A stretch of DNA of 64,000 nt, taken from NCBI RefSeq assembly GCF_027797205.1, contig NZ_CP115607.1, positions 1,541,288 through 1,605,287 on the forward strand. The letters are read 5' to 3'. The notes beneath the pieces were generated by a model that saw only the letters and a program-made list of their open reading frames with translations, was not told the DNA's origin and did not search any database. The first letter of the stretch is position 1, and each line of letters opens with the position of its first letter. Source of the stretch: Campylobacter sp. VBCF_01 NA2. Lineage in GTDB: Bacteria; Campylobacterota; Campylobacteria; Campylobacterales; Campylobacteraceae. This document shows positions 1 through 64,000 of the stretch, piece by piece. Made by a program: the position numbers and the translations under genes.

Positions 1-1565
1 GCGAGGTCGAGCGCGTGCTAAAAATGGTCGATGGCGTTTTATTGCTCGTCGATGCACAAGAGGGCGTAATGCCACAAACCAAATTTGTCGTTAAAAAGGC
101 CCTATCTTTGGGACTTCGCCCAATCGTCGTGGTAAATAAAATCGACAAACCAGCCGCAGATCCAGATCGTGTGGTAAATGAGATTTTTGACCTTTTTGTC
201 GCACTTGATGCAAACGACGAACAGCTCGAATTCCCAGTCGTGTATGCTGCGGCAAAAAACGGCTATGCTAAACACAATCTAAGCGATGAAAATGTCGATA
301 TGAAGCCACTTTTCGAGACGATTTTATCTCATGTGCCAAGCCCAAGCGGTAGCGATGAAAACTCTTTGCAACTTCAAGTATTCACCCTTGATTACGACAA
401 CTATGTCGGTAAAATCGGAATTGCTAGAATTTTCAATGGTAGAATTTCAAAAAATCAAAGCGTAATGCTTGCCAAGGCTGATGGCACAAAGGTAACGGGC
501 AGAATTTCGAAGCTTATCGGATTTAACGGCTTGGAGCGTATCGATATCGACAACGCCGGCACTGGCGATATCGTCGCTATCGCTGGATTTGATGCGCTTG
601 ATGTAGGCGATAGCGTGGTAGATCCCGCAAACCCTATGCCACTAGATGCGCTTCATATCGAAGAGCCAACTCTAAGCGTAATTTTTAGCGTAAATGACGG
701 TCCGTTAGCGGGAACTGAGGGTAAATTTGTAACTTCAAACAAAATCGATGAGCGCTTAGCGGCGGAGATGAAAACAAATATCGCAATGCGATATGAAAAT
801 GTCGGCGAGGGTAAATTTAAGGTTAGCGGTCGTGGTGAGCTTCAAATCACGATTTTGGCTGAAAACATGCGCCGTGAGGGATTTGAGTTTTGCCTAGGTC
901 GCCCAGAGGTCATCATCAAAGAAATCGACGGCGTGAAATGTGAGCCGTTCGAGCACCTAGTAATCGACGCTCCTGATGATTGCACAGGCACAGTTATCGA
1001 AAAACTCGGCCGCAAAAAAGCCGAAATGAAGGTGATGAACCCCACAGGCGATGGCCAAACTAGAATCGAGTTTGAAATCCCTGCTCGTGGGCTAATCGGA
1101 TTTAGAAGCCAGTTTTTGACCGATACTCGTGGCGAGGGCGTTATGAATCACAGCTTTTTGGAATTTCGCCCGTTTTCAGGCGCAGTCGAAAAACGCCAAA
1201 ACGGCGCACTAACTAGCATGGAAAATGGCGTCGCGCTGGGATATAGCCTATGGAATCTCCAAGATCGTGGCGTGCTATTTATCGCTCCACAAGCCAAGGT
1301 TTATGTTGGTATGATTATCGGCGAACACAGCCGTCCAAACGACCTAGATGTCAATCCAATCAAAGGCAAAAACCTAACAAATGTCCGCGCTAGCGGTAGC
1401 GATGACGCGATTAAGCTAGTTCCGCCAAGAAGCCTAAATTTGGAGCGCGCATTAGAGTGGATCGAAGAAGACGAGCTAGTCGAGGTTACTCCGATAAATA
1501 TCCGCGTGCGCAAACGCTACCTAGACCCGACCACGCGCAGACGCATGTCGAAAACTAATTCGTAA
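1..1565 (+). CDS. typA: Translational GTPase BipA/TypA (5' end truncated by window)
   Basis: ORF runs from the window edge. The translation has EF-G-like domains and conserved BipA C-terminal motifs (e.g. [23 protein letters not shown]). Confidence 0.9.
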
Positions 1566-1638
1566 ATTTTAAAATTCGTGCGAAATTTGGCTAAATTTTG
1601 CACGAATTTTGCTCAAATTTTTCTAAATTTTACTCCTT

Positions 1639-1690
1639 AAATTCCGCTATCGCAACCTTGAAATACTGCCCCGAATTTTAAAATTCCAAA
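1639..1690. repeat. Dispersed intergenic repeat family B (aaattccgctatcgcaa..ttgaaatactgccccgaatttt), copy 1
   Basis: Near-identical to copies at 11600-11645. Diverged copies at 34211-34290 and 3455-3500. Confidence 0.8.
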
Positions 1691-1695
1691 AATCT

Positions 1696-1738
1696 CGTAG
1701 GGTGGGCATCCTTTCCACCATAAATTCTAAATTTTGCC
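1696..1738. repeat. Dispersed palindromic repeat family A (cgtagggtgggcatcc...), copy 1
   Basis: cgtagggtgggcatcctttccaccataaattctaaattttgcc. Related copies at 12521-12584 and 13633-13676. Confidence 0.75.
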
Positions 1739-1852
1739 TACAATGCTGTCATTGTGAGGAGCACAGAAAAGTGTCAAGAGCTTTTCCCACGACGAAGCAA
1801 TCTGGGGAAATCGTTGAATTTTGAAATTCAAAATTTAGTCAAATTTGCTTTT

Positions 1853-2034
1853 AAGTGTCATTGTGAGCCGTGCGAAAGCACAGCGTGGCAATCTACAAAG
1901 TCGAAATTAACGGCAGGGCAAATGGCAGAATTTTGAATTTCATTAAATTTGACTTTTAAAATTCTGCCATTTGCGCGGTTAGATTTTTAAATTTTGTAGA
2001 TTGCCACGCCCGCAAAGCGGGCTCGCAATGACAC
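1853..2034. repeat. Large nested inverted-repeat element (about 45-bp arms, each with an internal tetraloop hairpin, flanking a second 11-bp IR)
   Basis: Arms aagtgtcattgtgagccGTGCgaaaGCACagcgtggcaatctacaaa versus the reverse complement of tttgtagattgccacgCCCGcaaaGCGGgctcgcaatgacactt. Inner ggcagaatttt...aaaattctgcc. A third partial arm lies at 1747-1766. Confidence 0.8.
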
Positions 2035-2205
2035 TTAAAAAACAAAATTTAGCGAAATAAAAATTTCGGCACAGTGTTTAGAATTTGCGATAGCTAAATT
2101 TTGCCTGCAAAATTTGGTAAATTTCCCGTAAATTCGGCTATTAACACACCATAAAATTTCCGAATTTTTATTCTAGTTTTGTAAAATTTAACCAAAAGGA
2201 TTTTT

Positions 2206-2793
2206 ATGAAATTAGTTTGTTTTGACTTCGACGGGACGATTACCAGAGACGATTCGTTGCTCGAATTTATCGCCTATGTCGTGGGGTTTAAGAAATTTTT
2301 ACGCGGGATTTTTAGGCTTAGCCCTATTTTGCTGGGCTACAAGCTTGGGCTGTGTTCGAATAATTTCACGCGCAGGCGGCTAATGGTGCATTTTTTTGGC
2401 GGTATGAGCGTGGATAAATTCGCCAAAATTTGCAAAAAATACTCCACCACGCACATTGAAGATATTATCAAATTTGAAGCCATGGCAAAAATCAAAGAAT
2501 ACATCGCAAATGGCGATAAAGTCGTCATCGTAACGGCCTCTTTGGAGGATTGGCTAGCCCCTTGGTGCAAAGAAAATGGGCTCGAACTTTTGGGCACAAA
2601 AATTGAGAAAAAAGGTGGCGTAATCACCGGCGAAATCGATGGTTTAAACTGCTACGGGGCGCAAAAGGTGGCGCGCATAAAAGAAGCTTATGATTTGAGC
2701 GAATTTGAAAAAATCATCGCTTATGGCGATAGCAGGGGCGATAAAGAGATGTTAGAATTCGCAGATGAGGCGCATTTTAGGGCGTTTGAGTGA
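2206..2793 (+). CDS. HAD-IB family hydrolase (phosphoserine-phosphatase-like)
   Basis: N-terminal DxDGT motif (FDFDGTIT) and C-terminal GDSxGD motif typical of the HAD superfamily. RBS-like aaagga upstream. Confidence 0.75.
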   Translation: MKLVCFDFDGTITRDDSLLEFIAYVVGFKKFLRGIFRLSPILLGYKLGLCSNNFTRRRLMVHFFGGMSVDKFAKICKKYSTTHIEDIIKFEAMAKIKEYIANGDKVVIVTASLEDWLAPWCKENGLELLGTKIEKKGGVITGEIDGLNCYGAQKVARIKEAYDLSEFEKIIAYGDSRGDKEMLEFADEAHFRAFE

Positions 2794-2849
2794 AATTTTG
2801 CTAGTGCAAATTTGGGATATCGCGTCGAAAATCTAATAAAGGAGAAAAA

Positions 2850-3446
2850 ATGAAAAAAATTTTAATCCCAAGCCTTGTGGCTATGGGTTTTGTGTGTGGG
2901 TATGCGGATGAAGGGCCAAGAAGCTATGAATACTTCGCGGCAAACTTGCAAATCGCTAAGGCAAGGGTGCAAGAGTGCGCGAAAACGGGCTCTGTGGCTT
3001 ATATAGACGCGGTCGAGTGCAATAATGCTAGCAACGCCGTAAGCGAAGCGAACGAAAAAATTATGGCGAAGCTCCCACGCGAAAGAGTAGAAATTTTAAA
3101 TGGTTTAAGAAGGATTTCGGTCTTGCTTGATGATTTTTACGCATACCACACTGCTATGGGAAAATTTGAAAACCAAGTTGAGCAAATGACAAATATCCCA
3201 AACCCTATCGCCGTAGCTGGTAAAAACTGCGCCAAATACGCTACCATTGGCTCCCACGAAGTAGAAATCGCAATAGATAAAAATGACGAAATTTGCAAAG
3301 GGCTTGCTAGCGAATTTGAGAAAAATTTCGGGCAAAATAGTGCGTTTTCGCGCAAAGAAAATAGCGAAAAAAGCGATATTTGGACATTTGATGTCACGAA
3401 AAAATCTAGTAATTTTTACTATATTTTCTTAAACGCTGTGGAGTAA
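2850..3446 (+). CDS. Hypothetical secreted/lipoprotein
   Basis: Signal peptide with lipobox-like VCGYA. Strong RBS aaggagaaaaaATG. No recognisable domain. Confidence 0.55.
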   Translation: MKKILIPSLVAMGFVCGYADEGPRSYEYFAANLQIAKARVQECAKTGSVAYIDAVECNNASNAVSEANEKIMAKLPRERVEILNGLRRISVLLDDFYAYHTAMGKFENQVEQMTNIPNPIAVAGKNCAKYATIGSHEVEIAIDKNDEICKGLASEFEKNFGQNSAFSRKENSEKSDIWTFDVTKKSSNFYYIFLNAVE

Positions 3447-3454
3447 CTTAGAAA

Positions 3455-3560
3455 AATTTCGCTTCGCAAACCTAGATACTGGCGCGGGAATTTTGAATTT
3501 GGCGATTGCTTCGAATTTTGCAAAGCAAAATTCTCGCAATGACACTAAAAAGCAAAATTT
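3455..3560. repeat. Mosaic intergenic repeat: diverged family-B copy followed by a copy of the 'tcgcaatgacact-aaaaa-caaaattt' arm of the 1853-2034 element
   Basis: tttcgcttcgcaaacctagatactggcgcgggaatttt ... tctcgcaatgacactaaaaagcaaaattta matches 2021-2055. Confidence 0.65.
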
Positions 3561-3600
3561 AAAAATTCCGCGCCAAATTTCAAATTTAAAATTTCAAATT

Positions 3601-4020
3601 TCACGCTTTCGTAATTGCAATTTTGACAAGTTGCGAAAATTTCACACCTTTAAGTCCGCCGATTTTGGCGCTAAATTTCTCGATTTCGCCCATTTTGCCA
3701 CGCACATTTATGGTCTCTAAGCAGTTATCGTGATCGACATGGATATGGTTCGTGCAGACAACATCGATTTTAGCGTGGTGTTCGAGCTCGATTAGGTTTT
3801 CGAGCAGGTCGCTTTGGTGGTGCGAATACGCTATACAAATCACGCCAAGCCCCTCGCTGTCGCTGTTTTCATCGCTCCATTTATCATTTACGATTTTCTC
3901 GCGGATTAGGTCTCTGATATACTCGCTCCTGCTAGGATAGCCCTTACTTTGCACGCGCGAGTTTAGCTCGTCAAATAGCTCCTCTGGCAGTGAAACGCTA
4001 AATCTGATTACATTATCCAT
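3601..4020 (-). CDS. nikR: Nickel-responsive regulator NikR (ribbon-helix-helix + metal-binding C-domain)
   Basis: N-terminal RHH (IRFSVSLPEELFDELNSRVQSKGYPSRSEYIRDLIREKI). C-terminal HxH...H...C nickel site (CTNHIHVDHDNCLE) matches the NikR family. Confidence 0.85.
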   Translation of the reverse strand: MDNVIRFSVSLPEELFDELNSRVQSKGYPSRSEYIRDLIREKIVNDKWSDENSDSEGLGVICIAYSHHQSDLLENLIELEHHAKIDVVCTNHIHVDHDNCLETINVRGKMGEIEKFSAKIGGLKGVKFSQLVKIAITKA

Positions 4021-4030
4021 TTTCGCCCTT

Positions 4031-5326
4031 TTAATTTTCTTTTTTCTTGACCCTAAGCGAGGCTATCGAGGTGCCGTCCATCGCAAGCACGGTGTAATCG
4101 CAGTTTTCGTCGCTTATCTCATCGCCATTTTCTGGCAAACGACCAAAGAGATTAAAGACATATCCACCGATCGTGAGCTGCTCGGTCTCGTCGTCAAAGG
4201 CGATTTCCATTATCTCCTCGACATTTTCGATCTCGAAGCGACCTTTAAATTCGTAAGTATTATCGTCAATGCGGGTGAAATTTTGCTCTATATCGTCGTA
4301 TTCGTCCTCGATTTCGCCAAAAATTTCCTCGATTATGTCCTCCATGGTCAAAAACCCCGCCGTTCCGCCGTATTCGTCGATGACAAGGGCGGCGAAAATG
4401 CGCTCTTTATTCATCATTGATAAAATTTTCGTTATCGGGGAGTTTTCTGGCACGATAATGAGTTTGCGCACGATTTTATCGAAATTTTTCTCGCCGTTTT
4501 GTTGCATGATATCGCGGATATGGATTAGTCCTAGCACCGTGTCTTTGCCTCCGTCGATGTATGGGAAGCGGGTAAATTTCGACTCCAAAACTACGCGGTA
4601 ATTATCCTCGTAGCTTTCGTTTTTATCCAGGCAGACCATATCCTTGCGCGGAGTCATAATCTCCTTTGCCACAGTATCGCCAAAATCCACGGCGTTTTTG
4701 ATGATTTCGGTCTCCACGCTATCTAGCACTCCGCCTTTTAGGCTTTCGCTAGCGATGATTTTGATCTCTTCTTCGGAGTGGGCGACCTCGCTATCTTTGA
4801 CCGCGCGGATTCCAAAGAGCCTAACCACGCTTGATGCGACGAAATCAAATGCCTTAATCGCGGGCAGACACAAAACCCAAAAACAATAAAGCGGTCTAGC
4901 TATCCAAAGCACGATTTTTTCGGATTTTGCGATTGCGATTAGTTTTGGGGCCTGCTCGCCTAGGACGATATGCAGTGTCGTAATGATACTAAACGCGATA
5001 ATCACAGCCACGGTATGCACGCTAGCCTCGCCTAAATTTAGGCTAGCAAGTGGCTTGCGGATTAGGCTAGCTACGGCTGGCTCGCCTATCCAACCAAGGG
5101 CGAGGGAAGCCAGCGTAATGCCGATTTGGCAGGCGCTTAGGTAGGTATCGATTGAGTTTGTCATTTTTAGAGCGAGTGAGGCGTTTGCGACCTTGTCTTT
5201 GACGAATTCTTCGAGTTTTGAGCGTCGAACTTTAACAAGGGCAAATTCAGATAAAACAAAAAAAGCATTTAAAAAAATTAAAACAAAAGCGAGAAGTAAC
5301 ATAAAGACCGAACGATCCGTGTCCAA
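4031..5326 (-). CDS. CNNM/CorC/TlyC-family transporter (DUF21 membrane domain + CBS pair + CorC_HlyC)
   Basis: N-terminal four-TM DUF21-like region, tandem CBS domains and a C-terminal CorC/HlyC transporter-associated domain. Possible TTG start at 5326 with an aagga RBS. An alternative ATG start lies at 5302. Confidence 0.8.
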   Translation of the reverse strand: MDTDRSVFMLLLAFVLIFLNAFFVLSEFALVKVRRSKLEEFVKDKVANASLALKMTNSIDTYLSACQIGITLASLALGWIGEPAVASLIRKPLASLNLGEASVHTVAVIIAFSIITTLHIVLGEQAPKLIAIAKSEKIVLWIARPLYCFWVLCLPAIKAFDFVASSVVRLFGIRAVKDSEVAHSEEEIKIIASESLKGGVLDSVETEIIKNAVDFGDTVAKEIMTPRKDMVCLDKNESYEDNYRVVLESKFTRFPYIDGGKDTVLGLIHIRDIMQQNGEKNFDKIVRKLIIVPENSPITKILSMMNKERIFAALVIDEYGGTAGFLTMEDIIEEIFGEIEDEYDDIEQNFTRIDDNTYEFKGRFEIENVEEIMEIAFDDETEQLTIGGYVFNLFGRLPENGDEISDENCDYTVLAMDGTSIASLRVKKKEN

Positions 5327-5431
5327 AATTTAATCCTTTGAATTTAAAATAAAATGCAGATTATAGCAAAATTAAACTAATTTTCACAAATTTTTTTAAA
5401 TTTTAAAAGTGCGGAATTTTGAAATTTAGCT

Positions 5432-5458
5432 GGTGCGAAATTTCACAAATTTCGCACC
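5432..5458 (-). terminator. Hairpin terminator downstream of the M48 peptidase gene
   Basis: ggtgcgaaatttcacaaatttcgcacc. Confidence 0.5.
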
Positions 5459-5474
5459 GATGAAGCTTACGAAG

Positions 5475-6290
5475 CTATTTTTTACCTTTTTTGGCTTGTT
5501 CGTATAGTGGCATGACGAGCGGGATTGTTTTTTCTAGGTTTTTGATACGGGTTTCATCGCCTGGGTGAGTTGAGAAAAACTCAGGCGTTTTGCTACCACT
5601 TTCTAGTTTCGCCATTTTGCGCCATACATTTGGGGCTTCGTTTGGATTGTATCCAGCGCGCGCCATAAGCTCTAAGCCCATGATATCGGCCTCTGTTTCG
5701 TGTGAGCGAGAAAACGGCAGACTAAATCCATACTGACCTAAAATCGCTAATCCAGTCGCGCCCAAATCCCCTAGCCCAGCGGCTTGCGCGCCGATTGAAA
5801 TGCCTAGGTTTTTTATAGACTCTGTGCTGGCTCGCTCTCGTGAGTGTTCGCGAAGAGCATGAGCGATCTCGTGTCCTACGACAGCTGCTAACTCGCCATC
5901 AGTTAGGCTAAGCTTATTGATAATGCCTGTATAAACGGCAATGCGACCCCCTGGCATGCACCACGCATTTACGGTCGGATCTTCGATGACATTTACCTGC
6001 CAGTTCCAGTTGCGCGCATCTGGTCTGAAAACGCCTACTTGGTTAATCAATCTATTTGAGATTGTTTTGACCCTTTTGGTTTGTTTGGCGTTGGTGTTTA
6101 GCTTTTTTTGGCTTTTTGCTTGGCTGATTACTTGCGTGTATGAGCTTGCCGCTGCCTTGTCAAGCTCGGCTTCACTTACCGTGAGTAGCTGGGTGCGATT
6201 TACCCCCACAGCGCCGCCTTGGGTCGTGCTAGCACAACCGCCCAAAAAAATCGTGGCGAAAATCGCCAAAATTAAGGAAAGTTTTTTCAT
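5475..6290 (-). CDS. M48-family zinc metallopeptidase, lipoprotein
   Basis: Lipobox LGGCAS, HEIAHALREH HExxH motif and a downstream E. An inverted-repeat terminator follows. Confidence 0.8.
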   Translation of the reverse strand: MKKLSLILAIFATIFLGGCASTTQGGAVGVNRTQLLTVSEAELDKAAASSYTQVISQAKSQKKLNTNAKQTKRVKTISNRLINQVGVFRPDARNWNWQVNVIEDPTVNAWCMPGGRIAVYTGIINKLSLTDGELAAVVGHEIAHALREHSRERASTESIKNLGISIGAQAAGLGDLGATGLAILGQYGFSLPFSRSHETEADIMGLELMARAGYNPNEAPNVWRKMAKLESGSKTPEFFSTHPGDETRIKNLEKTIPLVMPLYEQAKKGKK

Positions 6291-6382
6291 CTTTTCTCCT
6301 TTGAAATTTGAAAATTTAAATTCGCCAAATTTTAGCCAAAATTTTTAAAATTTCATTATAATTGAGTAAAAAAGGAAAATTT

Positions 6383-7078
6383 ATGAAAAAAAATCTACTA
6401 GTTTTTATCCTCGCTCTGCTCGTTGGTTTGGGCGTTGGTGTGTATATGATGGGTGGGACTAACACTCACGGGGACGGCGGAAATGGCGAATTTAGCGCAG
6501 GCGAGCATTATTTGGTTTTGGATAAACCACTAAGTGTGGATAAGGGCAGTTTCGTGACGATTTCTAGCTATGCTTGTCCGTTTTGCTATAAATATTATCA
6601 AAATGTCCTGCCTGAAATTTTAGGCGAGATCTCGGCTACTTACGAGCCGTTTCACATGCACGCTATGGGCGAATTTGGCGTGAGTGTGAGTAAAATTTTG
6701 GCTGTGGCCAGAGTTTTGGATAAAAGAGAAAATATAGCCCCAAACTCGCCAAATTCGAAATTTAAGAAAATTTTATTTGCATATTTTGAGAGTTATCACG
6801 ACAAAAAAGAGCGCCCGAGTGCCGATATGGACGAGATGAAATTTTTGCAAACAGGCTTTGAAGCAGGCGGGATCACGCGCGAAATTTACGAGAGCGAATT
6901 GCAAAATAGCGAAGTTTTGGAGCTACTTGGGCTTTGGGACGAGGGCTATGATGTCGCACTTATTCAGGGCGTGCCGGCCTTTGTGGTGGGTGGTAAATAC
7001 CTCATAAAAACAGACAAAATAACTTCAACGGCTGAATTTGCGAATTTAATTAATTTTTTAGCGAATAAAAATGAGTAG
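6383..7078 (+). CDS. dsbA: Thiol:disulfide interchange protein, DsbA-like thioredoxin fold
   Basis: Signal peptide and CPFC redox motif (CPFCYKY). RBS aaaggaaaa. The ORF could also extend to 6362. Confidence 0.75.
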   Translation: MKKNLLVFILALLVGLGVGVYMMGGTNTHGDGGNGEFSAGEHYLVLDKPLSVDKGSFVTISSYACPFCYKYYQNVLPEILGEISATYEPFHMHAMGEFGVSVSKILAVARVLDKRENIAPNSPNSKFKKILFAYFESYHDKKERPSADMDEMKFLQTGFEAGGITREIYESELQNSEVLELLGLWDEGYDVALIQGVPAFVVGGKYLIKTDKITSTAEFANLINFLANKNE

Positions 7079-7703
7079 AGTGCTGTTTAAAATTTGCGCG
7101 TGGCAAAACAGCGCGAAGCCTTGGATTTATCTGATTTTCGTCTGCGCGCTTTTGATTATTATCGCGCACTATTTTTTCCAAGAATACCTATTTATGGCGC
7201 CTTGCGAGCAGTGTGTGTATATCAGACTAGCATTTTTTGTGATACTTTTGGGCGCGATTTTAGGCACGATTTGCGGGGGAAATTTGCTACTTAAATTTTG
7301 CGCTTATGGCGTGTGTTTTGTGGGCGCATTTTATGGAATTGCTCGCTCAATCCACCTATACAAGGTGCATAGCGCGATTTTAGGTAATCTGCCTTTTGGC
7401 GTGCATGGTTGCTCATTTAAGCCAAATTTCCCGCTAAATTTGCCACTTGATGAGTGGTTTGCTAGCTTTTTTAAGCCAACTGGCGATTGTGGCTTAGACG
7501 CGCCCATAATTCCGCTAGGAACGAGCCTAGATTCTATTCAAAGTTTTTTTGTGGATTTGTATTCTAATGGCTGGTATTTGATCCCGGGCGCGAAATTTGG
7601 CACAATGGCTGAGTGCATGATTTTAGCCTTTGGCGTGATTTTAGCGGTTTTATTTGTGATGATGAGTGCGCAAATTTACGCTATGTTTTCAAAGAAAATT
7701 TAG
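7071..7703 (+). CDS. dsbB: Disulfide bond formation protein DsbB-like membrane protein
   Basis: Polytopic membrane protein with CxxC (CEQC) in the first periplasmic loop and a second Cys pair (CGLD..). Overlaps the dsbA stop, which suggests coupling. Confidence 0.7.
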   Translation: MSRVLFKICAWQNSAKPWIYLIFVCALLIIIAHYFFQEYLFMAPCEQCVYIRLAFFVILLGAILGTICGGNLLLKFCAYGVCFVGAFYGIARSIHLYKVHSAILGNLPFGVHGCSFKPNFPLNLPLDEWFASFFKPTGDCGLDAPIIPLGTSLDSIQSFFVDLYSNGWYLIPGAKFGTMAECMILAFGVILAVLFVMMSAQIYAMFSKKI

Positions 7704-8293
7704 GGCAAAATTTTAAAATTTTGATGATCTAATTTTTGGATTTTTTTATTTTTGATTAGCTTATTTACAGCCACGGAGACATTTTGGCGCGGGGCTCCGA
7801 CGAAGCTTGCGATTTCGCTGACACCGCCATTTACATGCGCGACGCCCTCTTGTGAGATTTGGAGCAAAAATTTATATGTGCGGGTTTCGACGCTATCAAA
7901 AACCAGCTCTTTTATCACATTTTTTTGCATTGTCATATTTTTCAAAAACGAGTTAAAAAGATAAATCGCAAAGTCTTGGTTGAACTCAAACAGATCAATC
8001 ACGGTGGATAAATTTGCCTCTAAAATTTCAGCGTCTTTTGTGATTTCAAATGACGAAAAGGTATCGACTAGCACGAAAGAACCCGCCCCAAAGTAGCTTA
8101 GCACATACTCCCTGCCGCTTTCGTGGTAGGTATTTAGCTTGCCCTCGCCTTTTAGGATTATCATAAAAAGCTTTTTTTGAGCGTAAATCATCGAGCCTTT
8201 TTGATAGGAAATGCGTCTGAATTTATCCAAATCCTCTTTGCCGAAAAACGATAACTCCTCGCCCTCAAAAACCCCTGTCGTCCTAGTCCCCAT
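7700..8293 (-). CDS. Crp/Fnr-family transcriptional regulator
   Basis: cNMP-binding-like beta-roll followed by a C-terminal HTH (PRQNVSVAVNKLIKNKKI). Divergent from the torB/torA-like operon. Confidence 0.75.
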   Translation of the reverse strand: MGTRTTGVFEGEELSFFGKEDLDKFRRISYQKGSMIYAQKKLFMIILKGEGKLNTYHESGREYVLSYFGAGSFVLVDTFSSFEITKDAEILEANLSTVIDLFEFNQDFAIYLFNSFLKNMTMQKNVIKELVFDSVETRTYKFLLQISQEGVAHVNGGVSEIASFVGAPRQNVSVAVNKLIKNKKIQKLDHQNFKILP

Positions 8294-8351
8294 AAAATGC
8301 CTTTTTATTTTTATTATCTCACAAAAAGGTTAAGTATCGATAATAAAAACT

Positions 8352-8377
8352 AAATTTGTCATAAAAATGACAAATTT
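8352..8377. promoter_or_regulatory. Perfect 26-bp palindrome with Crp-like TGTCA-N6-TGACA core between the divergent crp/fnr-family gene and the torB/torA-like operon
   Basis: aaatttgtcataaaaatgacaaattt. About 50 bp upstream of the torB-like start. Confidence 0.5.
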
Positions 8378-8426
8378 TTATTTTTGTTTTTTATAAAATT
8401 TATCAAAATTTTACAAAGGAGAAAAT

Positions 8427-9011
8427 TTGAAAATTCTAAATTTAGCTCTTTGCTTAGGTCTTTTAACCTGCGCCGCAAACGCCCTTAGCGTGGGCGATAG
8501 CGCGTATAGCGTAGCTGTTAAAAATATCAGCCTAAGTGCAGATTTAAGCGAAAGTGTCGGAAGATTAATGCCGACAAATGAGATCAAAATCATCGAAGCA
8601 GATGATAAAAAGGTCAAATTTAGCCTTGAAGGCTACCAAAGCGCAAAGGCGCAAAATATCATTTATTTTACCCCTAAGGCGAGAATTATCTCGGTTGCTT
8701 TTTCAAAACAGGCGAAATTCGACGCTGAGGTTTTGGAGAATTTAGGCGAGTATAACAAGGTAAAAATCACAGCCTATACTTCACCAGACGCGCTAGAAAC
8801 GGATTTGAAAGCGATTTTTAGCACAGCGAAGAAAAACCACGAAGAAAACTGCGGCACCTGCCACCCGCTTCACAGAGGCGAAACTCAGGTCGCAAATAGA
8901 TGGCCTGCGCTGATTAAATCAATGCAATCACGCACGCCATTAACCCAAGATGAAATTTGGGTTATCACTCAGTATTTACAAAAACATTCAAAAGACATTA
9001 ATGTCGATTAA
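8427..9011 (+). CDS. Periplasmic monoheme c-type cytochrome (TorB/TorC-like partner of TMAO/DMSO reductase)
   Basis: Signal peptide and a single CGTCH heme motif. TTG start preceded by aaggag. Immediately upstream of the molybdoenzyme gene. Confidence 0.7.
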   Translation: MKILNLALCLGLLTCAANALSVGDSAYSVAVKNISLSADLSESVGRLMPTNEIKIIEADDKKVKFSLEGYQSAKAQNIIYFTPKARIISVAFSKQAKFDAEVLENLGEYNKVKITAYTSPDALETDLKAIFSTAKKNHEENCGTCHPLHRGETQVANRWPALIKSMQSRTPLTQDEIWVITQYLQKHSKDINVD

Positions 9012-9021
9012 AGGAGAAAAG

Positions 9022-11538
9022 ATGAAAAGACGAAGTTTCTTAAAAGGCAGCGTCGCTCTGGGTGCTGCTAGCGCAATTCCAAATTTTGCCCTTGGGGCAG
9101 AGGCAAATACCGCTTTGGTTAAAAACGGCGAAGTTCTCACTGCGGCGCACTGGGGAATTTTAAAAGCTACCGTAAAAGACGGCAAAATCGTAAAATCACA
9201 GGCTTGGAAAAAAACTTCAAATGTGCCAAATCCTTTGCAAACAGCCATGGACGATTTGGTTTATAAAGCAAGAATCAAAGCCCCAATGGTTCGCAAAAGC
9301 TACCTTGAAAACCCAGATAGCCCAAAACCTGAGCTTCGTGGCAAGGACGAGTGGGTCGAAGTGCCTTATGAAGAGGCTATCAAACTTGTCGCAAGAGAAC
9401 TTAAAAAAACACGCGAACAAAAGGGTATGAATAGCATTTGTGCAGGAAGCTACGCTTGGCAAAGCTCAGGCGCACTTGGCATGGCAAGAACACTTCTTCA
9501 TAGATTTATGAATATGACAGGTGGTTTTGTGGGCGTTACCGGGGATTTTTCAACCGGAGCTGCGCAAGTGATTTTACCGCATGTCGTGGGATCTAGCCAA
9601 GTCTATGAGCAACAAACCGTTTGGCCTGTGGTTTTAGAAAACTCAAAAGTCGTTGTGCTTTGGGGTATGAATCCAATCGGCACTTTGCGTTTGTCATTTA
9701 CGGTTTCTGATGAAGGCTCGTTTAAATATTTTGAAAAATTGCGCGATAGCGGTAAAGAAATCATTATAATTGACCCGCTCAAAACAATCACAACTAAATT
9801 TTTCGAAGGCAAAGCTACTCATATCAGACCTACTCCAAATACCGATGTCGCGATGATGTTAGCTATGGCAAATCACCTACTAAAATCAGGTAAATATGAT
9901 AAAGAATTTTTAAGCACTTACACCGTTGGCTTTGATAAATTTGAGCAGTATTTACTAGGCAAAGAAGACGGCGTAGAAAAAACACCTGAGTGGGCAGAGA
10001 AAATTTGCGGAATCGAAGCAAAAGTTATAAAAGAATTAGCCGAAAAATTCTTTGATAATCGCACTATGATTATGGCTGGTTGGGGTATGCAAAGAGCGCA
10101 CCACGGCGAACAAGTGCATTGGATGATAGTAACTCTTGCTAGTATGCTTGGTCAAATCGGGCTTCCTGGTGGTGGATTTGGTTTTAGCTACCACTATGCA
10201 AACGGCGGAACTCCAAGTTGCGTTGGTGGCGTGATTAAAACAATCAACGCAGGAAGCGTAGGCGTTATCAAAGACGGCAAATATATGGGTCCTGCTAATG
10301 CTGATGGGGCAAAAGAAAATGCAGCGCAATCTTGGCTATCTAATACTGCTTTGATGTCATATCCTGTCGCAAGAAACGCGGACGCTTTGCTAAATCCGGG
10401 TGCCACACTTGATGATAACGGAAATAAAATCACATATCCTGATATGGATTTTATCTACTGGGTCGGCGGAAATCCGCTCACACAACAACAAGACACAAAC
10501 AAAAATGTCAAGGCTTGGCGAAAACCACGAACTATCGTCGTAAATGAAATTTACTGGACACCGACAGCAAAAATGGCTGACATCGTTTTCCCTGTAACTA
10601 GTTCTTATGAAAGAAACGATATTTCTATGACAGGGGACTATACAAATATGCATATCGTCCCACAAAAACAGGTCGTAGAAAAACAATTTGGCGCAAAAGA
10701 TGATTATCAAGTTTTCGTTGATTTGTGTAAAGCTTATGCGGACGGACTTGCAGAAGCCTACACAGAAGGCGGCAAAACCGAAATGGACTGGATAAAAGAG
10801 TTCTATGAAACAGCGGCAAATCAAGTAAATGCAAACGAAGCTTTGGGAATAAAAATGCCAAGTTTTGAAGAGTGGTGGAACAAAAACGAACCGACTGAAT
10901 TTTTCCCTACAATGGAGAGCGAAAGCTATGTAACTTTTGCAGATTTTAGAGAAGATCCGATTTTAAATGCACTTGGCACACCAAGCGGACTAATCGAAAT
11001 TTACTCTGAAACTATCGAAAAAATGGGCTATGATGACTGCAAGGCTCACCCGACATGGTTTGAGCCAATCGAGTGGCTAGGTATGAAGGATAAACCAGCC
11101 AGATTCCACATGATAAGCCCACACCCAAATGATCGCTTACACTCACAACAAAACCAAACTAAGCTAAGAGATAGCTATGCAGTAGCTGGAAGAGAGCCGA
11201 TTTTCATCAACGAAGAAGACGCAAAAGAGCTAGGTATAAAGGGCGGCGATTTGGTAAGAGTTTTCAACGCTAGGGGTCAAATTTTAGCAGGTGCGGTTGT
11301 AAATGATGACACGCCAAGAAATGTCGTAAAACTATGCGAAGGTGCTTGGTATGATCCAAACGAAAACGGACTTTGCAAAAACGGCTCGGCAAATGTGCTT
11401 ACTATCGATATTCCGACAAGCAAACTAGCTAACGGAAATATCTCTCACACTTGCCTTGTAAATATCGAGCCTTATAAACCAAAAGACGGCGAAGACATTA
11501 CGCTAACTGCGTTTATGCCGCCAAAAGGCGCGAAATAA
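9022..11538 (+). CDS. torA: Tat-exported molybdopterin oxidoreductase, TMAO/DMSO/biotin-sulfoxide reductase family (TorA/BisC-like)
   Basis: Twin-arginine signal (KRRSFLKGS) at the ATG at 9022 (RBS aaggagaaaag). About 838 aa. The six-frame ORF start at 8950 is an over-extension. An inverted-repeat terminator follows the stop. Confidence 0.85.
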   Translation: MKRRSFLKGSVALGAASAIPNFALGAEANTALVKNGEVLTAAHWGILKATVKDGKIVKSQAWKKTSNVPNPLQTAMDDLVYKARIKAPMVRKSYLENPDSPKPELRGKDEWVEVPYEEAIKLVARELKKTREQKGMNSICAGSYAWQSSGALGMARTLLHRFMNMTGGFVGVTGDFSTGAAQVILPHVVGSSQVYEQQTVWPVVLENSKVVVLWGMNPIGTLRLSFTVSDEGSFKYFEKLRDSGKEIIIIDPLKTITTKFFEGKATHIRPTPNTDVAMMLAMANHLLKSGKYDKEFLSTYTVGFDKFEQYLLGKEDGVEKTPEWAEKICGIEAKVIKELAEKFFDNRTMIMAGWGMQRAHHGEQVHWMIVTLASMLGQIGLPGGGFGFSYHYANGGTPSCVGGVIKTINAGSVGVIKDGKYMGPANADGAKENAAQSWLSNTALMSYPVARNADALLNPGATLDDNGNKITYPDMDFIYWVGGNPLTQQQDTNKNVKAWRKPRTIVVNEIYWTPTAKMADIVFPVTSSYERNDISMTGDYTNMHIVPQKQVVEKQFGAKDDYQVFVDLCKAYADGLAEAYTEGGKTEMDWIKEFYETAANQVNANEALGIKMPSFEEWWNKNEPTEFFPTMESESYVTFADFREDPILNALGTPSGLIEIYSETIEKMGYDDCKAHPTWFEPIEWLGMKDKPARFHMISPHPNDRLHSQQNQTKLRDSYAVAGREPIFINEEDAKELGIKGGDLVRVFNARGQILAGAVVNDDTPRNVVKLCEGAWYDPNENGLCKNGSANVLTIDIPTSKLANGNISHTCLVNIEPYKPKDGEDITLTAFMPPKGAK

Positions 11539-11540
11539 GC

Positions 11541-11580
11541 AAAATTTGGCTAGGATTTTCTAGCCAAATTTTAAAATTCT
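11541..11580 (+). terminator. Rho-independent terminator-like hairpin after the torA-like gene
   Basis: aaaatttggctag-gatttt-ctagccaaatttt followed by an A/T run. Confidence 0.6.
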
Positions 11581-11599
11581 ACAAAATTTTGCAAATTTC

Positions 11600-11645
11600 A
11601 AAATTCCGCTATCGCAAATTTGAAATACTGCCCCGAAATTTTGCT
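11600..11645. repeat. Dispersed intergenic repeat family B, copy 2
   Basis: aaaattccgctatcgcaaatttgaaatactgccccgaaatttt. A partial related segment follows at 11686-11712 (acttcgcaagcttataata). Confidence 0.8.
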
Positions 11646-11761
11646 TTTTAAAATCCAACGAAATTTCTACGAATTCCTCAATTTACAAAGTTACTTCGCA
11701 AGCTTATAATAAATCAATACAAAATTTTGCACCACATAATCAAAATTTCAACCCATTTTAA

Positions 11762-11774
11762 GGGGGGGGGGGGG
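11762..11774 (+). repeat. Homopolymeric G13 tract immediately upstream of a TAGAAT -10-like hexamer (candidate phase-variable promoter)
   Basis: Sequence ttaaGGGGGGGGGGGGGtagaata. Lies 37 bp upstream of the ATG of the 11811 ORF. Confidence 0.9.
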
Positions 11775-11810
11775 TAGAATAAAACTTTATTTTTTTTCAA
11801 GGAGAAAACT

Positions 11811-12098
11811 ATGGATGAAGAGCTACACTTAGACTGCCCATTTTGTGGCAAGGACGACATCAAATACGGAGTATCAGTTTGCAGTGGTTGCCAAGCTGAG
11901 ATTAGATATGGTGTATCGTGGGCTCCAACTTTAATTTTGGGTGTAATATTGTTTATCGTAGGTGCTGCTATGGGTAGCGCTATTGGTGGCCTTGTTTGTA
12001 TCGGTGGATTGGTCGGTATCGTCATAGGTGCATATAGATTTTTACAAAATTTAAGCTATAAAAAAGGTCCTAAATTTTTCAGACGAGAATTTCGTTAA
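11811..12098 (+). CDS. Small membrane protein with N-terminal zinc-ribbon (CPFCG...CSGC) and glycine-zipper TM
   Basis: RBS aaggagaaaact. Has a CxxC...CxxC motif and a GxxxG-rich hydrophobic segment. Lies downstream of a G13 tract. Confidence 0.55.
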   Translation: MDEELHLDCPFCGKDDIKYGVSVCSGCQAEIRYGVSWAPTLILGVILFIVGAAMGSAIGGLVCIGGLVGIVIGAYRFLQNLSYKKGPKFFRREFR

Positions 12099-12105
12099 TT
12101 CTATG

Positions 12106-12145
12106 TTTATTTGTAGGTATCCAAACCTACAAATAATCGTTTATG
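12106..12145 (+). terminator. Hairpin terminator-like structure after the small zinc-ribbon ORF
   Basis: tttatttgtaggt-atccaa-acctacaaataa followed by tcgttta. Confidence 0.5.
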
Positions 12146-12163
12146 TGATATTAGAGGTTCAAT

Positions 12164-12511
12164 ATGGCTTATTATGACATGTGGGGAAATCGGTATGAAA
12201 AAGTTAGCAGTGGTGGAGGCATTCTTGGATTACTTCTCATAGTTGGTTTTATATGGCTTGTTTCAGGCGATAACACACCCTCTAATACACCGACAGATAA
12301 CAAGGTTATCAAAAGTATAAATCTAAGCAATAGAGAAAAAACCATGCAAATCCAGCGAATTCTTATCAAAAACGGCTATAAACTCAAAGCCGATGGCGTT
12401 TTTGGGAAAAAGACAATCAGCGCTGCAAAGAAATTTACAGGGCTAAATTCTGCGGATTTAAACACACTTTATATTGCTGTTAAAAATAAAGCAGACGGCA
12501 AAAAGAATTAA
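12164..12511 (+). CDS. Membrane-anchored peptidoglycan-binding-domain protein
   Basis: N-terminal TM segment and a C-terminal PG_binding_1-like motif (IQRILIKNGYKLKADGVFGKKTISAAKKF). Confidence 0.6.
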   Translation: MAYYDMWGNRYEKVSSGGGILGLLLIVGFIWLVSGDNTPSNTPTDNKVIKSINLSNREKTMQIQRILIKNGYKLKADGVFGKKTISAAKKFTGLNSADLNTLYIAVKNKADGKKN

Positions 12512-12520
12512 TATAATATC

Positions 12521-12584
12521 ATAGGGTGGGCATTTTGCCCACCATAAGGTTGCCGAATTTTCGGTGCAAAACGCCCACCCTACA
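12521..12584. repeat. Dispersed palindromic repeat family A, copy 2 (long hairpin: atagggtgggcattttgcccaccat ... gcccaccctac)
   Basis: The internal gtgggcattttgcccac is a perfect palindrome. The outer tagggtgggc/gcccaccctac arms pair. Located between convergent/tandem genes. Confidence 0.75.
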
Positions 12585-12607
12585 ACACTTCTAACCAAAG
12601 GATGGAT

Positions 12608-13471
12608 ATGAAAAATTTATTTTCATTTATGTTGGCTAGTGCGCTGTGCGCGGTGCTAGCAGGATGTGGTGGCGACGATAGCCAGTCTAGTGCAAATGCT
12701 GGGGGCGAGACCGAGAAACCAGCGCAAGAAGTCGCTCAAAAACCAATCGAGAGATCGGTAGAAAAGCCAAAAGACCCAGCGCTTGAAAAAGCAGAAAAAG
12801 AGGTCGAGGCGATGAGTTTGAAGGATTTTGTCGTTTTGTTCGAAAACGATGGTTGCTTTAAGGTAGATACGAACCAAACCGCCAAACTCGCTTGTGAAGG
12901 CAAATTTGAACCATATGCAAAGGAACTTTATAGTTCACAAAGCAGTCTTAAAAATGGTGCAGATAATGTACTATATTTATATTATGAGTTGGATTTTATA
13001 AATGATTATTTTAAAAAAAATAAAAAGCTAGGCTCTGTTTCGGATATGCTGGCTAGTAAGTCAAATATATCAGATATTAACAAAAACATATGGCGAAGGG
13101 CTGGTGTTATATTTATTAATGGGTATGGTAAGTATCTAATCATACGAGATAGTGATATCGATGTTGAAAATTCTACAATTACGCTTTCTGAAATGGACCA
13201 AGATATATACGATAAAGTTGATAAAATAAGTAAAGACTTGGGAGACACATATTTCATCACTTCAGATCATTATTTCTCTAATTTTCACAACAAAAAGCTT
13301 GCTCGCGAGGCCGAATTAAAGGATATATACCGAGAGTTAGCCTATGAAAAAGGCGAGCTAAAAGGTGCGGTTTTTGAGATAAAAGATGGTAAATATGTAG
13401 TTAAATTTCCACTTGCAGATGCGATGAAGGCAAATATTAAAAAAGCAAGGCAAATATTAAAAAAGCTATGA
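12608..13471 (+). CDS. Hypothetical lipoprotein
   Basis: Lipobox LAGCGG. RBS aaagga. No recognisable domain. AT-richer than the core. Confidence 0.55.
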   Translation: MKNLFSFMLASALCAVLAGCGGDDSQSSANAGGETEKPAQEVAQKPIERSVEKPKDPALEKAEKEVEAMSLKDFVVLFENDGCFKVDTNQTAKLACEGKFEPYAKELYSSQSSLKNGADNVLYLYYELDFINDYFKKNKKLGSVSDMLASKSNISDINKNIWRRAGVIFINGYGKYLIIRDSDIDVENSTITLSEMDQDIYDKVDKISKDLGDTYFITSDHYFSNFHNKKLAREAELKDIYRELAYEKGELKGAVFEIKDGKYVVKFPLADAMKANIKKARQILKKL

Positions 13472-13632
13472 AAAGGTGAGCACTAGTAAAATAGCTCATA
13501 TAAATTTCACTTTGCAAGCCGTGGTTTAAACTGCGGTTTGCAACTCGTAATAGAAATTTTAAATTTCAAATTGCTTTTATAAATTTTTGAAATTTAAAAT
13601 TTCAACCAAAAGCTATTTTGTGTTGCAGTTTC

Positions 13633-13676
13633 GTAGGGTGGGCATCCTTGCCCGCCCTAAATTAAAATTTTGCCCA
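13633..13676. repeat. Dispersed palindromic repeat family A, copy 3
   Basis: cgtagggtgggcatccttgcccgccctaaattaaaattttgccc. Confidence 0.75.
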
Positions 13677-13792
13677 TATCTTAAAATTTGAAATTTCAGA
13701 CGCAGTATCTACAAAGCAAAATTTAACGAGAGTAAAATTTAAAGAAAAGCAAAATTTGGAAAAATCCAAATTTTGCTAGGAATTTAAAAAGA

Positions 13793-14290
13793 TTAAGGCA
13801 CGAAAATATTCCCACCGGCGCGCGGATTTAGCGGATCGTCGCCGTATTTGTTAGCTCCGTCGGTGCCTTTTAAAATCGTAGAGATAAAAATAAAAATTAT
13901 AAGCCCCACAGCAACAAATAAAAACAGCATAGCCAAAATTCTAATTCCATCAGCAAACATTATCCCAAGCACGCATAAAAGAAAAATTGCGCCAAAATAC
14001 CACCCGCTGATATCTCTATCATGCAGTCTTCTCCACAAAACCGCAAATGATGGCACAAGCAAGCCCAAAGCAACCACGCTAGCTACGATTCCTATGACCT
14101 CTGGGTTGCCGTTTTTGTCAAAGCCCAAAACGATATTTGTGCCAAGCACAGCGTCGATTACGGAGGTTGCGACATTTACTAAAACGCTAAAAAGGTAAAA
14201 CCACCAATATTCGCTTCTGCTAGCCCTGCCAGAAAATGTGGCGTATTTTTGTTTGAGGCAAACGCTAATCGCCTCGCCAAAACTCATCAT
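13793..14290 (-). CDS. DUF805-family inner membrane protein
   Basis: SGRASRSEYWWFYLF motif characteristic of DUF805 (YhaH-like), with several TM helices. Confidence 0.7.
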   Translation of the reverse strand: MMSFGEAISVCLKQKYATFSGRASRSEYWWFYLFSVLVNVATSVIDAVLGTNIVLGFDKNGNPEVIGIVASVVALGLLVPSFAVLWRRLHDRDISGWYFGAIFLLCVLGIMFADGIRILAMLFLFVAVGLIIFIFISTILKGTDGANKYGDDPLNPRAGGNIFVP

Positions 14291-14299
14291 TTTTTCTCC

Positions 14300-15385
14300 T
14301 TATGATTTGATTTTGTTAAATTCGCTAATGTGAAATTTCAAATTCGTAAAATAATAGTTGTTTTTCGAAATTTCGAAATTTCGGCTATCTTTGGCACAAG
14401 CAATGATAAAAAGCGAATTTATAATCGAGCAAATTTGCACCGCGATTATCGCTAAAATCGGATTAAAATAGACTAAAACTAGCCCAATCACGCACGAGAG
14501 CGCATATACAAAAAACGCCTTAACGAAAATTTCGCACCCGCTCGTCTGGAAAAGCTCTTTGTAAATCAGCAGAGCAAAGCATGCGCCAAGCCCCGTAAAT
14601 ACTGCGCCGAAAACAAATACAACCAGGCTTTTATCCCCAAACATCATCATCAAAAACGGGATTAGCGCAAGGCCGTCAAATACGACAAAAAGGGTTAAAT
14701 TTCGCAAAAGCGTCTTTGAGCAAATTGTGCTAGCGATGAAATACGCGCTCATTGCAAGGCAGATTTGCCCCGCTGTTGAGGCGAGTTCGGCGCCATTAAT
14801 TTTGGTGCCAAAAATGTTTAAAACTGCCATTAAAATCAAAAGTCCGCACCCAATGTAAGCTAGCTGTCTAGCCGAGGCTAAATTCGTGCTTTTTTCTTCG
14901 AAATTTAGGCTTTGGCTGGGATTTTCGCTGGGATTATCGCTTAAATTTTCGATCTCGCACCCTGCGCTAAGATTTGCGCTATCTACCATTTTTTCTAAAT
15001 TGAAAAAATCGTGTATTATCCACGCCAAATAGGCTAAATTTGGCAGTGCAAAGACCATAATCGGTTTTATTAAATTTTCCCTAGCCCTAAGTGTATCTTG
15101 GTCGTCAAATTCGAGGCTTGGCCTTATGGAGCGCAAAATTTCGAGCGCGCTATCGTTTGATATCAAAGCATACGCCACCAAAAAGCAGACAAAGATGATA
15201 AACCCAAGTCCGCCAAGAAGCTGGAAAATCGCGCTTACATTTTTTTTCAGATAAAATCTGTGCGCGCTAAAAACCCCTAGTGTCAAATAGAGCGTGTAGG
15301 CGGTGTTGAGGTGAAATTTAGGCGCGTTTTGCGGGAGGGTTTGCATGGATTTCCTTTTTTTAAATTTGGGCGAAATTATAGCCAA
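14300..15385 (-). CDS. Polytopic membrane protein with N-terminal TM2-like domain
   Basis: GVFSAHRFYLKK motif (TM2 domain). The remainder is hydrophobic, multi-TM, with a low-complexity linker. Confidence 0.5.
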   Translation of the reverse strand: MAIISPKFKKRKSMQTLPQNAPKFHLNTAYTLYLTLGVFSAHRFYLKKNVSAIFQLLGGLGFIIFVCFLVAYALISNDSALEILRSIRPSLEFDDQDTLRARENLIKPIMVFALPNLAYLAWIIHDFFNLEKMVDSANLSAGCEIENLSDNPSENPSQSLNFEEKSTNLASARQLAYIGCGLLILMAVLNIFGTKINGAELASTAGQICLAMSAYFIASTICSKTLLRNLTLFVVFDGLALIPFLMMMFGDKSLVVFVFGAVFTGLGACFALLIYKELFQTSGCEIFVKAFFVYALSCVIGLVLVYFNPILAIIAVQICSIINSLFIIACAKDSRNFEISKNNYYFTNLKFHISEFNKIKS

Positions 15386-15464
15386 ATTTTAAAATTTTGC
15401 GCCAAAAAATAATTTATTAAATTTTATGAGATAAAATGTGTTTTATTTTTTACAAGGAGAAAAA

Positions 15465-15962
15465 ATGCAAGTAAAATTTTTAGGAAACCCCGTAAATTTG
15501 GGCGGAAATGAAGTAAAAGTCGGCGAGGCTGCGCCAGAAGTTGTAGTCGCTGGCAAGGATTTAGAAGATATCGTAATTGGCAAAAGCGAGAAAAAACAAA
15601 TCATCGTAGCCGTTCCGTCGTTAGATACGCCAGTTTGCGCTAGCGAGGCTCGCAAATTCAACGAAAAAGCAGCAAGCTTGCCAAATACCGAAGTAATCGT
15701 GGTTTCAATGGATTTGCCGTTTGCAATGGGTAGATTTTGCACGACAGAGGGTATCGAAAACTTGCGCACAGCGAGCGATTTTAGAGCGAAAAAATTCGCC
15801 AAAAGCTATGGAATTTTAATCGAAGATAGCGCGCTAGCAGGGCTAAATGCAAGAGCGGTTTTCGTCATCAGCGGCGGCGTAATTGCATACAAAGACATCA
15901 TGGCTGAAATCACCGAAGAGCCGAACTACGAAGCAGTTTTAGAGGCTGCAAAAAACGCATAA
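15465..15962 (+). CDS. tpx: Thiol peroxidase Tpx (atypical 2-Cys peroxiredoxin)
   Basis: VPSLDTPVCA peroxidatic Cys motif and a resolving Cys in FCTTEG. RBS caaggagaaaaaATG. Confidence 0.85.
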   Translation: MQVKFLGNPVNLGGNEVKVGEAAPEVVVAGKDLEDIVIGKSEKKQIIVAVPSLDTPVCASEARKFNEKAASLPNTEVIVVSMDLPFAMGRFCTTEGIENLRTASDFRAKKFAKSYGILIEDSALAGLNARAVFVISGGVIAYKDIMAEITEEPNYEAVLEAAKNA

Positions 15963-16017
15963 ATTTTTAGCTTCCCCCTTAAAAATACAGCGAAATTCCG
16001 CAAATTTTGCGGAATTT

Positions 16018-17535
16018 CTAATTTAGATTTAAAATTTCCTTCGCTCTTGTTTTTTTGTATAAAATCGACTTCAAATTCTGCATTTCACGCTCGTTTAAAG
16101 GGCTAGCGTCAAGCAGTTTGGCGCATTTTTTTTGCCTAGGGTTTTCGCAAAATTTAGGCGCGAAAAGCTCGCTAATACCGCCGTGAGTTTCTCCGCTTTG
16201 GAGCGGATTTTCGTGGCAGGCCTCGCAGGATTTGCCGATTTTTTGCACGCTATGAGGCGAAAACGGCTTCCAAACCTCGAATCTCTCGCCACTCTCGCCA
16301 AATTTAGCCACGCTAGCATTTTCATCTTTTATGCCAAGATTATAGCCAAACACAGGACGCGCTAGGGCGATTTTGCCGTTATTTTTGCGCACCAAAAGGA
16401 CATTTTCGAATCGTTCTAAACTAAACGCGCTATGCCAAATTCCAGGTTTTCTCTCGCCTCCAAGCGTGCGCGAAAACGGCGCAGGGCGCGTATTTTGGCG
16501 CAGGGCGCGTGCGTTAAATCGCTTGACGCTTGCGTCAAATTCGATTAAATTTTGCCAGTTTTCGTAATCCTTGCTAAAATCAAGCATAGCATTTAGTTCG
16601 TAAAAACTCCCGCCCCACGCGCTGTGGCAGGTGGCGCACTCCAAATTTTGGTGGAATTTGTGCGAGGTGTTATTTTGCGTGGCGGTTTCGTGGCAAGCCT
16701 CACAGCTTTTGGTTTCGCTCATTTTGTGGCAATCCGCGCACACTAGCCCCGCGCTAAAATGTGCGTCAGGGCGCAAATTTGCGTATGTCACGCCATGCCG
16801 TAGCCCTGGGAAATTTCCATTTTTTTGCAACGGCGTGCGGTAGTCTTTGTGTGTATTTTGTGGGAAAAGCCCCATAAAATCGGTGCCGATGAAGTATTTG
16901 TTGTGGCAAGAGGCGCAAACTTCATTATCCGCGCGCGAGAGCGTGTGTGTGCGCGAGTGTGGGCGCGCGCTAGTATTCGCGTCGCTGCCGCTGTATTGTG
17001 CGCTGGGTGCGTAGCTAGCGTGGCATGCCATGCAACCCTTTCCGTGAGCCGAAAAAAGGGATTTCTCGCCGTTATCATAGGCGTGGCATTTTAGGCATTT
17101 GCGCTCCACGAAGTCCGCCACCACGCGCTCTTTCGCGCTTAAATTTGGCAAATTTTGGCTTAAAAAATCTTGCAAACTAAGATTTAAATCCATGTTAAAT
17201 GCGCTAAAAATCGTTTTTATCTCGTTTTTGTGCGTGAAATGGTTGCTTTTTTCAAATTCGCTGATTTGCTTGGCGTGACAGCTGCCACAAAACTTGCCAT
17301 AATGCGCGGGGCTTGCTGGGTGAGCGATGATATTTTCGTGCGAAAATCCGCCAAATTTGGCTAAGCTTTGCGGGAAATCTGAGGGTGAAATTTTGCTTTT
17401 GTGACAACTTTCGCATGAAAAATTGTGATTTTGCGCGTCAAATTTCTCCACGCTATGGCAGTTTTCGCAGGATAAATTTTGAGAAAAAGCGAAATTTAAA
17501 AGCGCAAAAAATATCAAATTTATCACTCTAAACAT
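16018..17535 (-). CDS. Periplasmic decaheme c-type cytochrome
   Basis: Signal peptide and ten CXXCH motifs (CENCH, CESCH, CGSCH, CLKCH, CMACH, CASCH, CADCH, CEACH, CATCH, CEACH). Last gene of the eight-gene operon. Confidence 0.8.
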   Translation of the reverse strand: MFRVINLIFFALLNFAFSQNLSCENCHSVEKFDAQNHNFSCESCHKSKISPSDFPQSLAKFGGFSHENIIAHPASPAHYGKFCGSCHAKQISEFEKSNHFTHKNEIKTIFSAFNMDLNLSLQDFLSQNLPNLSAKERVVADFVERKCLKCHAYDNGEKSLFSAHGKGCMACHASYAPSAQYSGSDANTSARPHSRTHTLSRADNEVCASCHNKYFIGTDFMGLFPQNTHKDYRTPLQKNGNFPGLRHGVTYANLRPDAHFSAGLVCADCHKMSETKSCEACHETATQNNTSHKFHQNLECATCHSAWGGSFYELNAMLDFSKDYENWQNLIEFDASVKRFNARALRQNTRPAPFSRTLGGERKPGIWHSAFSLERFENVLLVRKNNGKIALARPVFGYNLGIKDENASVAKFGESGERFEVWKPFSPHSVQKIGKSCEACHENPLQSGETHGGISELFAPKFCENPRQKKCAKLLDASPLNEREMQNLKSILYKKTRAKEILNLN

Positions 17536-19331
17536 TTCGTCTCCCCTGCCCTAAATTTGGCCTTTGAGGCGTTAAAATCGGCATAAATTTTATCATCGTA
17601 GCGATCGTGACAGATAGCGCAGGCATAGGCGTCAAGGATTTTTTTCATTTGAGTTAAATTTAGCGTGGAATCGTTTTTAGAAATGATTTGATTTTGCGCT
17701 CCTGTGGGGCTAGCAAAGGCGTCAAGGGCGAAATTTAACTCGCCAAAATTTGCCAAATTTGGACTAAATGAAATCTCGCCGTTTTTATAGCCCAAAACAC
17801 CGCGCCCAAGCCCTAGCGAAGACGGCGAGAAGTGGCAAGCGGCGCAGGTTTTGCTCTTGCCAACGCTGTGTTGCGCCCAGCTGGCTAGGCTAAGGGCGTC
17901 AAAGTGCTTCGTGGCGCCATTTTCGTAGATACTAGCCACGACTTGACAGCCTGGGGCGAGGTTTGCGATTTTGCCGTCATTTCTCACGCCCAAAGCTGGG
18001 TCTTCGAAGCGCAAAAAACTACGCATTTCGCTCCACGCACCCTCGCTGTATTCGCCCTTTTGCCACTCAAACTGCTTTGCGCCCGCAAATCTTTGCTCGT
18101 GGCAACCAAAACAGCTTGCCACACTTTTTTCGTGGCAGGCTTGGCAGGATAAATTTGCGTGCAAAGGCTCGTGTGCTGGGTGTTTTAGCGCTGAAATTTC
18201 AAATTTTGCTCCGTCTTTTTTGCGCGTAAGGACTGCTTTTTCGCCCACTTTGGCGACATTGTAAAGCGGGAAATTTCCCTTTTTTGTGTAGGCAATGAGC
18301 GCGCTATCTGGGATATTTGGATTTGTTTTGGCTAAATTTCGCGCCATCTCGTTTGGTGGGGCAAAATTTGGCGCGTGGCAGTCCTCACATGCGATAATCA
18401 CGGCGTGGCGCATATTTGCGTGGTTTTTCTTATCGCCCATTACCCCAAGGCTAGTGTGGCAATCCACACACCCTAACCCTGCCCTTTCATAGTGAATATC
18501 GGCGCGCAAATCGTGAAAATGGCGCCCGTCGGAGAGCGTATGGCTCTGCTCGAAAGGCGCCTTGCTTCCCTCGCTTTCGAATTTTCCATAATACGCAAAA
18601 CCAATGCGAGCCGAGCGGTTGTGGCAGGCTAGGCAGTTTTGGCTAGGGATTGCGGTGGAAAATCGGGTGTGGGTTTTGGGCGCAGTGTTTGGGGAGGTTG
18701 CGTGCGCGCTGGAATTTACACTGGAATTTATGCTTAAATTTGGCGCAGAATTTGCATTTTTGCTAGCAAAAAACGGGGAGAGCAAGAAATTTTCATCTAA
18801 ATTTGAAGCCTTATGACACGCCCCACACCCGCCACCTTTGGCGATATTTTGATTTATAAAAACCTCTTTTTCTTGCGAGATATGACAACTGGCGCAGGCT
18901 TTGGCGTAGTGGTCCTTGGCGAATTTTTCGATTTGCTCTGCGTTAAAATCAGAGCTTGCGCCCTGCTTCGCCCACTCACCTAGCAAATTTTGCTTGATTG
19001 GATTTTGGGTTTGCATTACTGTGGTGCTAACGCGGGCGATTTGGTCCTTGTGACAGCGCGCGCAACGGCTTTTGGCGTTTTCTAGCGTGGCTGGATTTGG
19101 GATTAGGGCGATGTGAGCGAGCGATTTTTCGCTAGCAATCTCGTTGCCCCCATGGCAACTCTGACAGGCAACCTCATCGTGTGAGGGGCTTAGTGAGCCG
19201 TAATTTTCGTGGCAGGCGGTGCATGAGTTTATCTGCGAAAATGCGCTTACGCAAAAAAACAAAATAGCAAAATTTGCGAAAATTTTAAAATTTAGCCCTT
19301 TTAAAATTTCGCAAATTCTTCTCACTAGCAA
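17523..19331 (-). CDS. Periplasmic dodecaheme c-type cytochrome
   Basis: Signal peptide and twelve CXXCH motifs. Overlaps neighbours by 4-13 nt, consistent with translational coupling. Confidence 0.8.
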   Translation of the reverse strand: MLVRRICEILKGLNFKIFANFAILFFCVSAFSQINSCTACHENYGSLSPSHDEVACQSCHGGNEIASEKSLAHIALIPNPATLENAKSRCARCHKDQIARVSTTVMQTQNPIKQNLLGEWAKQGASSDFNAEQIEKFAKDHYAKACASCHISQEKEVFINQNIAKGGGCGACHKASNLDENFLLSPFFASKNANSAPNLSINSSVNSSAHATSPNTAPKTHTRFSTAIPSQNCLACHNRSARIGFAYYGKFESEGSKAPFEQSHTLSDGRHFHDLRADIHYERAGLGCVDCHTSLGVMGDKKNHANMRHAVIIACEDCHAPNFAPPNEMARNLAKTNPNIPDSALIAYTKKGNFPLYNVAKVGEKAVLTRKKDGAKFEISALKHPAHEPLHANLSCQACHEKSVASCFGCHEQRFAGAKQFEWQKGEYSEGAWSEMRSFLRFEDPALGVRNDGKIANLAPGCQVVASIYENGATKHFDALSLASWAQHSVGKSKTCAACHFSPSSLGLGRGVLGYKNGEISFSPNLANFGELNFALDAFASPTGAQNQIISKNDSTLNLTQMKKILDAYACAICHDRYDDKIYADFNASKAKFRAGETKCLE

Positions 19332-19660
19332 CCCTCAAACTGCGCTGGTGCGCCACTAGGTTTCGGCGCGGCGGCTTCGCTTTCATCGGCTTTGGCGCCA
19401 AATTCGTCTATCATACCTTCATCGGCTAGGCGTTGGATGACATCATCATAGCTTTCCCACGCTTTTTTGTTGTAAGCGTCTGCTTGAATCGCCTTTTTTG
19501 CGTATGCCCTAGCAAGTGTGAGATTATTTTTTGCCACAGCTTCGCGTGATAAATTTACAAAATGCTCCGCCTGCGCTTTTGAAGTATTGTAGCTTTGCAA
19601 ATTCTCCGCAAAACCAAAACTGCAAAGTAAAACCATGCTTAAAATTATCTTTTTCATCAT
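19325..19660 (-). CDS. Small secreted protein (TPR-like helical), operon member
   Basis: Signal peptide MMKKIILSMVLLCSFGFA. Helical repeat-like region and an Ala/Pro-rich C-terminus. Confidence 0.5.
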   Translation of the reverse strand: MMKKIILSMVLLCSFGFAENLQSYNTSKAQAEHFVNLSREAVAKNNLTLARAYAKKAIQADAYNKKAWESYDDVIQRLADEGMIDEFGAKADESEAAAPKPSGAPAQFEGC

Positions 19661-19666
19661 TTTCTC

Positions 19667-20287
19667 CTATGAATTTATCGTCACATAATAAACATTTGGT
19701 TCAAGTCCGTCGCTCTCTTTTAGGCGAGTTATACTTGTCGCCTTAGCCAAAATTTGCGAAACATCACTATTTGGGTCATTTAAATCGCCAAAATTTCGCG
19801 ATTTTCCCACGCAGGTGGTTACACAAGCCGGAAGCAAACCTTTATCCACTCTTGGGGCGCAAAATGTGCATTTATCGACGCTTTGCTTGTGTTCGTCGTA
19901 ATATCTGGCATTATACGGACAGGCTACCATACACGCCTTGCACCCTATACAAAGAGAGGGATCGACGATGACGATGCCGTCTTTTTCGCGCTTGAAACTA
20001 GCTTCTGTCGGGCAAACTGCCACGCAAGGGGAGTTTTCGCAGTGGTTACAAAGCACAGGCAAGAAATTTAAAATCGGATTTCCTGCGTTGTCTTCGTTTT
20101 CGACTTCAAAAACCCTTGTGCGATACGCTTCTTTGAAAAGCGGCACTTCCCACTCGGTTTTACACGCTACATAACACGCATCGCACCCGATACAGCGATC
20201 GCCGATAATCACCATAGCTAGGTTTTTTTCTTTTTTGTGATTTTTATTTATTAGTGAGTTCATCTTACGCCCTTTCAAGTCTAACAA
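19667..20287 (-). CDS. 4Fe-4S ferredoxin-type electron-transfer subunit (PsrB/PhsB/DmsB-like)
   Basis: Four Cys clusters (CIGCDACYVAC, CNHCENSPC..CP, CIGCKACMVACP, CTFCAPR). The true start is probably at MNSLINK (about 20263). Confidence 0.8.
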   Translation of the reverse strand: MLDLKGRKMNSLINKNHKKEKNLAMVIIGDRCIGCDACYVACKTEWEVPLFKEAYRTRVFEVENEDNAGNPILNFLPVLCNHCENSPCVAVCPTEASFKREKDGIVIVDPSLCIGCKACMVACPYNARYYDEHKQSVDKCTFCAPRVDKGLLPACVTTCVGKSRNFGDLNDPNSDVSQILAKATSITRLKESDGLEPNVYYVTINS

Positions 20288-22523
20288 AGCCGTTGTTTAA
20301 GCCGCTACAACCACTAACAGGATCAATGTCGTTACTACAAAAATAAACATCGCTAATGCCTTTATCAAAGCCGTTACTCCACTCTTTGCTAACATGCCCA
20401 AAGCCGTGGTGGATAAAGACATTGCCTTTGGTTATTCGCTTTGTGATTTTTATATTTTGCGGTTTTGATTTGAGCCCTGTTTTAGCATTTATCATTATGA
20501 CTTTATCGCCAGTTTTTAAACCTAAATTTGCAGCATCATCAGGATTTATCCAAATCGGGCTATCATCTTCAAGTTCGAGTAAGAGCTTGTTATTTTGGCT
20601 TCTTGCATGTGAGTGAGCAGGGCCTCTACCAAATAAAAGTCTAAATTCGCCTTCTTTTGGCTGTGGCGGTGCTACCCAAGTAGGCAGTGGCGCGCAGACA
20701 TCGCCGTATTCCTCATACATTTTTTCCATATCAGGGTTGTATAGATGAATTTTGCCCGTGCTTGTCGGGAAGCTTAGTGGTTTTCCGCTACTTTGCGGAT
20801 ACGCATCGGCTAAATAATCGCACAAAATGCCGTCTTTTTCAAATTTTTCTTTATCTTCGGGGCTGAGTGAATTTACGAAATTATTTATCGCGTCGCTTGG
20901 CGAAATGGTAAAATACTCGTCCATATCAAAGCGTTTGCAAATCCCACGCACTATGTCAAAAACATGCTTAGTATCGTATAGCGGCTTAATCGCAGCCTTT
21001 CTTACAGCCACAAACGGCACATCGTATTTTTGGATATATGGGCCGTCGTCTTTTTCTAAATATGTGCTTTCAGGCAAAACTATGTCGCAATATGCGCAAA
21101 AATCGTTCATCTGTGTATCTATCGACATAATAAAATCTAGCTTTTCGATTGATTTCATGACGCCGTTTGCTTCGACTGCCGTGTGTCCTAATGGATTTGT
21201 ATCGTAGGTCAGCCACGCTTTTATCGGATATGGTTGTTCGCTTAAAGTCGCGCGATAAATTTCGCCACTTAGTCCTAAATTTGGCGGATTAAACGGCCAC
21301 CTTGTGCCAACGCCATCAGCCCTTGGCTCCCTTACAGCCGGTGCTTCATCATCTTTTGGGAGCTTAGCTAAATTTATACTTTGATTTACCCAAGTTCCGC
21401 CCTTTACGCCGTAATTTCCCATAATCGCATTTAAAATCGCAATTGCTCTTGCTGTTTGCGTGTCGTTTGCGTATCTTGAAAATCTACGCGGTGCGATAGC
21501 TAGGACATGTGGAGCAAATCTGGCAAATTCCCACGCTACTTCTTCAATAGTTTCAGCCTTTATACCGCAAATTTCTTCTGCCCATTTTGGGGTGTATTGT
21601 TTGACATGACGGGCTAGTTTATCAAAGCCGTAGCAGTATTTATTGATAAATTCCATATTTGCTAGATTATCTCTAATTATGACATGGATTAGCGCTAGTG
21701 CTAGTGCCATATCGCACCCCGGTTTTATGCGAAGCCATTTGTGCGCTCTAACGGCACTTTCGCTCTGGCGTGGATCTACATAGACAAGTTTTGCGCCATT
21801 TGCTAGGCCTTCCATAAAATCTCTTGCTTCTCTGACTTGAATCGCTCCTGCCATATTTCTGCCAAATAAAATCATATATTTGGTGTTTGCCATGTCGTAG
21901 TTTTCATGACCCCCGATACCGCCGCCGCCAAATGTCAAAGACCAGCCAATCGCTCTACTGCCACGACACTCAGAAAATGAAGCGTAGCTTACATTTGGAG
22001 TGCCAAGCAAGCTAGCAAATTTGTGAAAATAAGAAGAACAGCTTCCATGAGCAAAGGCTGCAATGCTTTTTGCGCCGTATTTGTCGATGATTTTTTCTAA
22101 ATTTTCATGCACGAAGTCAAACGCTTCGTCCCAGCTGACCTTTTTCCATTTGCCTTCGCCCCGTTTGCCGACTCTAATCATCGGGTATTTTAAGCGATCT
22201 GGATCGTAAGTAGAATAAACCCCTGCATTTCCCTTAGCGCAAATCGTGCCGTAATTGTATGGATTTAGCTTGTTTCCTTCGATTTTGTGAATTTTGCCCT
22301 CTCTTGTAAAAACATTTACGCCACAATTCCAAAAGCACATTTCGCAGTAATTTGGAGTTTTTACGCCTTCGTCGTATTCTAATAAATTTGAAAGCTCGGG
22401 CGAATTTTTGTGCGTTTTTGCCATTAGCGGATTTGGAAGCCCTGTGATACCTGCCGTGCTGGCAACTGCGACGCTAGAAGCCATTTTTAGGAAATTTCGT
22501 CTTGTTATTTTAAGCTCTCTCAT
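20265..22523 (-). CDS. Tat-exported molybdopterin catalytic subunit, polysulfide/thiosulfate/tetrathionate reductase (PsrA/PhsA/TtrA) family
   Basis: Twin-arginine signal TRRNFLKMASS. N-terminal CxxC..C..C FeS0 motif (CEMCFWNCGV...C). Size and architecture fit MopB-family enzymes. Confidence 0.8.
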   Translation of the reverse strand: MRELKITRRNFLKMASSVAVASTAGITGLPNPLMAKTHKNSPELSNLLEYDEGVKTPNYCEMCFWNCGVNVFTREGKIHKIEGNKLNPYNYGTICAKGNAGVYSTYDPDRLKYPMIRVGKRGEGKWKKVSWDEAFDFVHENLEKIIDKYGAKSIAAFAHGSCSSYFHKFASLLGTPNVSYASFSECRGSRAIGWSLTFGGGGIGGHENYDMANTKYMILFGRNMAGAIQVREARDFMEGLANGAKLVYVDPRQSESAVRAHKWLRIKPGCDMALALALIHVIIRDNLANMEFINKYCYGFDKLARHVKQYTPKWAEEICGIKAETIEEVAWEFARFAPHVLAIAPRRFSRYANDTQTARAIAILNAIMGNYGVKGGTWVNQSINLAKLPKDDEAPAVREPRADGVGTRWPFNPPNLGLSGEIYRATLSEQPYPIKAWLTYDTNPLGHTAVEANGVMKSIEKLDFIMSIDTQMNDFCAYCDIVLPESTYLEKDDGPYIQKYDVPFVAVRKAAIKPLYDTKHVFDIVRGICKRFDMDEYFTISPSDAINNFVNSLSPEDKEKFEKDGILCDYLADAYPQSSGKPLSFPTSTGKIHLYNPDMEKMYEEYGDVCAPLPTWVAPPQPKEGEFRLLFGRGPAHSHARSQNNKLLLELEDDSPIWINPDDAANLGLKTGDKVIMINAKTGLKSKPQNIKITKRITKGNVFIHHGFGHVSKEWSNGFDKGISDVYFCSNDIDPVSGCSGLNNGFVRLERA

Positions 22524-23650
22524 TTTTCACTCTCCAAATTTAAAAATGTTTTTCCAAGTGCGTAAATAAAGAGCATTACGCCAATGCCTGAGATAAAAAT
22601 CGTGATTTCTGCCACGCTTGGGCAGTATGAGCCAAACTCTATCTTGCCTAAAAATTCGCTCTCTACTCTTACTAGCTGACCGCCCACAATGCCGTCAAAC
22701 CTAGCAAAAAATACGCCGATAATGGCTAAAATTCCAGCCAAAAATGAAATTTTTAAATTTTGAAATTTAGACAAAATAAGCAAAATCATCGGCAGCAAAA
22801 TTCCAATGCAAATTTCAAAAAAATAGAAATTAAACGACAAATTTCCGTTTGTAAAAACTTCGAAATTTTTTGCCAAATAACTTCCTGCGCCATAGCTTGA
22901 AATCACTGCGTTCCAAAAATTTATAAATAAAACAGCCAAAAGAAGCAAAAACATAAGAATATTCAAATTTCGCAAAATTCGCTCATTTAGGGCTTTTTTG
23001 CTTAAAATTACAAAGGCAAAAATCACGCTTATGCCACAAATCAAAGCTCCTAAAATAAATGAAATGGTAAAGCTTGGCGTATGCCAGATTGGTCTAGCTG
23101 AATTTACGGCAAAGACCATTGAAAGTGTGCTAAAAGCGATTATTCCCATTATAAATGCGACAATTCCTGCGTAAAACGAAGCTTTTTCGCTGTTTTTTAA
23201 CATTAAAATTAGCTCGATTATTAAAAGCGGAGTTTCGATGAGATAAAAAGTGCTCATCCACCAAATCGGGCTTTCTACTGCGAAATTAAAGTAATATCGC
23301 ACGAAGCGCAAAACTTGCAGTTTAAACGGGCTTCCAAGCTCCCAAAAAATCAGCCAAAATGCCGCTAAAAGCGCAGCAATAGCTAAAAGCTGTAAATGGC
23401 GTGAAATTTTAGAAAATGCGTGAAATCCAAAGAGATGATCAGCCGTAGCGATTGTGGCAACTCCCACGCTAATGCCCACAAAAAAGGCATATCCCATAAG
23501 CAAAAGCCCAAGCGGAACCTCGCGGCTGACATTGTAGCTAGCCTCTTGGCCATTTAAAAACACGCTACAAATCCCAATAAGCCCCACTGCGCACAGCGCA
23601 AGTGATAGAAAAAGAAGCCCAAATTTCGGGGTTTTGGCGACTTTTGTCAT
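22520..23650 (-). CDS. NrfD/PsrC-type polytopic membrane quinol-interacting subunit
   Basis: About 9-10 predicted TM helices, of a size typical of NrfD-family anchors. Overlaps both neighbours. Confidence 0.7.
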   Translation of the reverse strand: MTKVAKTPKFGLLFLSLALCAVGLIGICSVFLNGQEASYNVSREVPLGLLLMGYAFFVGISVGVATIATADHLFGFHAFSKISRHLQLLAIAALLAAFWLIFWELGSPFKLQVLRFVRYYFNFAVESPIWWMSTFYLIETPLLIIELILMLKNSEKASFYAGIVAFIMGIIAFSTLSMVFAVNSARPIWHTPSFTISFILGALICGISVIFAFVILSKKALNERILRNLNILMFLLLLAVLFINFWNAVISSYGAGSYLAKNFEVFTNGNLSFNFYFFEICIGILLPMILLILSKFQNLKISFLAGILAIIGVFFARFDGIVGGQLVRVESEFLGKIEFGSYCPSVAEITIFISGIGVMLFIYALGKTFLNLESEK

Positions 23651-24192
23651 CTTTGCTCCTTTAAATTTGATATTAAAAATTTGGCAAAATTTAAAATAAA
23701 CTCAAATTCTTTTAAATTTTCAAAATTTGCTAAATTTTTACTCAAAGGCTCTAAAAAGTCTAAAAATTTAGTAAATTTCAAAAATTTTTCCCACTCGCCC
23801 TGCTCTGCTAAAATCGCGCAAAATGCGAGTAAATTTGAGGCGTGGTCGCAGTTTTTTTCTACCACAAAACCACAAATTTCATAAAATTTGCAAATTTCAT
23901 TATAACTCTCGCCAAACATTTTTTTATCTAACCACACCCCAGCTAGAAGCGAAGTGCCGAATTTGGCTGAGTTTAAATCAAAATAAAAAATGTAATTGCT
24001 GATAATTTCGTCTAAATTTGGCGTTTTTAAATCGTTAAATTTGAAATTTGAAAATTTATTGAAGCGCTTGGCAAATTCGCCGTTTGCAAATTCGCCAAGC
24101 GCGCAGTATTTCTCGCGCCAACCCTCCGCTGGAAAAGCGAGCAGGTCGGCGCATAAGTCTAGGCAATCAATCGAAATTTGATTATTTTTCAT
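23647..24192 (-). CDS. TorD/DmsD-family redox-enzyme maturation chaperone
   Basis: About 180 aa with a DHASNLLAFCAILAE motif resembling the TorD family E(x)PDHxxxELxF signature. Its position next to a Tat molybdoenzyme supports the call. Confidence 0.55.
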   Translation of the reverse strand: MKNNQISIDCLDLCADLLAFPAEGWREKYCALGEFANGEFAKRFNKFSNFKFNDLKTPNLDEIISNYIFYFDLNSAKFGTSLLAGVWLDKKMFGESYNEICKFYEICGFVVEKNCDHASNLLAFCAILAEQGEWEKFLKFTKFLDFLEPLSKNLANFENLKEFEFILNFAKFLISNLKEQR

Positions 24193-25096
24193 CGCCTTTT
24201 AGCACTTTTCTTTTTGGCAAGTTCGAATACTCGACCATGCTTGCTTCGTAGTTTTTGACTTTGTCATTTCCCATGATATATTTTGTCGCAAACCAGCCAC
24301 CACTTGCGTGCCAGCCTGTGTTGCAATACCAAATTTGTGGTGCGTTTGGATCTAGACCTGCTGTTTTAAATAGCTCGCCAACAGCTTCTTTATCGGTGTT
24401 GATATAAAAAACGCCGTCGTTTTCTTTGGCAAGTTTGCCGATAAAGATATTTCCATCAACGCCCTCTAAGTGCCCTGCTTTGGCTGCTTTTGGGTGAGCT
24501 TTTTCGCCAGAGTATTGAGCTTCGATTCTGCCGTCAATTAGCGCTACGCTGTTTGTAACCACAGCCTCGTCGATATCGTAAGCAGTCGCAACGATGTCTT
24601 TGTTAAATTTAGTGATTTTAAAATCGCTTTTTTCTGGTGTGACGGCCTCTGTGCTTAGCTCGCCACCAGCTTTTTTCCAAGCGTCAATTCCGCCGTTTAA
24701 AATCGCTGTGTTTGTAAGTCCGTAGTATTCAGATACGAATAGAGCCAAAGTTGAAAGCGTATAATCAGGAGCGGCTTTTGCGTCGTTATAGAAAACTACT
24801 GCGCTAGTATCTTTGATACCGCTTTTTTGAAATAATCTCTCAACCGTAGTCGGAGAAGCGATAAATCCTGGCATTTCGCCTCTTGCCTCTCTGAAATCAG
24901 CCTCTTTCCAAGCAACTGCACCTTTGATATGACCTGCGCCGTATCCTTCGCCTTCTTGAAGGTCGATTAAAACTAGGTCTTTATCAGCCAAATTCGCTTT
25001 TAGCCACTCGACATCTACGACCTTGTTTTGTGGTAAATCTAGGGCAAATGCGCATGTGCAAGCAGCCGCTAGTAATGATGAAGTAAGTAATTTCAT
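24182..25096 (-). CDS. Periplasmic tandem-rhodanese sulfurtransferase (Sud/thiosulfate-sulfurtransferase-like)
   Basis: Signal peptide, two rhodanese-like halves and a catalytic Cys loop (YCNTGWHASG). First gene of the operon. Confidence 0.7.
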   Translation of the reverse strand: MKLLTSSLLAAACTCAFALDLPQNKVVDVEWLKANLADKDLVLIDLQEGEGYGAGHIKGAVAWKEADFREARGEMPGFIASPTTVERLFQKSGIKDTSAVVFYNDAKAAPDYTLSTLALFVSEYYGLTNTAILNGGIDAWKKAGGELSTEAVTPEKSDFKITKFNKDIVATAYDIDEAVVTNSVALIDGRIEAQYSGEKAHPKAAKAGHLEGVDGNIFIGKLAKENDGVFYINTDKEAVGELFKTAGLDPNAPQIWYCNTGWHASGGWFATKYIMGNDKVKNYEASMVEYSNLPKRKVLKGDEK

Positions 25097-25203
25097 GATA
25101 TCTCCTTAAAAAATGAAATTGTTGCAAAAAAAAATTGTAACAAAATTTAGTAATATTAAATTAAAAATTTATCGAAATTTTATAAGTTAGATTAAAATTT
25201 TCC

Positions 25204-25227
25204 GTGATTTTGTCACAAAAAATGTGA
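25204..25227. promoter_or_regulatory. Overlapping dyad symmetries (gtgattttgtcac / tcacaaaaaatgtga) in the divergent intergenic region between the rhodanese-molybdoenzyme operon and cmeA
   Basis: gtgattttgtcacaaaaaatgtga. TGTGA/TCACA half-sites arranged as two overlapping palindromes. Confidence 0.4.
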
Positions 25228-25344
25228 AAAATTTAGAAATATTAAATTTTCATTTACTTTTGTGTTAATAATTTGTTATGCAGAATTTGGATAAAATCGA
25301 CAGCTTTTTACTTTAATTATTAAAATTTAATAACCGAGGTTTGT

Positions 25345-26445
25345 ATGAAGAAAATTTTCTCACTAATTGCGACGCTAGCACTGCTTAGCGGATGTTCGTA
25401 TTTCGAAAAAAAAGAAGAGGGCGCAGGAGGGGGTGCCAAGGGCGCTGGCGGTATGCCGCCGCTTCAAGTAGCTGTTTTTAAAGCCCAAAAATCCGATGTT
25501 CCAATCGCACTAAAATTTAACGGCGAAACCGCGAGCGATTTAGATGTAACGCTAAAATCACAGGTTTCTGGCACGATAGAAAAACAGCTTTTCACCCCTG
25601 GCGTGCGCGTAGAAAAGGGCGAGGGGCTCTATGAAATCGACAAATCCCGCTACCAAGCGATTTTTAATAGCGCAAAAGCTAGCCTAAACAACGCTAGCGC
25701 AGATTACGAGCGCGCTAGGAAATTAAAGGCGAGCAATACCATTTCAGCGCGCGAATTTGACGGCGCAAAATCAGCTTACGAAGTGGCTAAGGCAAATTTC
25801 GAACGGGCGAAAATCGACCTTGATAATGCCCTTGTCAAAGCCCCGTTTGACGGTATTGTAGGCGATACGCAAAAAGACACTGGCTCGTTTGTGGGCGTGG
25901 GTGAAAATCTAGTCAGACTTACAAAACTAAATCCAATTTATGTGAAATTTGGAATTTCTGATACCGATAAGATGAAAATTGATAGAAATTTAGCCAGCAG
26001 CGATTGGTATATGAAAAATACAAAGGCTACAATTTCCTTTAATGACAAAATTTATGAAGGAAATGTAGTTTTCATCGATAGCGTCGTAGATAGCGCGACT
26101 GCGAGCGTGAGCGCCAAAGCGCAATTTAACAACCTAAATTATGAAATTCAACCAGGAATTTACACTAGAATTTCAGTCGATGGTTTCGTGCAAAAAGATG
26201 GCTTCCAAATTCCGCAAATCGCAGTTTTGCAAGATTTAAGCAACTCTATCGTTTATGTCGTAGATGCAAACAACACTGTGGCTAAAAAAATCGTAAAAGT
26301 TATAGCTCAGGATTCTACGACGATGACCATTTCAGAGGGTTTGAGCGAGGGCGATTTGATTGTTTTGGATAATTTTTCAAAAATTCAAGTTGGTGCTAAG
26401 GTAACCCCGCTTCCGCCAGAAACAGACGCGACAAAGGCTAGGTAG
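25345..26445 (+). CDS. cmeA: RND efflux periplasmic adaptor (membrane fusion) lipoprotein, CmeA-like
   Basis: Lipobox LSGCSY and a hairpin/biotinyl-lipoyl/beta-barrel MFP architecture. Followed by an RND pump gene. Confidence 0.85.
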   Translation: MKKIFSLIATLALLSGCSYFEKKEEGAGGGAKGAGGMPPLQVAVFKAQKSDVPIALKFNGETASDLDVTLKSQVSGTIEKQLFTPGVRVEKGEGLYEIDKSRYQAIFNSAKASLNNASADYERARKLKASNTISAREFDGAKSAYEVAKANFERAKIDLDNALVKAPFDGIVGDTQKDTGSFVGVGENLVRLTKLNPIYVKFGISDTDKMKIDRNLASSDWYMKNTKATISFNDKIYEGNVVFIDSVVDSATASVSAKAQFNNLNYEIQPGIYTRISVDGFVQKDGFQIPQIAVLQDLSNSIVYVVDANNTVAKKIVKVIAQDSTTMTISEGLSEGDLIVLDNFSKIQVGAKVTPLPPETDATKAR

Positions 26446-26451
26446 GCAAGT

Positions 26452-29400
26452 ATGTTTTCTAAATTTTTTATCAATCGCCCAGTTTTCGCAAGCGTTATTT
26501 CGATTATTATCGTTATTGCTGGAACGATTTGTCTATTTATCGCCCCTGTGGAGGAATACCCGCAACTAACCCCGCCTCAAATTTCAGTTACAGCCACATA
26601 TAGTGGCGCAGACGCGCAGACTATCTCAGATACCGTCGCTTCGCCACTAGAAAACGCAATTAACGGCGTCGATGATATGATTTATATGAGTTCATCATCT
26701 AGCTCGTCAGGTAGGGCAAATATCAGCGTGTTTTTCAAGGTCGGCACCGATCCGCAAGAAGCACTCGTAAATGTAAATAACAGAGTAAATCCAGCCCTAA
26801 CCACGCTTCCAGCCGAAGTGCAAAGAATGGGCGTTAGCGTTACGGAGCGTTCATCATCTATACTTTCTGCGTTTTTCTTTTATGACCCAACAGGTCAAAT
26901 GAGCCCACTTGAAATCCAAAACTATGTCAGCATTAATGTCGTCGATGAGCTAAAACGCGTTAGCGGTGTGGGCGACGCGCAGGCCCTTGGCACGAAGGAT
27001 TACTCAATGAGAATTTGGGTAAATCCAGGACTTATGGCCAAACACAATGTCGTATCATCTGACATAATCGCAGCCATTAGAGAGCAAAACAGCCAATACC
27101 CAGCCGGAAAGCTAGGCGAGCAACCAAACGATTTAGGTAACCCTTATGTCTATGCAATCCAGCCAGAGGGGCGTTTGAAAACGGTCGAAGAGTTCGAAAA
27201 TGTAATCATTAGAGCCAGTGATGATGGTAAATTTTTGCGTGTAAAAGATGTCGCTAGGGTCGAGCTTGGGGCTGAGAGCCTTATCATCAATGGTAAATAC
27301 CAAGGATACGACGCAACGCCAGTTTTCATCTATCAACAAAACGGCGCAAACGCCATTGCTACGCTTGATGCTGTGACTGCGCGTTTAGAGCAGTTAAAGC
27401 AAAATTTTCCAGGTGCGCTGACTTATAGCAACGGATACGACACGACAGAATTTGTCAAGGTTTCTATCGAAGAGGTTATTCATACTTTTATCGAAGCGAT
27501 GATTTTGGTCGTTTTGGTTATTTATATGTTCTTAGGAAATTTCCGCGCGACGATTATTCCAATGCTAGCGGTGCCAGTATCTATTTGTGGCGCGTTTATC
27601 GGAATTTACGCTTTTGGATTTTCGATAAATTTAATTACCCTTTTCGCCCTAGTTTTGGCTATCGGTATCGTCGTCGATGACGCTATTATCGTTATCGAAA
27701 ATGTGGAGAGAATTTTGCATGAAGAGCGAAATTTAAGCGTCAAAGAGGCCACGATTAAGGCAATGGACGAGATTGTAAGTCCGGTAATTTCAATCGTGCT
27801 TGTTTTGGCGGCGGTTTTCGTGCCAGTTGCTTTTATGGAGGGCTTTGTCGGCGTTATCCAAAGACAATTCGCGCTCACACTTGTCTCATCTGTGGTTTTC
27901 TCCGGATTTGTCGCCCTTACTCTAACCCCTGCGCTGTGTGCGCTTTTACTTCGTAAAAAAGAGGCCGAGCCGTTTTGGTTAGTGCGTAAATTTAACGAAT
28001 TTTTCGATTTTTCAACCCGCCTTTTCTCAGCAGGTGTTGCAAAAATTTTGCGCCATGTGATTTTATCGTTGTGCCTTGTGGGAATTATTATTTTTGTGAT
28101 GTTAGAGTTATTTAAAATTACTCCGGGCGGACTTGTGCCAGCCGAGGATAAAGGCTATGTAATGGGCTTTTCGACACTTCCGTCGGCTAGACCTTTGGTA
28201 GCTACTGAAAAGCACATGGATTTCTTGCGTGGCACACTTTCACAAAACCCAAATGTCGAAGCAATCACCACAATCGCGGGATTTGATATGATGGCAGGTG
28301 GTGCTAGGGAAAATTCAGGCGTATTTTTCTCTAAACTCAAACCTTGGGGGGTCCGTCCTGAGGCAAACCAATCAGCCCAATCAATCGCAAACGCGCTAAC
28401 TGGACAGCTTTTTGTCATGGATAGAAGCGCGATGACCTTTGCCCTAACCCCACCTCCAATCAATGGTCTATCAATGACTGGTGGATTTGAAGTGTATGCA
28501 GAAAATACTACGGGCAAAAACTATCAACAAATCGCCGATGATATGGCGCGAATAGTCGCCAAAGCTTCGCAAAATCCAGCTTTGCAAAATGTCCGCTCTA
28601 CGCTAGATGTAAATTTCCCGCAATACAATCTAAGCCTAGATAAGGAAAAAATCAAAATGCTTGGAATTTCAATCCCTGATATTTTTACGACGATAAATTC
28701 GACTATCGGACAATACTACATAAACGATTTTAACCTTTTGGGTAAGACATACCGCGTCTATATGAGAGCAGAACAGCTCTTCCGCGATACGCCAAATGAT
28801 TTAAGGACGCTTTATGTGCGCTCGGCTAGTGGAAATTTGGTTTCGCTTGATTCGGTTGTAAATTTAGAACGCGCCAAAGGCCCTGATATCGTCGATCGTT
28901 TTAATGGTTTCCCAGCAGCTAGACTTATGGGCGATCCTGCCCCTGGATATACTTCTGGTCAGGCAATTGACGCTATTAGAGATACGATTCTGGGCGAATT
29001 CCCTACTGGATACACACTTGGCTGGTCAGGCACGGCTTATCAAGAGGTAAATGCAGCAGGAACTGGCGCAAAGGCATTTGCGTTTGGACTTTTGTTTGTA
29101 TTTTTGATTTTGGCGGCGCAGTATGAGAGGTGGCTAATGCCAATGGCGGTTCTTACAGCCGTGCCATTTAGCGTGTTTGGTGCGCTTTTATTCACATGGG
29201 CTAGGGGATTAAATAACGATATATATTTTCAAATCGGACTTATTTTGCTTATCGGACTTGCGGCAAAAAATGCGATCTTAATCGTCGAATTTGCTATGCA
29301 AGAGTATCAACACGGCGGAAAAAGTATCGCAGAAGCGGCGATTAGTGCAGCAAAAATGCGTTTTAGACCGATTGTTATGACATCTTTGGCTTTTGGTCTT

Positions 29401-29598
29401 GGTGTTTTGCCTATGGTACTTGCCACAGGAGCAGGTTCTGCTAGTCGCCACGCGCTAGGAACTGGCGTGCTTGGTGGAATTTTGGCTGCTTCGACGATAG
29501 CGATTTTCTTCGTGCCGCTATTTTTCTACCTTTTGGAGAGCTTTAATGCGTGGCTAGATAAGCGAAAAATAAAATCAGAGGAAAAAGATGAAAACTAA
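26452..29598 (+). CDS. cmeB: RND multidrug efflux transporter, AcrB/CmeB family
   Basis: 1048 aa with 12 TM helices and two large periplasmic loops. Conserved AcrB motifs (e.g. [14 protein letters not shown]). Confidence 0.9.
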
Positions 29599-31039
29599 AA
29601 TTTTACTAGGAATTTTAACTGGCGCACTGATTAGTGGTTGTAGCTTTAAGCCTGATATGCCAGTTCGTCATATCGAGTATAGATCTGGATACGAGGCGAC
29701 AAATGTGAGCCAAATGTGGTGGAAAAGCTACAACGACACCCAGCTAAATGCGCTAATTGATAGTGCTTTGGCGAATAATTCTGATTTAATGCTGGCTTTG
29801 AATAATATCGAGCGCGCAAGGCTAAATTTGGGTCTAAGTAAGCTTGAATATCTGCCAAATATCGGAATTTCAGGCTCTGCAATGCGCCAGAATAATTATG
29901 CTAATATGCCTGATTCAAATTCTCACGCTTCTTACGCGATTTCAGCGCCACTTAGCTATGAGATTGATTTTTGGGGTAGGGTGCGAAACAGCGTGGGTGC
30001 TAGCGCGGCGCAGTATATGGGGACTAAATACGATTATGAAACAGCTAAAAACACAATCACTAGCGCGGTTGCAAGCTCGTATTTCACGCTTTTATCCCTA
30101 AAAGAGCAAGAAAGAATTCTAACTAAATCGCTTAAAAGCTACGAGCAGACGCAAAATTACCGCAAAAAAGAGCTAGAAGCTGGCGCGATAAATCAAATCA
30201 CGCTTAGCCAAGCAAGTGCTGCTGTGCAAAACGCCAAAGCAAGCCTAATCGCCGTGCAAAACCAAATTTCTCAGGTGCAAACCTCGCTTGCGATTTTAGC
30301 CGGCAAAAGCTACGACGGGGTCGTAAATCCGCAAATCCTCACAGCCGCAAAACTGCCTAATGCTCCACAAATCCCAAGTGGCGTGCCAAGTGATGTTTTG
30401 CTTCATCGCCCAGATGTGGCAAAGGCCTTGGAGGATTTGCGCGCTAGCAATTTCCTAGTCGGCGTTGCCAAGGCAGGGTATTTCCCGACTATCTCGCTAA
30501 CTGGGGCGTTTGGCTATGCAAGTAGCGATTTTGATAGGTTGATTAGCTCGACTACCAGCTCGTGGAGTATCGGTGGCTCGCTCGTGGGACCTTTGCTTGA
30601 TTTTGGGCGAACTAAAAAGAGGGTCGATATCGCAAATGTCGATCAAAATTCATCTTTTATCGCTTATGATAAGGCGCTAAAAACGGCTCTTGGCGATGTC
30701 AAAGACGCCCTAACTACGCTTAAAAACGCAAAAGAACGCAAAAAAGCGATGAACGATTTGCTAAGCTCGCAACGCAAAATTTACAAAGACGCGACCGAGC
30801 TTTACAACGCTGGATATTCTAGCCATTTAGAATTCCTAGACGCGCAACGCAATCTTTTGAACACAGAACTTGCCAAAGTGGGCGCTGATTTGGAAGAGCT
30901 AGAAGCTAGCGTAAATGCTTACAAAGCGCTTGGCGGGGGATTTAGCATAAGCGACGAGGAGCTAAAAGAGATTTTAGGGGCTGATGCCGATACTGCGCCT
31001 GATATGTCTGCTGTGCCGATAGATAGGATATTTAGGTAA
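29588..31039 (+). CDS. cmeC: Outer-membrane efflux lipoprotein, NodT/CmeC family
   Basis: Lipobox ISGCSF and TolC-like repeats. Overlaps the cmeB stop. A perfect palindromic terminator follows. Confidence 0.85.
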
Positions 31040-31071
31040 AATTTGCGGAATTTTAAAATTCCGCAAATTTT
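31038..31071 (+). terminator. Perfect 34-bp palindrome/terminator after cmeC
   Basis: aaaatttgcggaattttaaaattccgcaaatttt. Confidence 0.6.
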
Positions 31072-31120
31072 CAAATTCCAGCTTCAAATTTAAAATTTTA
31101 GTTATAATCCAAACCTTTTT

Positions 31121-31208
31121 AGACAGGTGTCCGAGTGGTCGAAGGAGCACGCCTGGAACGCGTGTGAGGTGCAAGCCTCCGAGGGTTCGAATCCCTTCCT
31201 GTCTGCCA
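31121..31208 (+). tRNA. tRNA-Ser (GGA anticodon, long variable arm)
   Basis: Acceptor stem agacagg/cctgtct, anticodon loop ccuGGAac, long extra arm, T-loop ggttcgaatcc, 3' CCA encoded. Confidence 0.8.
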
Positions 31209-31286
31209 GAATGCAAATTACAGAATAAATTTTATTTAAATCAAATTTTGCTTATAATTGCGCCTTAAATTTTATTATAAGGAGGG

Positions 31287-32711
31287 GTGATGTTTTCGCC
31301 TGTTTTGATTGGATTTGGTGGCGGTTTGGTCGCTATCGTGGTCATTTGTGTGCTTGCAGCTATGTATTTTAGGACCGTCGTGGAGACAAACGAGGTTCAT
31401 ATTGTCCAAAGCGCGCGCAAAACGCAAAGTTTTGGCAAAGACACTGGAAATGGAAATGTGTATTACAATTTCCCGGGCTGGGTGCCGATTTTAGGCGTTA
31501 GCAAGATAATTTTGCCAGTTTCAGTATTTAGTATCAAAATCGAGGCTTACGAAGCTTACGATGTGGGTAGGCTACCATTTGTCGTGGATATCACGGCGTT
31601 TTTCCGCATTGCTGATTCAAATTTAGCCGCCCAAAGGGTCAAAGACTTCGACGATCTCAAAAAGCAACTCACAGATATTATCCAAGGCTCAATCCGCTCG
31701 ATTTTAGCCAAACGAGAGCTAGAAGAAATCCTTACAATCCGCTCAGCCCTAGGCGAGGATTTTACCGTTTCGGTTCAATCCCAGCTCGAAAACTGGGGCA
31801 TTGCGCCTGTGAAAAATATCGAATTAATGGATATTAAAGACAAAGATGGCGAAAAGGTCATTTTCAACATAATGGAAAAGAAAAAATCCGCTATCGAAAA
31901 AGACAGCCGTGTCGAGGTCGCCGAAAACCGCAAACGCGCCCAAATCGCTGAAATCGAAGCCAAAAGAGAAACCGAGATCAAAGAGCAAGAAGCCCTAAAA
32001 CTCGTAGGCCTTAAAACCGTCGAGCAAGAGCGCGAGGTCGCAATCAGCAAAGAACAAGCCAAACAAGTGGTAAAAGAGCAGGAAAAAATCACCCAAGAAA
32101 AGGCAATGGAGGTCGTGCGCGTCCAAGATGTCAAAAAAGCAGAGATTAAAAAGCAAGTAGAAATCGTCCAAGCTGAGCAAGAACAGCGCAAAATCGAAAT
32201 CGACGCGGAGGCTAAGAAAACAGCCAAAATCAAGGAAGCCGAAGCCCAAAAAGAAAACCAAATCCTAATCGCGCAAGGCGATAAAGAAAGACAGTTTTTG
32301 GAGGCGGCTGCGCTTTTAGAAATCAAAGACAAAGAGAGCCAAGGTATCGCAAAAATAGGAACCGCTGAGGCTGAGGCTTTGAGATTGAAAGAGCTAGCCC
32401 CTGTCAATGCGCAAATCGAGCTAGCGCGCGAAATCGGCGAAAACGAGGGCTATCAAACATATCTAATCTCAATCGAGCAAATCAAGGCTAACCGCGACAT
32501 CGGCTTAGAGCAGGCCAAAGCCCTAACTAGCGCAGATCTAAAAATCATCGCAAACAATGGCAATGTAAGCGAGGGGCTAAATTCGCTTGGTGGCGTGCTA
32601 AGCGCGAATGGTGGCACAAAAATCGCCTCCATGCTAGAAGGGCTAGCTCAAAGCGAGCTAGGAAAACAGCTTGTCGATAAAATCACCAAGCCAAAAGAGG
32701 GCGAGAAATAA
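31287..32711 (+). CDS. SPFH/band-7 flotillin-like membrane protein (YqiK family) with long E/K-rich coiled coil
   Basis: N-terminal TM segment, an SPFH domain and an extended EA/KE-repeat coiled-coil region. Confidence 0.75.
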   Translation: MMFSPVLIGFGGGLVAIVVICVLAAMYFRTVVETNEVHIVQSARKTQSFGKDTGNGNVYYNFPGWVPILGVSKIILPVSVFSIKIEAYEAYDVGRLPFVVDITAFFRIADSNLAAQRVKDFDDLKKQLTDIIQGSIRSILAKRELEEILTIRSALGEDFTVSVQSQLENWGIAPVKNIELMDIKDKDGEKVIFNIMEKKKSAIEKDSRVEVAENRKRAQIAEIEAKRETEIKEQEALKLVGLKTVEQEREVAISKEQAKQVVKEQEKITQEKAMEVVRVQDVKKAEIKKQVEIVQAEQEQRKIEIDAEAKKTAKIKEAEAQKENQILIAQGDKERQFLEAAALLEIKDKESQGIAKIGTAEAEALRLKELAPVNAQIELAREIGENEGYQTYLISIEQIKANRDIGLEQAKALTSADLKIIANNGNVSEGLNSLGGVLSANGGTKIASMLEGLAQSELGKQLVDKITKPKEGEK

Positions 32712-32806
32712 AATTTAACCCCAAATTTGGGGTTAAATTTTATAATACTAGACTTGACATTAATTCGAAATCTAACTATAATACGCCCTAAATTTCAGGG
32801 GCAAAA

Positions 32807-33247
32807 ATGAAAAAAGAACGCAAAAGCATATTTTTAAGCGCACAGCTTGTAAGAGAGGCAAATGATTACATTATAAACGAATTTAAAAGGCTTGAAATTT
32901 TAGGGATTTCACCCAGCCACGGGGATATTTTTCACTATCTTTTTGGGGGTAAAATTTTAAGTCCAGCCCAAATTGCCACTAAAATCAACCGCACAAAAGC
33001 AACTGTTACAACCCTGCTTGATAGGCTCGAAATGGACGGCTATTTGGTGCGAGAAAAGGACAAAAACGACGCAAGAAGCGTAAATGTAAAACTCACGCCA
33101 AAAGGCGAGAGTTTAAAGCCGAAATTTGATGAAATTTCAAAGAATTTAAATAAAATTTTAGCGAAAAATTTTAGCGAATTTGAATTAGACGCGCTAGATA
33201 CGCTTTTAAGCCGTGCGATTAAAAATTTTAATAAAAAAATTAATTAG
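32807..33247 (+). CDS. MarR-family transcriptional regulator
   Basis: Winged HTH of MarR type (LSPAQIATKINRTKATVTTLLDRLEMDGYLVREKDKNDARS). Confidence 0.8.
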   Translation: MKKERKSIFLSAQLVREANDYIINEFKRLEILGISPSHGDIFHYLFGGKILSPAQIATKINRTKATVTTLLDRLEMDGYLVREKDKNDARSVNVKLTPKGESLKPKFDEISKNLNKILAKNFSEFELDALDTLLSRAIKNFNKKIN

Positions 33248-33263
33248 ATATCAAAGGAAATTT

Positions 33264-33794
33264 ATGAAAAAATTTACGATTTTTGCTGTTTTTGTGAGTC
33301 AAATTTTATGCGCTAATTCAAATTTAGCCCAAAGCTTAGAGCCAAATTTTAACCAAATTTGCTACCAAAGCAGGGTCAAATCCGAGTGCAACAAAGAGGC
33401 TATGGCGCACTTCCAAACCGCCATAAATACCGCTGATACCGCCTTGGCAGAGAAGCTAATAAACCAAAACGCTACATTTTTTACCCCAGTTTCCAAAGAC
33501 CCGCTTTATGGCGGCGCAGGGTATATCTCGGTGGTAAATTTCATGAGACAAAGCTTCCCTGATATCAAATGGCAAATCAAAGATATCGTCGCAAACGACG
33601 CTGTGGTGGCTGTTTTGTGGGAGTGTAGCGGCACACACGAGAGGGGCGAATTTTACGGCAAAAAGGCGGACGGAGCGAAATTTTCGTTTAGCACGATGAA
33701 TTTTTACTATTTTGACGAAAATGGCAAAATCACAAACGATGTCGCAGGCGAGGGGCTTGCGGGGCTTTTAATCGATCTTGAAATTTTAAAATAA
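33264..33794 (+). CDS. SnoaL-like/ester-cyclase family secreted protein
   Basis: Signal peptide and a NTF2-like fold signature (predicted ester cyclase-like). Start chosen at MKKFTIF. Overlaps the marR stop region. Confidence 0.5.
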   Translation: MKKFTIFAVFVSQILCANSNLAQSLEPNFNQICYQSRVKSECNKEAMAHFQTAINTADTALAEKLINQNATFFTPVSKDPLYGGAGYISVVNFMRQSFPDIKWQIKDIVANDAVVAVLWECSGTHERGEFYGKKADGAKFSFSTMNFYYFDENGKITNDVAGEGLAGLLIDLEILK

Positions 33795-33813
33795 TCTTAT
33801 TTAAGGAGAAAAA

Positions 33814-34200
33814 ATGAAAAACTACACTTTTGCAAGGCTCGATAGCAACGAGCGCGTCGAGTTTAAAGAGCTTTTGGGTCTAAGCGGTTGCGAGATTAGC
33901 TTAAACACCCTGCCGGCGGGCATTAGCGTGCCTTTCGTGCATGCGCATGTCCAAAACGAAGAGGTCTATATCGTCCTTGAAGGTAGCGGCAAGCTTTTCA
34001 TCGACGGCGAAGAAATCGCAATCGCTAAGGGCGATATTTTCAAAATCGATCCAAGCGGCGAACGCTGTATCAGCGCTGGCGATGAGACGATTAGATTCCT
34101 TTGTATCCAGGTCAAGGCAGGCTCTTTGGAGCAATACACCGACACCGACGGCGTTTTGCGCGAGGGGATTAAGCCAAGCTGGCTATTTAATGTAAAATAG
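33814..34200 (+). CDS. Cupin-domain protein
   Basis: Two His-containing cupin motifs (PFVHAHVQNEEVYIVLEGSG ... GDIFKI). Confidence 0.65.
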   Translation: MKNYTFARLDSNERVEFKELLGLSGCEISLNTLPAGISVPFVHAHVQNEEVYIVLEGSGKLFIDGEEIAIAKGDIFKIDPSGERCISAGDETIRFLCIQVKAGSLEQYTDTDGVLREGIKPSWLFNVK

Positions 34201-34210
34201 TGGAATTTGG

Positions 34211-34290
34211 AAATTCCGCTTCGCAAGCTTGTAATACTGCACCCGAATTTTAAAATTCGGCGCAAAATTAGAAATTTGCGAAGCGGGGAA
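34211..34290. repeat. Dispersed intergenic repeat family B, copy 3, embedded in an 11-bp perfect inverted repeat (ccgcttcgcaa / ttgcgaagcgg)
   Basis: aaattccgcttcgcaagcttgtaatactgcacccgaattttaaaattcggcgc...ttgcgaagcgg. The inner ccgaattttaaaattcgg is also palindromic. Confidence 0.75.
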
Positions 34291-34313
34291 AATTTAAAAT
34301 TTAAGGGGTTTTT

Positions 34314-34658
34314 ATGCCGTATATCGATGCGAAATTTAGCGCGAAATTTGATGAAAAAACACTACAAAGCGTCGCGGGTGCGCTTTGTAATGCCGTAAGT
34401 GAGGCGTTTGGCAAAAAAAGTGAGAGCATAATGAGCGCGGTAGAGTGCGACAAGGCGCTTTTTATCTCGCAAAATGCGGTTGCAAATGGCGCGTATATCG
34501 CAATCTCGCTGCTAGGAATTAGCGTAGAAAAGCAAAAATGCGAGGTTTGCGTTAGGCTTGTGAGCGAGGCGTTGCGTGGCTTTGGCATAAACCCCGATGA
34601 GGTGTATGTGACATTTCACCCAATCCTGCTATGGGGCAGAGGCGAGAAGATGTTTTAG
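34314..34658 (+). CDS. Tautomerase/MIF-superfamily-like small protein (N-terminal Pro-1)
   Basis: Starts MP(YIDAKF). About 114 aa with a beta-alpha-beta-like pattern. The assignment is tentative. Confidence 0.4.
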   Translation: MPYIDAKFSAKFDEKTLQSVAGALCNAVSEAFGKKSESIMSAVECDKALFISQNAVANGAYIAISLLGISVEKQKCEVCVRLVSEALRGFGINPDEVYVTFHPILLWGRGEKMF

Positions 34659-34738
34659 GGCGAAATGAGCTTTAAAATTTGGATTTAAATTTAGGCGAAA
34701 AATTTAGCCAAATTTCAAAATTTGGCTAAATTTTAAAT

Positions 34739-35278
34739 TTACTTGATTTTTTCTATCTGTTCGACTAACTCTTTTGCGATTGCGACAATGGCACCATTTT
34801 CGAAATCATCGCTTCTGTTTGCGCCAGCAATCGTTTTTAGGTTGCCAAAAAATCCAGGGTTATATCGCATTTTGTTGTTTTGGGTTACGGCTCTTACGAT
34901 TTCATTGTTTTTTATGATTTTGATTTCGTAAGTAAAGAAGATATTGCCGATAGAATCGGTTTTTGCAAAGGTTGCCTCCCCTACAAATTCTCTTTGATAA
35001 TCTAAATCTATATGAATTTGCTCACTAGAATTTGCGTTTAAAAGATTTTTTTGTGCTAGTTGATTTTTGATTTCATTGTTTAACTTGGTTTCTACGACGC
35101 TTTTGTCTTGATAAACAACTTTTTCTGGCTGATGATTTTGTATGAAATTTAGATTTATAGCATCAAATTTATACACGCCACTTATCGGCCGGGAGGGCGT
35201 TTGTGCGCTATTTCCCACGCAACCTGTTAAAAATAGGCTAAAAATTATAGCCAAAGCAAAAGAAAATAATTTTTTCAT
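34739..35278 (-). CDS. Hypothetical lipoprotein
   Basis: Lipobox LTGCVG. No recognisable domain. Confidence 0.55.
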   Translation of the reverse strand: MKKLFSFALAIIFSLFLTGCVGNSAQTPSRPISGVYKFDAINLNFIQNHQPEKVVYQDKSVVETKLNNEIKNQLAQKNLLNANSSEQIHIDLDYQREFVGEATFAKTDSIGNIFFTYEIKIIKNNEIVRAVTQNNKMRYNPGFFGNLKTIAGANRSDDFENGAIVAIAKELVEQIEKIK

Positions 35279-35399
35279 AAGGTCTCCTTAAAATTTTCAT
35301 TAGCAAGGCAGACGCCAAGCTCTGTTTGATTTTTAAATTCGAAAAATGATTTTATCGGTAAAATTTTAAAAGAAAGTAAAAAAAATTGATTTAAAAAAG

Positions 35400-35487
35400 T
35401 GGCCGGGAGATAGGGATTCGAACCCCAGGAGGTGTTACCCTCAACGGTTTTCAAGACCGCCGCTTTCGACCGCTCAGCCATCTCCCG
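35400..35487 (-). tRNA. tRNA-Ser (TGA anticodon)
   Basis: Reverse complement gives ggagagatggctgagcgg... with anticodon loop cuUGAaa, a long variable arm and T-loop ggttcgaatcc, ending CCA. Confidence 0.8.
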
Positions 35488-35493
35488 ATAGAA

Positions 35494-35646
35494 TTATTCT
35501 GTTTTTTCGCTGACCCACTCTGCGCCGTTATGAACCTTTTCCTTCGTCCATTGACCAGCGTTTTTTGAGTCTTGTTTCACGCCTTGCCATGTGTTTGAAC
35601 ACCCGCTAAACGCCAAAACTAAAAGTATCGTAACTATATATTTCAT
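35494..35646 (-). CDS. Small lipoprotein (about 50 aa)
   Basis: MKYIVTILLVLAFSGCSN lipobox. Short mature peptide. Wedged between tRNA genes. Start chosen to avoid overlap with tRNA-Cys. Confidence 0.45.
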   Translation of the reverse strand: MKYIVTILLVLAFSGCSNTWQGVKQDSKNAGQWTKEKVHNGAEWVSEKTE

Positions 35647-35664
35647 AGACTCTCCTTGTTGTTT

Positions 35665-35739
35665 TGGAAGCGACACCCGGATTCGAACCGGGGATCAAGG
35701 CTTTGCAGGCCCATGCCTTACCGCTTGGCTATGTCGCCA
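35665..35739 (-). tRNA. tRNA-Cys (GCA anticodon)
   Basis: Reverse complement ggcgacatagccaagcggtaaggc...cuGCAaa...ggttcgaatccgg gtgtcgct-t-cca. U73 discriminator typical of Cys. Confidence 0.8.
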
Positions 35740-35756
35740 CACTAAGCCGTTTTTGG

Positions 35757-35846
35757 TGGTGCCCGGAGCCGGACTTGAACCGGCACGGAAGAAAAAATTC
35801 CGAGGGATTTTAAGTCCCTTGCGTCTACCAATTCCGCCATCCGGGC
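35757..35846 (-). tRNA. tRNA-Leu (TAA anticodon, long variable arm)
   Basis: Reverse complement gcccggatggcggaattggtagacgc...cuUAAaa...long extra arm...ggttcaagtccggc tccgggc-a-cca. Confidence 0.8.
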
Positions 35847-35870
35847 ACATTTTCAACACATACAAAATCA

Positions 35871-35946
35871 TGGAGCGGGAAACGAGAGTCGAACTCGCGA
35901 CATCAACCATGGCAAGGTTGCGCTCTACCACTGAGCTATTCCCGCG
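35871..35946 (-). tRNA. tRNA-Gly (GCC anticodon)
   Basis: Reverse complement gcgggaatagctcagtggtagagcgcaacc uuGCCau ggttg...ggttcgactc...tcccgctcca. Confidence 0.8.
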
Positions 35947-36060
35947 TCAAAAACGAAAGCTGATTTTAGCAAATTAAAACTTAAAATTTTATTTTATTTG
36001 CAAAATTTCTCTTTTTTAAATTCATTATAAGCTAAAAAGTGTAAAATTACAGAGCTTTTT

Positions 36061-36136
<76 letters not shown>

Positions 36137-36373
36137 TTTTATTTTAAATCCACACTCATTTAACACTGCGCCGAATTTGAAATTTCATATATTTTATCAT
36201 TGTTGGTGAAGCGAAATAAGCGTGCTAATCTAGTAAAATTTAGAGAATTTTAAAAATTTGAGAATTGAAATTTGTTTGAATTTCGCTATATTGTTTGCCC
36301 GCGATGACAAACCGGCCAAATTTACAAAATTTCATCATTAAATGCTATACTCGAAAAAACAAAAGGAAATCCT

Positions 36374-36826
36374 ATGAAAAAAGCATTTAGTATGGTTGAG
36401 CTTGTTTTTGTGATTGTGATTGTTGGGATTTTGGTTGGCGTTGCGCTTCCACGCTTACAAGCTTCGAGAGATGATGCCTTGGTCGTGGCGGCCAAAAACG
36501 ACCTAAAAACCGCACTTAGCGATGTCATCGCCTATAATCTCACGCAGGGGCGGTATTCGACCAATATCAAGGACATGACGAGCGTGGATTTTAAAAACAG
36601 CGTTTTTCGCGTGAAAAAGCGGGATTGTTTGAAGTTTATTTTCCACGGCATGAGCGTTATGGAGGTGCGGATTGATAGAGCTGGGCTGTGCGGGAGAGTG
36701 CTAGAAGGCTCTGCGGTCGAACCATACCTCAAAATGGACGCAGGAGAGCTCAAACACAGCGATAGCGTATCATATATCCCGCTGGATAGTTCGACGATTT
36801 CTGCGATAAATGGAGCGAAATTTTAG
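36374..36826 (+). CDS. Prepilin-type N-terminal methylation-domain protein (type IV pilin/pseudopilin-like, competence/T2SS-associated)
   Basis: MKKAFSMVELVFVIVIVGIL, a class III signal with a hydrophobic alpha1 helix typical of type IV pilins. Confidence 0.7.
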   Translation: MKKAFSMVELVFVIVIVGILVGVALPRLQASRDDALVVAAKNDLKTALSDVIAYNLTQGRYSTNIKDMTSVDFKNSVFRVKKRDCLKFIFHGMSVMEVRIDRAGLCGRVLEGSAVEPYLKMDAGELKHSDSVSYIPLDSSTISAINGAKF

Positions 36827-36856
36827 TAAAATTCTGCAAATTTCAAAATTTAATGT

Positions 36857-36887
36857 AAAATTTTGGGCAAATTTTGCCCAAAATTTT
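36857..36887. terminator. Bidirectional palindromic terminator between the pilin-like gene (+) and the SBP gene (-)
   Basis: aaaattttgggcaaattttgcccaaaatttt. Confidence 0.55.
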
Positions 36888-37695
36888 AGAAAAACGATTT
36901 ATAAACATTGTCGAGTAGGAAGTATTTTTTATCAATCGTGCCCTTGTAAAACGGCTCAAAGGTCTCGTTATAGGCTTTTGTGAAAAATCCCTCTTTGCTC
37001 AGAGCGATGATTTGCTCGTTTAAAAATTCAAGCAAACTTGTGTTACCTTTTTGGATTGCGATTGATAGAAAAACGGTGTTGCCAAGGTTTGAGAGTTTGA
37101 CCTCCATTGTGGGGTCAAAAATCGGATAAGCATAGACAAAAAGGTTGTTATTGACATAGCCGTCAAGTTCGCCATTTTTGACTTTTTTATAGCAATCGAC
37201 GCTGTCGTTGCAATAAGTGATAGGAATCCCCTCTTTATTCAAAAATGCTTCGCCTGTGGTTTTAAGCAATGCGCCGATTTTTTTGCCTTTTAAATCCAAG
37301 ACAGACTTGATGTCGCTACCTTTTCTGGTGAGAAGACCCAAATTTACAGTAAAATACGGAGCCGTGAAGTCGGCTAAATGGGCGCGCTCTGGCGTTACAG
37401 ACACAGCGGCAACTATCATATCAGCTTTATTTTCTTGTAAAAGCGGAAAACGCACATCGTTGGTAACGCCCATGAGGCTTATGTGACCTTGTTTCTCGCC
37501 AAAAATCCTTTTTGCCAAAATTTCGGCAAGCTCGACCTCAAATCCCTCGAATTTACCATTGACAAGCTCGCCAAATGGCGGTTCAGCGTCATACACGCCG
37601 ATACGGATTTCACCTCGCGCTCTAATCTCATCGAGCGAATACGAAAATGCGCTTGTCGCAAGGACAGCCAATGCCAAAAGAAACTTTTTCATGGT
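36886..37695 (-). CDS. Amino-acid ABC transporter periplasmic substrate-binding protein (family 3, PEB1-like)
   Basis: Signal peptide MKKFLLALAVLATSAFS and an SBP_bac_3-type fold (GIDVELA/ASVTPERA-like motifs). The longer ORF to 37749 is probably an over-extension. Confidence 0.75.
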   Translation of the reverse strand, partial: TMKKFLLALAVLATSAFSYSLDEIRARGEIRIGVYDAEPPFGELVNGKFEGFEVELAEILAKRIFGEKQGHISLMGVTNDVRFPLLQENKADMIVAAVSVTPERAHLADFTAPYFTVNLGLLTRKGSDIKSVLDLKGKKIGALLKTTGEAFLNKEGIPITYCNDSVDCYKKVKNGELDGYVNNNLFVYAYPIFDPTMEVKLSNLGNTVFLSIAIQKGNTSLLEFLNEQIIALSKEGFFTKAYNETFEPFYKGTIDKKYFLLDNVYKSFF

Positions 37696-37757
37696 ATTTC
37701 CTTTTTGTAGTTTTGCGCAAATCTGCGCCTGGCAAATTGAAATTTGCAACTTTTGCG

Positions 37758-37765
37758 GGGGGGGA
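37758..37765 (-). repeat. Homopolymeric C8 tract (on coding strand) about 60 bp upstream of the substrate-binding-protein gene
   Basis: Plus strand gcGGGGGGGGattt. Lies in the leader/promoter region of the minus-strand SBP gene. Confidence 0.8.
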
Positions 37766-37916
37766 TTTACTCCTTTTTGATATTTTATCGCAAAGAGTAG
37801 CGAAAATTTAATTAAAATTTGATAATGTAGTTACAAATTTAATTTAAATTTTACAAAAATTCCAAAATTTAATAAAATTCAGTAAAATCACGGATTAAAT
37901 TTCACAAAGGCAGGTA

Positions 37917-38915
37917 ATGTTTTCATCGTTTTTCAAAAGTCCAAAATGGCGATTGTTGGCCTGGGGCGGACTAATTTTTATACTCGGTATTAATTTATTT
38001 CAAACCATTTTAAATGTCAAATTTAACGAGTGGTATAGGGCGTTTTACGATATGGGTGGCGAGATCGACAAGCACACGATTGATGAGTTTTATGAGGCTA
38101 TGCTTTTGTTTTTGTGGCTTGCGATGTGGTTTATAGCAGCGGCAGTTTCGGAGCGCTATATCACGCGCGTATGGGTGCTAAAATGGCGAGAGGCGATGAC
38201 ATTTTCATACATTGGCTTTTGGCGCAGGGTAGAGCGCGACATAGAGGGTAGCTCACAGCGTATCCAAGAAGATATTTATCGTTTCACCAAAACCCTCGAA
38301 GATGTCGGCATGCGAATTGTCTATGCCTTTATGACGCTATTTGCGTTTATTCCGATTTTATGGGGGCTTAGTAGCGGGATAAATTTGCCCTTTATCAAGG
38401 ATATTCCGGGCTCTCTTGTTTGGATTGCGCTAGCTGTGAGCGTGGGTGGGCTTGGCGTGTCGTGGTTCGTGGGACGCTACCTGCCACGCCTAGAATACAA
38501 CAACCAAAAAGTCGAAGCAGCCTTTCGAAAAGAGCTAGTTTTTGCCGAGGAGGACAAGGCGAATTACGGAAGCGAGGAGAAACTCATTTCGCTTTTTGAC
38601 AAGCTTAAATTTAACTACCACAAGCTATTTTTGCACTATTTGTATTTCGATACTTGGCTTCACACTTACTCGCAAATCCTTGTCATCGTGCCATATCTCA
38701 TCATGGGGCCAGGGCTTTTTACCAAGGTAATCACGCTTGGCGTGCTAATCCAAACGGCAAATGCCTTTAATAAAGTGCGCCAAAGTTTTAGCGTATTTAC
38801 GGAGAATTGGACGACGATAACCGAACTTCGCTCAATCCACATGAGGCTTAGCGAGTTTGAGAAAAACATAGGATATGATCCAAAACTAGCCTTACAGGCT
38901 GAATTTAGGGCGTAA
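37917..38915 (+). CDS. sbmA: SbmA/BacA-family inner-membrane peptide transporter
   Basis: Clear similarity to the E. coli SbmA pattern (MFSSFFKSPKW..., SQRIQEDIYRFTKTLE, NQKVEAAFRKELVFAEED, NWTTITELRSIHMRLSEFE). Confidence 0.8.
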   Translation: MFSSFFKSPKWRLLAWGGLIFILGINLFQTILNVKFNEWYRAFYDMGGEIDKHTIDEFYEAMLLFLWLAMWFIAAAVSERYITRVWVLKWREAMTFSYIGFWRRVERDIEGSSQRIQEDIYRFTKTLEDVGMRIVYAFMTLFAFIPILWGLSSGINLPFIKDIPGSLVWIALAVSVGGLGVSWFVGRYLPRLEYNNQKVEAAFRKELVFAEEDKANYGSEEKLISLFDKLKFNYHKLFLHYLYFDTWLHTYSQILVIVPYLIMGPGLFTKVITLGVLIQTANAFNKVRQSFSVFTENWTTITELRSIHMRLSEFEKNIGYDPKLALQAEFRA

Positions 38916-38916
38916 A

Positions 38917-40053
38917 ATGGCGAATATCAACGACTATCTTTTTTGGCGCGGGGATTTGAAATTTAGCGAGCGTAAATTTAACGAGCTAGACGCGCTTGTT
39001 TTGGCGAGATTTTCGTATTTGCCGTTTCATAAAATTTCACTTTGTAGTGGCGGAAATTTGGGTGAAATTTGCGAAAATTTGGCGAATTTAAGCGATGATG
39101 AGTTTTTGTGGGAGGGCGATAAAACACTCGCGCTAAATTTAGCCCAAAGCGCGCGTTTTGGGGATTTGCGCGTAAGCGATATAGAGCGAGATAACGACAA
39201 AGAGGCAATCAGGCAGTTTGGCGCGCTGTGTATTCATTTGGGCGTGGAAGAAATTTTTGTATCGTTTATCGGCACGGATAATTCGATTTTGGGCTGGCAA
39301 GAGGACTTTAACATGGCGTTTTTAAAAGAGCTTCTTTGCCAAATTTCAGGGCTTAAATATCTAGAAAAAATCGCGCAAAAATATCCGCATGCGCGCCTTA
39401 AAATCGGCGGACACTCAAAGGGCGGAAATGTGGCGATTTACTCGGCGCTTAGGGCAAATCCCGGCGTGCATGGTCGCATAATAAAGGTCTATAACTACGA
39501 TGGACCGGGGTTTTTGCCGGAATTTTACGAGCAAAATTTGAGTGGCGAAATTTTATCAAAAATCCAAACCTATATCCCAAATGAGAGCATTATCGGAAAT
39601 CTGCTAAGCCACAAAGAGAGCATAAAAATCGTGCAATCAAGCGCCAAACTTGTCTTTGCGCACGATATTTTTAGCTGGGAGGTGGGCAGGGGGGATTTTA
39701 TCTACGCCGAAAATCTTAGCAATTCGAGCAAGATTATTGATAAGACTTTGAGCGATTTTATGCAAAATACTACCGCCACTCAGCGCAAAATCGCAATCGA
39801 GGCGGTTTTTGAGCTATTTAATGCGACTAGCCTCGACACCTTCGCGCAAATCCCGCATAACCTGCCACTCGCGGTGCCTCAAATTTTGCAAAAATACAAA
39901 ACGGTTGCAAAAGATGATAAAAAAATGATAGCAAATATGCTTTTGCAAATCGTCTCTGCTTACCTCGAAAATCTCGCCAAGCACACGAACGATAAAATCA
40001 AGGATAAAAGGCAGTCTTATAAAGATAAATTCAAGGGAAAATGGCAAATTTAG
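38917..40053 (+). CDS. DUF2974 (Mbeg1-like) alpha/beta-hydrolase, lipase-like GHSKGG nucleophile motif
   Basis: GxSxG-type motif GGHSKGGNVA. Start is 2 nt after the sbmA stop. A bidirectional palindromic terminator follows. Confidence 0.6.
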   Translation: MANINDYLFWRGDLKFSERKFNELDALVLARFSYLPFHKISLCSGGNLGEICENLANLSDDEFLWEGDKTLALNLAQSARFGDLRVSDIERDNDKEAIRQFGALCIHLGVEEIFVSFIGTDNSILGWQEDFNMAFLKELLCQISGLKYLEKIAQKYPHARLKIGGHSKGGNVAIYSALRANPGVHGRIIKVYNYDGPGFLPEFYEQNLSGEILSKIQTYIPNESIIGNLLSHKESIKIVQSSAKLVFAHDIFSWEVGRGDFIYAENLSNSSKIIDKTLSDFMQNTTATQRKIAIEAVFELFNATSLDTFAQIPHNLPLAVPQILQKYKTVAKDDKKMIANMLLQIVSAYLENLAKHTNDKIKDKRQSYKDKFKGKWQI

Positions 40054-40056
40054 GCT

Positions 40057-40088
40057 AAATTTGGCGAAATTTTAAAATTTCGCCAAAA
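40057..40088. terminator. Bidirectional palindromic terminator between the DUF2974 gene (+) and nrdA (-)
   Basis: aaatttggcgaaattttaaaatttcgccaaa. Confidence 0.55.
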
Positions 40089-40106
40089 GGTAAATTTAAT
40101 TGTGCG

Positions 40107-42482
40107 TTATTGGCAACCTTCGCACTCGATACTTCTGTCTGCGACATCGGAGTTGAAATCATCTGTCGATGGACTTTCGCTCCTTAGATAATATGTCGAT
40201 TTAATGCCAAGCTCCCACGCAAGGGTATAAATGTCATTTAGCACCTTACCGCTAGCCTTATCAAGCGTGATAAAAATATTTAGGCTTTGACCTTGATCTA
40301 TCCATTTTTGGCGGATTGCACCTGCTTTTATAAGCAGCCTTTGATCTAGCTCGTATGCCGGAACATAGGCTTGCCAAGTATCGGGGCTTAGATTTGGCAC
40401 GACCACAGGAATCATACCGCTTAGGTTGTGTTCGAACCATTTTCGTTTATAAACAGGCTCGATAGTCTGCGTCGTGCCTACTAAAATCGAAATCGATGAA
40501 GTCGGCGCAATCGCCATTAAATAGCCGTTTCTCATGCCGTCTTTTTTGACTTTTGCGCGAAGTGCGTCCCAGTCGCAAGAGTTATCTTCAAAAAGCCCCC
40601 CACGACCGACCAGTTTTTTAGCATTTTCGTTTGCTAAATCGATTGGGAAAATTCCTTGCGACCATTTTGAGCCCTCAAATTCAGGGTATTTGCCCTTTTC
40701 AAGTGCTAAATTTGATGAAGCGTAAATGGCGTTGTAGCTTATGTTTTCCATGATTTTATCTATTGTTTCAAAATGCTCGTAACTACCCCAAATAATGCCC
40801 TTTTCTGCAAGCATTTGCGCTTCGCCCATTACGCCTAAGCCTATGGCGCGAGAGCGTAAATTCGTGCGTTTTACCTTTGCGTGTGGGTAAAAATTTAGCT
40901 CAATTACATTATCTAGCATTCGCACGGCTATCGGCACGACGCGTTTTATGTCTTCTTGGGTGTGAATTTTGCTTAAATTCAGACTTGCGAGATTACAAAC
41001 TGCCGTTGCGCCTTCATCTACGCCCTTTTCGACGATGAAAATGTCTTTGCCGCCAATTGTATCAAGTGCCGTGATTTTTTTGGCTTTTTTGGTGATTTTG
41101 CCATTTACGACGACTTCTTCATTTTCTTCGAAAAGCTCTTCGCTTCCGTCAGCGTAAATCACTTTTGTTTTGTAGTGATTTGGCTGTGTATTTTGGAAAA
41201 TTTCGGTGCATAAATTCGAGCTTCGAATTAGCCCTTTGTGCGAATTTGGATTAACCCTGTTTGCGTTATCTTTAAAGCACAAAAACGGCATTCCCGTCTC
41301 AAAATAGCTAGTTAGGATTTTTTTCCAAAGCTCTTTTGCTAGAACGGTTGATTTGCTGATATTTGGGTCGTTTTCGTAGGCGATATATTTTTGCTCAAAT
41401 TCTTCGCCCCATACATCGCACAAATCAGCCACATCGACAGGGTCAAAAAGCGTCCATTTTTCGTTATTTGCTAGGCGTTTCATAAACAAATCGTTTATCC
41501 ACAAAGCAGGGAAAATTTCATGCGCTCTGCGGCGTTCTTCGCCTGAGTTTTTACGCAAATCCAAAAAGTCGTTTATATCCATGTGCCACGGCTCGATATA
41601 CACGGCGATTGCGCCTTTTCTGGTGCCTAGTTGATCGACCGCAACGGCTATGTCGTTTGTGATTTTTAAGAAAGGTATTATGCCGCCTGCGGCGTTTTTG
41701 TGCCCGTCGATACTACCGCCCATGGCTCTAACTTTGCACCAGTCCCAGCCGATACCGCCACCGAATTTCGATAAAAGCGCCATTTCTTTGTAGCTATCAA
41801 AAATCCCTTCGATATTATCAGGCACAGAACCAACATAGCAAGAGCTTAGCTGGTGCCTTGTAGTTCTTGCATTTGAGAGTGTCGGAGTGGCTAACATGAC
41901 TTCAAATTTGCTTATTAAATCGTAGAATTTTTTCGCCCAACTTTGGCTATCTAGCTCATTTTGCGCCAAAAACATCGCAATCGCCATAAACATGTGCTGT
42001 GGAAGCTCAATCGGTTTTGCTTGCCTGTCTTTTATGAGATAGCGATCATAAAGCGTTTTAATGCCAAGATAGGTAAATTGCAAATCGCGCTCTGGCTTAA
42101 TGTAGGCGTCTAGGTCGTCTAAATCGTATTTTTCTTTTAGTCCTAGCATGATGCGACCCTCGCTCTCACCGCGCTCAAAGTAGGTTTGAAGCGATTGATA
42201 GCCGGTGAAGCCAGATACTTTGTGATACAAATCATAAAGGAAAAGTCGCGCTGCCACAAATGTCCAGTTTGGGCGGTCTATGTCGATTTTATCGACGGCG
42301 GTTTTGATAAGGGTTTGCTGAATTTCCTCTGTGGTAATCATATCGCGAAACTGAATTTTCGCATCGACTTCTAGCTCGCTAAGGCTGACATTTTCAAGCC
42401 CCGCTACCGCGTCCCCAGTGAATTTTTTGATTTTTGAAATATCGAGTTCTTCGGTTCTACCGTTGCGTTTAATTACTTTCAT
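40107..42482 (-). CDS. nrdA: Ribonucleoside-diphosphate reductase alpha subunit (class Ia)
   Basis: N-terminal ATP-cone (VIKRNGRTEELDISKI), catalytic Cys/Asn/Glu motifs and a C-terminal CxxC tail (CEGCQ). Confidence 0.9.
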   Translation of the reverse strand: MKVIKRNGRTEELDISKIKKFTGDAVAGLENVSLSELEVDAKIQFRDMITTEEIQQTLIKTAVDKIDIDRPNWTFVAARLFLYDLYHKVSGFTGYQSLQTYFERGESEGRIMLGLKEKYDLDDLDAYIKPERDLQFTYLGIKTLYDRYLIKDRQAKPIELPQHMFMAIAMFLAQNELDSQSWAKKFYDLISKFEVMLATPTLSNARTTRHQLSSCYVGSVPDNIEGIFDSYKEMALLSKFGGGIGWDWCKVRAMGGSIDGHKNAAGGIIPFLKITNDIAVAVDQLGTRKGAIAVYIEPWHMDINDFLDLRKNSGEERRRAHEIFPALWINDLFMKRLANNEKWTLFDPVDVADLCDVWGEEFEQKYIAYENDPNISKSTVLAKELWKKILTSYFETGMPFLCFKDNANRVNPNSHKGLIRSSNLCTEIFQNTQPNHYKTKVIYADGSEELFEENEEVVVNGKITKKAKKITALDTIGGKDIFIVEKGVDEGATAVCNLASLNLSKIHTQEDIKRVVPIAVRMLDNVIELNFYPHAKVKRTNLRSRAIGLGVMGEAQMLAEKGIIWGSYEHFETIDKIMENISYNAIYASSNLALEKGKYPEFEGSKWSQGIFPIDLANENAKKLVGRGGLFEDNSCDWDALRAKVKKDGMRNGYLMAIAPTSSISILVGTTQTIEPVYKRKWFEHNLSGMIPVVVPNLSPDTWQAYVPAYELDQRLLIKAGAIRQKWIDQGQSLNIFITLDKASGKVLNDIYTLAWELGIKSTYYLRSESPSTDDFNSDVADRSIECEGCQ

Positions 42483-42667
42483 TTTTGCGTCCGTTTCTAA
42501 GAAAAAATAATTGTGCGATTGTATCTTTTTAAAGCTTATGATTTAAGAAAATTTATCAAAATTTAGCTTTGGAGTTTTGCTAAATTTTTAGTTAAATTAT
42601 TATGGGAAAATTTGGGTGTTTTTTGATTTTATGACAGAAAATTTAGCCCAATATGGGCTAAATTTAT

Positions 42668-43996
42668 TTACCCAAACACCCTAGCGAAAATTTTATCCAC
42701 ATTTTTTGTGTAATAATTGTAATCAAAGCAAGATTTAATCTCATCTTCACTCAAAGCTTTTCTTAGGTCGTCGTCGGCGAGTAAATTTTGCAAATACAAA
42801 CTTTGTCCGTTTTCATCGATAGCTTTTTTGCCTTCTTGCAGGTCAGCCCAAACTTTCATCGCATTTCTTTGCACGATCTTATAGGCATCTTCGCGGCTCA
42901 AACCTTTTTTAGGAAGTTCCAAAAGCACCCTTTGAGAAAAAACTAGTCCGCCCGTTAAATTTAGATTTTTCATCATATTTTCAGGATAAACGACTAAATT
43001 TTCGATCAAATTTGCAAGGCGATTTAACATAAAATCAGCCGTCACAAAGCCATCAGGCAGTATAAATCTCTCAACCGAACTATGGCTAATATCTCTTTCG
43101 TGCCACAAAGCGACATTTTCCATAGCAGGTATCGCCATACTTCGCAAAACCCTGCAAAGCCCCGTTACATTTTCGCTAAGCACAGGATTTCGTTTGTGTG
43201 GCATAGCTGAGCTTCCTTTTTGTCCGGGAGCAAAATACTCTTCGCACTCATAAACTTCGGTTCTTTGGTAGTGGCGGATTGCCACGGCGATTTTCTCGCA
43301 GCTTGAAGCCAAAATCGCTAGTGCGTTCATCACTTGCGCGTAGCGATCTCTTTGTATGACTTGATTTGACGCCGGAGCTGGTTTTAAGCCTAGATTTTGG
43401 CAAACTAGCTCTTCAAGTTCTAATGGAGCGTGGGCGAAATTTCCCATTGCACCGCTGATTTGACCCACACTTATGACGCCATAAGCGTGTTTTATAAGCT
43501 CTAATGCGCGGTTAATTTCATCATGCCAAATCGCCAAAACTAAGCCAAAAGTTATCGGTTCGCCGTGAATTCCATGGCTTCTGCCGACCATAAGCGTATT
43601 TTTGTGTTTCATCGCTTGATTTTTGATTGCTGATTTTAGGGCTTCGATGTCAGCGATAATCAAATCCAAGCTATCTTTTATCTGCAACGCCACAGCCGTA
43701 TCGATACAATCGCTACTTGTCATACCATAATGCACAAATCTGCTCTCTTCGCCCAAGCTCTCGCTCACGCTGGTTAAAAACGCAATCACATCGTGCTTTG
43801 TCGTTTTTTCGATTTCGTCTATGCGTTCGACGCTAAATTTAGCGTTTTTGCAGATTTTTTCGCAATCATCATCCGGGATAAAGCCGAGCTTGTTCCACGC
43901 TTTAACTGCGGCGAGTTCGACTTTTAGCCAAGCGTCGTATTTGGCAAACTGCGTCCATTTGTCTTTCATAATTTTTCGTGCGTATCGCTCTACCAT
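42668..43996 (-). CDS. purB: Adenylosuccinate lyase
   Basis: Fumarate-lyase family signature (GSSAMPHKRNP) and PurB-typical N-terminus MVERYARKIM. Confidence 0.9.
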   Translation of the reverse strand: MVERYARKIMKDKWTQFAKYDAWLKVELAAVKAWNKLGFIPDDDCEKICKNAKFSVERIDEIEKTTKHDVIAFLTSVSESLGEESRFVHYGMTSSDCIDTAVALQIKDSLDLIIADIEALKSAIKNQAMKHKNTLMVGRSHGIHGEPITFGLVLAIWHDEINRALELIKHAYGVISVGQISGAMGNFAHAPLELEELVCQNLGLKPAPASNQVIQRDRYAQVMNALAILASSCEKIAVAIRHYQRTEVYECEEYFAPGQKGSSAMPHKRNPVLSENVTGLCRVLRSMAIPAMENVALWHERDISHSSVERFILPDGFVTADFMLNRLANLIENLVVYPENMMKNLNLTGGLVFSQRVLLELPKKGLSREDAYKIVQRNAMKVWADLQEGKKAIDENGQSLYLQNLLADDDLRKALSEDEIKSCFDYNYYTKNVDKIFARVFG

Positions 43997-44066
43997 TTTT
44001 GTGCCTTTATTTGAAATTTGATATAATCCAAAATTATATTAAAAAAGGGCTGAAAAGTTAGTTAAT

Positions 44067-44972
44067 ATGGCGTATGAGAAATTTAGTTTAGGCGAATTTA
44101 ACGGACGGCGAATTTTTGAGATTTTGCTGGGTTTGGGACACGATATGAAAGGCGCTCAAAGGCTGTGTGATAAGGGCAGGGTGCTGGACGGCTCTGGCGT
44201 GGTAATGGCAAAAAACAGCGTGGCAAATGGCGAAATATTTTTGATAGATTATAAATGTGAGCCAAAGGGAGTGCGCGCGATTTTTGAATGCGAAGAATTT
44301 GGGGTTTTTGATAAACCTAGCGGAGTGCTTTCTCACCCAAACGGCAGGCATTGCAAATATTCACTTTATGATGAAATTTGGTCGCTTTATGGTCGCTCTG
44401 CGGCGGTCGTGCATAGGCTCGATAAAGAGACAAGCGGCGTGATACTGGTCTCAAAAAATTTGGTTAGTTTAAATGCGTTAAAAATGCTTTTTGAAAATAG
44501 GGCGGTGAAAAAATCATATTTTGCTTTGGCGAGCGGGAGAGTGGAGCGAGAATTTGTAATCGATGAGCCAATAGGCGAGAGTTTGGAAACTGACGAAGTA
44601 ATGATTAAAATGCGAATTTGCGAAAACGGCAAAAAAGCGATAACTGAGATTTATCCGATAGAATATTTTAGCGAATTTAATGCGACTTTGATTCGAGCCG
44701 TGCCGCTGACGGGAAGACAGCACCAAATTCGTTTGCATTTGTTTCATGTGAAACACAAAATTTTAGGGGACCCGCTTTACGGCACAGACACGGCGACTTT
44801 TGAAGCGATTTTGGACGAGAAATTAAGCGTGAGTGAGCGGATAAATTTAACAGGCGCTTCTAGGCTTTGTCTGCATGCGGCAAATTTGAGTTTTGAATTT
44901 AACGGACAAATTTACGATATTCAAACGAAGGCTGATTTTAAAAGCGAGTTTTTGAAAGCGTTAAAATTTTGA
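44067..44972 (+). CDS. RluA-family pseudouridine synthase
   Basis: HRLDKETSGVILVSK catalytic Asp motif. No N-terminal S4 domain. Confidence 0.75.
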   Translation: MAYEKFSLGEFNGRRIFEILLGLGHDMKGAQRLCDKGRVLDGSGVVMAKNSVANGEIFLIDYKCEPKGVRAIFECEEFGVFDKPSGVLSHPNGRHCKYSLYDEIWSLYGRSAAVVHRLDKETSGVILVSKNLVSLNALKMLFENRAVKKSYFALASGRVEREFVIDEPIGESLETDEVMIKMRICENGKKAITEIYPIEYFSEFNATLIRAVPLTGRQHQIRLHLFHVKHKILGDPLYGTDTATFEAILDEKLSVSERINLTGASRLCLHAANLSFEFNGQIYDIQTKADFKSEFLKALKF

Positions 44973-45107
44973 AACAAAAGAGATATAAAAATATTGCTTC
45001 AATAAATTCTGTATTTATTACAAATTCCTAAATTTGATAAACTGATTGGTATTATGAAAAAACGGTAGCTAAACCAGCTAAAATTTGCAAATTTAAGCAA
45101 ATTTTAG

Positions 45108-45120
45108 GGGGGGGGGGGGT
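45108..45120 (+). repeat. Homopolymeric G13 tract immediately upstream of a TAGAAT -10-like hexamer (second copy of the same promoter architecture)
   Basis: Sequence tttaGGGGGGGGGGGGGtagaata. Lies 52 bp upstream of the ATG of the 45172 lipoprotein gene. Confidence 0.9.
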
Positions 45121-45171
45121 AGAATACGGAAATTGAATTGTGTCAAATAATTTTATTAAAAAGGATTTTCT

Positions 45172-45609
45172 ATGAAAAAATCATATTTTATTTATGGAGC
45201 AGTCTTATCTTTTGTTTTGGTTGGTTGTAATTATACTCCGCCACCGAAACACTCAGACATATATTTAAATGATGAAGCTAAAAGCGTTTTACTTAGCGAA
45301 GGAACTATGGTAAATTGTCGTGTATTAGGACAGGTTGAAGGTAAAGATGAAAGATATAAAGGAGAATATCCGCCTGCGATTTACACGCAACTTGATGAAA
45401 ATGCAAAAAATGATTTGAGAAACAATGCTTCTGTGTATAATAAACAAGATAGATTGATAAGCGTTAGAATTTTAAATAAAGAAATTCATTGCTTTGACCC
45501 AAGACTTGGCTGGACAAATTGCAGTAGCGCATATATGAAAGCATACCCTAATAGTGCAGTAAAATATGTAAAATATAAAGGTGAAATTTTAGATTGTGGT
45601 GAAAGATAA
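45172..45609 (+). CDS. Hypothetical lipoprotein (145 aa)
   Basis: Lipobox LVGCNY. RBS aaaaaggatttt. Lies downstream of a G13 tract. AT-rich. Confidence 0.55.
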   Translation: MKKSYFIYGAVLSFVLVGCNYTPPPKHSDIYLNDEAKSVLLSEGTMVNCRVLGQVEGKDERYKGEYPPAIYTQLDENAKNDLRNNASVYNKQDRLISVRILNKEIHCFDPRLGWTNCSSAYMKAYPNSAVKYVKYKGEILDCGER

Positions 45610-45737
45610 ATTTAAAAATTTGCGAATTTTTATTTTAGAATTCGCAAATTTACTCTTTTTTTTCATTTAAAACTACATAAAAAATTCCACAAATGCCGAT
45701 TATAGCGACGATTGCGATAAAAACTACTTCGATTATA

Positions 45738-46808
45738 TCAAGGGCGGTCATTTTTGCTTCTTTCTTTGAGTTGTCCGCACGCAGCACTTATGTCAAGCCC
45801 CTTGCTTTGGCGAATCGTGCAGGTTACGCCATGCGCACTGAGATAATCTTGGAATTTCACCATATTTTCGGTGCTTGGGCGCAGATACGGGCTTCCTTCG
45901 TGTGGGTTAAAATATATCAAATTCACCTTTGCTTTTATGCCGTGAAGTAGCTTCACAAGGGTTTTTGCGTCGTTTATGCTATCATTTACGCCGCCCATTA
46001 CGAGATACTCGAACATCACTCGTTTTCGCATATCTATGGGGAAATTTCGCACGGCGTCCATAACCGAAGCTATGTTGTAGGCTTTGTTTATCGGCATTAG
46101 CTTGGCACGAAGCTCATCGGTTACGGCGTGAAGCGAAATGGCAAGTAAAACGCCCAGATCCATTTCACCCAGCTTTTTTATCTGTGTAGCTAGACCGCTC
46201 GTGCTGATAGTCTGACGACGCGGAGCAATCGCTAAGCCGTCATTTTCTTTTAAAATTTGCACAGCTTTTGAGACATTTGCTAGGTTGTCAAGCGGTTCGC
46301 CCATACCCATATATACGACATTGACGCGTCTTTCGTAAGGGATTTGGTTTGCGATTTTTATGTATAAAATTTGCCCGATGATTTCACCTGCTGTGAGATT
46401 TCGCACAAATCCGCCTTTGGCAGTTAGGCAAAACGCACAGCCCATTTTGCAACCTACTTGCGAACTAACGCAGATTGTGTATCTTGCATGGCGTGAAATT
46501 TTGCCGTTTTCATCGGCGACTTCGTCTTTCATAGGAAGCAAAACGCTTTCTATGGTTTTGCCGTCTTTTAGCTCGAAAAGATATTTTTTGCTTCCGTCGA
46601 TACTCTCTTCGCATTTTGCGCATTTTACGGGGTCTAAATAGAAATTTTCGCTTAAATTTGCTCTTAATTCCTTTGGTAAATTTAGCATTTCATCGAAATT
46701 TTTAACACCTTTTTTGTAAATCCACTCGTAAATTTGCTTGGCTCTAAATTTTGGCGTTACAAGCTCGGATAGTTCATCAAGTGTGAAATCTAGGATATTT
46801 TTCAAATT
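45738..46808 (-). CDS. rlmN: 23S rRNA/tRNA adenine-C2 methyltransferase RlmN (radical SAM)
   Basis: CxxxCxxC radical-SAM motif (CKMGCAFC) and a downstream catalytic Cys. The six-frame ORF is over-extended at the N-terminus. A likely TTG start (LKNILDF...) is preceded by aaaaggaat. Confidence 0.8.
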
Positions 46809-47317
46809 ATTCCTTTTTGTTTTAAGTAATTTTCTAAAATTTCTTTGGCTTTTGCGTGATTTTTCAAAAAATCTGCGTGTGCGTTTTGGTTGCAAAAATT
46901 CGTCGCGACGAAAATTCCGCGAGCTGGGATTTTGAAACTTTCGGCGACTTTGACGACAGAGTAAAATTCCATATTTTCGATTTTGTAGCCGAGTGTGGCG
47001 AATTTTTGCGCGCAAATTTCATCTGTGGTGATGAAATTTGATGAGTTACAAAATGTTTCATATGAAACATTTGGGTCAAAAATCGGGCTGTATGAATAGC
47101 CTAAAATCTCGGAAATTTCGTGGTTTGTGGCCGTTTCGCATTCGAAAATATCAAAAATTTTACCTTCATTATACAGACCGCAACTCCCTACAAACAAAAT
47201 TTCGCTATGTTTTTCGCTTGCTAAAATTTTGGTTAAATTGATAGCACAATCCACGAGCCCCACGCCGACAGCGCGCGCGAAGTCGAATTCTTCGCCGTTT
47301 CCTGCGCACACTATCAA
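46802..47317 (-). CDS. PNP/MTA-nucleosidase-family protein (futalosine-hydrolase-like)
   Basis: About 171 aa with a phosphorylase family-1 fold pattern (VGSCGLY). Start overlaps the hisF stop (ATGA). Confidence 0.45.
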
Positions 47318-48072
47318 CTTCGAACCCTTATGCCGTTTTGCAAAAGATAGGCTTTTAAATCTTTGATTTTTATCTCGCCGAAGTGAAAAATACTCGCTGC
47401 GAGTGCCGCGTCAGCCCCACACTCAAAGGCTTCTTTAATATGCTCCATATTTCCTGCACCGCCACTTGCGATGACGGGGATTTTTAGCATTTTGCTAATT
47501 TTGCCCGTAACTTCCAAATCAAAGCCGTTTTTGGTGCCGTCGCAGTCCATAGAAGTGAGCAAAATCTCCCCCGCACCGCGGTTTTGCACTTCCTCTGCCC
47601 ACGCATAAGCGTCCAGGCCAGTATCCTCTCTGCCACCTTTGACAAAGACATTGTAGCCCTCACCAGTTCGTTTGACATCGATTGCCACGACGACGCATTG
47701 AGAGCCGAATTTTTTCGCCGCTTCGTCGATTAAACCTGGGTTTGCGATAGCCGATGAGTTTAGGCTAACCTTGTCGCAACCCACATCCAAAAGTCGCGAA
47801 ATATCGTCGATTTTGCGGATTCCGCCACCTACGGTTAGCGGGATAAAAAGCTGTTTTGCCACGCTTTCGACCACATGCACGATAGTGTCGCGGTTCTCAA
47901 AACTAGCCGTAATGTCTAAAAAACAAAGCTCGTCCGCACCCTCGTCGTTATAGCGTTTTGCGATTTCGACAGGATCGCCTGCGTCGCGTAAATTTACGAA
48001 ATTTACGCCCTTTACCACGCGTCCATTTTGCACATCTAGGCATGGAATTATTCGTTTTGCAAATGTTTTCAA
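47314..48072 (-). CDS. hisF: Imidazole glycerol phosphate synthase cyclase subunit
   Basis: Highly conserved HisF sequence (RIIPCLDV..., GADK, DEL...D). TIM-barrel. Confidence 0.9.
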
Positions 48073-48159
48073 AATTTTGCCCTTTAAAATTTTTGTAAAT
48101 TTTAGCCAAATTTCGCTTATATAACCATTTTATAAGTAAAAATTGGATAAAATCTCTCG

Positions 48160-48963
48160 ATGATAGTTGCAAAGAAAAAATTCGGACAAAATTTTTTAAA
48201 AGATAGTTTGATTTTAGACAAAATTATCCAATCGATTCCCAAAAATGCTGAAAATATCGTAGAAATTGGGCCTGGCTTGGGTGATTTAACTCGTAATCTT
48301 TTAAAGAGTTATAAAGTAAAAAGTTTCGAAATTGATAATGATTTATATCAGATTTTGTGCCAAAATTTCGCCACAGAGATAAAAAACCGCGATTTGGAGC
48401 TGGTTTTGGGCGATGTTTTGGAAATTTGGGAAAATTCTCTTAGCGAAAAACCATATTTTTTGGTTGCGAATTTGCCGTATTATATCGCGACAAATATAAT
48501 CCTGCGAGCCATTGAAGACCCGCTGTGTGAGGGTTTGGTCGTAATGGTGCAAAAAGAGGTAGCGCAGAAATTTTGCGCAGTTTCTGGGAAGCGGGAATTC
48601 GGCGCGATTTCGGTTTTGGCTAGCCTTTGTGGCGGGGCGCAGTATCTTTTCGAGGTGCCTCCACACGCTTTCGAGCCAGCTCCGAAGGTCATTTCAGCCG
48701 TGATGAGGATAGAAAAGACGCGCAATCCTTTCCAAAGCGTGGAGCAAAAGCGTGAATTTGAGGCGTTTTTGAGAGTGTGTTTTGCCTCTCCTAGAAAAAC
48801 ACTAGCCAAAAATCTAAGCGCAATCGCGTCCAAATCAGATATAACCCAAATTTTCGAAGAACTAGAAATTTTTGAAAACACAAGACCGCACGAGTTAAAT
48901 TTCGCCTTATTTTTAGATATTTTTAAAAAATTAAAGGTGAAAAATGGAAGAGAAAAAAACTAA
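48160..48963 (+). CDS. rsmA: 16S rRNA (adenine1518/1519-N6)-dimethyltransferase
   Basis: KKKFGQNFL start, VVEIGPGLGDLT SAM motif and NLPY motif. Confidence 0.9.
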   Translation: MIVAKKKFGQNFLKDSLILDKIIQSIPKNAENIVEIGPGLGDLTRNLLKSYKVKSFEIDNDLYQILCQNFATEIKNRDLELVLGDVLEIWENSLSEKPYFLVANLPYYIATNIILRAIEDPLCEGLVVMVQKEVAQKFCAVSGKREFGAISVLASLCGGAQYLFEVPPHAFEPAPKVISAVMRIEKTRNPFQSVEQKREFEAFLRVCFASPRKTLAKNLSAIASKSDITQIFEELEIFENTRPHELNFALFLDIFKKLKVKNGREKN

Positions 48964-50998
48964 CAACCAAGCGCAAAACTCTGATTTTACAGGCCCTGAG
49001 CGCTTAAAAAAGGTAAATAGACGCCGCAGACACAGGGAAAATTTAAAAAAATCGTTTGATGAGAGCAAAAATCAAAAAGACGAGCAAAAAACCCCAGCAA
49101 ACGAAAACAAAAAAAATAAAAAATCAAAAAGCGAAAAAGCGCAAAATCTATCCAGCGAAACAGCCGCGCAAAGCCCAAATTCAGAGGAGGGCGCCAAAAA
49201 GAAAAAACGCTCCAAACGCAAAACAAATATGCCAAAAAGCCTAACCGGTACCGAGCCGTGGCATGTGGCTATGGACGAGGCAATCGCAGCGAATAAGGCC
49301 ATGCACGAAGCAAGGCTCTATCCACTAAAAAATGCGAATTCTAGTGAAACTATCCGCATAACTCCGCTTGGCGGACTTGGCGAGATTGGCGCGAATATGA
49401 CGATTTTCGAGACCGCTACGAGCGCGATTATCGTCGATGTGGGTATGAGTTTCCCTGATGATAATATGCCCGGCGTGGATATTTTGATCCCTGATTTTAG
49501 CTATGTTCGCAAGATCGCTGATAAAGTCAAAGGTATCATCATCACGCACGCGCACGAGGATCACATTGGCGCAATGCCGTATTTTTTCAAGGAATTTCAA
49601 TTCCCAATCTACGCTACGCCGTTGCCTTTGGGTATGATTTCAAACAAATTTGAAGAGCACGGCTTAAAGGCGGAGCGAAGCTATTTCCGTCCGGTGCAAA
49701 AGCGCAAAATTTACAAAATCGGCGATTTTGAGGTCGAATTTATCCACATAACACACTCGATTATCGACGCTAGCGCGCTTGCGATTACAACAAAGGCTGG
49801 CACGATTATCCACACGGGCGATTTTAAAATCGACCACACCCCAATCGACGGCTATCCGACCGATTTAAACCGCTTGGCGCATTATGGCGATCGTGGCGTA
49901 ATGCTACTGATGAGCGATAGCACGAATTCTCACAGAGACGGCATTACCAAATCCGAAAATTCGGTAGGCAGGACATTTGACGGCATTTTTGCTAGCTCGA
50001 AAGGGCGCGTGATTATGAGCACATTTAGCTCAAATATCCACCGCGTCTATCAGGCGATTGAGCGCGGTGTGAAATACGGCCGCAAGGTCTGCGTGATAGG
50101 GCGAAGTATGGAGCGAAACCTATTTACAGCAATGGAGCTAGGCTATGTCGAGCTTGATCGTAAAATTTTCATCGATCCAGATGAGGTCAGCAAATACCCT
50201 GACAATGAGGTTTTAATCGTAACCACAGGCTCTCAGGGCGAGACTATGAGCGCGCTATATCGCATGGCCACAGACGAGCATAAATATATAAAAATCAAAC
50301 CCACAGATCAAGTCATCATCTCGGCAAAAGCAATCCCTGGTAACGAAAACAGCGTCTCAACCGTGCTAAATTTCTTACTAAAAAGTGGCGCAAAGGTGGC
50401 GTATCAGGATTTCAGCGAAATCCATGTCAGCGGACACGCTGCCCAAGAGGAGCAAAAACTAATGCTTCGCCTAATCAAGCCGAAATTTTTCCTGCCTGTT
50501 CATGGCGAGTATAACCACATAGTCAAACACCGCGAAACTGCGATAGAATGCGGGATTGATGAGAAAAATATCTATTTGATGAACGACGGCGATCAAATGG
50601 AGATTTGCGAAAAATACCTAAAACGAGTCAAAACCGTCAAAACTGGCAAGGTTTTCATTGACAATCAAATCAATAAGCAAATTTCCGATGAAATCGTAAA
50701 ACACAGGCAAAATTTGGCCGACGCTGGCGTGGCTGTAATCATCGCTCAAATCGACAAAACAGCCAAAAAGCTTATCAAATCTCGCGTCATTACCTACGGG
50801 CTTGTCGCAGAGTCGCAGACATCTGCCTTTACCAAGGATATGGAGGGCTTAATCGAGCAGTTTTTGGCAAATATGAAAACCGAAATTTTGCTTGATAACC
50901 GCGTGTTAGAGTCGCAAATCCGCCAAGCCGTGCGAAAGCATATTTTTAGAAAAACGAAAAAATATCCGACAATCGTGCCGGTTATTTACCTAATGTAA
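48944..50998 (+). CDS. rnj: Ribonuclease J with Lys-rich N-terminal extension
   Basis: Metallo-beta-lactamase motif (HAHEDHIGA), beta-CASP and C-terminal domains. An N-terminal low-complexity K/E-rich extension of about 130 aa resembles that of epsilonproteobacterial RNase J. Confidence 0.85.
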   Translation: MEEKKTNNQAQNSDFTGPERLKKVNRRRRHRENLKKSFDESKNQKDEQKTPANENKKNKKSKSEKAQNLSSETAAQSPNSEEGAKKKKRSKRKTNMPKSLTGTEPWHVAMDEAIAANKAMHEARLYPLKNANSSETIRITPLGGLGEIGANMTIFETATSAIIVDVGMSFPDDNMPGVDILIPDFSYVRKIADKVKGIIITHAHEDHIGAMPYFFKEFQFPIYATPLPLGMISNKFEEHGLKAERSYFRPVQKRKIYKIGDFEVEFIHITHSIIDASALAITTKAGTIIHTGDFKIDHTPIDGYPTDLNRLAHYGDRGVMLLMSDSTNSHRDGITKSENSVGRTFDGIFASSKGRVIMSTFSSNIHRVYQAIERGVKYGRKVCVIGRSMERNLFTAMELGYVELDRKIFIDPDEVSKYPDNEVLIVTTGSQGETMSALYRMATDEHKYIKIKPTDQVIISAKAIPGNENSVSTVLNFLLKSGAKVAYQDFSEIHVSGHAAQEEQKLMLRLIKPKFFLPVHGEYNHIVKHRETAIECGIDEKNIYLMNDGDQMEICEKYLKRVKTVKTGKVFIDNQINKQISDEIVKHRQNLADAGVAVIIAQIDKTAKKLIKSRVITYGLVAESQTSAFTKDMEGLIEQFLANMKTEILLDNRVLESQIRQAVRKHIFRKTKKYPTIVPVIYLM

Positions 50999-51008
50999 GG
51001 GGCATTTT

Positions 51009-51968
51009 ATGGGCATTTTAGAAAACGCAAAAGAGGTTTTAAGGCTCGAAGGTAGCGAGCTTTTACGCCACGCAGAGCTTATCGGCGATGAAATCGAAAG
51101 AGTTGTAAATTTGATTTTAGAGTGCAAAGGCAAACTCATCGTTACAGGCGTGGGAAAAAGTGGTCATATCGGCGCGAAAATCGCTGCGACTTTGGCAAGC
51201 ACAGGAACGCCTAGCTTTTTCATGCACCCCACAGAAGCCCTGCACGGCGATCTTGGCATGGTAGGCAAAGATGATTTGGTTTTGGCTATTAGTTTTAGTG
51301 GCGAGAGCGAAGAGTTGGTGCGAATTTTGCCCCACATTAAGCGATTTGGCGTAAAAATCATCGCAATGGCAAGTAATAAAAATAGCTCTCTTGGGCGAAT
51401 AAGCGATGAATTTATCAGCCTAAAAATCGAAAAAGAAGCGTGTCCGTTAGGAGCCGCGCCTACGGTTTCTACCACGCTAACACTTGCACTTGGTGATGCG
51501 TTAGCAGTGTGTTTGATGAGTGAGCGAAAATTTCAAAAAGAAGATTTCGCAAACTTCCACCCGGGCGGAAGTCTTGGCAAACGGCTATATCTAAAAGTTA
51601 GTGATGTCATGCGAACTAACGATTTGCCGATTGTTAGCGAGAGTGTTAGCCTAAAAGAAGCCATAAATGCGATGACGCACGGCAAACTAGGCACCGTTTT
51701 GCTAACTAACACTAACGGCAAACTAACGGCGATTTTAAGCGACGGAGATTTGCGTAGGGCTTTGATGAGCGAGAATTTTAGCCTTGAAGAAAGCGCGATT
51801 AAATTTGCCACAAAATCGCCAAAAACCATTGAAAATTCGCAAATTTTAGCTTCCAAGGCGTTAGAGATGATAGAAAATTTCAAAATTCAGCTTCTTGCCG
51901 TTACGGACGAAAACGGCACCCCAATCGGCACCGTGCATATCCACGACCTTAAAAACATAGGGCTGTAA
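51009..51968 (+). CDS. kpsF: Arabinose-5-phosphate isomerase (SIS + tandem CBS), KpsF/GutQ family
   Basis: SIS domain GVGKSGHIGAKIAATLASTGTPS and C-terminal CBS pair. Confidence 0.85.
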   Translation: MGILENAKEVLRLEGSELLRHAELIGDEIERVVNLILECKGKLIVTGVGKSGHIGAKIAATLASTGTPSFFMHPTEALHGDLGMVGKDDLVLAISFSGESEELVRILPHIKRFGVKIIAMASNKNSSLGRISDEFISLKIEKEACPLGAAPTVSTTLTLALGDALAVCLMSERKFQKEDFANFHPGGSLGKRLYLKVSDVMRTNDLPIVSESVSLKEAINAMTHGKLGTVLLTNTNGKLTAILSDGDLRRALMSENFSLEESAIKFATKSPKTIENSQILASKALEMIENFKIQLLAVTDENGTPIGTVHIHDLKNIGL

Positions 51969-51970
51969 AA

Positions 51971-52741
51971 ATGGAAAAAATGCGTTTAAATAAATTTATC
52001 TCGCACAACACAGGCTATTCGCGCCGTGAAGCCGACGAGCTAATCAAAAACGGCAAAGTTAGCATAAATGGGCGAGTTGTTAGTGAGTTTGTCGAAGTTA
52101 GCGGCGAAGAGAAAATTCGCATAAATGGGCGAATAATCAAGAAAAAAACCGAATTTAGCGTAATTGTCTATCACAAACCAAAGGGTGAGTTAGTCACCAA
52201 AAAAGACGACCGCGGTCGCAAGACGATTTATGACAGCTTGCCAAACGGATTTTCTAAATTTGTTAGTATCGGACGGCTGGATTTTGCTAGTGAAGGGCTT
52301 TTGCTATTAACTGACGCCCCTGCGATCGCCACGGCTCTGATGAAAAGTGACATCGAAAGGGAATACTACCTAAAAGTCAAAGGCGAAGTAACTGATGAGG
52401 TCGTAACGGCGATAAAAGAGGGCTTTTACGCGGACGACGCCACCAAGGGCGCACATGCTAAAAGCAAAATCAAATCAATGGAGTTTAAGCCGTTTTTGGC
52501 GTATCGCATAATGCCAAGCAGCGGCGGCTACACCAAAATCAAAGCTATCATAAACGAAGGGCAAAACAGAGAGTTAAGGCGGTTTTTTGGGTATTTTGAT
52601 CTAGAAGTGGTGGATCTTAAACGCACGGCATTTGGGCGAGTTACGCTGGGAACTTTGAAGCCGGGCAAATGGCGATATTTGGATAGTAGCGAGTATGATG
52701 ACCTGCGAGACTTTTTGAAGCAAGAAAAGGTTTATTATTAA
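51971..52741 (+). CDS. RsuA/RluB-family pseudouridine synthase with N-terminal S4 domain
   Basis: S4 motif (RLNKFISHNTGYSRREADELIKNGKV) and catalytic GRLDFASEGLLLLT motif. Confidence 0.85.
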   Translation: MEKMRLNKFISHNTGYSRREADELIKNGKVSINGRVVSEFVEVSGEEKIRINGRIIKKKTEFSVIVYHKPKGELVTKKDDRGRKTIYDSLPNGFSKFVSIGRLDFASEGLLLLTDAPAIATALMKSDIEREYYLKVKGEVTDEVVTAIKEGFYADDATKGAHAKSKIKSMEFKPFLAYRIMPSSGGYTKIKAIINEGQNRELRRFFGYFDLEVVDLKRTAFGRVTLGTLKPGKWRYLDSSEYDDLRDFLKQEKVYY

Positions 52742-52750
52742 GAGCGTAAA

Positions 52751-53929
52751 ATGATTATTATAGATATTGAAGAAATTGATTTTCAAGAAATTTTAAATCA
52801 AATTTCATCTTATTCAGACGATGCGTTTAAACTAGCATTACAAAATATTTTTAATAAAAAAATATCAAAAGTAATTGAAAAACAAGTAGATTGTTTTGAT
52901 ATTGTTGTTAATACATATATTAGTTCTGAAATTTCATTTGCTGATATAAAAAAGGTTGGCGGCTTACCCATTGATGACATAAAAATATTTTTTAAAAGAA
53001 AAGATATAGATAGCCTAGTAGATATAAATTTCCCCAATGAATATAAAAGTGGTTTTTATGTCAAACAGGATAAAAAAATTTTGTATATTGAGCCTATGCC
53101 TTATAAAATAGAGCCAATAGTTCAAAAACGAGCAATAAAATATAAAAAGCAAATACAAAATATTATTATTCCAAGCGAAAAATTTATTATAAATTCAAAT
53201 ATTATTAAAAATTGTTTATGTGAATATAAAAATATTTTTCCTATTTTTAAATCTTGTGTTAGAGAATATACTATGTGGTATTGTTGCATTTGTGGAAAAG
53301 AATACATTTGTTCTTGTTTTAAAAATGCAATACAAATAATGCAAAAAAAATTTATTGGTGGCTCTATTACACAAAATTTAAAATATGATTTACAAAAGAC
53401 TACTTTTATGGATAATATTTGTCATATGTGTAGAAAAATTCCATCTTCCCATATTTTTTATCTATATGGTGGCAAAATTGGAAAATATTATCTTCCATAT
53501 ATTATGCGTGAGCAATATGAAAAAAATATTGATTATAAAGAAGCAGAAAATAATATTAGAGTAGAATTGGGTATTCCTAAGATTGGCGAAGGTTGGGTTT
53601 CTCAAACACAACTTTACTACACGATTAACTTTTTGTTTCCAGAATATGAAATTCAACGAGAAGCTAGTCCAGAGTGGCTTGGGCGACAAAGATACGATAT
53701 ATATTTTCCAAATGAAAAACTTGCAATAGAATATCAAGGAAAACAACACTATGAGCCTGTAAATTTATTCGGCGGAGAAGAGGGCTATAAAAACACAATA
53801 GAAAGAGACAAAGAAAAATTAAAAAAATCAAAAGAAAATGGTGTCGATATTATATACATATCATACAAGGATAAATTCGATGAAAATACGCTATATAAAC
53901 GCATAAAAAAATATTTGGAAAATAAATAA
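52751..53929 (+). CDS. Cys-rich protein with C-terminal DUF559/Vsr-like PD-(D/E)xK endonuclease motif (AT-rich islet gene 1)
   Basis: Central Cys cluster (CLCEYKN..C..WYCCICGKEYICSC...CHMC). C-terminal D-x-YFP...KLAIEYQGKQHYEP pattern matching the DUF559/Vsr-like endonuclease core. Very AT-rich codon usage. Confidence 0.6.
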   Translation: MIIIDIEEIDFQEILNQISSYSDDAFKLALQNIFNKKISKVIEKQVDCFDIVVNTYISSEISFADIKKVGGLPIDDIKIFFKRKDIDSLVDINFPNEYKSGFYVKQDKKILYIEPMPYKIEPIVQKRAIKYKKQIQNIIIPSEKFIINSNIIKNCLCEYKNIFPIFKSCVREYTMWYCCICGKEYICSCFKNAIQIMQKKFIGGSITQNLKYDLQKTTFMDNICHMCRKIPSSHIFYLYGGKIGKYYLPYIMREQYEKNIDYKEAENNIRVELGIPKIGEGWVSQTQLYYTINFLFPEYEIQREASPEWLGRQRYDIYFPNEKLAIEYQGKQHYEPVNLFGGEEGYKNTIERDKEKLKKSKENGVDIIYISYKDKFDENTLYKRIKKYLENK

Positions 53930-55182
53930 TGGAATTAGCAATATTCTCGCTTAAATTTAGTTTTATATTTGGAATAAATGGCAACAGTGATAAACCATTT
54001 TGTGATTTCGTCAAAATTTTTGAATTAAAAATAGATAAAGAAAATAGAATTGTTGAATTAATTAGAGAACAGACATATAGTAAGGAATTAAAAAATAAAT
54101 TAAGCATTTTTAGAGACAAGTATGTAGAACAAATACCACGACTGCACCAATTGGTTCAAATTTTTCAAAAATTAGAAGAAAATGAATTATTTTATGTATA
54201 TTCTAGAACAGAATTTGATACATTTGATACGGCTAAAATAATTGAACTCACAAAAGAACTCAACTTGGCTAATAATAATAATTCTTGTGAAGTTATACCA
54301 AAAGAATGCGAAAATATCGTAAAAAATTATAATATGATTATTTTTTGTTTTAATGAAAATAGAAAAATCAAAATAGGACATGGCTTAAAAAAAGATAGAG
54401 TTTGCAGGTTTTGTGGTAAAAAATATGGCGAAACTACTTTTAATTCCGAAGCTCACGCAATATCAGAAGCTCTTGGAAATAAAAAATTAATTATAAACGA
54501 TGAGTGTGATGAGTGTAACAAATTTTTTGATAAAAATATAGAAAAAGATTTTATTATATTTAATGATTTTTTTAGAGTATTTTATGAAATAGAAAATAAA
54601 AAACATAAAACACCAAATATTAAAAATAATGAATTTAATTTATCAAATAAAGGCGATAATAACATTTTTATTAGTGTAAAAGATAATTTTGACGGCAATA
54701 ATTTACATTTGCATTTTGGAAATGGAAAGCCGCAAAATTTATATAAAGCATTATGTAAATTTGCAATAAGCGTAATAGATGAAAAATATTTATATAATTT
54801 GCAAGAAACCATACAATGGATTATGGGCAAAAAAGAAACAAAAAAACTTCCAAAAGTAATCGAAATTTTTAATCCTTACAATGTTGTAAAAGAGCCTAAT
54901 ATAGTTGTTTTTATTAGAAAAAACAATAGTGATTTACCTTTTATGTTTGCCACGCTGTCTTTTACTGCTATTGCATATACTTTTATAATACCTTTTTCAA
55001 ACAAAGATAAATTGGATTATACAATCGAAAATAATTATAGTAAATTTTTAAATTTATTGCCTTTTTCTGAAAACAAAAATATAAAATTTCGCGATTTTTC
55101 TAGTAATGAAGAACAAGAATTTAATACAAATATAAATTTTGAGCAAAGAAAAATCGATGAAAATCACAAATTTAAGGCTTAG
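53929..55182 (+). CDS. Zinc-finger protein with HNH-like nuclease motif (AT-rich islet gene 2)
   Basis: CRFCGKKYGETTFNSEAHAISEALGN...NDECDECN. A CxxC-H-N-CxxC arrangement resembling the HNH beta-beta-alpha-Me finger. Start overlaps the gene 1 stop (TAATG). Confidence 0.55.
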   Translation: MELAIFSLKFSFIFGINGNSDKPFCDFVKIFELKIDKENRIVELIREQTYSKELKNKLSIFRDKYVEQIPRLHQLVQIFQKLEENELFYVYSRTEFDTFDTAKIIELTKELNLANNNNSCEVIPKECENIVKNYNMIIFCFNENRKIKIGHGLKKDRVCRFCGKKYGETTFNSEAHAISEALGNKKLIINDECDECNKFFDKNIEKDFIIFNDFFRVFYEIENKKHKTPNIKNNEFNLSNKGDNNIFISVKDNFDGNNLHLHFGNGKPQNLYKALCKFAISVIDEKYLYNLQETIQWIMGKKETKKLPKVIEIFNPYNVVKEPNIVVFIRKNNSDLPFMFATLSFTAIAYTFIIPFSNKDKLDYTIENNYSKFLNLLPFSENKNIKFRDFSSNEEQEFNTNINFEQRKIDENHKFKA

Positions 55183-55184
55183 AA

Positions 55185-55676
55185 ATGTCCAAAAAAATCG
55201 AAAAAACAAACGCTTGTCGCATACTTGACGGGCTTAAAATTCAGTATGAAATTTTAGAATACGAAGTAGATGAAAACAACCTTGACGCTGTGCATGTGGC
55301 AAATTCGTGCCAAAAGCCTATCGAGCAGGTCTATAAAACGATAGTTTGCGAGTGCGGAAATGAATATATCACGGCGTGTTTGCAAGGCGATTTAAACCTT
55401 GATTTAAAGGCGTTAGCTAGAATTGCGAAAGTCAAACGCGCCGAACTAATGAACTTAAAAGAGCTAACAAAAATCACAGGTTATGTTAGGGGCGGTTGTT
55501 CGCCGCTTGGCATGAAAAAGCACTTTCGCACATTTATCGACTCACGCGCACTAACACAAACGCAAATTTGCGTTAGCGCAGGAGTGCGGGGCAAACAAAT
55601 TTGGCTAAATCCAAACGATTTAGCGACCGCGACAAAAGCTGAATTTGGCGAATTCGCCGTGAAATTAGAAGGCTAA
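55185..55676 (+). CDS. ybaK: Cys-tRNA(Pro)/Cys-tRNA(Cys) deacylase YbaK
   Basis: YbaK/ProX editing-domain motifs (TNACRILD..., GYVRGGCSPLGMKK). Confidence 0.8.
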   Translation: MSKKIEKTNACRILDGLKIQYEILEYEVDENNLDAVHVANSCQKPIEQVYKTIVCECGNEYITACLQGDLNLDLKALARIAKVKRAELMNLKELTKITGYVRGGCSPLGMKKHFRTFIDSRALTQTQICVSAGVRGKQIWLNPNDLATATKAEFGEFAVKLEG

Positions 55677-55720
55677 ATTTCGGCGCTCGAATTTACCCTA
55701 AATTTAAAAGCTAAATTTCG

Positions 55721-56674
55721 CTAAGAGCGCATTTCGTTTAGCAAAGCCGTAATCTTTGGCTCTTCGCTTGCTTTGATTTCGCTAGTGGCGAAGGGAGCGA
55801 GATTTCGCGCGATTTCTATCATCATATTTATGCTTAAAATCACATTTGCGTTTTGGTTCGTGTCTATGCGAGTAAAGAGCGTGTCGTTCGAAACCGCGAT
55901 AAATACGGAGTTGCTCACAGCGTGCATTTGCACTGGGGAGTTTAGGCTAATGCTGATGAGTTCGAGTGTGGTTAGGATTTTGCCGTCTTTTAAAACCTCG
56001 CTGTCAAAATTCTCGCCAGCGTAAATGTCGAAAATATCGGACTTGGCGATATTTGCCTTTTGGAGTTTGAGGTGCGGGGTTTGGAGCATAAACTCACCCT
56101 TGCCAATTGCCGAAAAATCGCTAGCAAAGGCGAGCGGATAGTCAAATTTCGCTATAAATCCAGTGTAAATTTTGCCGTCATTTATGCGCCCCCACTCGAA
56201 TTTATCGAGCCCTAACAAACTTTTTTTTCGTTTGTTAGTGCGCGTTAGCGCAGCATCGCCAAATTTAGCCTCGATTTCACCTATTTTGCCTACTAGTGAT
56301 CGTTTGCAAACGCATGTGTTAGCGTCTTTTTTAATCGGAAGCGAGCTTAAATCCTCTAAAAAAAATGCGCCAAAGGGCTTAAAAGTAAGCCCAGTTTCCT
56401 TGGCGATCCAAAGCAAAATTTCATTATCAAACGCCTTGTCGAGCAGAGCTGAGAAGTGCTGTTTTTGGTTTTTGTCAAAATACGAGTGCGCCAAAATCCC
56501 GCAAATCCCAATCAAACAGCCCAAAATGATTTTAAATTTCAGCGAATATCCGCCACTTAAAATCAAAAACGCCAGCGCACAAACCATGCAAACGACGATA
56601 ATTAGCCGTTTTTTCGCGCTCGCTTCATTTTCTAAAATCGTCTTTTTTTTCAGCTCAAACGATACTATACTCAT
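55721..56674 (-). CDS. DUF3137-like membrane protein (LemA-associated), paralog 1
   Basis: N-terminal double TM. About 310 aa. Paralogous to the next gene. Lies downstream of lemA in the same orientation. Confidence 0.5.
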   Translation of the reverse strand: MSIVSFELKKKTILENEASAKKRLIIVVCMVCALAFLILSGGYSLKFKIILGCLIGICGILAHSYFDKNQKQHFSALLDKAFDNEILLWIAKETGLTFKPFGAFFLEDLSSLPIKKDANTCVCKRSLVGKIGEIEAKFGDAALTRTNKRKKSLLGLDKFEWGRINDGKIYTGFIAKFDYPLAFASDFSAIGKGEFMLQTPHLKLQKANIAKSDIFDIYAGENFDSEVLKDGKILTTLELISISLNSPVQMHAVSNSVFIAVSNDTLFTRIDTNQNANVILSINMMIEIARNLAPFATSEIKASEEPKITALLNEMRS

Positions 56675-57594
56675 ATTTTCTCCACAAATGCTTTTTGATT
56701 ATTTTTCAAAATTTTAGCCAAAATTTTAAATTTTTCCAACTCCTTTTTTAGCGTGACGGCTGGGGAGTTTTCGCCAAGGAGCGGGTATGAAATATTTGGC
56801 TCGAAGCTGTTTTTACCAAGCGCGATATATAGCCAAATTTTGCCTCCCTCGCACGCTAGGCTAAGCGGGGCTTTGAAATAATCCCTAAGTGCGATTAGCT
56901 GCTCCATAAATTTGGGCGTTAGTATGTAATGCGCGCTGATAGGATCATTTGAGTATGTGCGGAAATACTGCTCAAACTCAGCGTTATCCATACTAACGCG
57001 TTTTAGGTGTGAGTTAGCTCTGGCGTTAGTGTCGATGACATGGAGCGTGGAGGCGAAATTTTGGTTAAATTCGGCTATAAGCGTTATGCCATAAAACAGG
57101 GTTGTTAGTTTGGGCGTTTGTTTTTGGTTAGTGTGTGTTTGTGTTTGTTTGGCGAGGTAAATATCGCAAAACTGCGCCTTCACGCCCTCGATTTCCCCGG
57201 CGAAAAAATCATCGCCTCTATACACGCTAAAACCGCTTTCATAAAACCCGGGCGCGTTAAATTCGGCGAATTCGAAAAATCTCTTGCGCTCGTAGCTTAA
57301 ATTTTCGTCTTTGGCGATTAGGCTTAGGATTTCGTCCTTAAAACGCGCGTTAAAGGGCGTTATAAGCCTAGCGTGCGAAATACTAAAAAACATAAGCGAG
57401 GCAAAAACGCAAATTATGCTAGAAATGAGCAAATCAGGCACAAATCGTAGCAAAATGGGAAGCAGGACGAAAATCAGAGCAAAGGAAGCGACCTTTAAAA
57501 TGCGTAAATTTTTGGCGATTTTTGCGCGCTTTTTTTCTAAAATTTCCAAATTTTGGATAATTTCTTCGTTTTTAAATTTTAAAATTTTTTCCAT
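56671..57594 (-). CDS. DUF3137-like membrane protein (LemA-associated), paralog 2
   Basis: Same architecture as the neighbour. Overlapping start and stop codons. Confidence 0.5.
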   Translation of the reverse strand: MEKILKFKNEEIIQNLEILEKKRAKIAKNLRILKVASFALIFVLLPILLRFVPDLLISSIICVFASLMFFSISHARLITPFNARFKDEILSLIAKDENLSYERKRFFEFAEFNAPGFYESGFSVYRGDDFFAGEIEGVKAQFCDIYLAKQTQTHTNQKQTPKLTTLFYGITLIAEFNQNFASTLHVIDTNARANSHLKRVSMDNAEFEQYFRTYSNDPISAHYILTPKFMEQLIALRDYFKAPLSLACEGGKIWLYIALGKNSFEPNISYPLLGENSPAVTLKKELEKFKILAKILKNNQKAFVEKI

Positions 57595-58154
57595 TATTTT
57601 AGCATTTCTGATAAATTTGGCGCGCGTTTTTCGCTATCATCGGCGGCGAAAAATTCGCTTTTTTTGAAGTGAAAAAAGCTAGCGATGAGGTTTGTGGGAA
57701 ACATTTCGCATGCGTTGTTATACACCATAACTGCGCCGTTGTAAGCGCGTCTAGCTGCGCTGATTTGCTCTTCGACTTCGCTTAGCGTGGCTTGGAGATG
57801 AAGGACATTTTCGTTGGCTTTTAGCTCTGGGTAGTTTTCCACAGCGATTTTTAGCGAGCCAAGAGTGCGCGAGAGTTCGGCGTTTAGGGCGAATTTTTGC
57901 GCGTCGTTTGTGGCGCTCATCGCTTCGCTTCGCAAAGCCGTGATTTTGCTCAATACTTCGCGTTCGTGCGTTAGGTAGGCTTTGACAGAGGCGAGTAAAT
58001 TTGGGATCAAATCGTAGCGTTTTTTAAGCTGTGTATCGACGCTAGAAGCGATATTCGAGACCTGATTTCGTTTGGCGATTAATGAGTTATAAATGCCAAT
58101 AACGGCAAAAATTAAAACTGCAATTATGGTTAAAAAGATAGTTAAAACGCCCAT
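57594..58154 (-). CDS. lemA: LemA-family protein
   Basis: Single N-terminal TM followed by the LemA helical domain (LIAKRNQVSNIASSVDTQLKKRYDLIPNL). ATG at 58154 has RBS aaaggga. The longer ORF to 58274 would overlap a tRNA. Confidence 0.75.
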   Translation of the reverse strand: MGVLTIFLTIIAVLIFAVIGIYNSLIAKRNQVSNIASSVDTQLKKRYDLIPNLLASVKAYLTHEREVLSKITALRSEAMSATNDAQKFALNAELSRTLGSLKIAVENYPELKANENVLHLQATLSEVEEQISAARRAYNGAVMVYNNACEMFPTNLIASFFHFKKSEFFAADDSEKRAPNLSEMLK

Positions 58155-58269
58155 ATTTTCCCTTTGAAAATGAAATTTTGCTATTTTAGCATAAATTATA
58201 TTTAAAATTTTGCGCTTTTTAAATTTTATATAAGTAAAATTTGGATAAACTCCATTTTTCCTACAATGT

Positions 58270-58346
58270 GTCAAGGTAGCTCAGCTGGTTAGAGCGCTGG
58301 TCTCATAAGCCGGAGGTCGAGAGTTCAAGTCTCTCTCTTGACACCA
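58270..58346 (+). tRNA. tRNA with CAT anticodon (elongator Met or lysidine-modified Ile2)
   Basis: gtcaaggtagctcagctggttagagcgctggt cuCAUaa gccgg...gttcaagtctctc tcttgac-a-cca. The anticodon stem lacks the three G-C pairs of an initiator tRNA. Confidence 0.75.
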
Positions 58347-58377
58347 TTTTTTTATACGATTTTAAATTACACCGATT

Positions 58378-59274
58378 TTAGCTTAGCGTCAATTCTTTTA
58401 GCGTTTGGATATGCGCTTTTGGGGGCAGTCCATACATGCGCGCGTATTCTCTGCTAAACTGACTTGTGCTCTCATAGCCCACATCAAATGCCACTTGCGA
58501 GACCGAAGTCGTGGTATTTAGCAGCATAAATTTCGCCTCTTCTAGCCTAATTCGCTTTTGAAATTCTAGCGGCGAAAGGGCGGTAAATTTTTTGAAATTG
58601 TGGTAAAAAGACGAAACGCTAATGCCGATTTTTTCAGCCAAATCGCTCATATTTATCGCTTCATTAAAATGCGCTGAAATCTCGCTGATAGCGTGTGCGA
58701 TTTGGTTTTGCATGGTGCCGTTTAGGATAAATTTGTATAAGAAATTCGCAGCCCCCTCATCGCCACTCATCAGCGAATACAAAACCTCTTTTACCGATAG
58801 ATTTACCAAATACTCGCTGTGCGCGCCACCTCGTTCTAGCAAATGCACCAGCCTAGCGATAGAATCAGCCAAATCGAAGCCGATTTTGCTCACATACAGG
58901 CTCTCTTTTAGCTTTTTTTTCGACGGAGTGAAATTTATGTTTTTGATCGCCTCTGCCAAATCATCGACTTTAAATTCGACAATAATTGACAAAAGTGGGC
59001 ATTGCGTAACCCTGCCCGAAATTGGTATGTGAGTAGGGGTGAGCATGAATTGGTCTTTGTTATAAAAATACTCTTTGCCGTTAAATTTCACTAGCTTGTT
59101 TCCGCGTAGAGCGATACAGATACTAGGCTTGTAAATTCCGCTGCGAAACTCGGTAATTTCGTCTGCGCGGTAAAATTTAATCTGCTCGATTTGTGTATCT
59201 ATAATGCCGTAATTTGGATAATTTTTATCAATAAAATTTGCGATTTCATCTAAAATTTTGTTTTTATCTTTCAT
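58378..59274 (-). CDS. AraC-family transcriptional regulator (cupin-like N-domain + dual HTH)
   Basis: C-terminal AraC HTH signature (VSQVAFDVGYESTSQFSREYARMYGLPP). Confidence 0.8.
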   Translation of the reverse strand: MKDKNKILDEIANFIDKNYPNYGIIDTQIEQIKFYRADEITEFRSGIYKPSICIALRGNKLVKFNGKEYFYNKDQFMLTPTHIPISGRVTQCPLLSIIVEFKVDDLAEAIKNINFTPSKKKLKESLYVSKIGFDLADSIARLVHLLERGGAHSEYLVNLSVKEVLYSLMSGDEGAANFLYKFILNGTMQNQIAHAISEISAHFNEAINMSDLAEKIGISVSSFYHNFKKFTALSPLEFQKRIRLEEAKFMLLNTTTSVSQVAFDVGYESTSQFSREYARMYGLPPKAHIQTLKELTLS

Positions 59275-59412
59275 TTTTACCCCTTTTGAAATTTTGATTT
59301 ATTTTAGCAAAGAATTTTAAATTTTGCAGAATTAGGCAATAAATTTGTAAAATTTGTCTATAAGAATTTTGTAAATTCGGTTATAATGTGCGAAATTTTT
59401 TAAAGGAGAATT

Positions 59413-60555
59413 ATGGAAAATTTCAGTTTTAAAAACCCTGTGCAGGTCGAATTCGGCAAGGGTAAAGAGAAAAATATCGGCGAGTATATGGCGAAATACG
59501 GCGTGAAAAAGGCGCTTGTCGTCTATGGAAGCGATAGAGTGAAAAAATCTGGGCTTTTTGATACAGCCGTAAATTCGCTCAAAGCGCACGGCATAGAATA
59601 CGCCGAGCTTGGCGGGGTCAAAAGCAATCCAGTGCTTAGCAAAGTCCATGAGGGCGTGAAAATCGCGAAAGAATTCGGTGCAGATAGCGTGCTAGCAATT
59701 GGTGGCGGAAGCGTGCTAGATAGCTGTAAGGCAATCGCGGCAGGAGCGTGCTATGAGGGCGATGTGTGGGACTTTTTCTTCGCAAAAGAGGTTCAAAAAG
59801 CACTTATGATTTTTGACATTATCACACTTGCCGCGACTGGTTCTGAGATGAATAGAGGCGGCGTAGTCACAAACGAAGCGACAAAGCAAAAATTTGGCAT
59901 AGATGGCCCAGCTTTGTTCCCAAAAGTTTCAGTTATAAACCCAGAGCTTCAAGCTACCGTAACGCCTGAGTATTTGGTGTATTCGGCTAGCGATATCATC
60001 GCGCACTCGATCGAGGGCTATTTCACAGCCACAAAACACCCTGAAATCATCGATATGTATATCGAAGCAAACATCAAAACCGTTATGAAAACAACTGAAA
60101 TTTTGCTTAAAAACCCTGATGATTACGAGGCTAGGGGCGATTTCGCGTGGGCTGCGACAATGGCGCTAAATGGGCTAACTTATGTGGGCGTGAGCGGTTA
60201 TAGCTACCCAAATCACATGCTAGAACACGCAATGAGCGCGGTGGTCGATTGTGCGCACGGAGCGGGGCTAAGCGTGATAATGCCAGCATGGATGAAATGG
60301 TATAAGAAAAATAATGAAGCCAAATTCGCGCGTTTTGCCAAAGAAATTTTTGGGCTTGACAGCGCAGAGGCTGGAATTAACGCGCTTAAAGCGTGGTTTG
60401 ATAAAATCGGCACCCCGACTACGCTTGGCGGGGTAAAAATTGGTGAAGCCAATGTGGGCGAAGTCATGGAAATCATCGTGCGAGACGCACCAAAATGGGG
60501 CTTACCACAATACGACGCAAAAGCTGTGAAAGAGATTTTTGATCTAGCAAAATAG
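59413..60555 (+). CDS. Iron-containing (group III) alcohol dehydrogenase
   Basis: Fe-ADH family motifs (GGGSVLDSCKAIA, Fe-binding His in HSIEGY/HAMSAVVDCAHG). RBS aaaggagaattATG. Confidence 0.85.
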   Translation: MENFSFKNPVQVEFGKGKEKNIGEYMAKYGVKKALVVYGSDRVKKSGLFDTAVNSLKAHGIEYAELGGVKSNPVLSKVHEGVKIAKEFGADSVLAIGGGSVLDSCKAIAAGACYEGDVWDFFFAKEVQKALMIFDIITLAATGSEMNRGGVVTNEATKQKFGIDGPALFPKVSVINPELQATVTPEYLVYSASDIIAHSIEGYFTATKHPEIIDMYIEANIKTVMKTTEILLKNPDDYEARGDFAWAATMALNGLTYVGVSGYSYPNHMLEHAMSAVVDCAHGAGLSVIMPAWMKWYKKNNEAKFARFAKEIFGLDSAEAGINALKAWFDKIGTPTTLGGVKIGEANVGEVMEIIVRDAPKWGLPQYDAKAVKEIFDLAK

Positions 60556-60559
60556 TCTG

Positions 60560-60594
60560 AAATTTGGCGGAATTTTAAAATTTCGCCAAAATTT
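60560..60594. terminator. Bidirectional palindromic terminator between the Fe-ADH gene (+) and the Sel1-like gene (-)
   Basis: aaatttggcggaattttaaaatttcgccaaaattt. Confidence 0.55.
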
Positions 60595-60597
60595 AAT

Positions 60598-61041
60598 TTA
60601 ATATCCCTCAGATTTTAACCATTCGCAGGCGCTTTGTTCGCCGTTTTTACACCTGCTTCTGAAATGTTCGACTGATGCCAAACCTCTTTGATAAACACTG
60701 CAAGCATTATCGGCATGCTCTTTGTCGCAACTTAGTTTTAGATATTTTAGTGTTTTTGGCGAATTTTCCTGTGCGCAATTACCGCGGTTGTAAATGCTGG
60801 CTAGTCTTATACAAGCAGTATAAATATGGGCTTCGTTGGAATTACATATTTTTTCATAGTATTTTATGGCTTTTGCGCCAACTTCAAAATTTTTGGTTTT
60901 ATCGCAACTATTTTCTAAATTTGTCGCCAACTCAAAGCATTTATCTAAATTTCCACCCTCGCACTCTTTTTCGAGCCCTGAAATTTGTGTGTTAGCAAAC
61001 GCACTAACACACAAAACCAAACAAAAAACAAAATTTTTCAT
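60598..61041 (-). CDS. Secreted cysteine-rich Sel1-like-repeat protein (Hcp-like)
   Basis: Signal peptide MKNFVFCLVLCVSAFA. Paired Cys spaced as in Helicobacter cysteine-rich (Sel1/TPR-like) proteins. Confidence 0.55.
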   Translation of the reverse strand: MKNFVFCLVLCVSAFANTQISGLEKECEGGNLDKCFELATNLENSCDKTKNFEVGAKAIKYYEKICNSNEAHIYTACIRLASIYNRGNCAQENSPKTLKYLKLSCDKEHADNACSVYQRGLASVEHFRSRCKNGEQSACEWLKSEGY

Positions 61042-61070
61042 AAATTTGTTAGCCTTTGTTAGCGCGTGAT

Positions 61071-62054
61071 TTACGCCATTATTACGCCATTTCCCTCGCA
61101 CACTTCGCCGATAACATATCCGTCAGTGTTAGCTAACACAAAATCAGCGTTAGCCTTCGGTGTGACTAACACCAAACCCACGCCGTTATTAAATGTGCGC
61201 TCCATTTCGCTAGCTTCGACCTTTTTGGCTAAAATTTTAAAAATCTCAGGCGTTTTGATTGCGTTTTTCTCGATTTTCGCGCCAAGCCCAGCAGGGAATA
61301 CACGAGGCAGATTTTCTACTAAACCACCACCCGTGATATGCGCGCAGGCGTGAATTTTATCTTTCAGTGCCAAAAACTCTTTTACATAAATTCTAGTCGG
61401 CTCCAAAAGCGTGTCGATTAGAGTTTTTTCGCCGATTTTCTCGTCAAATTTCAACCCTAGCTCAGAAACTACTCTACGCGCTAGTGAAAAGCCGTTTGAG
61501 TGCAAACCGCTACTTGGCAAAGCAATCAAAACATCGCCACGCTCTACAAATTTCGTGCGATCTATCTCGTCTTGCTCGGCGATTCCTACGGCAAAACCAG
61601 CCAAATCGAAATCTTTGCCCTCATACATCGACGGCATTTCGGCTGTCTCGCCGCCGATTAGCGCGCACTGCGCCATTTTGCAGCCCTCGGCGATACCTGC
61701 TACTACGCGTTTTGCGCTTGCGATTTCTAGTTTTGCTGTAGCGTAATAATCTAGGAAAAATAGCGGTGTAGCGAAGTTGCAGATGAGGTCATTGACACAC
61801 ATTGCGACTAGATCGATACCCACGCCGTCAAGCTTGTCTGTGTCGATTGCTAGGCGAAGTTTGGTGCCTACGCCATCTGTCGCGCCCAAAATCGCTGGTT
61901 TTTTATACCCGCTTGGTAGCGCGAACGCACCGCTAAATGAGCCAATTCCGCCAATCACGCCTGGGGTCATTGTGGATTTGACTAGGGGTTTTATACTTTG
62001 CACAAACTCATTTCCTGCGTCGATATCGACACCTGCTTCTTTGTAGCTAATCAC
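61071..62054 (-). CDS. purM: Phosphoribosylformylglycinamidine cyclo-ligase (AIR synthetase)
   Basis: PurM signature (SYKEAGVDIDAGNEFV, GIGSFSGAF, HITGGGL). Confidence 0.9.
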   Translation of the reverse strand: MISYKEAGVDIDAGNEFVQSIKPLVKSTMTPGVIGGIGSFSGAFALPSGYKKPAILGATDGVGTKLRLAIDTDKLDGVGIDLVAMCVNDLICNFATPLFFLDYYATAKLEIASAKRVVAGIAEGCKMAQCALIGGETAEMPSMYEGKDFDLAGFAVGIAEQDEIDRTKFVERGDVLIALPSSGLHSNGFSLARRVVSELGLKFDEKIGEKTLIDTLLEPTRIYVKEFLALKDKIHACAHITGGGLVENLPRVFPAGLGAKIEKNAIKTPEIFKILAKKVEASEMERTFNNGVGLVLVTPKANADFVLANTDGYVIGEVCEGNGVIMA

Positions 62055-62135
62055 GGTTTTTCCTTTTTTTGGATTTATTAGAAAATTAAATTATTTTAGC
62101 TAAAATTGCATAAAAACGCTATAAAGGGGTGTGAA

Positions 62136-62732
62136 ATGGCATATAAAAATGGTTATGTAATCACAGGCTCGATAGGATCTGGCAAATCTAGCGTTAGTAA
62201 AATTTTGCGTGATTTGGGCTATCAAATCATCGACGCAGACGAAATCTCGCACCAGCTACTGGACAAATCCTGGATAGATATTTCAAAAATTTTTGGCAAT
62301 GAATACATTATAAAAGACGGCAAATCCGTGCGAATCCGCAGGAAAAAGCTAGGCGATTTGGTCTTTAACGACAAGGCAGAGCTTGTCAAACTAGAAGCAA
62401 TCTTGCACCCAAAAATCAAAGATGAAATTCTAAGACAATCTGAAATTTTAGAACACCTAAATAAGCCGTTTTTTGCCGATATTCCGCTGTATTTCGAGCG
62501 CCAAAAATACGATGAATTCGACAAAATCATAGTCGTATATGCCCCGCACGACTTGCTTATAGAGCGCATTATGGAGCGAAACGCACTAACGCGTGAGCAA
62601 GCCGAGCTTAGAGTTAGTTTGCAAGCAGATATCGAATTTAAGCGTGCAAACGCAAATTTTGTTATAGAAAATGTTAGCGATAAAATAACACTTGAAAAAA
62701 ATGTGAAAAAATTTTTAAAGGAGATAAATTGA
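62136..62732 (+). CDS. coaE: Dephospho-CoA kinase
   Basis: P-loop ITGSIGSGKSS with a CoaE-typical layout. ATG at 62136 with RBS aaagggg. Confidence 0.8.
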   Translation: MAYKNGYVITGSIGSGKSSVSKILRDLGYQIIDADEISHQLLDKSWIDISKIFGNEYIIKDGKSVRIRRKKLGDLVFNDKAELVKLEAILHPKIKDEILRQSEILEHLNKPFFADIPLYFERQKYDEFDKIIVVYAPHDLLIERIMERNALTREQAELRVSLQADIEFKRANANFVIENVSDKITLEKNVKKFLKEIN

Positions 62733-63580
62733 ATTTTTCAAAGTATAACGCATGCGGAAATGATTTTGTAGTAGTTGAGTTTTCACAAAGTGCCGAGCGT
62801 GGCAGTCTAGCTAGGGTGCTTTGCAACCGCGCAGAGGGTATCGGGGCGAATGGATTTATTTCGTTAAGCAACCAAAAAACCCCTGGAAGTAAAGACAATA
62901 ATATCATTGTGGAATATTACAACCCAGACGGCACTAGAAGCCCGATAAGCGCAAACGCCGCAATGGTCGTGTGTATGTATGCTTATGAGCGATTTTTGGC
63001 TGGCAAAAATGTGAAATTCAAAAACGACGCCAATGTAATAAACGGCGAAATTCGCGGATTTGACACAGGCAGAAGCGTGAGTTTTGGCACAAAAAAACGA
63101 GATTCGAATTTTGGTCAAATTTATGGCATGGGCTCAAACCGCGCAATCACAGCAAATGTCGAGGTCGAGTTTGATAATGTCAATCGCCTTGGCGAGGGAT
63201 TTATGAGCAATGGCCACATGTGGTATTTATACGAGGTCGGTATGCCAAATGTCGTAACCTTTGTCAAAGATTTGAGCGCATACAACCACACCCTAGCTAC
63301 CGAGTTTAGCGAGAAATTTAATGCCAATGTAAGTTATGCTGAGATGAGTAACACGGGGGTTAGGGTGCGCACATACGCACACGGCGCGAAAAAAGAGGTG
63401 CTATCATGCGGAACTGGCATAGCTAGTGCATATATCGCGGGCAGAGCGCACTATAATCTGAGCGAAAACGCAAATATGGCGTGCGTGAGTGGCGAAAAAA
63501 TCGGCGTAAAAATGCGTGGCGAGACTGCGTGCATATCAGGCGATGTCAGACACCTTTTCGACGGCGATTTTATCGCGTAA
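62729..63580 (+). CDS. dapF: Diaminopimelate epimerase
   Basis: N-terminal F(S)KY(N)ACGNDFVVV motif and second active-site Cys (SCGTGIASAY). Confidence 0.8.
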   Translation: MNFSKYNACGNDFVVVEFSQSAERGSLARVLCNRAEGIGANGFISLSNQKTPGSKDNNIIVEYYNPDGTRSPISANAAMVVCMYAYERFLAGKNVKFKNDANVINGEIRGFDTGRSVSFGTKKRDSNFGQIYGMGSNRAITANVEVEFDNVNRLGEGFMSNGHMWYLYEVGMPNVVTFVKDLSAYNHTLATEFSEKFNANVSYAEMSNTGVRVRTYAHGAKKEVLSCGTGIASAYIAGRAHYNLSENANMACVSGEKIGVKMRGETACISGDVRHLFDGDFIA

Positions 63581-63589
63581 GGGGAGATT

Positions 63590-63964
63590 GTGAAAATCAA
63601 AAATATCGATCACTTTGTGATTTTAAGCGCAAATTTAGAGGCGACGCTGAAATTTTACGGCGAAATTTTAGGCCTTGAAATCGTGCAAAACGGCGCCAAA
63701 ATGGCGGTTAAATTCGGAGATTCTAAAATCAATATCCACCAAAAACTAGCCGAATTTCTACCCGTAGCGAAAAATCAAACCTACGGCTCGGCTGATTTTT
63801 GCCTAATCGCTCAGGGCGACATCGATGAAATCGCGCGCGAAATCACCTCTCGTGGCGCTGTGATCGAGTTAGGACCTGTGGAACGAACCGGCGCGCTTGG
63901 CAAGATGAAAAGCGTGTATTTATACGATCCAGACGGAAATTTGGTCGAAATTTCTGTTTATTAA
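63590..63964 (+). CDS. Glyoxalase/VOC-family protein
   Basis: VOC fold motifs (IDHFVILSANLEATLKFYGEILG). GTG start preceded by aaggggagatt. Confidence 0.65.
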   Translation: MKIKNIDHFVILSANLEATLKFYGEILGLEIVQNGAKMAVKFGDSKINIHQKLAEFLPVAKNQTYGSADFCLIAQGDIDEIAREITSRGAVIELGPVERTGALGKMKSVYLYDPDGNLVEISVY

Positions 63965-64000
63965 ATTTGGGCTAAAATTTCAAAATTTCATAAATTTATC

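Follow-up and report, generated by a model that had tools for sequence, protein, structure and literature searches.

Four copies of an oriented hairpin repeat, probably a variant of the CGTC-tagged REP superfamily, downstream of bipA in Campylobacter sp. VBCF_01 NA2

Results

In the stretch of DNA analyzed here (the window; 64,000 nucleotides of contig NZ_CP115607.1, positions 1,541,288 to 1,605,287), the intergenic region between bipA and a HAD hydrolase gene contains a nested palindrome at 1745-2045, which an initial annotation had proposed to be a MITE or a structured non-coding RNA. The palindrome is real, and every sequence feature listed for it was found where it had been placed, including the short hairpins GTGC-gaaa-GCAC and CCCG-caaa-CGGG inside its arms. 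Four copies of a small, oriented DNA repeat that forms a hairpin are clustered here; the building block of this repeat reads TGTC-ATTGYGAG-(variable hairpin)-CG(AA/TG)-GCAAT-C, and its length in the window ranges from 35 to 56 nt. The repeat consists of an unpaired 5' YGTC tag, a 5-bp ATTGC/GCAAT outer stem, a purine-rich internal loop, GA / G(A/T)(A/G), a G-C closing pair, an apical hairpin that differs in sequence and length in nearly every copy, and an unpaired C that directly follows the stem on its 3' side. As for the surroundings, bipA has a hairpin of its own at 1571-1611, directly 3' of its stop codon, and a GTAG-type REP-like hairpin lies next door at 1697-1719.

Unit 1 (1747-1802, plus strand) comprises the tag TGTC at 1747-1750, the 5' clamp ATTGTGAG, a 34-nt apical insert at 1759-1792 and the 3' end CGAA-GCAAT-C; the partial third arm reported at 1747-1766 is present, but it is the 5' half of this complete unit, interrupted by the 34-nt insert. 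Unit 2 (1856-1893, plus strand; TGTC-ATTGTGAG-CCGTGCgaaaGCACAG-CGTG-GCAAT-C) forms the left arm of the 182-bp palindrome, and unit 3 (1999-2033, minus strand; TGTC-ATTGCGAG-CCCGCtttGCGGG-CGTG-GCAAT-C) forms its right arm, tail to tail with unit 2. The composite palindrome (1849-2040) is a dimer of these two units with the tags outward and about 8 nt of common outer flank (TTTTAAGTG), separated by an AT-rich spacer of 105 bp (1894-1998) with its own 25-nt-arm palindrome at 1918-1974. Unit 4 (3504-3544, minus strand; TGTC-ATTGCGAG-AATTTTGCtttGCAAAATT-CGAA-GCAAT-C) is located between a 198-aa ORF and nikR, and the end of the palindrome that had been seen to recur at 3534-3560 does occur there, as part of this complete fourth unit.

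A pattern scan of the 64-kb window recovered exactly these four complete units, all within 1.8 kb, and none elsewhere. The string GTCATTGYGAG has four exact matches in the window, when about 1.2 would be expected even with one mismatch permitted, and GCAATC follows within 60 nt in all four. The TGTC tag, the clamp and the C straight after GCAAT are common to the four units, their inserts are four unrelated, self-complementary sequences, and each unit has the ATTGY/GCAAT outer stem together with an inner hairpin. The 3-nt tails are CTG, CTA, CTA and CGC. Units 1 and 2 carry a T where a C stands in 393 of 397 copies of the wider family described below, and unit 1 is a weak, degenerate copy. dnaA is about 9 kb away from these sites, and the spacer in which they lie is dense with RAATTY uptake-discrimination words.

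The arms of the palindrome are complementary over outer segments at 1849-1869/2020-2040 (95%) and inner segments at 1883-1906/1986-2009 (88%), as are the 25-nt arms of the spacer palindrome at 1918-1942/1950-1974 (88%). The region of 311 nt folds at -133.8 kcal/mol, far more stably than its shuffles (-72.6 +/- 5.3 kcal/mol; z = -11.6), and the opposite strand folds about equally well (z = -9.9). When the units were folded individually as DNA, unit 3 (-10.7 kcal/mol, z = -3.4) formed the 5-bp outer stem, internal loop and apical hairpin, and unit 4 reached -10.4 kcal/mol (z = -2.9). Unit 2 adopted the two-tier topology that was expected, although the fold was weak (-5.2 kcal/mol, z = -0.27), and the outer stem was absent from the minimum free energy fold of unit 1. 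No terminator-like site overlaps any unit, and none of the units carries a T-tract.

The whole cluster is 97-99% conserved between two strains. In the sister strain (L001), the site of unit 1 holds the minimal canonical form of the repeat, GTCATTGCGAG-CGAAGC-GAAGCAATCC, the 57 bp upstream of this site also differ, and unit 4 is kept except for a change of GCAATC to ACAATC. L001 also has copies with a CCA tail, as well as degenerate repeat fragments at its positions 19386-19730. Two substitutions distinguish the apical hairpins of the window from those of JMF_04 NA10; both break pairs and neither is compensated. Strain-variable DNA adjoins the units, and the gene order has changed relative to L335, with repeat clusters at both junctions. 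The gene upstream of HAD is a different, Ham1-like gene in C. showae-type relatives and in L336, and an oxidoreductase gene in L335; comparison with these relatives yielded no clean orthologous empty site.

The repeat unit was found in more than 10 bacterial phyla, in plasmids and in phage contigs, namely in at least 120 IMG/VR contigs and in at least 120 genome stretches from those phyla. Among 397 instances from sources other than the window, a pyrimidine precedes GTC in 374 (94%), the closing base is C in 386, and the most frequent tails are CCA (142/397) and CTC (138/397). Better folding than in shuffled controls was seen for 132 of 180 distinct apical inserts. Units elsewhere are mostly solitary or separated by spacers of 22-26 bp, the usual distance in dimers, although spacers of up to about 100 bp occur. 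Dimers are predominantly tail to tail with the tags outward (68, versus 8 head to head), so the arrangement of units 2 and 3 is the preferred one of the family. For 164 unpaired members, orientation shows no relation to the direction of genes, the counts being 55:56 in viral contigs and 30:23 in genomes. Within a contig orientation is consistent, and in viral contigs it is usually the C-rich strand that bears the tag (69:24), a bias not detected by GC skew in 8-kb bacterial stretches (48:38). Wobbles in the apical stem (14 G-T versus 7 A-C) are too few to tell which strand folds.

No transposase recurs near family members in the viral and genome loci, and no RAYT gene flanked by the motif was found in 326 loci. 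The proteins recurring beside randomly hit copies were products of phage structural genes and of spurious ORFs within the repeat sequence, with peptides such as HCEERSDEAI, DCFASLAMT and SLRAKRSN. A literature search with the string GTCATTGCGAG and its variants returned only primers, and neither Nunvar 2010 nor Quentin 2018 lists the motif in its REP tables.

A link to the GIY-YIG nucleases of the Ssn family emerged from gene neighborhoods. At two loci, L226 and L210, a GIY-YIG gene (PF01541) is bracketed by the same repeat variant with tails inward, and the L226 protein is 44% identical to the NTS-flanked ssnA locus of Neisseria gonorrhoeae (E = 9e-17). Among 80 metagenomic loci with single-domain GIY-YIG relatives of Neisseria ssnA, the variant lies within 300 bp of the gene in 41, on both sides in 26, and its density near the gene is 2.93 per kb, compared with 0.34 per kb at 300-800 bp (8.6-fold). 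The nearest upstream copy is on the plus strand in 25 of 31 loci and the nearest downstream copy on the minus strand in 26 of 36, which is the arrangement of units 2 and 3. An HMM built from the 80 Ssn relatives detected no homologue in the 64-kb window (of a genome of about 2 Mb), in the 20-kb stretch of L001, or in L002-L006, L216 and L247. Likewise, phage and plasmid records of Campylobacter and Helicobacter yielded no Ssn gene, nor did the Helicobacter loci examined, and in viral contigs searched with the GIY-YIG alignment some patterns matched, none of which was confirmed by tblastn.

Discussion

The features of the four units place them, very probably, in the CGTC-tagged REP superfamily, which includes dRS3 and the Neisseria Transformation Sequence (NTS, an extended dRS3) of Neisseria as well as the Ssn-related motifs (SRM), as a sequence variant. 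According to Di Nocera, De Gregorio & Rocco (BMC Genomics; Di Nocera 2013, PMC3733652), the families CGTC-1 to CGTC-4 include Neisseria dRS3 and Rickettsia RPE-4 and RPE-6, and CGTC REPs are characterized by a CGTC, TGTC or CCTC tag, a stem that starts with A-T and then T-A pairs, an unpaired tail of three nucleotides that is mostly CCA, one predominant type of inverted dimer (called HH) and no transposase. The repeat described here shares with these elements the unpaired CGTC/TGTC tag, the A-T, T-A stem start, the short unpaired tail, often CCA, the dominance of one inverted dimer orientation with tags outward, the mostly intergenic location without a link to a transposase, and the occurrence in several phyla, including the epsilonproteobacterium Sulfurovum. 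It differs in that the published families have a continuous stem of 8-9 bp and a loop of 4-5 nt, whereas the stem here is 5 bp long, with an internal loop beyond it and then an apical hairpin whose length varies; moreover, the tails in the window are not CCA and the copy number is low. Judged against those published features, the repeat fits most of the defining ones, but not the stem and loop lengths.

The likeness to SRM and NTS extends to function-related positions. In the work of Chenal 2025 (Nat Commun, PMC11893778), the NTS is CGTCATTCCCGCGMAVGCGGGAATCYRG, and SsnA binds it only as ssDNA, not as RNA; the three nucleotides before the NTS palindrome are required for cleavage by SsnA, the C after the palindrome is the most crucial for binding, and the loop is dispensable and can be extended. 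The elements required by SsnA, GTC before the stem and C after it, are invariant in the window units, and the loop region likewise tolerates any sequence and can be lengthened. Both are oriented hairpin repeats with a YGTCAT... 5' end and an ...AATC(Y)(R/M) 3' end, cluster in intergenic DNA of a naturally transformable lineage, and occur in repeat-ssn-repeat configuration around small single-domain GIY-YIG genes, the gene of one such locus being 44% identical to that of Neisseria. The window units are also imperfect palindromes able to form hairpins, as are SRMs (about 20-50 nt). On the other side, the variant stem is ATTGC plus GAG/CGAA, not ATTCCCGC/GCGGGAAT, and it has an internal loop of purines as well as an apical hairpin that is long and variable. 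It also escapes the published degenerate SRM pattern, HGTCWYN(0-2)YYVSBRHN(0-5)WNVSBRGN(0-2)RNCYNB, which matched none of the four window units and none of 386 family members, while the Neisseria NTS used as control did match; what ties the variant to Ssn nucleases is genomic association, and the Campylobacter sequence searched (64-kb window and L001) has no ssn gene.

Judging from homology and from genomic association in other organisms, we hypothesize that the strand bearing the tag would fold whenever replication, repair or the uptake step of natural transformation leaves the DNA single-stranded, and that a single-domain GIY-YIG nuclease of the Ssn family, of about 95 aa, would bind the folded strand and nick it a few nucleotides 5' of the tag. 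Nicking would shorten or break the ssDNA and could modulate recombination near the site, the apical hairpin being a module that is tolerated and structurally passive. Dimers in tail-to-tail arrangement, such as units 2/3, are laid out like the repeats bracketing ssn genes and look like repeat-ssn-repeat units devoid of the gene. Blended into one estimate, the probability of superfamily identity and of current targeting by Ssn is about 0.65; the second part on its own, that the repeats are a present-day Ssn target in this Campylobacter, seems to us a little less than an even chance, and the local copies, small in number and in part degenerate, may be what is left of such a system.

This last possibility can be stated in a stronger form, in which the units would be decaying SRM/CGTC-REP relics with no cognate nuclease and no sequence-specific action left, at most short homologies or hairpins that favor local rearrangement. 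The lack of an ssn gene in the window and L001 by HMM, the low number of copies (four in 64 kb), the rare C-to-T clamp change in units 1 and 2, both of which fold weakly, the pair-breaking substitutions between strains and the clamp mutation in unit 4 of L001, and the fragments at L001 19386-19730 are all in line with decay, and the strain-variable DNA beside the units and the repeat clusters at both gene-order junctions are in line with rearrangement. Nevertheless, all critical positions are intact in units 3 and 4, both of which fold well, the cluster is highly conserved between the two strains, and the nuclease search spanned only a small part of the genome; we consider this reading unlikely. 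The GTAG-type REP/REPIN elements mobilized by the Y1 HUH transposase RAYT (Nunvar 2010; Bertels & Rainey 2011) share the general architecture, with short tagged hairpins, common inverted doublets and a single-copy enzyme gene between its own repeats that presumably acts on ssDNA, and a hairpin of this type adjoins the cluster at 1697-1719 (cf. Nunvar 2010). However, the tag here is YGTC and not GT[AG]G, Di Nocera et al. (PMC3733652) report no association of CGTC repeats with RAYT genes, the motif is missing from the tables of Quentin 2018, and the genes that it brackets encode GIY-YIG nucleases and not Y1 transposases, so that this identity is hardly tenable.

Both of the identities suggested by the initial annotation are very improbable. 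A MITE with terminal inverted repeats of about 50 bp, moved whole by a conventional transposase, would agree with the long inverted arms, the intergenic site and the arm-like copy 1.5 kb away, and it is correct that small non-coding palindromic repeats with further copies are present in the window and in the sister strain. What is repeated, however, is the oriented hairpin unit of REP/SRM type: the arms are two copies of a 35-40 nt unit that elsewhere stands mostly alone or at the short spacing given above, neither the 182-bp palindrome nor its 105-bp spacer has a second copy in the 64-kb window plus 20 kb of L001, no target-site duplication is visible around the palindrome, and family members lack a recurrent transposase. 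A structured non-coding RNA, or a cis-regulatory or stabilizing RNA element in the bipA 3' UTR or HAD 5' UTR, would explain the very stable predicted fold and the GAAA loop on one apical hairpin, and transcription of many REPs is argued for by Di Nocera et al. (PMC3733652). Yet the antisense strand folds equally well, orientation in the family is independent of the direction of transcription, the strains show no compensatory changes, bipA already has its own hairpin and the units lack a T-tract, and SsnA, the only characterized partner of the superfamily, acts on ssDNA and not on RNA (PMC11893778). In Rfam 15, an E-value scan of the region gave only generic long-hairpin plant miRNA models, which scored 31-34 bits where 195-200 are required, and nine multi-copy loci scanned at the gathering threshold had no matches. 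The absence of an Rfam match, the transcription-independent orientation and the single-copy 182-bp unit argue that the region is neither an sRNA nor a classical MITE. Comparison by eye with other structured elements was also negative: of the hammerhead core, GAG...CGAA is matched but not CUGA, and there is no fit to k-turn, loop E, group II domain V, integron attC or IS200/IS605 ends. Nor does any unit coincide with an intrinsic terminator, which would be a GC-rich hairpin with a run of T after it.

Since the family is known across bacteria and was recently tied to a tiny ssDNA nuclease, its assignment to the CGTC-tagged REP superfamily means that what the locus holds is no new RNA gene but a repeat of a known kind. 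A false lead, that of a new sRNA or riboswitch-like element, is thereby removed, and a conspicuous intergenic structure of Campylobacter is placed in a superfamily whose partner enzyme was characterized only in 2025. The most widespread repeat form in these scans, with the GTCATTGCGAG...GCAATC clamp, brackets close relatives of one GIY-YIG clade and is invisible to the published SRM pattern; therefore, Ssn/SRM censuses are probably undercounts. It is also conceivable, though in our view unlikely, that the repeats with the ATTGCGAG/GCAAT clamp constitute a distinct pan-bacterial, phage-borne SRM class with its own clade of GIY-YIG ssDNA nucleases. The constant clamp (tag, 5-bp stem, GA-rich internal loop and 3' C) would then be the recognition module, and the apical hairpin a module that is free to vary and is replaced rapidly; selection on the strand that gets exposed as ssDNA would account for the strand bias in phage contigs, and the Campylobacter sites near dnaA would contribute to determining the places at which incoming DNA recombines. 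The frequent tail-to-tail doublets would be derived from repeat-ssn-repeat units and lack the gene, and if so, Ssn would be the long-missing enzyme of the CGTC-type REPs. Were an enzyme of the Ssn family confirmed for this clamp, the proposed ssDNA tool kit would gain a new specificity, with an insert-tolerant apical position, and there would be a concrete handle on the patterning of transformation and recombination in Campylobacter and Helicobacter. In the latter genus, a prophage of Helicobacter canis carries 16 copies of the repeat, with CGTC or TGTC tags and CCA tails.

Results

Repeat units in the bipA-HAD spacer

The hairpin cluster lies in a 640-bp spacer that separates bipA (15-1565) from an HAD-IB hydrolase gene (2206-2793). 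The sister strain JMF_04 NA10, whose HAD protein is 98% identical, has a syntenic locus of 20 kb (L001), with dnaA-dnaN-gyrB about 9 kb upstream. The structured palindromic element that the initial annotation had placed after bipA is confirmed, and the window sequence does contain the inverted arms, the inner palindrome and both small GC hairpins; the region is far more stably folded than its shuffles, with z = -11.6 on one strand and -9.9 on the other. The repeated entity is a short oriented unit, TGTC-ATTGYGAG-[insert]-CG(AA/TG)-GCAAT-C, and not the 182-bp palindrome. GTCATTGYGAG occurs exactly four times in the 64 kb, each time with GCAATC no more than 60 nt after it, giving unit 1 (1747-1802, +), unit 2 (1856-1893, +), unit 3 (1999-2033, -) and unit 4 (3504-3544, -); no further complete unit was found in the window. 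The arm previously regarded as partial is a complete unit 1 with a 34-nt insert, the end that had been seen to recur does so as a complete unit 4, and the palindrome consists of units 2 and 3, which face each other tail to tail across a spacer of 105 bp. The inserts of the four units show no sequence relation to one another, and three form clean hairpins (CCGTGC-gaaa-GCACAG, CCCGC-ttt-GCGGG and AATTTTGC-ttt-GCAAAATT). In the DNA fold predicted for the unit, an outer stem of 5 bp leads through an internal loop rich in purines to an apical hairpin; this fold is strong in units 3 and 4 (z ~ -3) and weak in units 1 and 2, whose clamp, the constant sequence around the insert, contains a T.

Apart from unit 1, the apical stems and unit 4, the window and L001 share 97-99% identity across the cluster. 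At the site of unit 1, L001 has GTCATTGCGAG-CGAAGC-GAAGCAATCC, the unit in its minimal form, and differs in the 57 bp directly upstream as well; the two substitutions that fall within apical stems, in units 2 and 3, are pair-breaking, and the L001 copy of unit 4 has a mutated clamp. L001 has one more composite, in which complete and degenerate units are combined (L001 19386-19730); it adjoins a strain-variable segment that is missing from the window. The strain-variable DNA 3' of a molybdopterin oxidoreductase gene measures 0.9 kb in L001 (19368-20266), where the composite stands at its start, and 2.6 kb in the window (11573-14131), where it holds several small ORFs and a run of 14 G (11764-11777). 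In the locus of a more distant relative (L335, HAD 89% identical), HAD comes right after the oxidoreductase gene, across a repeat-free spacer of 110 bp (L335 3890-4001), whereas the two genes lie about 9 kb apart in the window (2206 and 11538) and in L001. Since repeat clusters are found upstream of HAD and, in L001, also downstream of the oxidoreductase gene, both junctions of this gene-order difference are marked by repeats.

Distribution and association with ssn-like genes

The repeat unit is pan-bacterial. Pattern scans recovered it from at least 120 IMG/VR viral contigs and at least 120 GTDB genome stretches, the latter including, among the matches listed, Alpha-, Gamma- and Deltaproteobacteria, Chloroflexi, Bacteroidota, Cyanobacteria, Planctomycetota, Nitrospirota, Firmicutes, Patescibacteria, Zixibacteria, Helicobacter rodentium and others. 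Plasmids also carry it, and in a 45.7-kb prophage of Helicobacter canis it is found 16 times, tagged with CGTC or TGTC and with CCA as its tail. Among the matches listed (397 instances), a pyrimidine precedes GTC in 94%, and 393 have C as the clamp base Y. The two bases before GCAATC are AA in 311, TG in 50 and CG in 26, while 142 copies have a CCA tail and 138 a CTC tail. The inserts vary in length between 0 and about 50 nt, are mostly self-complementary and differ in nearly every copy, 132 of 180 distinct ones folding better than shuffles; the flanks of family copies show no conservation.

In two of the 120 listed genome stretches, a GIY-YIG gene (PF01541) of about 96 aa is bracketed on both sides by the exact variant, tails toward the gene: in L226 (Planctomycetota) the gene at 5090-5350 lies between units at 5033-5077 (+) and 5370-5429 (-), and in L210 (Oscillospiraceae) the gene at 6554-6826 lies between units at 6434-6485 (+) and at 6873-6923 (-) and 7013-7067 (-). 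The L226 protein matches the ssnA locus of Neisseria gonorrhoeae (44% identity, E = 9e-17), which has copies of the Neisseria Transformation Sequence (NTS) all around it. Other ssnA homologues have in their flanks a stem variant of their own that keeps the tag and the 3' C, as in Planktothrix (GTCATTCTGAG-TGAAA-CGAAGAATC) and Spirosoma (GTCATCCCGAG-GAA-CGAGGGATC), with still others in Rhizobium and Azospirillum. A metagenome scan with a GIY-YIG alignment yielded 80 loci encoding relatives 52-65% identical, 66 of which have a YGTC-stem...stem-C hairpin within 300 bp of the gene (41 on both sides); of about 220 such hairpins, 143 have the stem ATTGC, far more than any other stem. Within 300 bp of the gene, 41 loci have the exact variant itself and 26 of them have it to either side; its density falls from 2.93 per kb near the gene to 0.34 per kb at 300-800 bp. 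Going outward from the gene, the first copy upstream is on the + strand in 25 of 31 loci and the first one downstream on the - strand in 26 of 36, at median gaps of 40 and 13.5 nt. This enrichment and bracketing orientation in genomic context show that the variant is associated with an Ssn clade. On Planktothrix agardhii plasmid p1 (L250, 18350-19613), an Ssn-like GIY-YIG gene flanked by its own hairpin-repeat arrays has an MmeI-type restriction-modification gene on one side and the DISARM helicase gene drmA on the other, and is therefore inside a defence island.

Discussion

The element is a member, and a sequence variant, of the CGTC-REP/Ssn-related-motif superfamily. The CGTC-tagged REPs defined by Di Nocera et al. 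(PMC3733652) are characterized in that account by an unpaired CGTC, TGTC or CCTC tag, a stem beginning A-T then T-A, a 3-nt tail that is mostly CCA and one predominant type of inverted dimer ("HH"); they are reported from several phyla, Sulfurovum included, have Neisseria dRS3 and Rickettsia RPE-4/6 as members, and are described there without a dedicated transposase. NTS is an extended dRS3, CGTCATTCCCGCGMAVGCGGGAATCYRG, bound by SsnA, a 94-aa single-domain GIY-YIG protein, solely as ssDNA, with no binding to dsDNA, RNA or the reverse strand (Chenal et al., PMC11893778). SsnA cuts a few nucleotides upstream of NTS; cleavage requires the three nucleotides preceding the palindrome, the C right after it is most crucial for binding, and the loop is dispensable and extendable. 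Ssn-related motifs bracket ssnA homologues, and in N. meningitidis the Ssn system limits incoming ssDNA in natural transformation (PMC11893778). The invariant YGTC-AT... and ...AAT-C of the window unit are exactly the elements that SsnA requires, and its variable apical hairpin occupies the position of the tolerant loop. The published degenerate motif pattern recognizes NTS but fails to match any of the four window units or any of 386 family instances, which formally places the variant beyond that definition. A GTAG-REP mobilized by a RAYT is excluded, as the tag differs and the bracketed gene is of another type (GIY-YIG).

The initial annotation had proposed a candidate MITE or structured ncRNA, a reading that holds in part, in that the region consists of repeat DNA. 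The 182-bp unit is not supported as a MITE, being present once in 84 kb and lacking a target duplication. A small RNA or cis-RNA is not supported either: no Rfam family matched the bipA-HAD region or nine multi-copy loci, a T-run follows none of the four units, and, among the matches listed, unpaired copies are sense or antisense to genes about equally often (55:56 in viral contigs, 30:23 in genomes). Moreover, bipA has a separate, long AT-rich near-perfect hairpin (aaaattcgtgc...gcacgaatttt, 1571-1611) immediately 3' of its stop codon, which is the likelier terminator; a simple terminator scan did not call it. Orientation is independent of genes but tends to be consistent within contigs (25 viral contigs consistent, 5 mixed; adjacent unpaired copies in one contig form 31 same-orientation and 15 opposite pairs). 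In an exploratory count, the tag-bearing strand of viral contigs was the C-rich one in 69 of 93 cases, regardless of gene direction, and no such bias was seen in short bacterial stretches. This viral pattern points to a strand-asymmetric DNA process and, with dimers that are tail to tail in 68 cases against 8 otherwise (modal spacer 22-26 bp), indicates that the element behaves at the DNA level and not as a sense RNA motif.

Most likely, the unit would fold back when its DNA is single-stranded and so serve a small GIY-YIG nuclease as a target site, and we infer that Ssn proteins bind and cleave the variant. In this Campylobacter the role is putative: an HMM from the proteins of the 80 metagenomic loci found no Ssn gene in the window, loci L001-L006 or the Helicobacter loci examined, and tblastn found none in Campylobacter or Helicobacter phage and plasmid records. 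The data allow the window copies to be decaying relics, given their low number, the rarity of the clamp T, the weak folds and the pair-breaking substitutions.

Other motifs were observed around the units. The 57-bp segment directly upstream of unit 1, which L001 lacks, contains a GTAG-tagged REP-like hairpin, GTAGGGTGGGCATCCTTTCCACC (1697-1719, within 1672-1745), closely resembling the RAYT-associated Haemophilus REP GTAGGGTGGGCTTcAGCCCACC (Nunvar 2010), so that both REP superfamilies meet in the bipA-HAD spacer. Distinct from the units is a dispersed repeat, AAATTCCGCTATCGCAAnnTTGAAATACTGCCCCGAA, about 38 nt long, which occurs on the + strand at 1639-1676, just upstream of unit 1, at 11601-11637, opening the strain-variable segment after the oxidoreductase gene, and at 34211-34258. 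In C. jejuni, DNA uptake is gated by methylated RAATTY, the discrimination motif of that species (PMC10046745); RAATTY (AAATTT, GAATTT, AAATTC) occurs 30 times in the bipA-HAD spacer (1566-2205), against 6.1 +/- 2.1 in local dinucleotide shuffles, and 764 times in the window against 308 +/- 16 expected, other intergenic spacers being enriched too.

What the first reader, a model, noticed from the sequence alone, without database searches (positions are those of the whole stretch)
11756..11815. G13 homopolymer fused to a TAGAAT -10-like box upstream of a small zinc-ribbon membrane protein gene: candidate slipped-strand promoter switch
The sequence ttttaaGGGGGGGGGGGGGtagaataaaac places a 13-nt poly-G run directly 5' of a TAGAAT hexamer, about 30 nt before the RBS/ATG at 11811. 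A homopolymer in the promoter spacer is the classic mechanism by which tract length changes -35/-10 spacing and tunes or switches expression, as with Neisseria porA and opc and Haemophilus fimbriae. Campylobacter is known for poly-G/C phase variation, though mostly intragenic. The downstream genes (a 95-aa CxxC membrane peptide, a peptidoglycan-binding protein and a lipoprotein) are surface or envelope proteins, which fits a phase-variable locus.
Basis: seen in the sequence. Interest (0 to 1): 0.65.

Follow-up and report, generated by a model that had tools for sequence, protein, structure and literature searches.

The report
Variable poly-G tract inside a promoter
A run of 13 G's sits directly against the promoter's -10 box of a small membrane-protein gene in a Campylobacter genome, and its length differs (7 to 15) between close relatives while everything around it stays the same, so it is very probably one of the known "slippery repeat" switches that randomly tune a gene's expression.

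Summary
G13 lies at 11762-11774 and abuts TAGAAT (11775-11780), 30 nt before the RBS/ATG of a 95-aa zinc-ribbon membrane protein. It is not chance: about 0.0002 such runs are expected in 64 kb. The window's only other G13 (45107-45119) also abuts TAGAAT, upstream of a lipoprotein gene.

In eight orthologous sequences the 270-nt intergenic region is about 98-100% identical. Its only length difference is the tract: G7, G10 (x3), G13, G14 (x2), G15. The -10-to-ATG distance never changes. Distant homologues without a G tract carry TATAAT at the same distance from the ATG, which supports TAGAAT as the real -10 box.

The same Gn-TAGAAT layout recurs upstream of small envelope-protein genes in other Campylobacter and Helicobacter genomes. 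In many other phyla a TTGACA box lies 8-9 nt upstream of such tracts.

The most likely reading is a slipped-strand, tract-length-dependent sigma-70 promoter. This is a new member of a known kind: intergenic poly-G contingency loci of Campylobacterota. The effect on transcription and the ON length are inferred, not shown.

Only the 95-aa gene is securely under this promoter. The PG-binding and lipoprotein genes are missing from three relatives.

The parts
11762..11774 (+). Poly-G tract (G13), the hypermutable simple sequence repeat. It occupies about -13 to -25 relative to the predicted start.
   Evidence: Length is 7/10/10/10/13/14/14/15 in eight orthologous sequences, and it is the only indel.
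11775..11780 (+). -10 box TAGAAT (TATAAT in the G7 and G10 alleles).
   Evidence: It lies 30 nt before the ATG in all eight sequences. Distant homologues have TATAAT 29 nt before the ATG. TAnAAT hexamers in this window peak 20-39 nt before start codons.
11755..11761 (+). A/T block ATTTTAA flanking the tract on the 5' side. It is a candidate upstream promoter contact (periodic A/T element), lying at about -26 to -32 when the tract is G13.
   Evidence: The same AAATTTTA flank occurs at locus 2. Ordinary promoters in the window have A/T blocks at -16..-20 and -25..-31 with about 10-nt periodicity.
11747..11752 (+). Weak -35-like hexamer TTCAAC, 9 nt upstream of the tract. The spacer to the -10 is 22 nt at G13 and 16 nt at G7.
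   Evidence: A TTnAnC hexamer lies 8-12 nt upstream of the tract in 8 of 12 independent Campylobacterota Gn-TAGAAT sites. TTGACA lies at the same offset in other phyla.
11785..11789 (+). Predicted transcription start region, 5-9 nt after the -10 box. Inferred, not mapped.
   Evidence: Inference from sigma-70 promoter geometry. No RNA data are available.
11799..11804 (+). Ribosome-binding site AAGGAG.
   Evidence: Conserved in all orthologues and in distant homologues.
11811..12098 (+). Regulated gene. The 95-aa protein has an N-terminal C4 zinc ribbon (C9, C12, C24, C27), a hydrophobic hairpin at about residues 37-76 and a basic C-terminal tail. It belongs to no known family.
11961..12015 (+). 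Hypervariable cassette inside the gene (membrane hairpin and turn), with indels and dN above dS.
12107..12136 (+). Terminator-like hairpin that closes the one-gene unit. It is conserved in relatives whose downstream genes differ.
11682..11710 (+). Alternative upstream promoter-like site, TTTACA-17-TATAAT. If it is the one used, the tract would lie in a roughly 95-nt leader.
   Evidence: 11 of 12 matches. Conserved in the orthologues aligned.
45107..45125 (+). Second copy of the same design: G13 (45107-45119) followed by TAGAAT (45120-45125). TTAAGC lies at 45093-45098, 8 nt upstream of the tract.
   Evidence: The tract is G14 in L005 and G13 in L140, and the L141 contig begins exactly at TAGAAT.
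45172..45609 (+). 145-aa lipoprotein gene downstream of the second tract.
   Evidence: (weak DUF4156 hit).

Best explanation
The G13 run is a hypermutable simple sequence repeat built into the core sigma-70 promoter of a one-gene unit that encodes a 95-aa zinc-ribbon membrane protein.

The tract fills the DNA directly upstream of the -10 box TAGAAT, at about -13 to -25. It therefore always supplies the G at -14 that is typical of the Campylobacter extended -10. It separates the -10 from the upstream contacts: an A/T block (ATTTTAA) and a weak -35-like TTCAAC.

Slipped-strand mispairing during replication adds or removes G's. Each change shifts those upstream contacts by 1 bp (about 34 degrees of helical rotation) relative to the -10. 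RNA polymerase binding, and so transcription of the gene, then varies stochastically and heritably between cells, either as on/off or as graded output.

Shown: the tract exists, it is far beyond chance, it is the only length-variable site among orthologues, and it lies against a hexamer that behaves as the -10 box in comparisons.

Inferred: that length changes alter transcription, and which lengths are ON. Two sub-models make opposite predictions. If spacing to the -35-like TTCAAC matters, the optimum is G7-G8 (a 16-17 bp spacer). If helical phasing of the A/T block matters, the optimum is about G12-G14, one turn beyond the usual 3-nt gap.
For: 1. Tract, hexamer, RBS and ATG geometry are as described.
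2. Eight orthologous sequences are about 98-100% identical over the intergenic region. The only indel is the tract: G7 (L144), G10 (L002, L142, L143), G13 (window), G14 (L001, L003), G15 (L004). The 30-nt distance from the -10 to the ATG is constant.
3. The hexamer is TAGAAT or the consensus TATAAT, so variation stays within TAnAAT.
4. Homologues at 40-47% identity in human-oral Campylobacter have no G tract. They do have TATAAT 29 nt before the ATG, only about 50 nt after the rpsR terminator.
5. The second G13 in the window has the same flanks, AAATTTTA-G13-TAGAATA. It also varies (G13/G14). In L140 homology upstream stops 18 nt before the tract, which delimits a compact promoter module.
6. 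In a truncated scan of species genomes, 13 of 120 G>=10-TAKAAT loci are Campylobacter or Helicobacter, and all 13 are TAGAAT (Fisher p=2e-5). Most lie 26-46 nt before RBS+ATG of small membrane, lipoprotein or secreted proteins.
7. In other phyla, 52 of 116 such sites have TTGACA (at least 5 of 6) at 3-10 nt upstream of the tract. Background is about 0.7 per offset. This shows that tracts abutting a -10 generally lie in promoter spacers.
8. TAnAAT hexamers in this window cluster 20-39 nt before start codons. G is enriched at -14, and there is a 10-nt periodic A/T signal. This matches the published C. jejuni promoter model (PMC3656092).
9. Promoter-associated G13-G16 tracts with within-culture length heterogeneity are documented in Helicobacter canadensis (PMC2823697). 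Intergenic tracts occur in 20% of Campylobacter phase-variable gene groups (PMC6321876).
Against: No transcription start site, expression data or read-level heterogeneity is available for this genome.

A better sigma-70 consensus match, TTTACA-17-TATAAT, lies 65 nt upstream and is equally conserved.

No canonical -35 is present at any observed tract length. Ordinary promoters in the window show no TTnAnC at 16-18 bp, so the upstream contact is uncertain.

A one-base difference between assemblies (G13 against G14) could be a homopolymer sequencing error. The G7, G10 and G15 alleles are harder to explain that way.

The TTnAnC motif was defined after looking at the data.
Confidence: 0.7

Rival explanations
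1. The gene is transcribed from the upstream TTTACA-17-TATAAT site (11682-11710), and the G tract lies in a roughly 95-nt 5' leader. Length changes would then act, if at all, through the RNA (polymerase slippage, leader structure or processing), or would be neutral.
For: This site is the best consensus match in the region, 11 of 12. It is fully conserved in the orthologues aligned. 5'-UTR-dependent SSR phase variation exists in Haemophilus influenzae (PMC12721329 abstract).
Against: The predicted leader folds no better than shuffled sequence (z = -0.48), and there is no Rfam match. Campylobacter promoters rely on an extended -10 and not on a -35 (PMC3656092). Distant homologues and locus 2 relatives keep the -10 next to the tract position but not an upstream promoter. 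The whole intergenic region is conserved, so conservation of this site is not specific to it.
Confidence: 0.15
2. The tract is a structural or protein-binding element, such as a G-quadruplex on the non-template strand or rigid G:C DNA that excludes nucleoid proteins. Its regulatory effect would then not depend on slippage.
For: A tract of G11 or more can in principle form a two-tetrad quadruplex, and G15 a three-tetrad one (general knowledge, not tested here). Tract lengths at promoter sites in this clade and in H. canadensis cluster at 13-16 (PMC2823697).
Against: G7 and G10 alleles exist at the same site. Length is the only thing that varies, which is the signature of slippage. No test of structure formation was possible.
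Confidence: 0.07
3. The tract is inside a longer coding sequence and acts by frameshifting (translational phase variation).
For: In TATAAT alleles with G7 or G10, an ORF from an upstream TTG runs through the tract in frame. One gene caller reported a 121-aa product, P0031.
Against: In TAGAAT alleles the TAG of the hexamer is an in-frame stop 36 nt before the ATG. The upstream TTG has no RBS, whereas AAGGAG plus ATG is conserved down to distant homologues whose proteins start at the same place.
Confidence: 0.03
4. The length differences are homopolymer sequencing or assembly errors, and the tract is stable.
For: The window and L001/L005 differ by exactly +1 at both loci. Poly-G breaks assemblies, as seen where the L141 contig ends at the tract.
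Against: Lengths range from 7 to 15 across independent projects, and they co-vary with a point difference in the hexamer. Two independent assemblies agree on G10. The neighbouring T8 run shows no length variation.
Confidence: 0.03

Closest known systems
Promoter-associated poly-G tracts of Helicobacter canadensis (Snyder et al. 2010, PMC2823697)
   Same: Same phylum. Long G tracts (G13-G16, with ranges of G10-G20 in reads) lie in predicted promoters of hypothetical, IgA-protease-like and VacA-like genes, and they are proposed to give transcriptional phase variation.
   Different: The genes differ. Within-culture heterogeneity was shown there from reads, whereas only between-genome variation is shown here. 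The exact position relative to the -10 was not compared.
Intergenic poly-G/C contingency loci of Campylobacter (PhasomeIt, PMC6321876; review PMC8355987)
   Same: A Campylobacter genome with a G tract of 8 or more in a putative promoter region. 20% of phase-variable homology groups contain intergenic tracts.
   Different: Those loci are catalogued by distance to the nearest ORF only. No mechanism or expression effect has been tested, and a 2026 C. jejuni study explicitly set intergenic tracts aside (PMC13317227). This gene family is not named in the text I read.
Helicobacter pylori sabA T-tract 'rheostat' and other A/T tracts near promoters (Aberg et al. 2014, PMC4081817)
   Same: A promoter-proximal homopolymer in an epsilonproteobacterium. 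[quoted passage not shown] Nine H. pylori loci have tracts between -35 and -10.
   Different: The sabA tract is poly-T and lies upstream of the -35. Here the tract is poly-G and touches the -10 box.
Neisseria meningitidis porA (poly-G between -35 and -10) and opc (poly-C), Haemophilus influenzae hif (TA repeats); from general knowledge
   Same: A repeat in the promoter spacer, with tract length setting high, intermediate or no transcription.
   Different: Those promoters have recognisable -35 boxes. Here only a weak TTCAAC is present, 9 nt upstream of the tract. The host lineage is also different.

Membership tests
SSR-mediated transcriptional phase variation (promoter homopolymer) | A simple sequence repeat long enough to be hypermutable (G/C of about 8 or more in Campylobacter) | tested here: met
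   G13 at 11762-11774
SSR-mediated transcriptional phase variation (promoter homopolymer) | Repeat number differs between otherwise identical alleles | tested here: met
   Lengths of 7, 10, 13, 14 and 15 occur in eight sequences, as the only indel in a 270-nt region that is about 98-100% identical. Locus 2 shows 13/14.
SSR-mediated transcriptional phase variation (promoter homopolymer) | The repeat lies within the core promoter, between or overlapping promoter elements | tested here: inconclusive
   Comparative evidence places the -10 box directly 3' of the tract. The start site is not mapped, and an alternative upstream promoter-like site exists.
SSR-mediated transcriptional phase variation (promoter homopolymer) | Tract length changes transcript or protein level | not testable with these tools
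   Needs reporter fusions or RNA measurements.
SSR-mediated transcriptional phase variation (promoter homopolymer) | High-frequency, reversible switching within a clonal population | not testable with these tools
   Needs read pileups or fragment-length analysis of colonies.
Translational (frameshift) phase variation | The repeat lies inside the reading frame of the affected gene | tested here: not met
   There is an in-frame TAG at 11775, immediately after the tract and 36 nt before the ATG. The ORF through the tract exists only in TATAAT alleles and lacks an RBS.
sabA-type rheostat (H. pylori) | A homopolymer adjacent to and upstream of the -35 that shifts UP-like elements relative to the core promoter | tested here: not met
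   The tract lies between the -35-like position and the -10, touching the -10. It may still work in a similar way through helical phasing.
Campylobacter sigma-70 promoter (periodic A/T plus extended -10) | TAnAAT with G at -14, A/T-rich periodic upstream region, and a short leader | tested here: met
   GGGTAGAAT lies 30 nt before the ATG. The window's ordinary promoters show G at -14 (0.42) and 10-nt A/T periodicity. The model comes from PMC3656092. The usual A/T block at -16..-20 is replaced by G's.

The most novel reading that the evidence does not exclude
Gn-TAGAAT is a dedicated, conserved promoter design of Campylobacterota in which the usual 'GG' at -15/-14 of the extended -10 has been expanded by about one helical turn. 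Promoter output would then be periodic in tract length (a helical-phase rheostat with an optimum near G12-G14), and not a simple -35/-10 spacing switch. At this locus it would drive a small membrane protein whose membrane hairpin is under diversifying selection, for example as a target or immunity factor for a phage or bacteriocin.
Probability: 0.2. Interest if true: 0.6.

Novelty: new member of a known kind. Interest (0 to 1): 0.38.

Why it matters
Intergenic poly-G tracts are counted in Campylobacter phasome surveys, but how they act on the unusual promoters of this group, which lack a -35, is essentially untested. This locus and its twin at 45.1 kb give a clean natural allelic series: G7 to G15 on a nearly identical background, with a fixed -10 and leader. 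That series could be put straight into reporter constructs to decide between a spacing model and a helical-phase model. It also flags an uncharacterised small zinc-ribbon membrane protein with a hypervariable core as a probable contingency gene in a little-studied Campylobacter lineage.

Tried and rejected
- Rfam search of 11500-12200: only sub-threshold chance hits.
- RNA fold of the hypothetical long leader 11717-11830: no better than shuffles.
- Pfam, NCBIfam, PADLOC, PHROGs and PDB sequence searches of the 95-aa protein: no family. There is only weak zinc-ribbon similarity to Lar and eL43.
- Intragenic reading of the tract: rejected, because of the in-frame TAG and the lack of an RBS for the upstream TTG.
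- Sigma-54 or sigma-28 promoter: none seen by eye next to the tract. This was not formally scanned.
- More strain-level alleles: the look-up of encoding contigs collapsed 3 and 7 further contigs as 'similar places', even with 10-kb flanks, so they could not be read.
- A metagenome scan for the locus-1 flanks found nothing. A scan for the TTAAGCAAA...Gn...TAGAAT module found only two sites, one of them G13.
Taxon proportions from it are descriptive only.
- I could not confirm from the paper library my recollection that TTAAGC was proposed as a Helicobacter -35-like motif.

Full report
**Observation**

- ttttaa-G13-TAGAAT-aaaac, with the G run at 11762-11774 and the hexamer at 11775-11780.
- A T8 run at 11790-11797, AAGGAG at 11799-11804 and the ATG at 11811.

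The window is 41.4% G+C and has only three G/C runs of 7 or more. From base composition, 1.9e-4 runs of 13 G or C are expected in 64 kb. The other G13 (45107-45119) is also followed directly by TAGAAT and preceded by AAATTTTA, and it lies 46 nt before the ATG of a 145-aa lipoprotein. Two of two long tracts abutting the same hexamer has a nominal probability of about 2e-7. The feature is real and non-random.

**Organism and genes**

The 95-aa product is identical or near-identical to hypothetical proteins of unclassified Campylobacter strains such as JMF_01 NE2, JMF_02 ED1 and VBCF_06 NA8.
- It has a C4 zinc ribbon (CPFC...CSGC). The ribbon is only weakly similar to Lar and eL43 ribbons.
- It has a hydrophobic stretch of about 40 residues, long enough for a two-helix hairpin, and a basic tail.
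- It matches no Pfam, NCBIfam, PADLOC or PHROG family.

Upstream is a TorA/DMSO-type molybdoenzyme gene that ends at 11538, followed by a hairpin. Downstream are a 115-aa PG_binding_3 protein and a 289-aa lipoprotein.

**Comparison with relatives**

Eight orthologous sequences were recovered: L001-L004, L142-L144 and the window. The 223 nt between the torA stop and the tract are 98.7-100% identical in L001-L004. By comparison, torA third-codon positions are only 85-89% identical in L002-L004, and torA dS is 0.19-0.28.

The only length difference in the whole intergenic region is the tract:

| Tract | Hexamer | Sequences |
|---|---|---|
| G7 | TATAAT | L144 |
| G10 | TATAAT | L002, L142, L143 |
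| G13 | TAGAAT | window |
| G14 | TAGAAT | L001, L003 |
| G15 | TAGAAT | L004 |

The 30 nt from the hexamer to the ATG never change in length. The hexamer varies only between TAGAAT and the consensus TATAAT. At the second locus:
- The tract is G13 in the window, G14 in L005 and G13 in L140.
- In L140 similarity upstream ends 18 nt before the tract.
- A 63%-identical orthologue sits on a contig that begins exactly at TAGAAT, which is typical of an assembly break at a poly-G run.

This is the pattern expected of a slippage-prone repeat.

**Is the tract in the promoter?**

No RNA data exist, so the argument is comparative.
1. Homologues at 40-47% identity in human-oral Campylobacter lack a G tract but have TATAAT 29 nt before the ATG. 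It lies only about 50 nt after the rpsR terminator, so that hexamer is their only plausible -10.
2. In this window, TAnAAT hexamers upstream of genes cluster 20-39 nt before the ATG. G is enriched at -14, the strongest A/T block lies at -16..-20, a second lies at -25..-31, and the periodicity is about 10 nt. This matches the published C. jejuni model of a periodic A/T signal plus TGxTATAAT and no -35 box (PMC3656092).
   - Thirteen loci came from Campylobacter or Helicobacter. All 13 have TAGAAT, against 41 of 103 elsewhere (p=2e-5). Most lie 26-46 nt before RBS+ATG of small membrane, lipoprotein or secreted proteins.
   - Among all 116 scorable sites, 52 have a TTGACA match of at least 5 of 6 at 3-10 nt upstream of the tract, peaking at 8-9 nt. 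Background is about 0.7 per offset. The implied spacers are mostly 18-20 nt.

G tracts abutting a -10 box therefore generally lie in promoter spacers.

**Upstream contact and the two sub-models**

In the Campylobacterota sites no TTGACA is present. However, 8 of 12 independent sites have a TTnAnC hexamer (TTAAGC, TTCAAC or TTCAGC) 8-12 nt upstream of the tract. I defined this motif after looking at the data. Here it is TTCAAC at 11747-11752, which gives spacers of 16 nt at G7, 19 at G10 and 22-24 at G13-15.

Ordinary promoters in the window do not show this hexamer at 16-18 nt. They typically read AAATTTT-GGn-TAnAAT. The tract promoters look like that design with the GG expanded. At G13 the flanking ATTTTAA block lies at -26..-32, in register with the second periodic A/T block.

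Two sub-models follow and make opposite predictions. Spacing to a -35-like element would be optimal at G7-8. Helical phasing of the A/T block would be optimal near G12-14, as in the H. pylori sabA rheostat (PMC4081817). The data cannot decide between them. Either way, the mechanism is a change in promoter geometry caused by slippage.

**Extent of the regulated unit**

A terminator-like hairpin at 12107-12136 follows the 95-aa gene and is conserved in all relatives. The PG-binding and lipoprotein genes lie on a 1.6-kb segment (about 12176-13796). That segment is absent in L003 and L004, where only the first codons remain, and it is replaced by other genes in L002. Only the 95-aa gene is therefore securely linked to the tract.

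**Rival explanations**

- An upstream TTTACA-17-TATAAT site (11682-11710) would put the tract in a leader. That leader has no significant structure and no Rfam match. The site is not kept in distant homologues or at locus 2.
- An intragenic (frameshift) reading fails. TAG at 11775 is in frame with the ATG. The 121-aa call P0031 is an ORF extension that is possible only in TATAAT alleles and has no RBS.
- Sequencing error could explain G13 against G14. It cannot explain a range of 7-15 that co-varies with a base change and is reproduced in two assemblies.
- A quadruplex or other structural role cannot be excluded and was not tested.

**Relation to what is known**

- Intergenic G/C tracts are a recognised minority class of Campylobacter contingency loci, present in 20% of phase-variable homology groups (PMC6321876; PMC8355987).
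- Promoter-associated G13-G16 tracts with read-level heterogeneity were reported in Helicobacter canadensis (PMC2823697).
- Homopolymers between -35 and -10 are listed for nine H. pylori loci (PMC4081817).
- The porA, opc and hif paradigms are classical (general knowledge).
- A 2026 C. jejuni study left intergenic tracts out of its analysis because their effects are expected to be quantitative and context-dependent (PMC13317227). The mechanism in this genus therefore remains untested.

**Verdict**

This is a new member of a known kind. The regulated unit is the single 95-aa gene. The '-35/-10 spacing' wording may need to become 'upstream A/T element or -35-like hexamer to -10 spacing or phase'. 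Interest is moderate to low. The locus is ordinary for the biology of this group, but it offers a clean natural allelic series for a mechanistic test.

Noticed in passing
window 45107-45125 (gene 45172-45609): A second G13 is also fused to TAGAAT, with the same AAATTTTA 5' flank and TTAAGC 8 nt upstream of the tract. It lies 46 nt before a 145-aa lipoprotein gene. The tract is G14 in L005 and G13 in L140, and the L141 contig starts exactly at TAGAAT.
   Followed up: yes
window 37757-37764: A G8 run lies in the divergent intergenic region between a minus-strand solute-binding protein gene (ATG near 37692) and a plus-strand 332-aa membrane protein gene (37917). It is not followed by TAGAAT and may be another contingency tract.
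   Followed up: partly
window about 11961-12015 (inside the 95-aa gene); L002-L004 3150-3260: A hypervariable cassette with indels encodes the membrane hairpin and turn. In that region dN is 0.10-0.27 and dS is 0.015-0.20. For L002 against L004 dN is 0.23 and dS 0.015. Flanking torA has dN of about 0.01 and dS of 0.19-0.28. The promoter, zinc ribbon, C-terminal tail and terminator are nearly identical across the same genomes. This suggests diversifying selection or cassette exchange on a recently shared backbone.
   Followed up: partly
window 11539-11761 against L002-L004: The whole 223-nt intergenic region differs at only 1.3% of sites, while third-codon positions of the adjacent torA differ at 11-15%. 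It is full of (G/C)AAAATTTT(G/C)-type blocks. This indicates either strong constraint or a recent recombinational sweep.
   Followed up: partly
L006-L018 (human-oral Campylobacter homologues), about 30-45 nt before the ATG: These homologues carry a (TA)n repeat running into the -10 box, at the same place where this lineage has poly-G. One protein allele has TATATATATAAT and another has TATATATATATATATAAT. Ten contigs of the first allele showed no variation.
   Followed up: partly
L019-L138 (genome-contig scan): A stereotyped design, TTGACA - 8-9 nt - G>=10 - TATAAT/TAGAAT, is widespread in gut and rumen Firmicutes, Saccharibacteria, Treponema, Fusobacterium, Streptobacillus (two adjacent lipoprotein genes in L115), Moraxella and others. 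It is often upstream of MKK... signal-peptide or lipoprotein genes. Several MAGs contribute multiple loci, for example the 'Lapin' Bacilli bins and CAKPKR01.
   Followed up: partly
window 12176-13796: A 1.6-kb segment carries the PG_binding_3 protein (similar to endolysin cell-wall-binding domains, PHROG E=6e-6) and a 289-aa lipoprotein. It is present in the window and L001 but absent in L003 and L004, which keep only ATGGCTTATTAT of the first gene. A GC-rich inverted repeat lies at about 12519-12590 between the two genes.
   Followed up: partly
L144 1501-1866 (P0031): In TATAAT alleles the in-frame stop provided by TAGAAT is lost. Gene callers then extend the ORF through the G tract to an upstream TTG (121 aa). 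This annotation artefact could make the tract look intragenic.
   Followed up: yes
L098 (uncultured Campylobacter sp.), downstream of G13-TAGAAT: Another small membrane protein with CxxC...CxxC motifs (129 aa, membrane segments first and zinc ribbon last) sits behind the same promoter design. No sequence similarity to the 95-aa protein was detected.
   Followed up: no

Follow-up and report, generated by a model that had tools for sequence, protein, structure and literature searches.

We found that a predicted operon of eight tightly packed minus-strand genes (25096..16018) in a cow-rumen Campylobacter appears to be a reduced, Campylobacter-type form of a sulfur (or selenium) respiration cluster distributed over several phyla. 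Its likeliest role, to which we assign a probability of about 0.55, is menaquinol-driven respiration of polysulfide or elemental sulfur (S0), with selenite as the main rival substrate. New here are the kinship of its two multiheme cytochromes with ExtM and ExtN, the separable nature of this pair, the reduced form of the cluster, and the Gly-Cys family to which the 111-aa protein was assigned. The features within the window (the whole stretch of DNA analyzed, 64,000 nucleotides) are given in the order of transcription.

25239..25268, minus strand: promoter-like site 5' of the rhodanese gene (TTAACA-18-TAATAT, 9/12 matches; weak)
24182..25096, minus strand: periplasmic two-domain rhodanese (sulfurtransferase), 304 aa; Pfam Rhodanese 69.7 bits, two stretches
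23647..24192, minus strand: TorD/NarJ-class maturation chaperone for the Mo subunit, 181 aa; Pfam Nitrate_red_del 29.3 bits (cut-off 22.2)
22520..23650, minus strand: PsrC, NrfD-type integral-membrane quinol-interacting anchor, 376 aa; Pfam NrfD 73.1 bits
20265..22523, minus strand: PsrA-type Tat-exported molybdopterin catalytic subunit (Psr/Phs/Srr clade), 752 aa; three Pfam Mo-enzyme domains
19667..20263, minus strand: PsrB, four-[4Fe-4S] ferredoxin subunit; Fer4_11 107.8 bits, 16 Cys
19325..19660, minus strand: small secreted helical protein with a flexible tail ending QFEGC-COOH, 111 aa; proposed sulfane-sulfur carrier
17523..19331, minus strand: 12-heme periplasmic cytochrome c, distant ExtM homologue, 602 aa; 12 CXXCH, NCBIfam ExtM
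16018..17535, minus strand: 10-heme periplasmic cytochrome c, distant ExtN homologue and paralogue of the 12-heme protein, 505 aa; 10 CXXCH, NCBIfam ExtN
15992..16018, minus strand: terminator-like hairpin at the 3' end of the operon (12-bp stem, 3-nt loop, T-rich tail; consensus match only)

An earlier note on this DNA had described eight tightly packed minus-strand ORFs, and all of them were recovered at the same coordinates. When the longest ORFs were used, the gene junctions were, in order, -11, -4, -4, -23, +6, -7, and -13 nt. The longest ORF of the FeS gene (19667-20287, 206 aa) begins at TTG 20287; ATG 20263 is the likelier start. With that start the gene is separated from the psrA stop by 1 nt and matches the 198-aa orthologue called in locus L002. 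Chance does not explain the arrangement, since the gene order recurred in independent genomes (L002 and L093, with longer forms in L004 to L046). The hairpin, which begins at the stop codon of the 10-heme gene and runs from 16018 to 15992, was the strongest terminator-like site within 15400-25500. The promoter-like site lay in a 248-nt divergent intergenic region shared with an RND efflux operon. Counts of promoter-like and terminator-like sites in the region were not above shuffled expectation.

The core had been read as a Psr/Phs-class complex, and this reading held. The Mo subunit carries the Pfam domains Molybdop_Fe4S4, Molybdopterin, and Molydop_binding, a twin-arginine motif (TRRNFLK), and an N-terminal CxxCxxxC..C (4-Cys FS0 motif). 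Its best solved relative was Thermus PsrA (2vpw_A, 4e-139, residues 57-752), and in the alignment Cys186 corresponded to the Mo ligand Cys173, His159 to His145, and Arg346 to Arg332. The best NCBIfam match of PsrA was PhsA (504 bits), under the equivalog cut-off of 694. PsrB matched TtrB, DsrO, and NrfC, all under their cut-offs, and PsrC, which was 89% identical in L002, scored on DsrP. The Mo subunit belongs to the Psr/Phs/Srr clade; according to the literature, phylogeny does not tell PsrA, PhsA, and SrrA apart, in agreement with the previous statement that the substrate cannot be read from the sequence. The C-A-B gene order, formerly noted as unusual, is indeed present but is normal for this Mo clade, whereas the Deferribacterota relatives have the order A-B-C. 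The periplasmic rhodanese and TorD-like chaperone reported beside the core were likewise supported. The rhodanese has a visible N-terminal signal peptide and the catalytic loop CNTGWHA, whose Cys at residue 258 was kept in 17/17 homologues from related loci, and it weakly matched the NCBIfam families for 3-mercaptopyruvate sulfurtransferase (56 bits) and ExtH (50 bits; cut-off 200). A TorD-like chaperone gene occupies the equivalent position in L002, L004, L085, L086, and L093.

Motif counting reproduced the 12 and 10 canonical CXXCH motifs attributed to the two cytochromes, and 22 hemes are, as had been remarked, absent from textbook Psr/Phs/Ttr operons. The 12-heme protein matched NCBIfam ExtM (241.7 bits, E 1.3e-71; cut-off 800) and the 10-heme protein ExtN (92.9 bits, E 1.8e-26; cut-off 200), all Ext scores of the cytochromes being under the cut-offs. 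Compared with a Deferribacter ExtM that passes the cut-off, the 12-heme protein was 29.5% identical with its heme-motif residues in register at 36/36 positions, and all 10 motif positions of the 10-heme protein aligned with Deferribacter ExtN. Geobacter GSU2935/GSU2934 (ExtM/ExtN) have the same heme counts, 12 and 10. The alignments thus suggest that the cytochromes are distant homologues of Geobacter ExtM/ExtN, the c-type arm of the Cbc6/Ext cluster, in which ExtMNOPQS (Cbc6) is a predicted quinol:cytochrome c oxidoreductase. Among non-heme residues of the 12-heme family, C462, M106, and M298 were invariant and C600 was found in 78/79 members, while in the 10-heme protein no more than 5 non-motif His were invariant or nearly so (>=97%), for 8 core hemes. 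Structure prediction of the cytochromes reached a pLDDT of only 53, too low for a usable model. Neither sequence comparison nor profile searches against solved structures revealed similarity to MccA, SirA, Otr, or NrfA, the cytochromes contained no CX15CH or CXXCK motif, and we found no characterized enzyme whose operon carries these cytochromes.

We further examined the distribution of the two cytochromes. They form an obligate pair, the 10-heme gene lying directly downstream of the 12-heme gene in 68/71 loci. The earlier note had named a distribution unrelated to the Mo module as evidence against their linkage, but the pair was present in 8/9 contexts centered on Psr-family Mo subunits (about 40% identity or more): Sulfurospirillum sp. 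1612, Hippea sp. KM1, Deferribacter desulfuricans, Seleniivibrio woodruffii, Flexistipes, two Campylobacter-like contigs, and one metagenome contig. The linkage spans three phyla (Campylobacterota, that of Hippea, and Deferribacterota) and several gene orders. The pair is nevertheless a separable module that is not tied to sulfur enzymes everywhere: Psr accompanied it in 16/43 cytochrome-centered loci, 27/43 had no Mo enzyme, and in Desulfobacterota it also stood alone amid housekeeping genes. A link to sulfur persisted even in an Arcobacteraceae locus without a Mo enzyme, where the pair was accompanied by a rhodanese, a small protein ending in Gly-Cys, an SQR-like flavoprotein, and sulphur transport proteins of the YeeE/YedE type. 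In the window lineage the cytochrome cassette differed in GC3 (0.51 versus 0.36-0.44) and its identities were incongruent with those of the psr genes, which shows that the two have different histories; the cassette was replaced, not lost.

Rieske/cytochrome b genes were directly upstream of the pair in 15/16 Psr-linked loci, cytochrome b was fused to the 12-heme domain in 6/6 long relatives, and L088 combined PsrAB, cytochrome b, and the pair without NrfD. No Rieske/cytochrome b gene was found in the window, and the operon accordingly looks like a reduced form of the longer cluster. Deferribacter proteins passed the NCBIfam cut-offs for ExtM, ExtN, ExtI, and ExtS and fell slightly under those for ExtH, ExtJ, ExtP, and ExtQ. 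In Deferribacterota, PsrABC lies within a genuine Ext cluster, at the place of Geobacter ExtKL (MccSep). The latter is a polysulfide reductase without which, as was shown in 2026, S0 respiration fails (PMC13510729).

The 111-aa protein matched no Pfam or NCBIfam family. The only Cys of the mature protein is its last residue, and the terminal QFEGC was invariant in 13 homologues. An ORF of 70-160 aa ending in Gly-Cys was present in 34/37 eligible Campylobacterota/Desulfurellales loci, compared with about 0.7% of such ORFs in Desulfobacterota loci. The AF2 model had a helical core (pLDDT ~80) and a tail (87-111) below 50, and a Deferribacter ExtJ-like protein also ends in Gly-Cys (...QLQGC). The protein belongs to a conserved, unannotated family, and from the invariant end, the single mature Cys, the low-confidence tail, and the ExtJ-like end we propose that it is probably a sulfane-sulfur carrier.

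For the substrate, the direction of electron flow, and the docking place of the cytochromes, we infer the following scheme. Polysulfide (sulfane sulfur from S0 and sulfide, both plausible at the sulfide-rich rumen wall) would be captured in the periplasm as a persulfide on rhodanese Cys258 and passed to the PsrA Mo centre, either directly or via the C-terminal Cys of the 111-aa protein as a swinging arm. PsrA would depend on the TorD-like chaperone for maturation and leave the cytoplasm together with PsrB via Tat; it would then reduce the sulfane sulfur to sulfide, drawing electrons from menaquinol by way of PsrC and the four FeS clusters of PsrB. The accessory set beside this periplasm-facing, menaquinol-dependent Psr-family molybdoenzyme recurs in the Geobacter Ext/Cbc6 cluster, and the cytochromes would be the c-type arm, of ExtM/ExtN type, in a quinol oxidoreductase of the bc type. 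A route from Rieske/cytochrome b through ExtMN to Psr is not straightforward, since the potential of a bc-type Rieske centre in menaquinone organisms (about +100 mV or higher) does not allow it to reduce polysulfide (about -260 mV). Because the dedicated Rieske/cytochrome b is lost here, the pair most likely joins PsrB/PsrA to another periplasmic electron source, such as the housekeeping Qcr, or offers carrier-bound sulfur a second outlet, which may be catalytic. A point against S0 as the substrate is that most Deferribacteres in which Psr clusters occur are unable to reduce it (PMC6896113).

Other substrates were considered. The PsrA-like SrrA acts on selenite, and the operon could encode an Srr-type respiratory selenite (or tellurite) reductase; we regard this as unlikely. 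Reactive selenium would then be handled as perselenide by the rhodanese and the protein with the terminal Cys, with the Ext-type cytochromes supplying electrons or dissipating them. The srr operon differs from psr only by rhodanese genes (srrE, srrF) and a chaperone (srrD), which are the extras of the window operon, MccSep also supports selenite-dependent methyl viologen oxidation, and the Ext+Psr cluster occurs in Seleniivibrio woodruffii, a member of a genus respiring selenate and arsenate. The NCBIfam Ext families are moreover named 'selenite/tellurite reduction operon', and extI mutants are impaired in selenite/tellurite reduction (PMC5877670). However, the rumen and most host habitats contain little selenium compared with sulfur, the reductase of the Geobacter cluster has a demonstrated role in S0 respiration, and in the Arcobacteraceae variant the flanking genes are SQR-like or serve sulphur transport. 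Furthermore, Hippea, Desulfurellales, Sulfurospirillum, and Deferribacter are classic S0/polysulfide reducers. A Phs-like thiosulfate/tetrathionate reductase, with the pair as a second terminal enzyme for released sulfite or another product and a single PsrB/PsrC module serving both (as NrfCD for NrfAB or MccCD for MccA), appears improbable. PhsA was the best NCBIfam family but scored under its cut-off, and the full cluster is present in Hippea, an obligate S0 reducer. The PsrB and PsrC scores on NrfC, DsrO, and DsrP, tetrathionate reduction by a Shewanella ANA-3 Psr homologue, the shortage of conserved His in the 10-heme protein, and the flagging of ExtN as possibly catalytic with penta-coordinate heme(s) (PMC11976967) argue for this reading, whereas the missing similarity to known multiheme reductases and their motifs argues against it.

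Electron flow in the oxidative direction is similarly improbable. The Psr-like enzyme would then oxidize sulfide/polysulfide and reduce menaquinone, and ExtMN would carry quinol electrons to nitrate/oxygen reductases, working with Rieske/cytochrome b where present and with Qcr in the window host. A Rieske centre would no longer have to feed polysulfide, which removes the thermodynamic difficulty, the SQR-like flavoprotein stands in for Psr in the Arcobacteraceae variant, the host, an isolate obtained on nitrate, came from a sulfide-rich interface between oxic and anoxic zones, and Psr has been suggested as sulfide dehydrogenase in some Epsilonproteobacteria (PMC6896113). However, the cytochromes are unneeded for sulfide oxidation to quinone, and the homologous Geobacter cluster is needed for S0 reduction. 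Complete clusters also occur in Hippea and Desulfurellales, strict anaerobes that respire S0 and are not known to have a high-potential acceptor. Least probable, and by our estimate very much so, is that the pair merely shares the operon as a general periplasmic electron store or component of extracellular electron transfer. Its occurrence without the Mo enzyme and its distinct history would fit this idea, but it is kept across the Mo-centered contexts, the cassette was replaced and not lost, the stop/start overlaps are tight, and the locus has no outer-membrane porin or lipoprotein cytochrome to carry electrons out of the cell. Together, with menaquinol-driven polysulfide/S0 respiration as the preferred reading, the operon points to a sulfur/selenium-respiration gene set common to several phyla, in which the end enzymes would be interchangeable.

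The eight minus-strand ORFs of the operon lay exactly where the earlier note had placed them, and the 12 and 10 CXXCH motifs it had reported in the last two proteins were counted again. Pfam agreed with the gene calls made there from the sequence alone, namely a rhodanese matched in two stretches, a chaperone of the TorD/NarJ class, NrfD, three molybdopterin-oxidoreductase domains and a four-cluster ferredoxin.

Principal features of the operon (window positions)
25096..16018, minus strand: whole operon, in the order rhodanese, TorD-like chaperone, PsrC, PsrA, PsrB, small protein, two cytochromes
20265..22523, minus strand: PsrA, the molybdopterin (Mo) subunit
19325..19660, minus strand: secreted 111-aa protein ending in Gly-Cys
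17523..19331, minus strand: 12-heme cytochrome c
16018..17535, minus strand: 10-heme cytochrome c, forming the pair with the 12-heme cytochrome

When the longest ORFs were used, the junctions measured -11, -4, -4, -23, +6, -7 and -13 nt. For the PsrB gene, the ATG at 20263 is the likelier start, lying one base past the psrA stop, as in the 198-aa orthologue at L002, a homologous locus of a Campylobacter-like lineage. The strongest terminator-like hairpin of the region in a consensus scan started at the stop codon of the 10-heme gene; counts of promoter-like and terminator-like sites were overall not above shuffled expectation, the informative part being the position of this one hairpin. A single transcript for all eight genes is plausible. 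Just beyond the 3' neighbour of the operon (13793-15385, minus strand) were genes for a DUF805 protein (165 aa) and a 361-aa TM2-domain protein, both membrane proteins with no evident link to the operon. Exact protein matches pointed to VBCF_01 NA2 or a very close relative as the source. The annotation of VBCF_01 NA2 calls the Mo subunit only 'molybdopterin-dependent oxidoreductase' and the 10-heme cytochrome 'hypothetical protein'; the exact 12-heme sequence was absent from the protein collection searched, where about 500 relatives are unnamed or 'hypothetical'. Anaerobic growth with nitrate has been described for the rumen Campylobacter isolates, which came from the epithelium of the cow rumen (PMC9894753); the operon is not mentioned in that report.

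The closest solved relative of the Mo subunit was Thermus PsrA (4e-139 over residues 57-752), with acetylene hydratase and formate dehydrogenases next (no better than 1e-58); in bits, PsrA scored 468 and every other PDB entry at most 200. The NCBIfam ranking was PhsA (503.8 bits), DmsA (291), ArrA (189) and TtrA (99.5). By this ranking of HMM and PDB scores, which is how the clade was assigned, the subunit was closer to Psr/Phs than to Arr, Ttr, Dms, Nap or Fdh. It carries a Tat motif (TRRNFLK), the N-terminal four-Cys FS0 signature (CEMCFWNC...C) and the domains Molybdop_Fe4S4, Molybdopterin and Molydop_binding. Alignment to 2vpw_A placed Cys186 on the Mo-ligand Cys173, His159 on His145 and Arg346 on Arg332, the last two of which we take to be active-site residues of Thermus PsrA. 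PsrB has 16 Cys (Fer4_11, 107.8 bits) and PsrC matched NrfD (73.1 bits), as expected for the four-cluster B subunit and NrfD-type C subunit of this class. It did not qualify as a thiosulfate reductase of the Salmonella type (PhsA, NF012032), as the 503.8 bits fell under the equivalog cut-off of 694, nor as a non-catalytic Mo-like subunit of the QrcABCD/ACIII type, with QrcB at 171 bits against a cut-off of 440 and the Mo-ligand Cys kept. Since Thermus PsrA was the best match, the ligand residues aligned, and PhsA was the top family but below its cut-off with DmsA, ArrA and TtrA far behind, the Mo subunit belongs to the Psr/Phs/Srr clade and is predicted to be catalytically competent.

The solved PsrABC of Thermus thermophilus and that of Wolinella succinogenes share with the window operon the Cys-ligated Tat Mo subunit, the four-cluster PsrB and the NrfD-type PsrC. 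Wolinella likewise has a periplasmic rhodanese-type partner, Sud, which delivers polysulfide sulfur, as the window rhodanese would do; Sud has one domain, whereas the window rhodanese has two. The window operon differs from both in its C-A-B order, its dedicated chaperone and three extra genes, one for the Gly-Cys protein and two for cytochromes c with 22 hemes between them. The SrrABCDEF operon of Bacillus selenitireducens likewise places an NrfD-anchored Psr/Phs-clade Mo enzyme beside a TorD-like chaperone and proteins with rhodanese domains, but its host is Gram-positive, it has no multiheme cytochromes, and its substrate is selenite; sequence does not decide whether the window operon belongs with it. 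The phylogeny of the catalytic subunit does not separate PsrA, PhsA and SrrA (PMC12949373), and srr operons are recognised by additional rhodanese and chaperone genes, extras that the window operon also has. Sequence therefore does not fix the substrate, and selenite is a real rival to polysulfide for this Psr-family enzyme. Seleniivibrio, one of the carriers described below, respires selenium oxyanions. Some carriers of Ext and Psr genes together are not known as S0 reducers (PMC6896113).

The two cytochromes could be related to a named system. The 12-heme protein matched ExtM (NF040943; 241.7 bits, E 1.3e-71, below the equivalog cut-off of 800), and the 10-heme protein matched ExtN (NF040967; 92.9 bits, E 1.8e-26, below the cut-off of 200). 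The rhodanese had a weak match to ExtH (50 bits, cut-off 200), and the small protein had no ExtJ match. The heme counts in Geobacter sulfurreducens are likewise 12 for ExtM (GSU2935) and 10 for ExtN (GSU2934), and its cluster extHIJKLMNOPQS includes the rhodanese ExtH, the porin ExtI, the small protein ExtJ, the Rieske protein ExtO and the cytochrome b ExtP (PMC5877670). ExtMNOPQS has been described as Geobacter 'Cbc6', a predicted quinol:cytochrome c oxidoreductase. When the 12-heme protein was aligned to the ExtM of Deferribacter (886 bits, cut-off 800), identity was 29.5%, all 12 motifs were in register and 36/36 heme-motif residues matched; all 10 heme-motif positions of the 10-heme protein aligned with Deferribacter ExtN (457 bits). 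These alignments indicate that the window cytochromes are homologues of ExtM and ExtN. NF040967 and NF040968 ('FeS_ExtO') scored alike on the Deferribacter decaheme protein (457/461 bits) and on that of the window (92.9/92.3), and the Rieske proteins of Ext-type clusters matched neither; what model NF040968 captures seems to be the ExtN cytochrome and not the protein named ExtO in the Geobacter paper, which is a Rieske protein.

Single-sequence and profile searches of both cytochromes against solved structures gave nothing significant, the best matches being a tetraheme stretch of flavocytochrome c3 (E 0.001) and NrfA (E 0.4). Assignment as an NrfA, Otr, MccA/SirA, HAO or MtrC-type enzyme found no support in the structure search, and neither protein contained a CXXCK or CX15CH motif. 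Across 79 sequences of the 12-heme family, the invariant non-heme residues were seven His, Met106, Met298 and Cys462, with Cys600 in 78/79; Cys462, Met106 and Met298 are also kept in true ExtM. Hemes with His/Met or His/Cys ligation in this protein are possible leads only. For its eight core hemes, the 10-heme protein has only five non-motif His that are invariant or nearly so (at least 97%), and ExtN has been flagged independently as possibly catalytic in cable bacteria (PMC11976967). An AlphaFold2 model of the 12-heme protein from a 30-sequence alignment (mean pLDDT 53) was too poor for use.

We then read nine genomic contexts centred on homologues of the Mo subunit, whose identity fell in steps from at least 52% (Campylobacterota) through 46-50% (Hippea) to at most about 42% (Deferribacter, Flexistipes, Seleniivibrio and others). 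The pair was present in 8/9.

Contexts centred on the Mo subunit (locus, host, content)
L085, Sulfurospirillum sp. 1612: complete cluster, Rieske/cytochrome b included
L086, Hippea sp. KM1: complete cluster, Rieske/cytochrome b included
L087, Deferribacter desulfuricans SSM1: PsrABC within an Ext cluster
L088, metagenome contig: PsrAB, small protein, rhodanese, cytochrome b and pair; without NrfD
L089, Seleniivibrio woodruffii: PsrABC within an Ext cluster
L090, Thiohalomonadaceae (39% identity): different cytochrome b-type anchor; without the pair
L091, Flexistipes: PsrABC within an Ext cluster
L092, Campylobacter-like contig: pair upstream of rhodanese; no Rieske/cytochrome b seen, contig ends upstream
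L093, Campylobacter-like contig: identical eight-gene order; without Rieske/cytochrome b

In D. desulfuricans, the NCBIfam cut-offs (bits/cut-off) were passed by ExtM (886/800), ExtN (457/200), ExtI (550/150) and ExtS (262/100), with ExtH (156/200), ExtJ (44.6/52.5), ExtP (232/290) and ExtQ (137/150) just short. Its layout was H-I-J-[PsrA-B-C-x]-Rieske-P-Q-S with M and N divergent, and that of Seleniivibrio was H-I-J-M-N-PsrABC-Rieske-cytochrome b-cytochrome c. PsrABC in the Deferribacterota clusters occupies the place of Geobacter ExtKL. ExtKL is MccSep, a polysulfide reductase and pentaheme selenoprotein, which a paper of August 2026 showed to be essential for S0 respiration without discussing ExtM and ExtN (PMC13510729). 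Two unrelated polysulfide-type reductases thus sit in one accessory set. Because the same set surrounds both reductases, the window operon would serve sulfur (or selenium) respiration with the cytochromes functionally part of it, and this is our main argument. On this comparative evidence, we assign the accessory set to the respiration of sulfur or selenium and not to metal reduction.

The likeness of the window operon to the Geobacter ext cluster extends to a rhodanese, a 12-heme ExtM-type gene followed by a 10-heme ExtN-type gene, a terminal polysulfide-type reductase within the cluster and a small secreted protein with a Gly-Cys end, which on the Ext side is known from the ExtJ-like protein of Deferribacter; sister loci also carry the Rieske (ExtO) and cytochrome b (ExtP) genes. 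The window differs in that its terminal enzyme is a Mo-bisPGD PsrABC instead of the pentaheme MccSep, with no ExtKL/MccSep gene among the eight packed ORFs, and in having no ExtI porin, ExtQ, ExtS or Rieske/cytochrome b. Beside the Sulfurospirillum cluster (3848-5737 and 13494-14429 of L085), molybdenum-cofactor genes (ThiS/MoaD-like, MoaE, MoeA) lay just upstream, and a homocysteine S-methyltransferase-family gene stood between the cytochrome b and 12-heme genes. At L088 (JGI; 2030-10054), PsrA, PsrB, Gly-Cys protein and rhodanese genes were divergent from cytochrome b and the pair; since there was no NrfD anchor and no Rieske gene, cytochrome b is the sole membrane partner there.

The distribution of the pair was examined by scanning one genome per species, which gave 153 relatives, of which 80 loci were kept; at 50% clustering, 157 clusters had E at most 1e-30. 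The hosts were Campylobacterota (Sulfurospirillum, Arcobacteraceae, Nitratifractor, Helicobacteraceae), Desulfurellales/Hippea and Desulfobacterota. A 10-heme (or 8-heme) gene was directly 3' of the 12-heme gene in 68 of the 71 loci with enough downstream sequence. All 12 heme sites were invariant in 79 sequences, Desulfobacterota forms having one CX4CH in place of a CXXCH. Among the 43 loci with at least 6.5 kb upstream, 16 had a Psr module (in 15 of them, Rieske and cytochrome b genes also followed the small gene and preceded the 12-heme gene), three had a detectable two-domain rhodanese only, and 24 had none of these by the homology screen. One of these 24, a Mo-free locus of Arcobacteraceae (L028, complete chromosome OY782506.1, 5113-12951), encoded an SQR-like flavoprotein, two 'sulphur transport' proteins of the YeeE/YedE type and half the usual size, a single-domain rhodanese preceded by a small protein with the end ...DMGC, then 12-heme and 8-heme cytochromes. 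In the Desulfobacterota loci (L050-L083) the 12-heme protein had 11 CXXCH and one CX4CH (CGK..CH), and at the two examined (L057, L070) the pair stood alone amid housekeeping genes such as topA, smc and pheT.

The mature small protein has one Cys, its last residue, and QFEGC was invariant in 13 homologues, preceded by a variable low-complexity linker. It matched no family in Pfam or NCBIfam, and none of the 15 close relatives found in a big-database search was named. In an AF2 model, the core was helical (pLDDT about 80) and the tail of low confidence. An ORF of 70-160 aa ending in Gly-Cys was found near the pair in 34/37 eligible Campylobacterota/Desulfurellales loci; about 0.7% of ORFs of that size in the Desulfobacterota loci end so. 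The ends were '...(F/Y/L)EGC' in Psr-linked loci and acidic '...D(M/L)GC' in Psr-less loci, two forms that are probably homologous (hhalign 83%). In Deferribacter, body and terminal Cys are split over two proteins: the helical body recurs, without the terminal Cys, in a 111-aa protein encoded after PsrC (hhalign 96%), and the ExtJ-like protein, unrelated to that body, ends ...QLQGC. Homology of the body with ExtJ was rejected (hhalign probability 3.5%), the terminal Q-x-x-G-C being all that is shared. The catalytic Cys258 of the rhodanese was kept in 17/17 homologues. We propose the small protein as a putative sulfur carrier; by analogy with SoxY, it would act as a swinging-arm carrier of sulfane sulfur and partner of the rhodanese. 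The likeness to SoxY, a small periplasmic carrier with its Cys on a flexible arm (C-terminal GGCGG), and to the DsrC arm is one of analogy only, there being no sequence relationship, and in the small protein nothing follows the Cys (...QFEGC-COOH), the body being all-helical and TPR-like.

All six family members of about 900 aa examined (P0183, P0186, P0196, P0216, P0240 and P0270) had an N-terminal cytochrome b (b6/petB; PF00033) fused to the 12-heme domain, and the long clusters of Campylobacterota have a cytochrome b gene that runs into the start of the 12-heme gene. These fusions and overlaps identify ExtM-type cytochromes as the c-type arm of a bc-type complex. Rieske and cytochrome b genes were found in 15/16 Psr-linked sister loci. 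A tblastn search with the Rieske and cytochrome b proteins of the homologous locus L004, whose cytochrome b scored 77.7 bits against ExtP, found nothing in the whole 64-kb window. Since the reduced form recurs in the closer relatives L002, L093, L092 and L018, the pair evidently can work without a dedicated bc module, and we infer PsrB/PsrC or the housekeeping Qcr as its partner in the window. Precedent for exchange of electrons between PsrB-type proteins and multiheme cytochromes comes from NrfABCD, MccABCD/SirACD, DsrJOP, QrcABCD and ACIII, which have an NrfD subunit and a periplasmic four-cluster ferredoxin beside multiheme cytochromes c. The window differs from these in that its Mo subunit keeps the catalytic Cys, unlike QrcB or ActB, and its cytochromes are unrelated by sequence to NrfA/NrfB, MccA, DsrJ and QrcA.

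The pair also has a history different from that of the psr genes. PsrA of the window was 95% identical to that of L002 and 83% to that of L093, whereas the cytochromes of L002 and L093 were 72% and 62% identical to each other and those of the window only about 52% and 45% identical to either. GC3 was 0.36-0.44 in the first six genes and 0.51-0.52 in the two cytochrome genes (window GC 0.414). Since the identities are incongruent with the psr tree and GC3 jumps at the junction, the idea of simply fast evolution of the cytochromes was rejected in favour of cassette replacement, and the pair (16018-19331) looks as if it was replaced, next to psr genes (19325-25096) of another history, by recombination with a donor. 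The surroundings of the cluster differed in each Campylobacter-like lineage, with Tpx-like and RND efflux genes in the window (15438-15962 and 25345-29598), glnA and lon at L002, a WGR-domain giant protein and a ParE/Phd toxin-antitoxin at L092, and a SIR2-like gene at L093, which suggests that the cluster is a mobile cassette. Elsewhere in the window, the patch of lowest GC (52751-55182; 0.31-0.33) encodes a 392-aa ORF without a Pfam family, then a 417-aa HNH_5 endonuclease-domain protein, possibly a small defence or mobile insertion amid housekeeping genes.

The long clusters raise an energetic difficulty. By textbook potentials, a bc-type Rieske centre is not able to feed electrons to polysulfide (about -260 mV), so that it is hard to account for both PsrC and Rieske/cytochrome b in these clusters. 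An oxidative route, in which sulfide would reduce quinone and electrons would pass through the cytochromes to nitrate or O2, solves this problem and fits both the niche of the host and the variant with the SQR-like flavoprotein, but it conflicts with the strictly S0-reducing hosts and with Geobacter genetics. One mechanism, to which we give a probability of about one in five, is that rhodanese, Gly-Cys protein and ExtM/ExtN make up a previously unrecognised periplasmic machine, found in several phyla, for the reduction of sulfane sulfur (or selenium). ExtN, with its few conserved His, or ExtM, with its invariant Cys462 and two Met, would bear a His/Cys-ligated or open-coordination heme, which would reduce the persulfide on the carrier. 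PsrABC, MccSep, an SQR-like flavoprotein and Rieske/cytochrome b would be exchangeable as its partner on the quinone side, and where Rieske/cytochrome b is present, its Qo site could give the low-potential electron that menaquinol on its own cannot give polysulfide. If true, this would address the old puzzle of what drives polysulfide respiration.

All parts of the operon are of known kinds. In the literature searched, which lay mostly outside subscription journals, we found no description of the Psr-ExtMN linkage in Campylobacterota, Sulfurospirillum or Deferribacter, nor of the combination of a Psr-family enzyme with ExtM/ExtN, Gly-Cys carrier and rhodanese, present here without Rieske/cytochrome b. 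The rest of the Geobacter cluster (ExtM, ExtN, the Rieske/cytochrome b of Cbc6, ExtH and ExtJ) has so far been without an assigned role, and the same accessory set wraps a different reductase, the molybdoenzyme PsrABC, in Campylobacterota, Hippea and Deferribacterota, among them strains that are in culture and open to genetics. The comparison gives some 500 'hypothetical' cytochromes a name, links a large set of them to sulfur/selenium respiration in at least three phyla, and flags an unannotated family of terminal-Cys proteins as candidate sulfur carriers. It sharpens the question of the route by which electrons from quinol arrive at an acceptor of about -260 mV, and it predicts an unreported respiratory capacity for the Campylobacter abundant on the cow rumen wall, a sulfide-rich niche.
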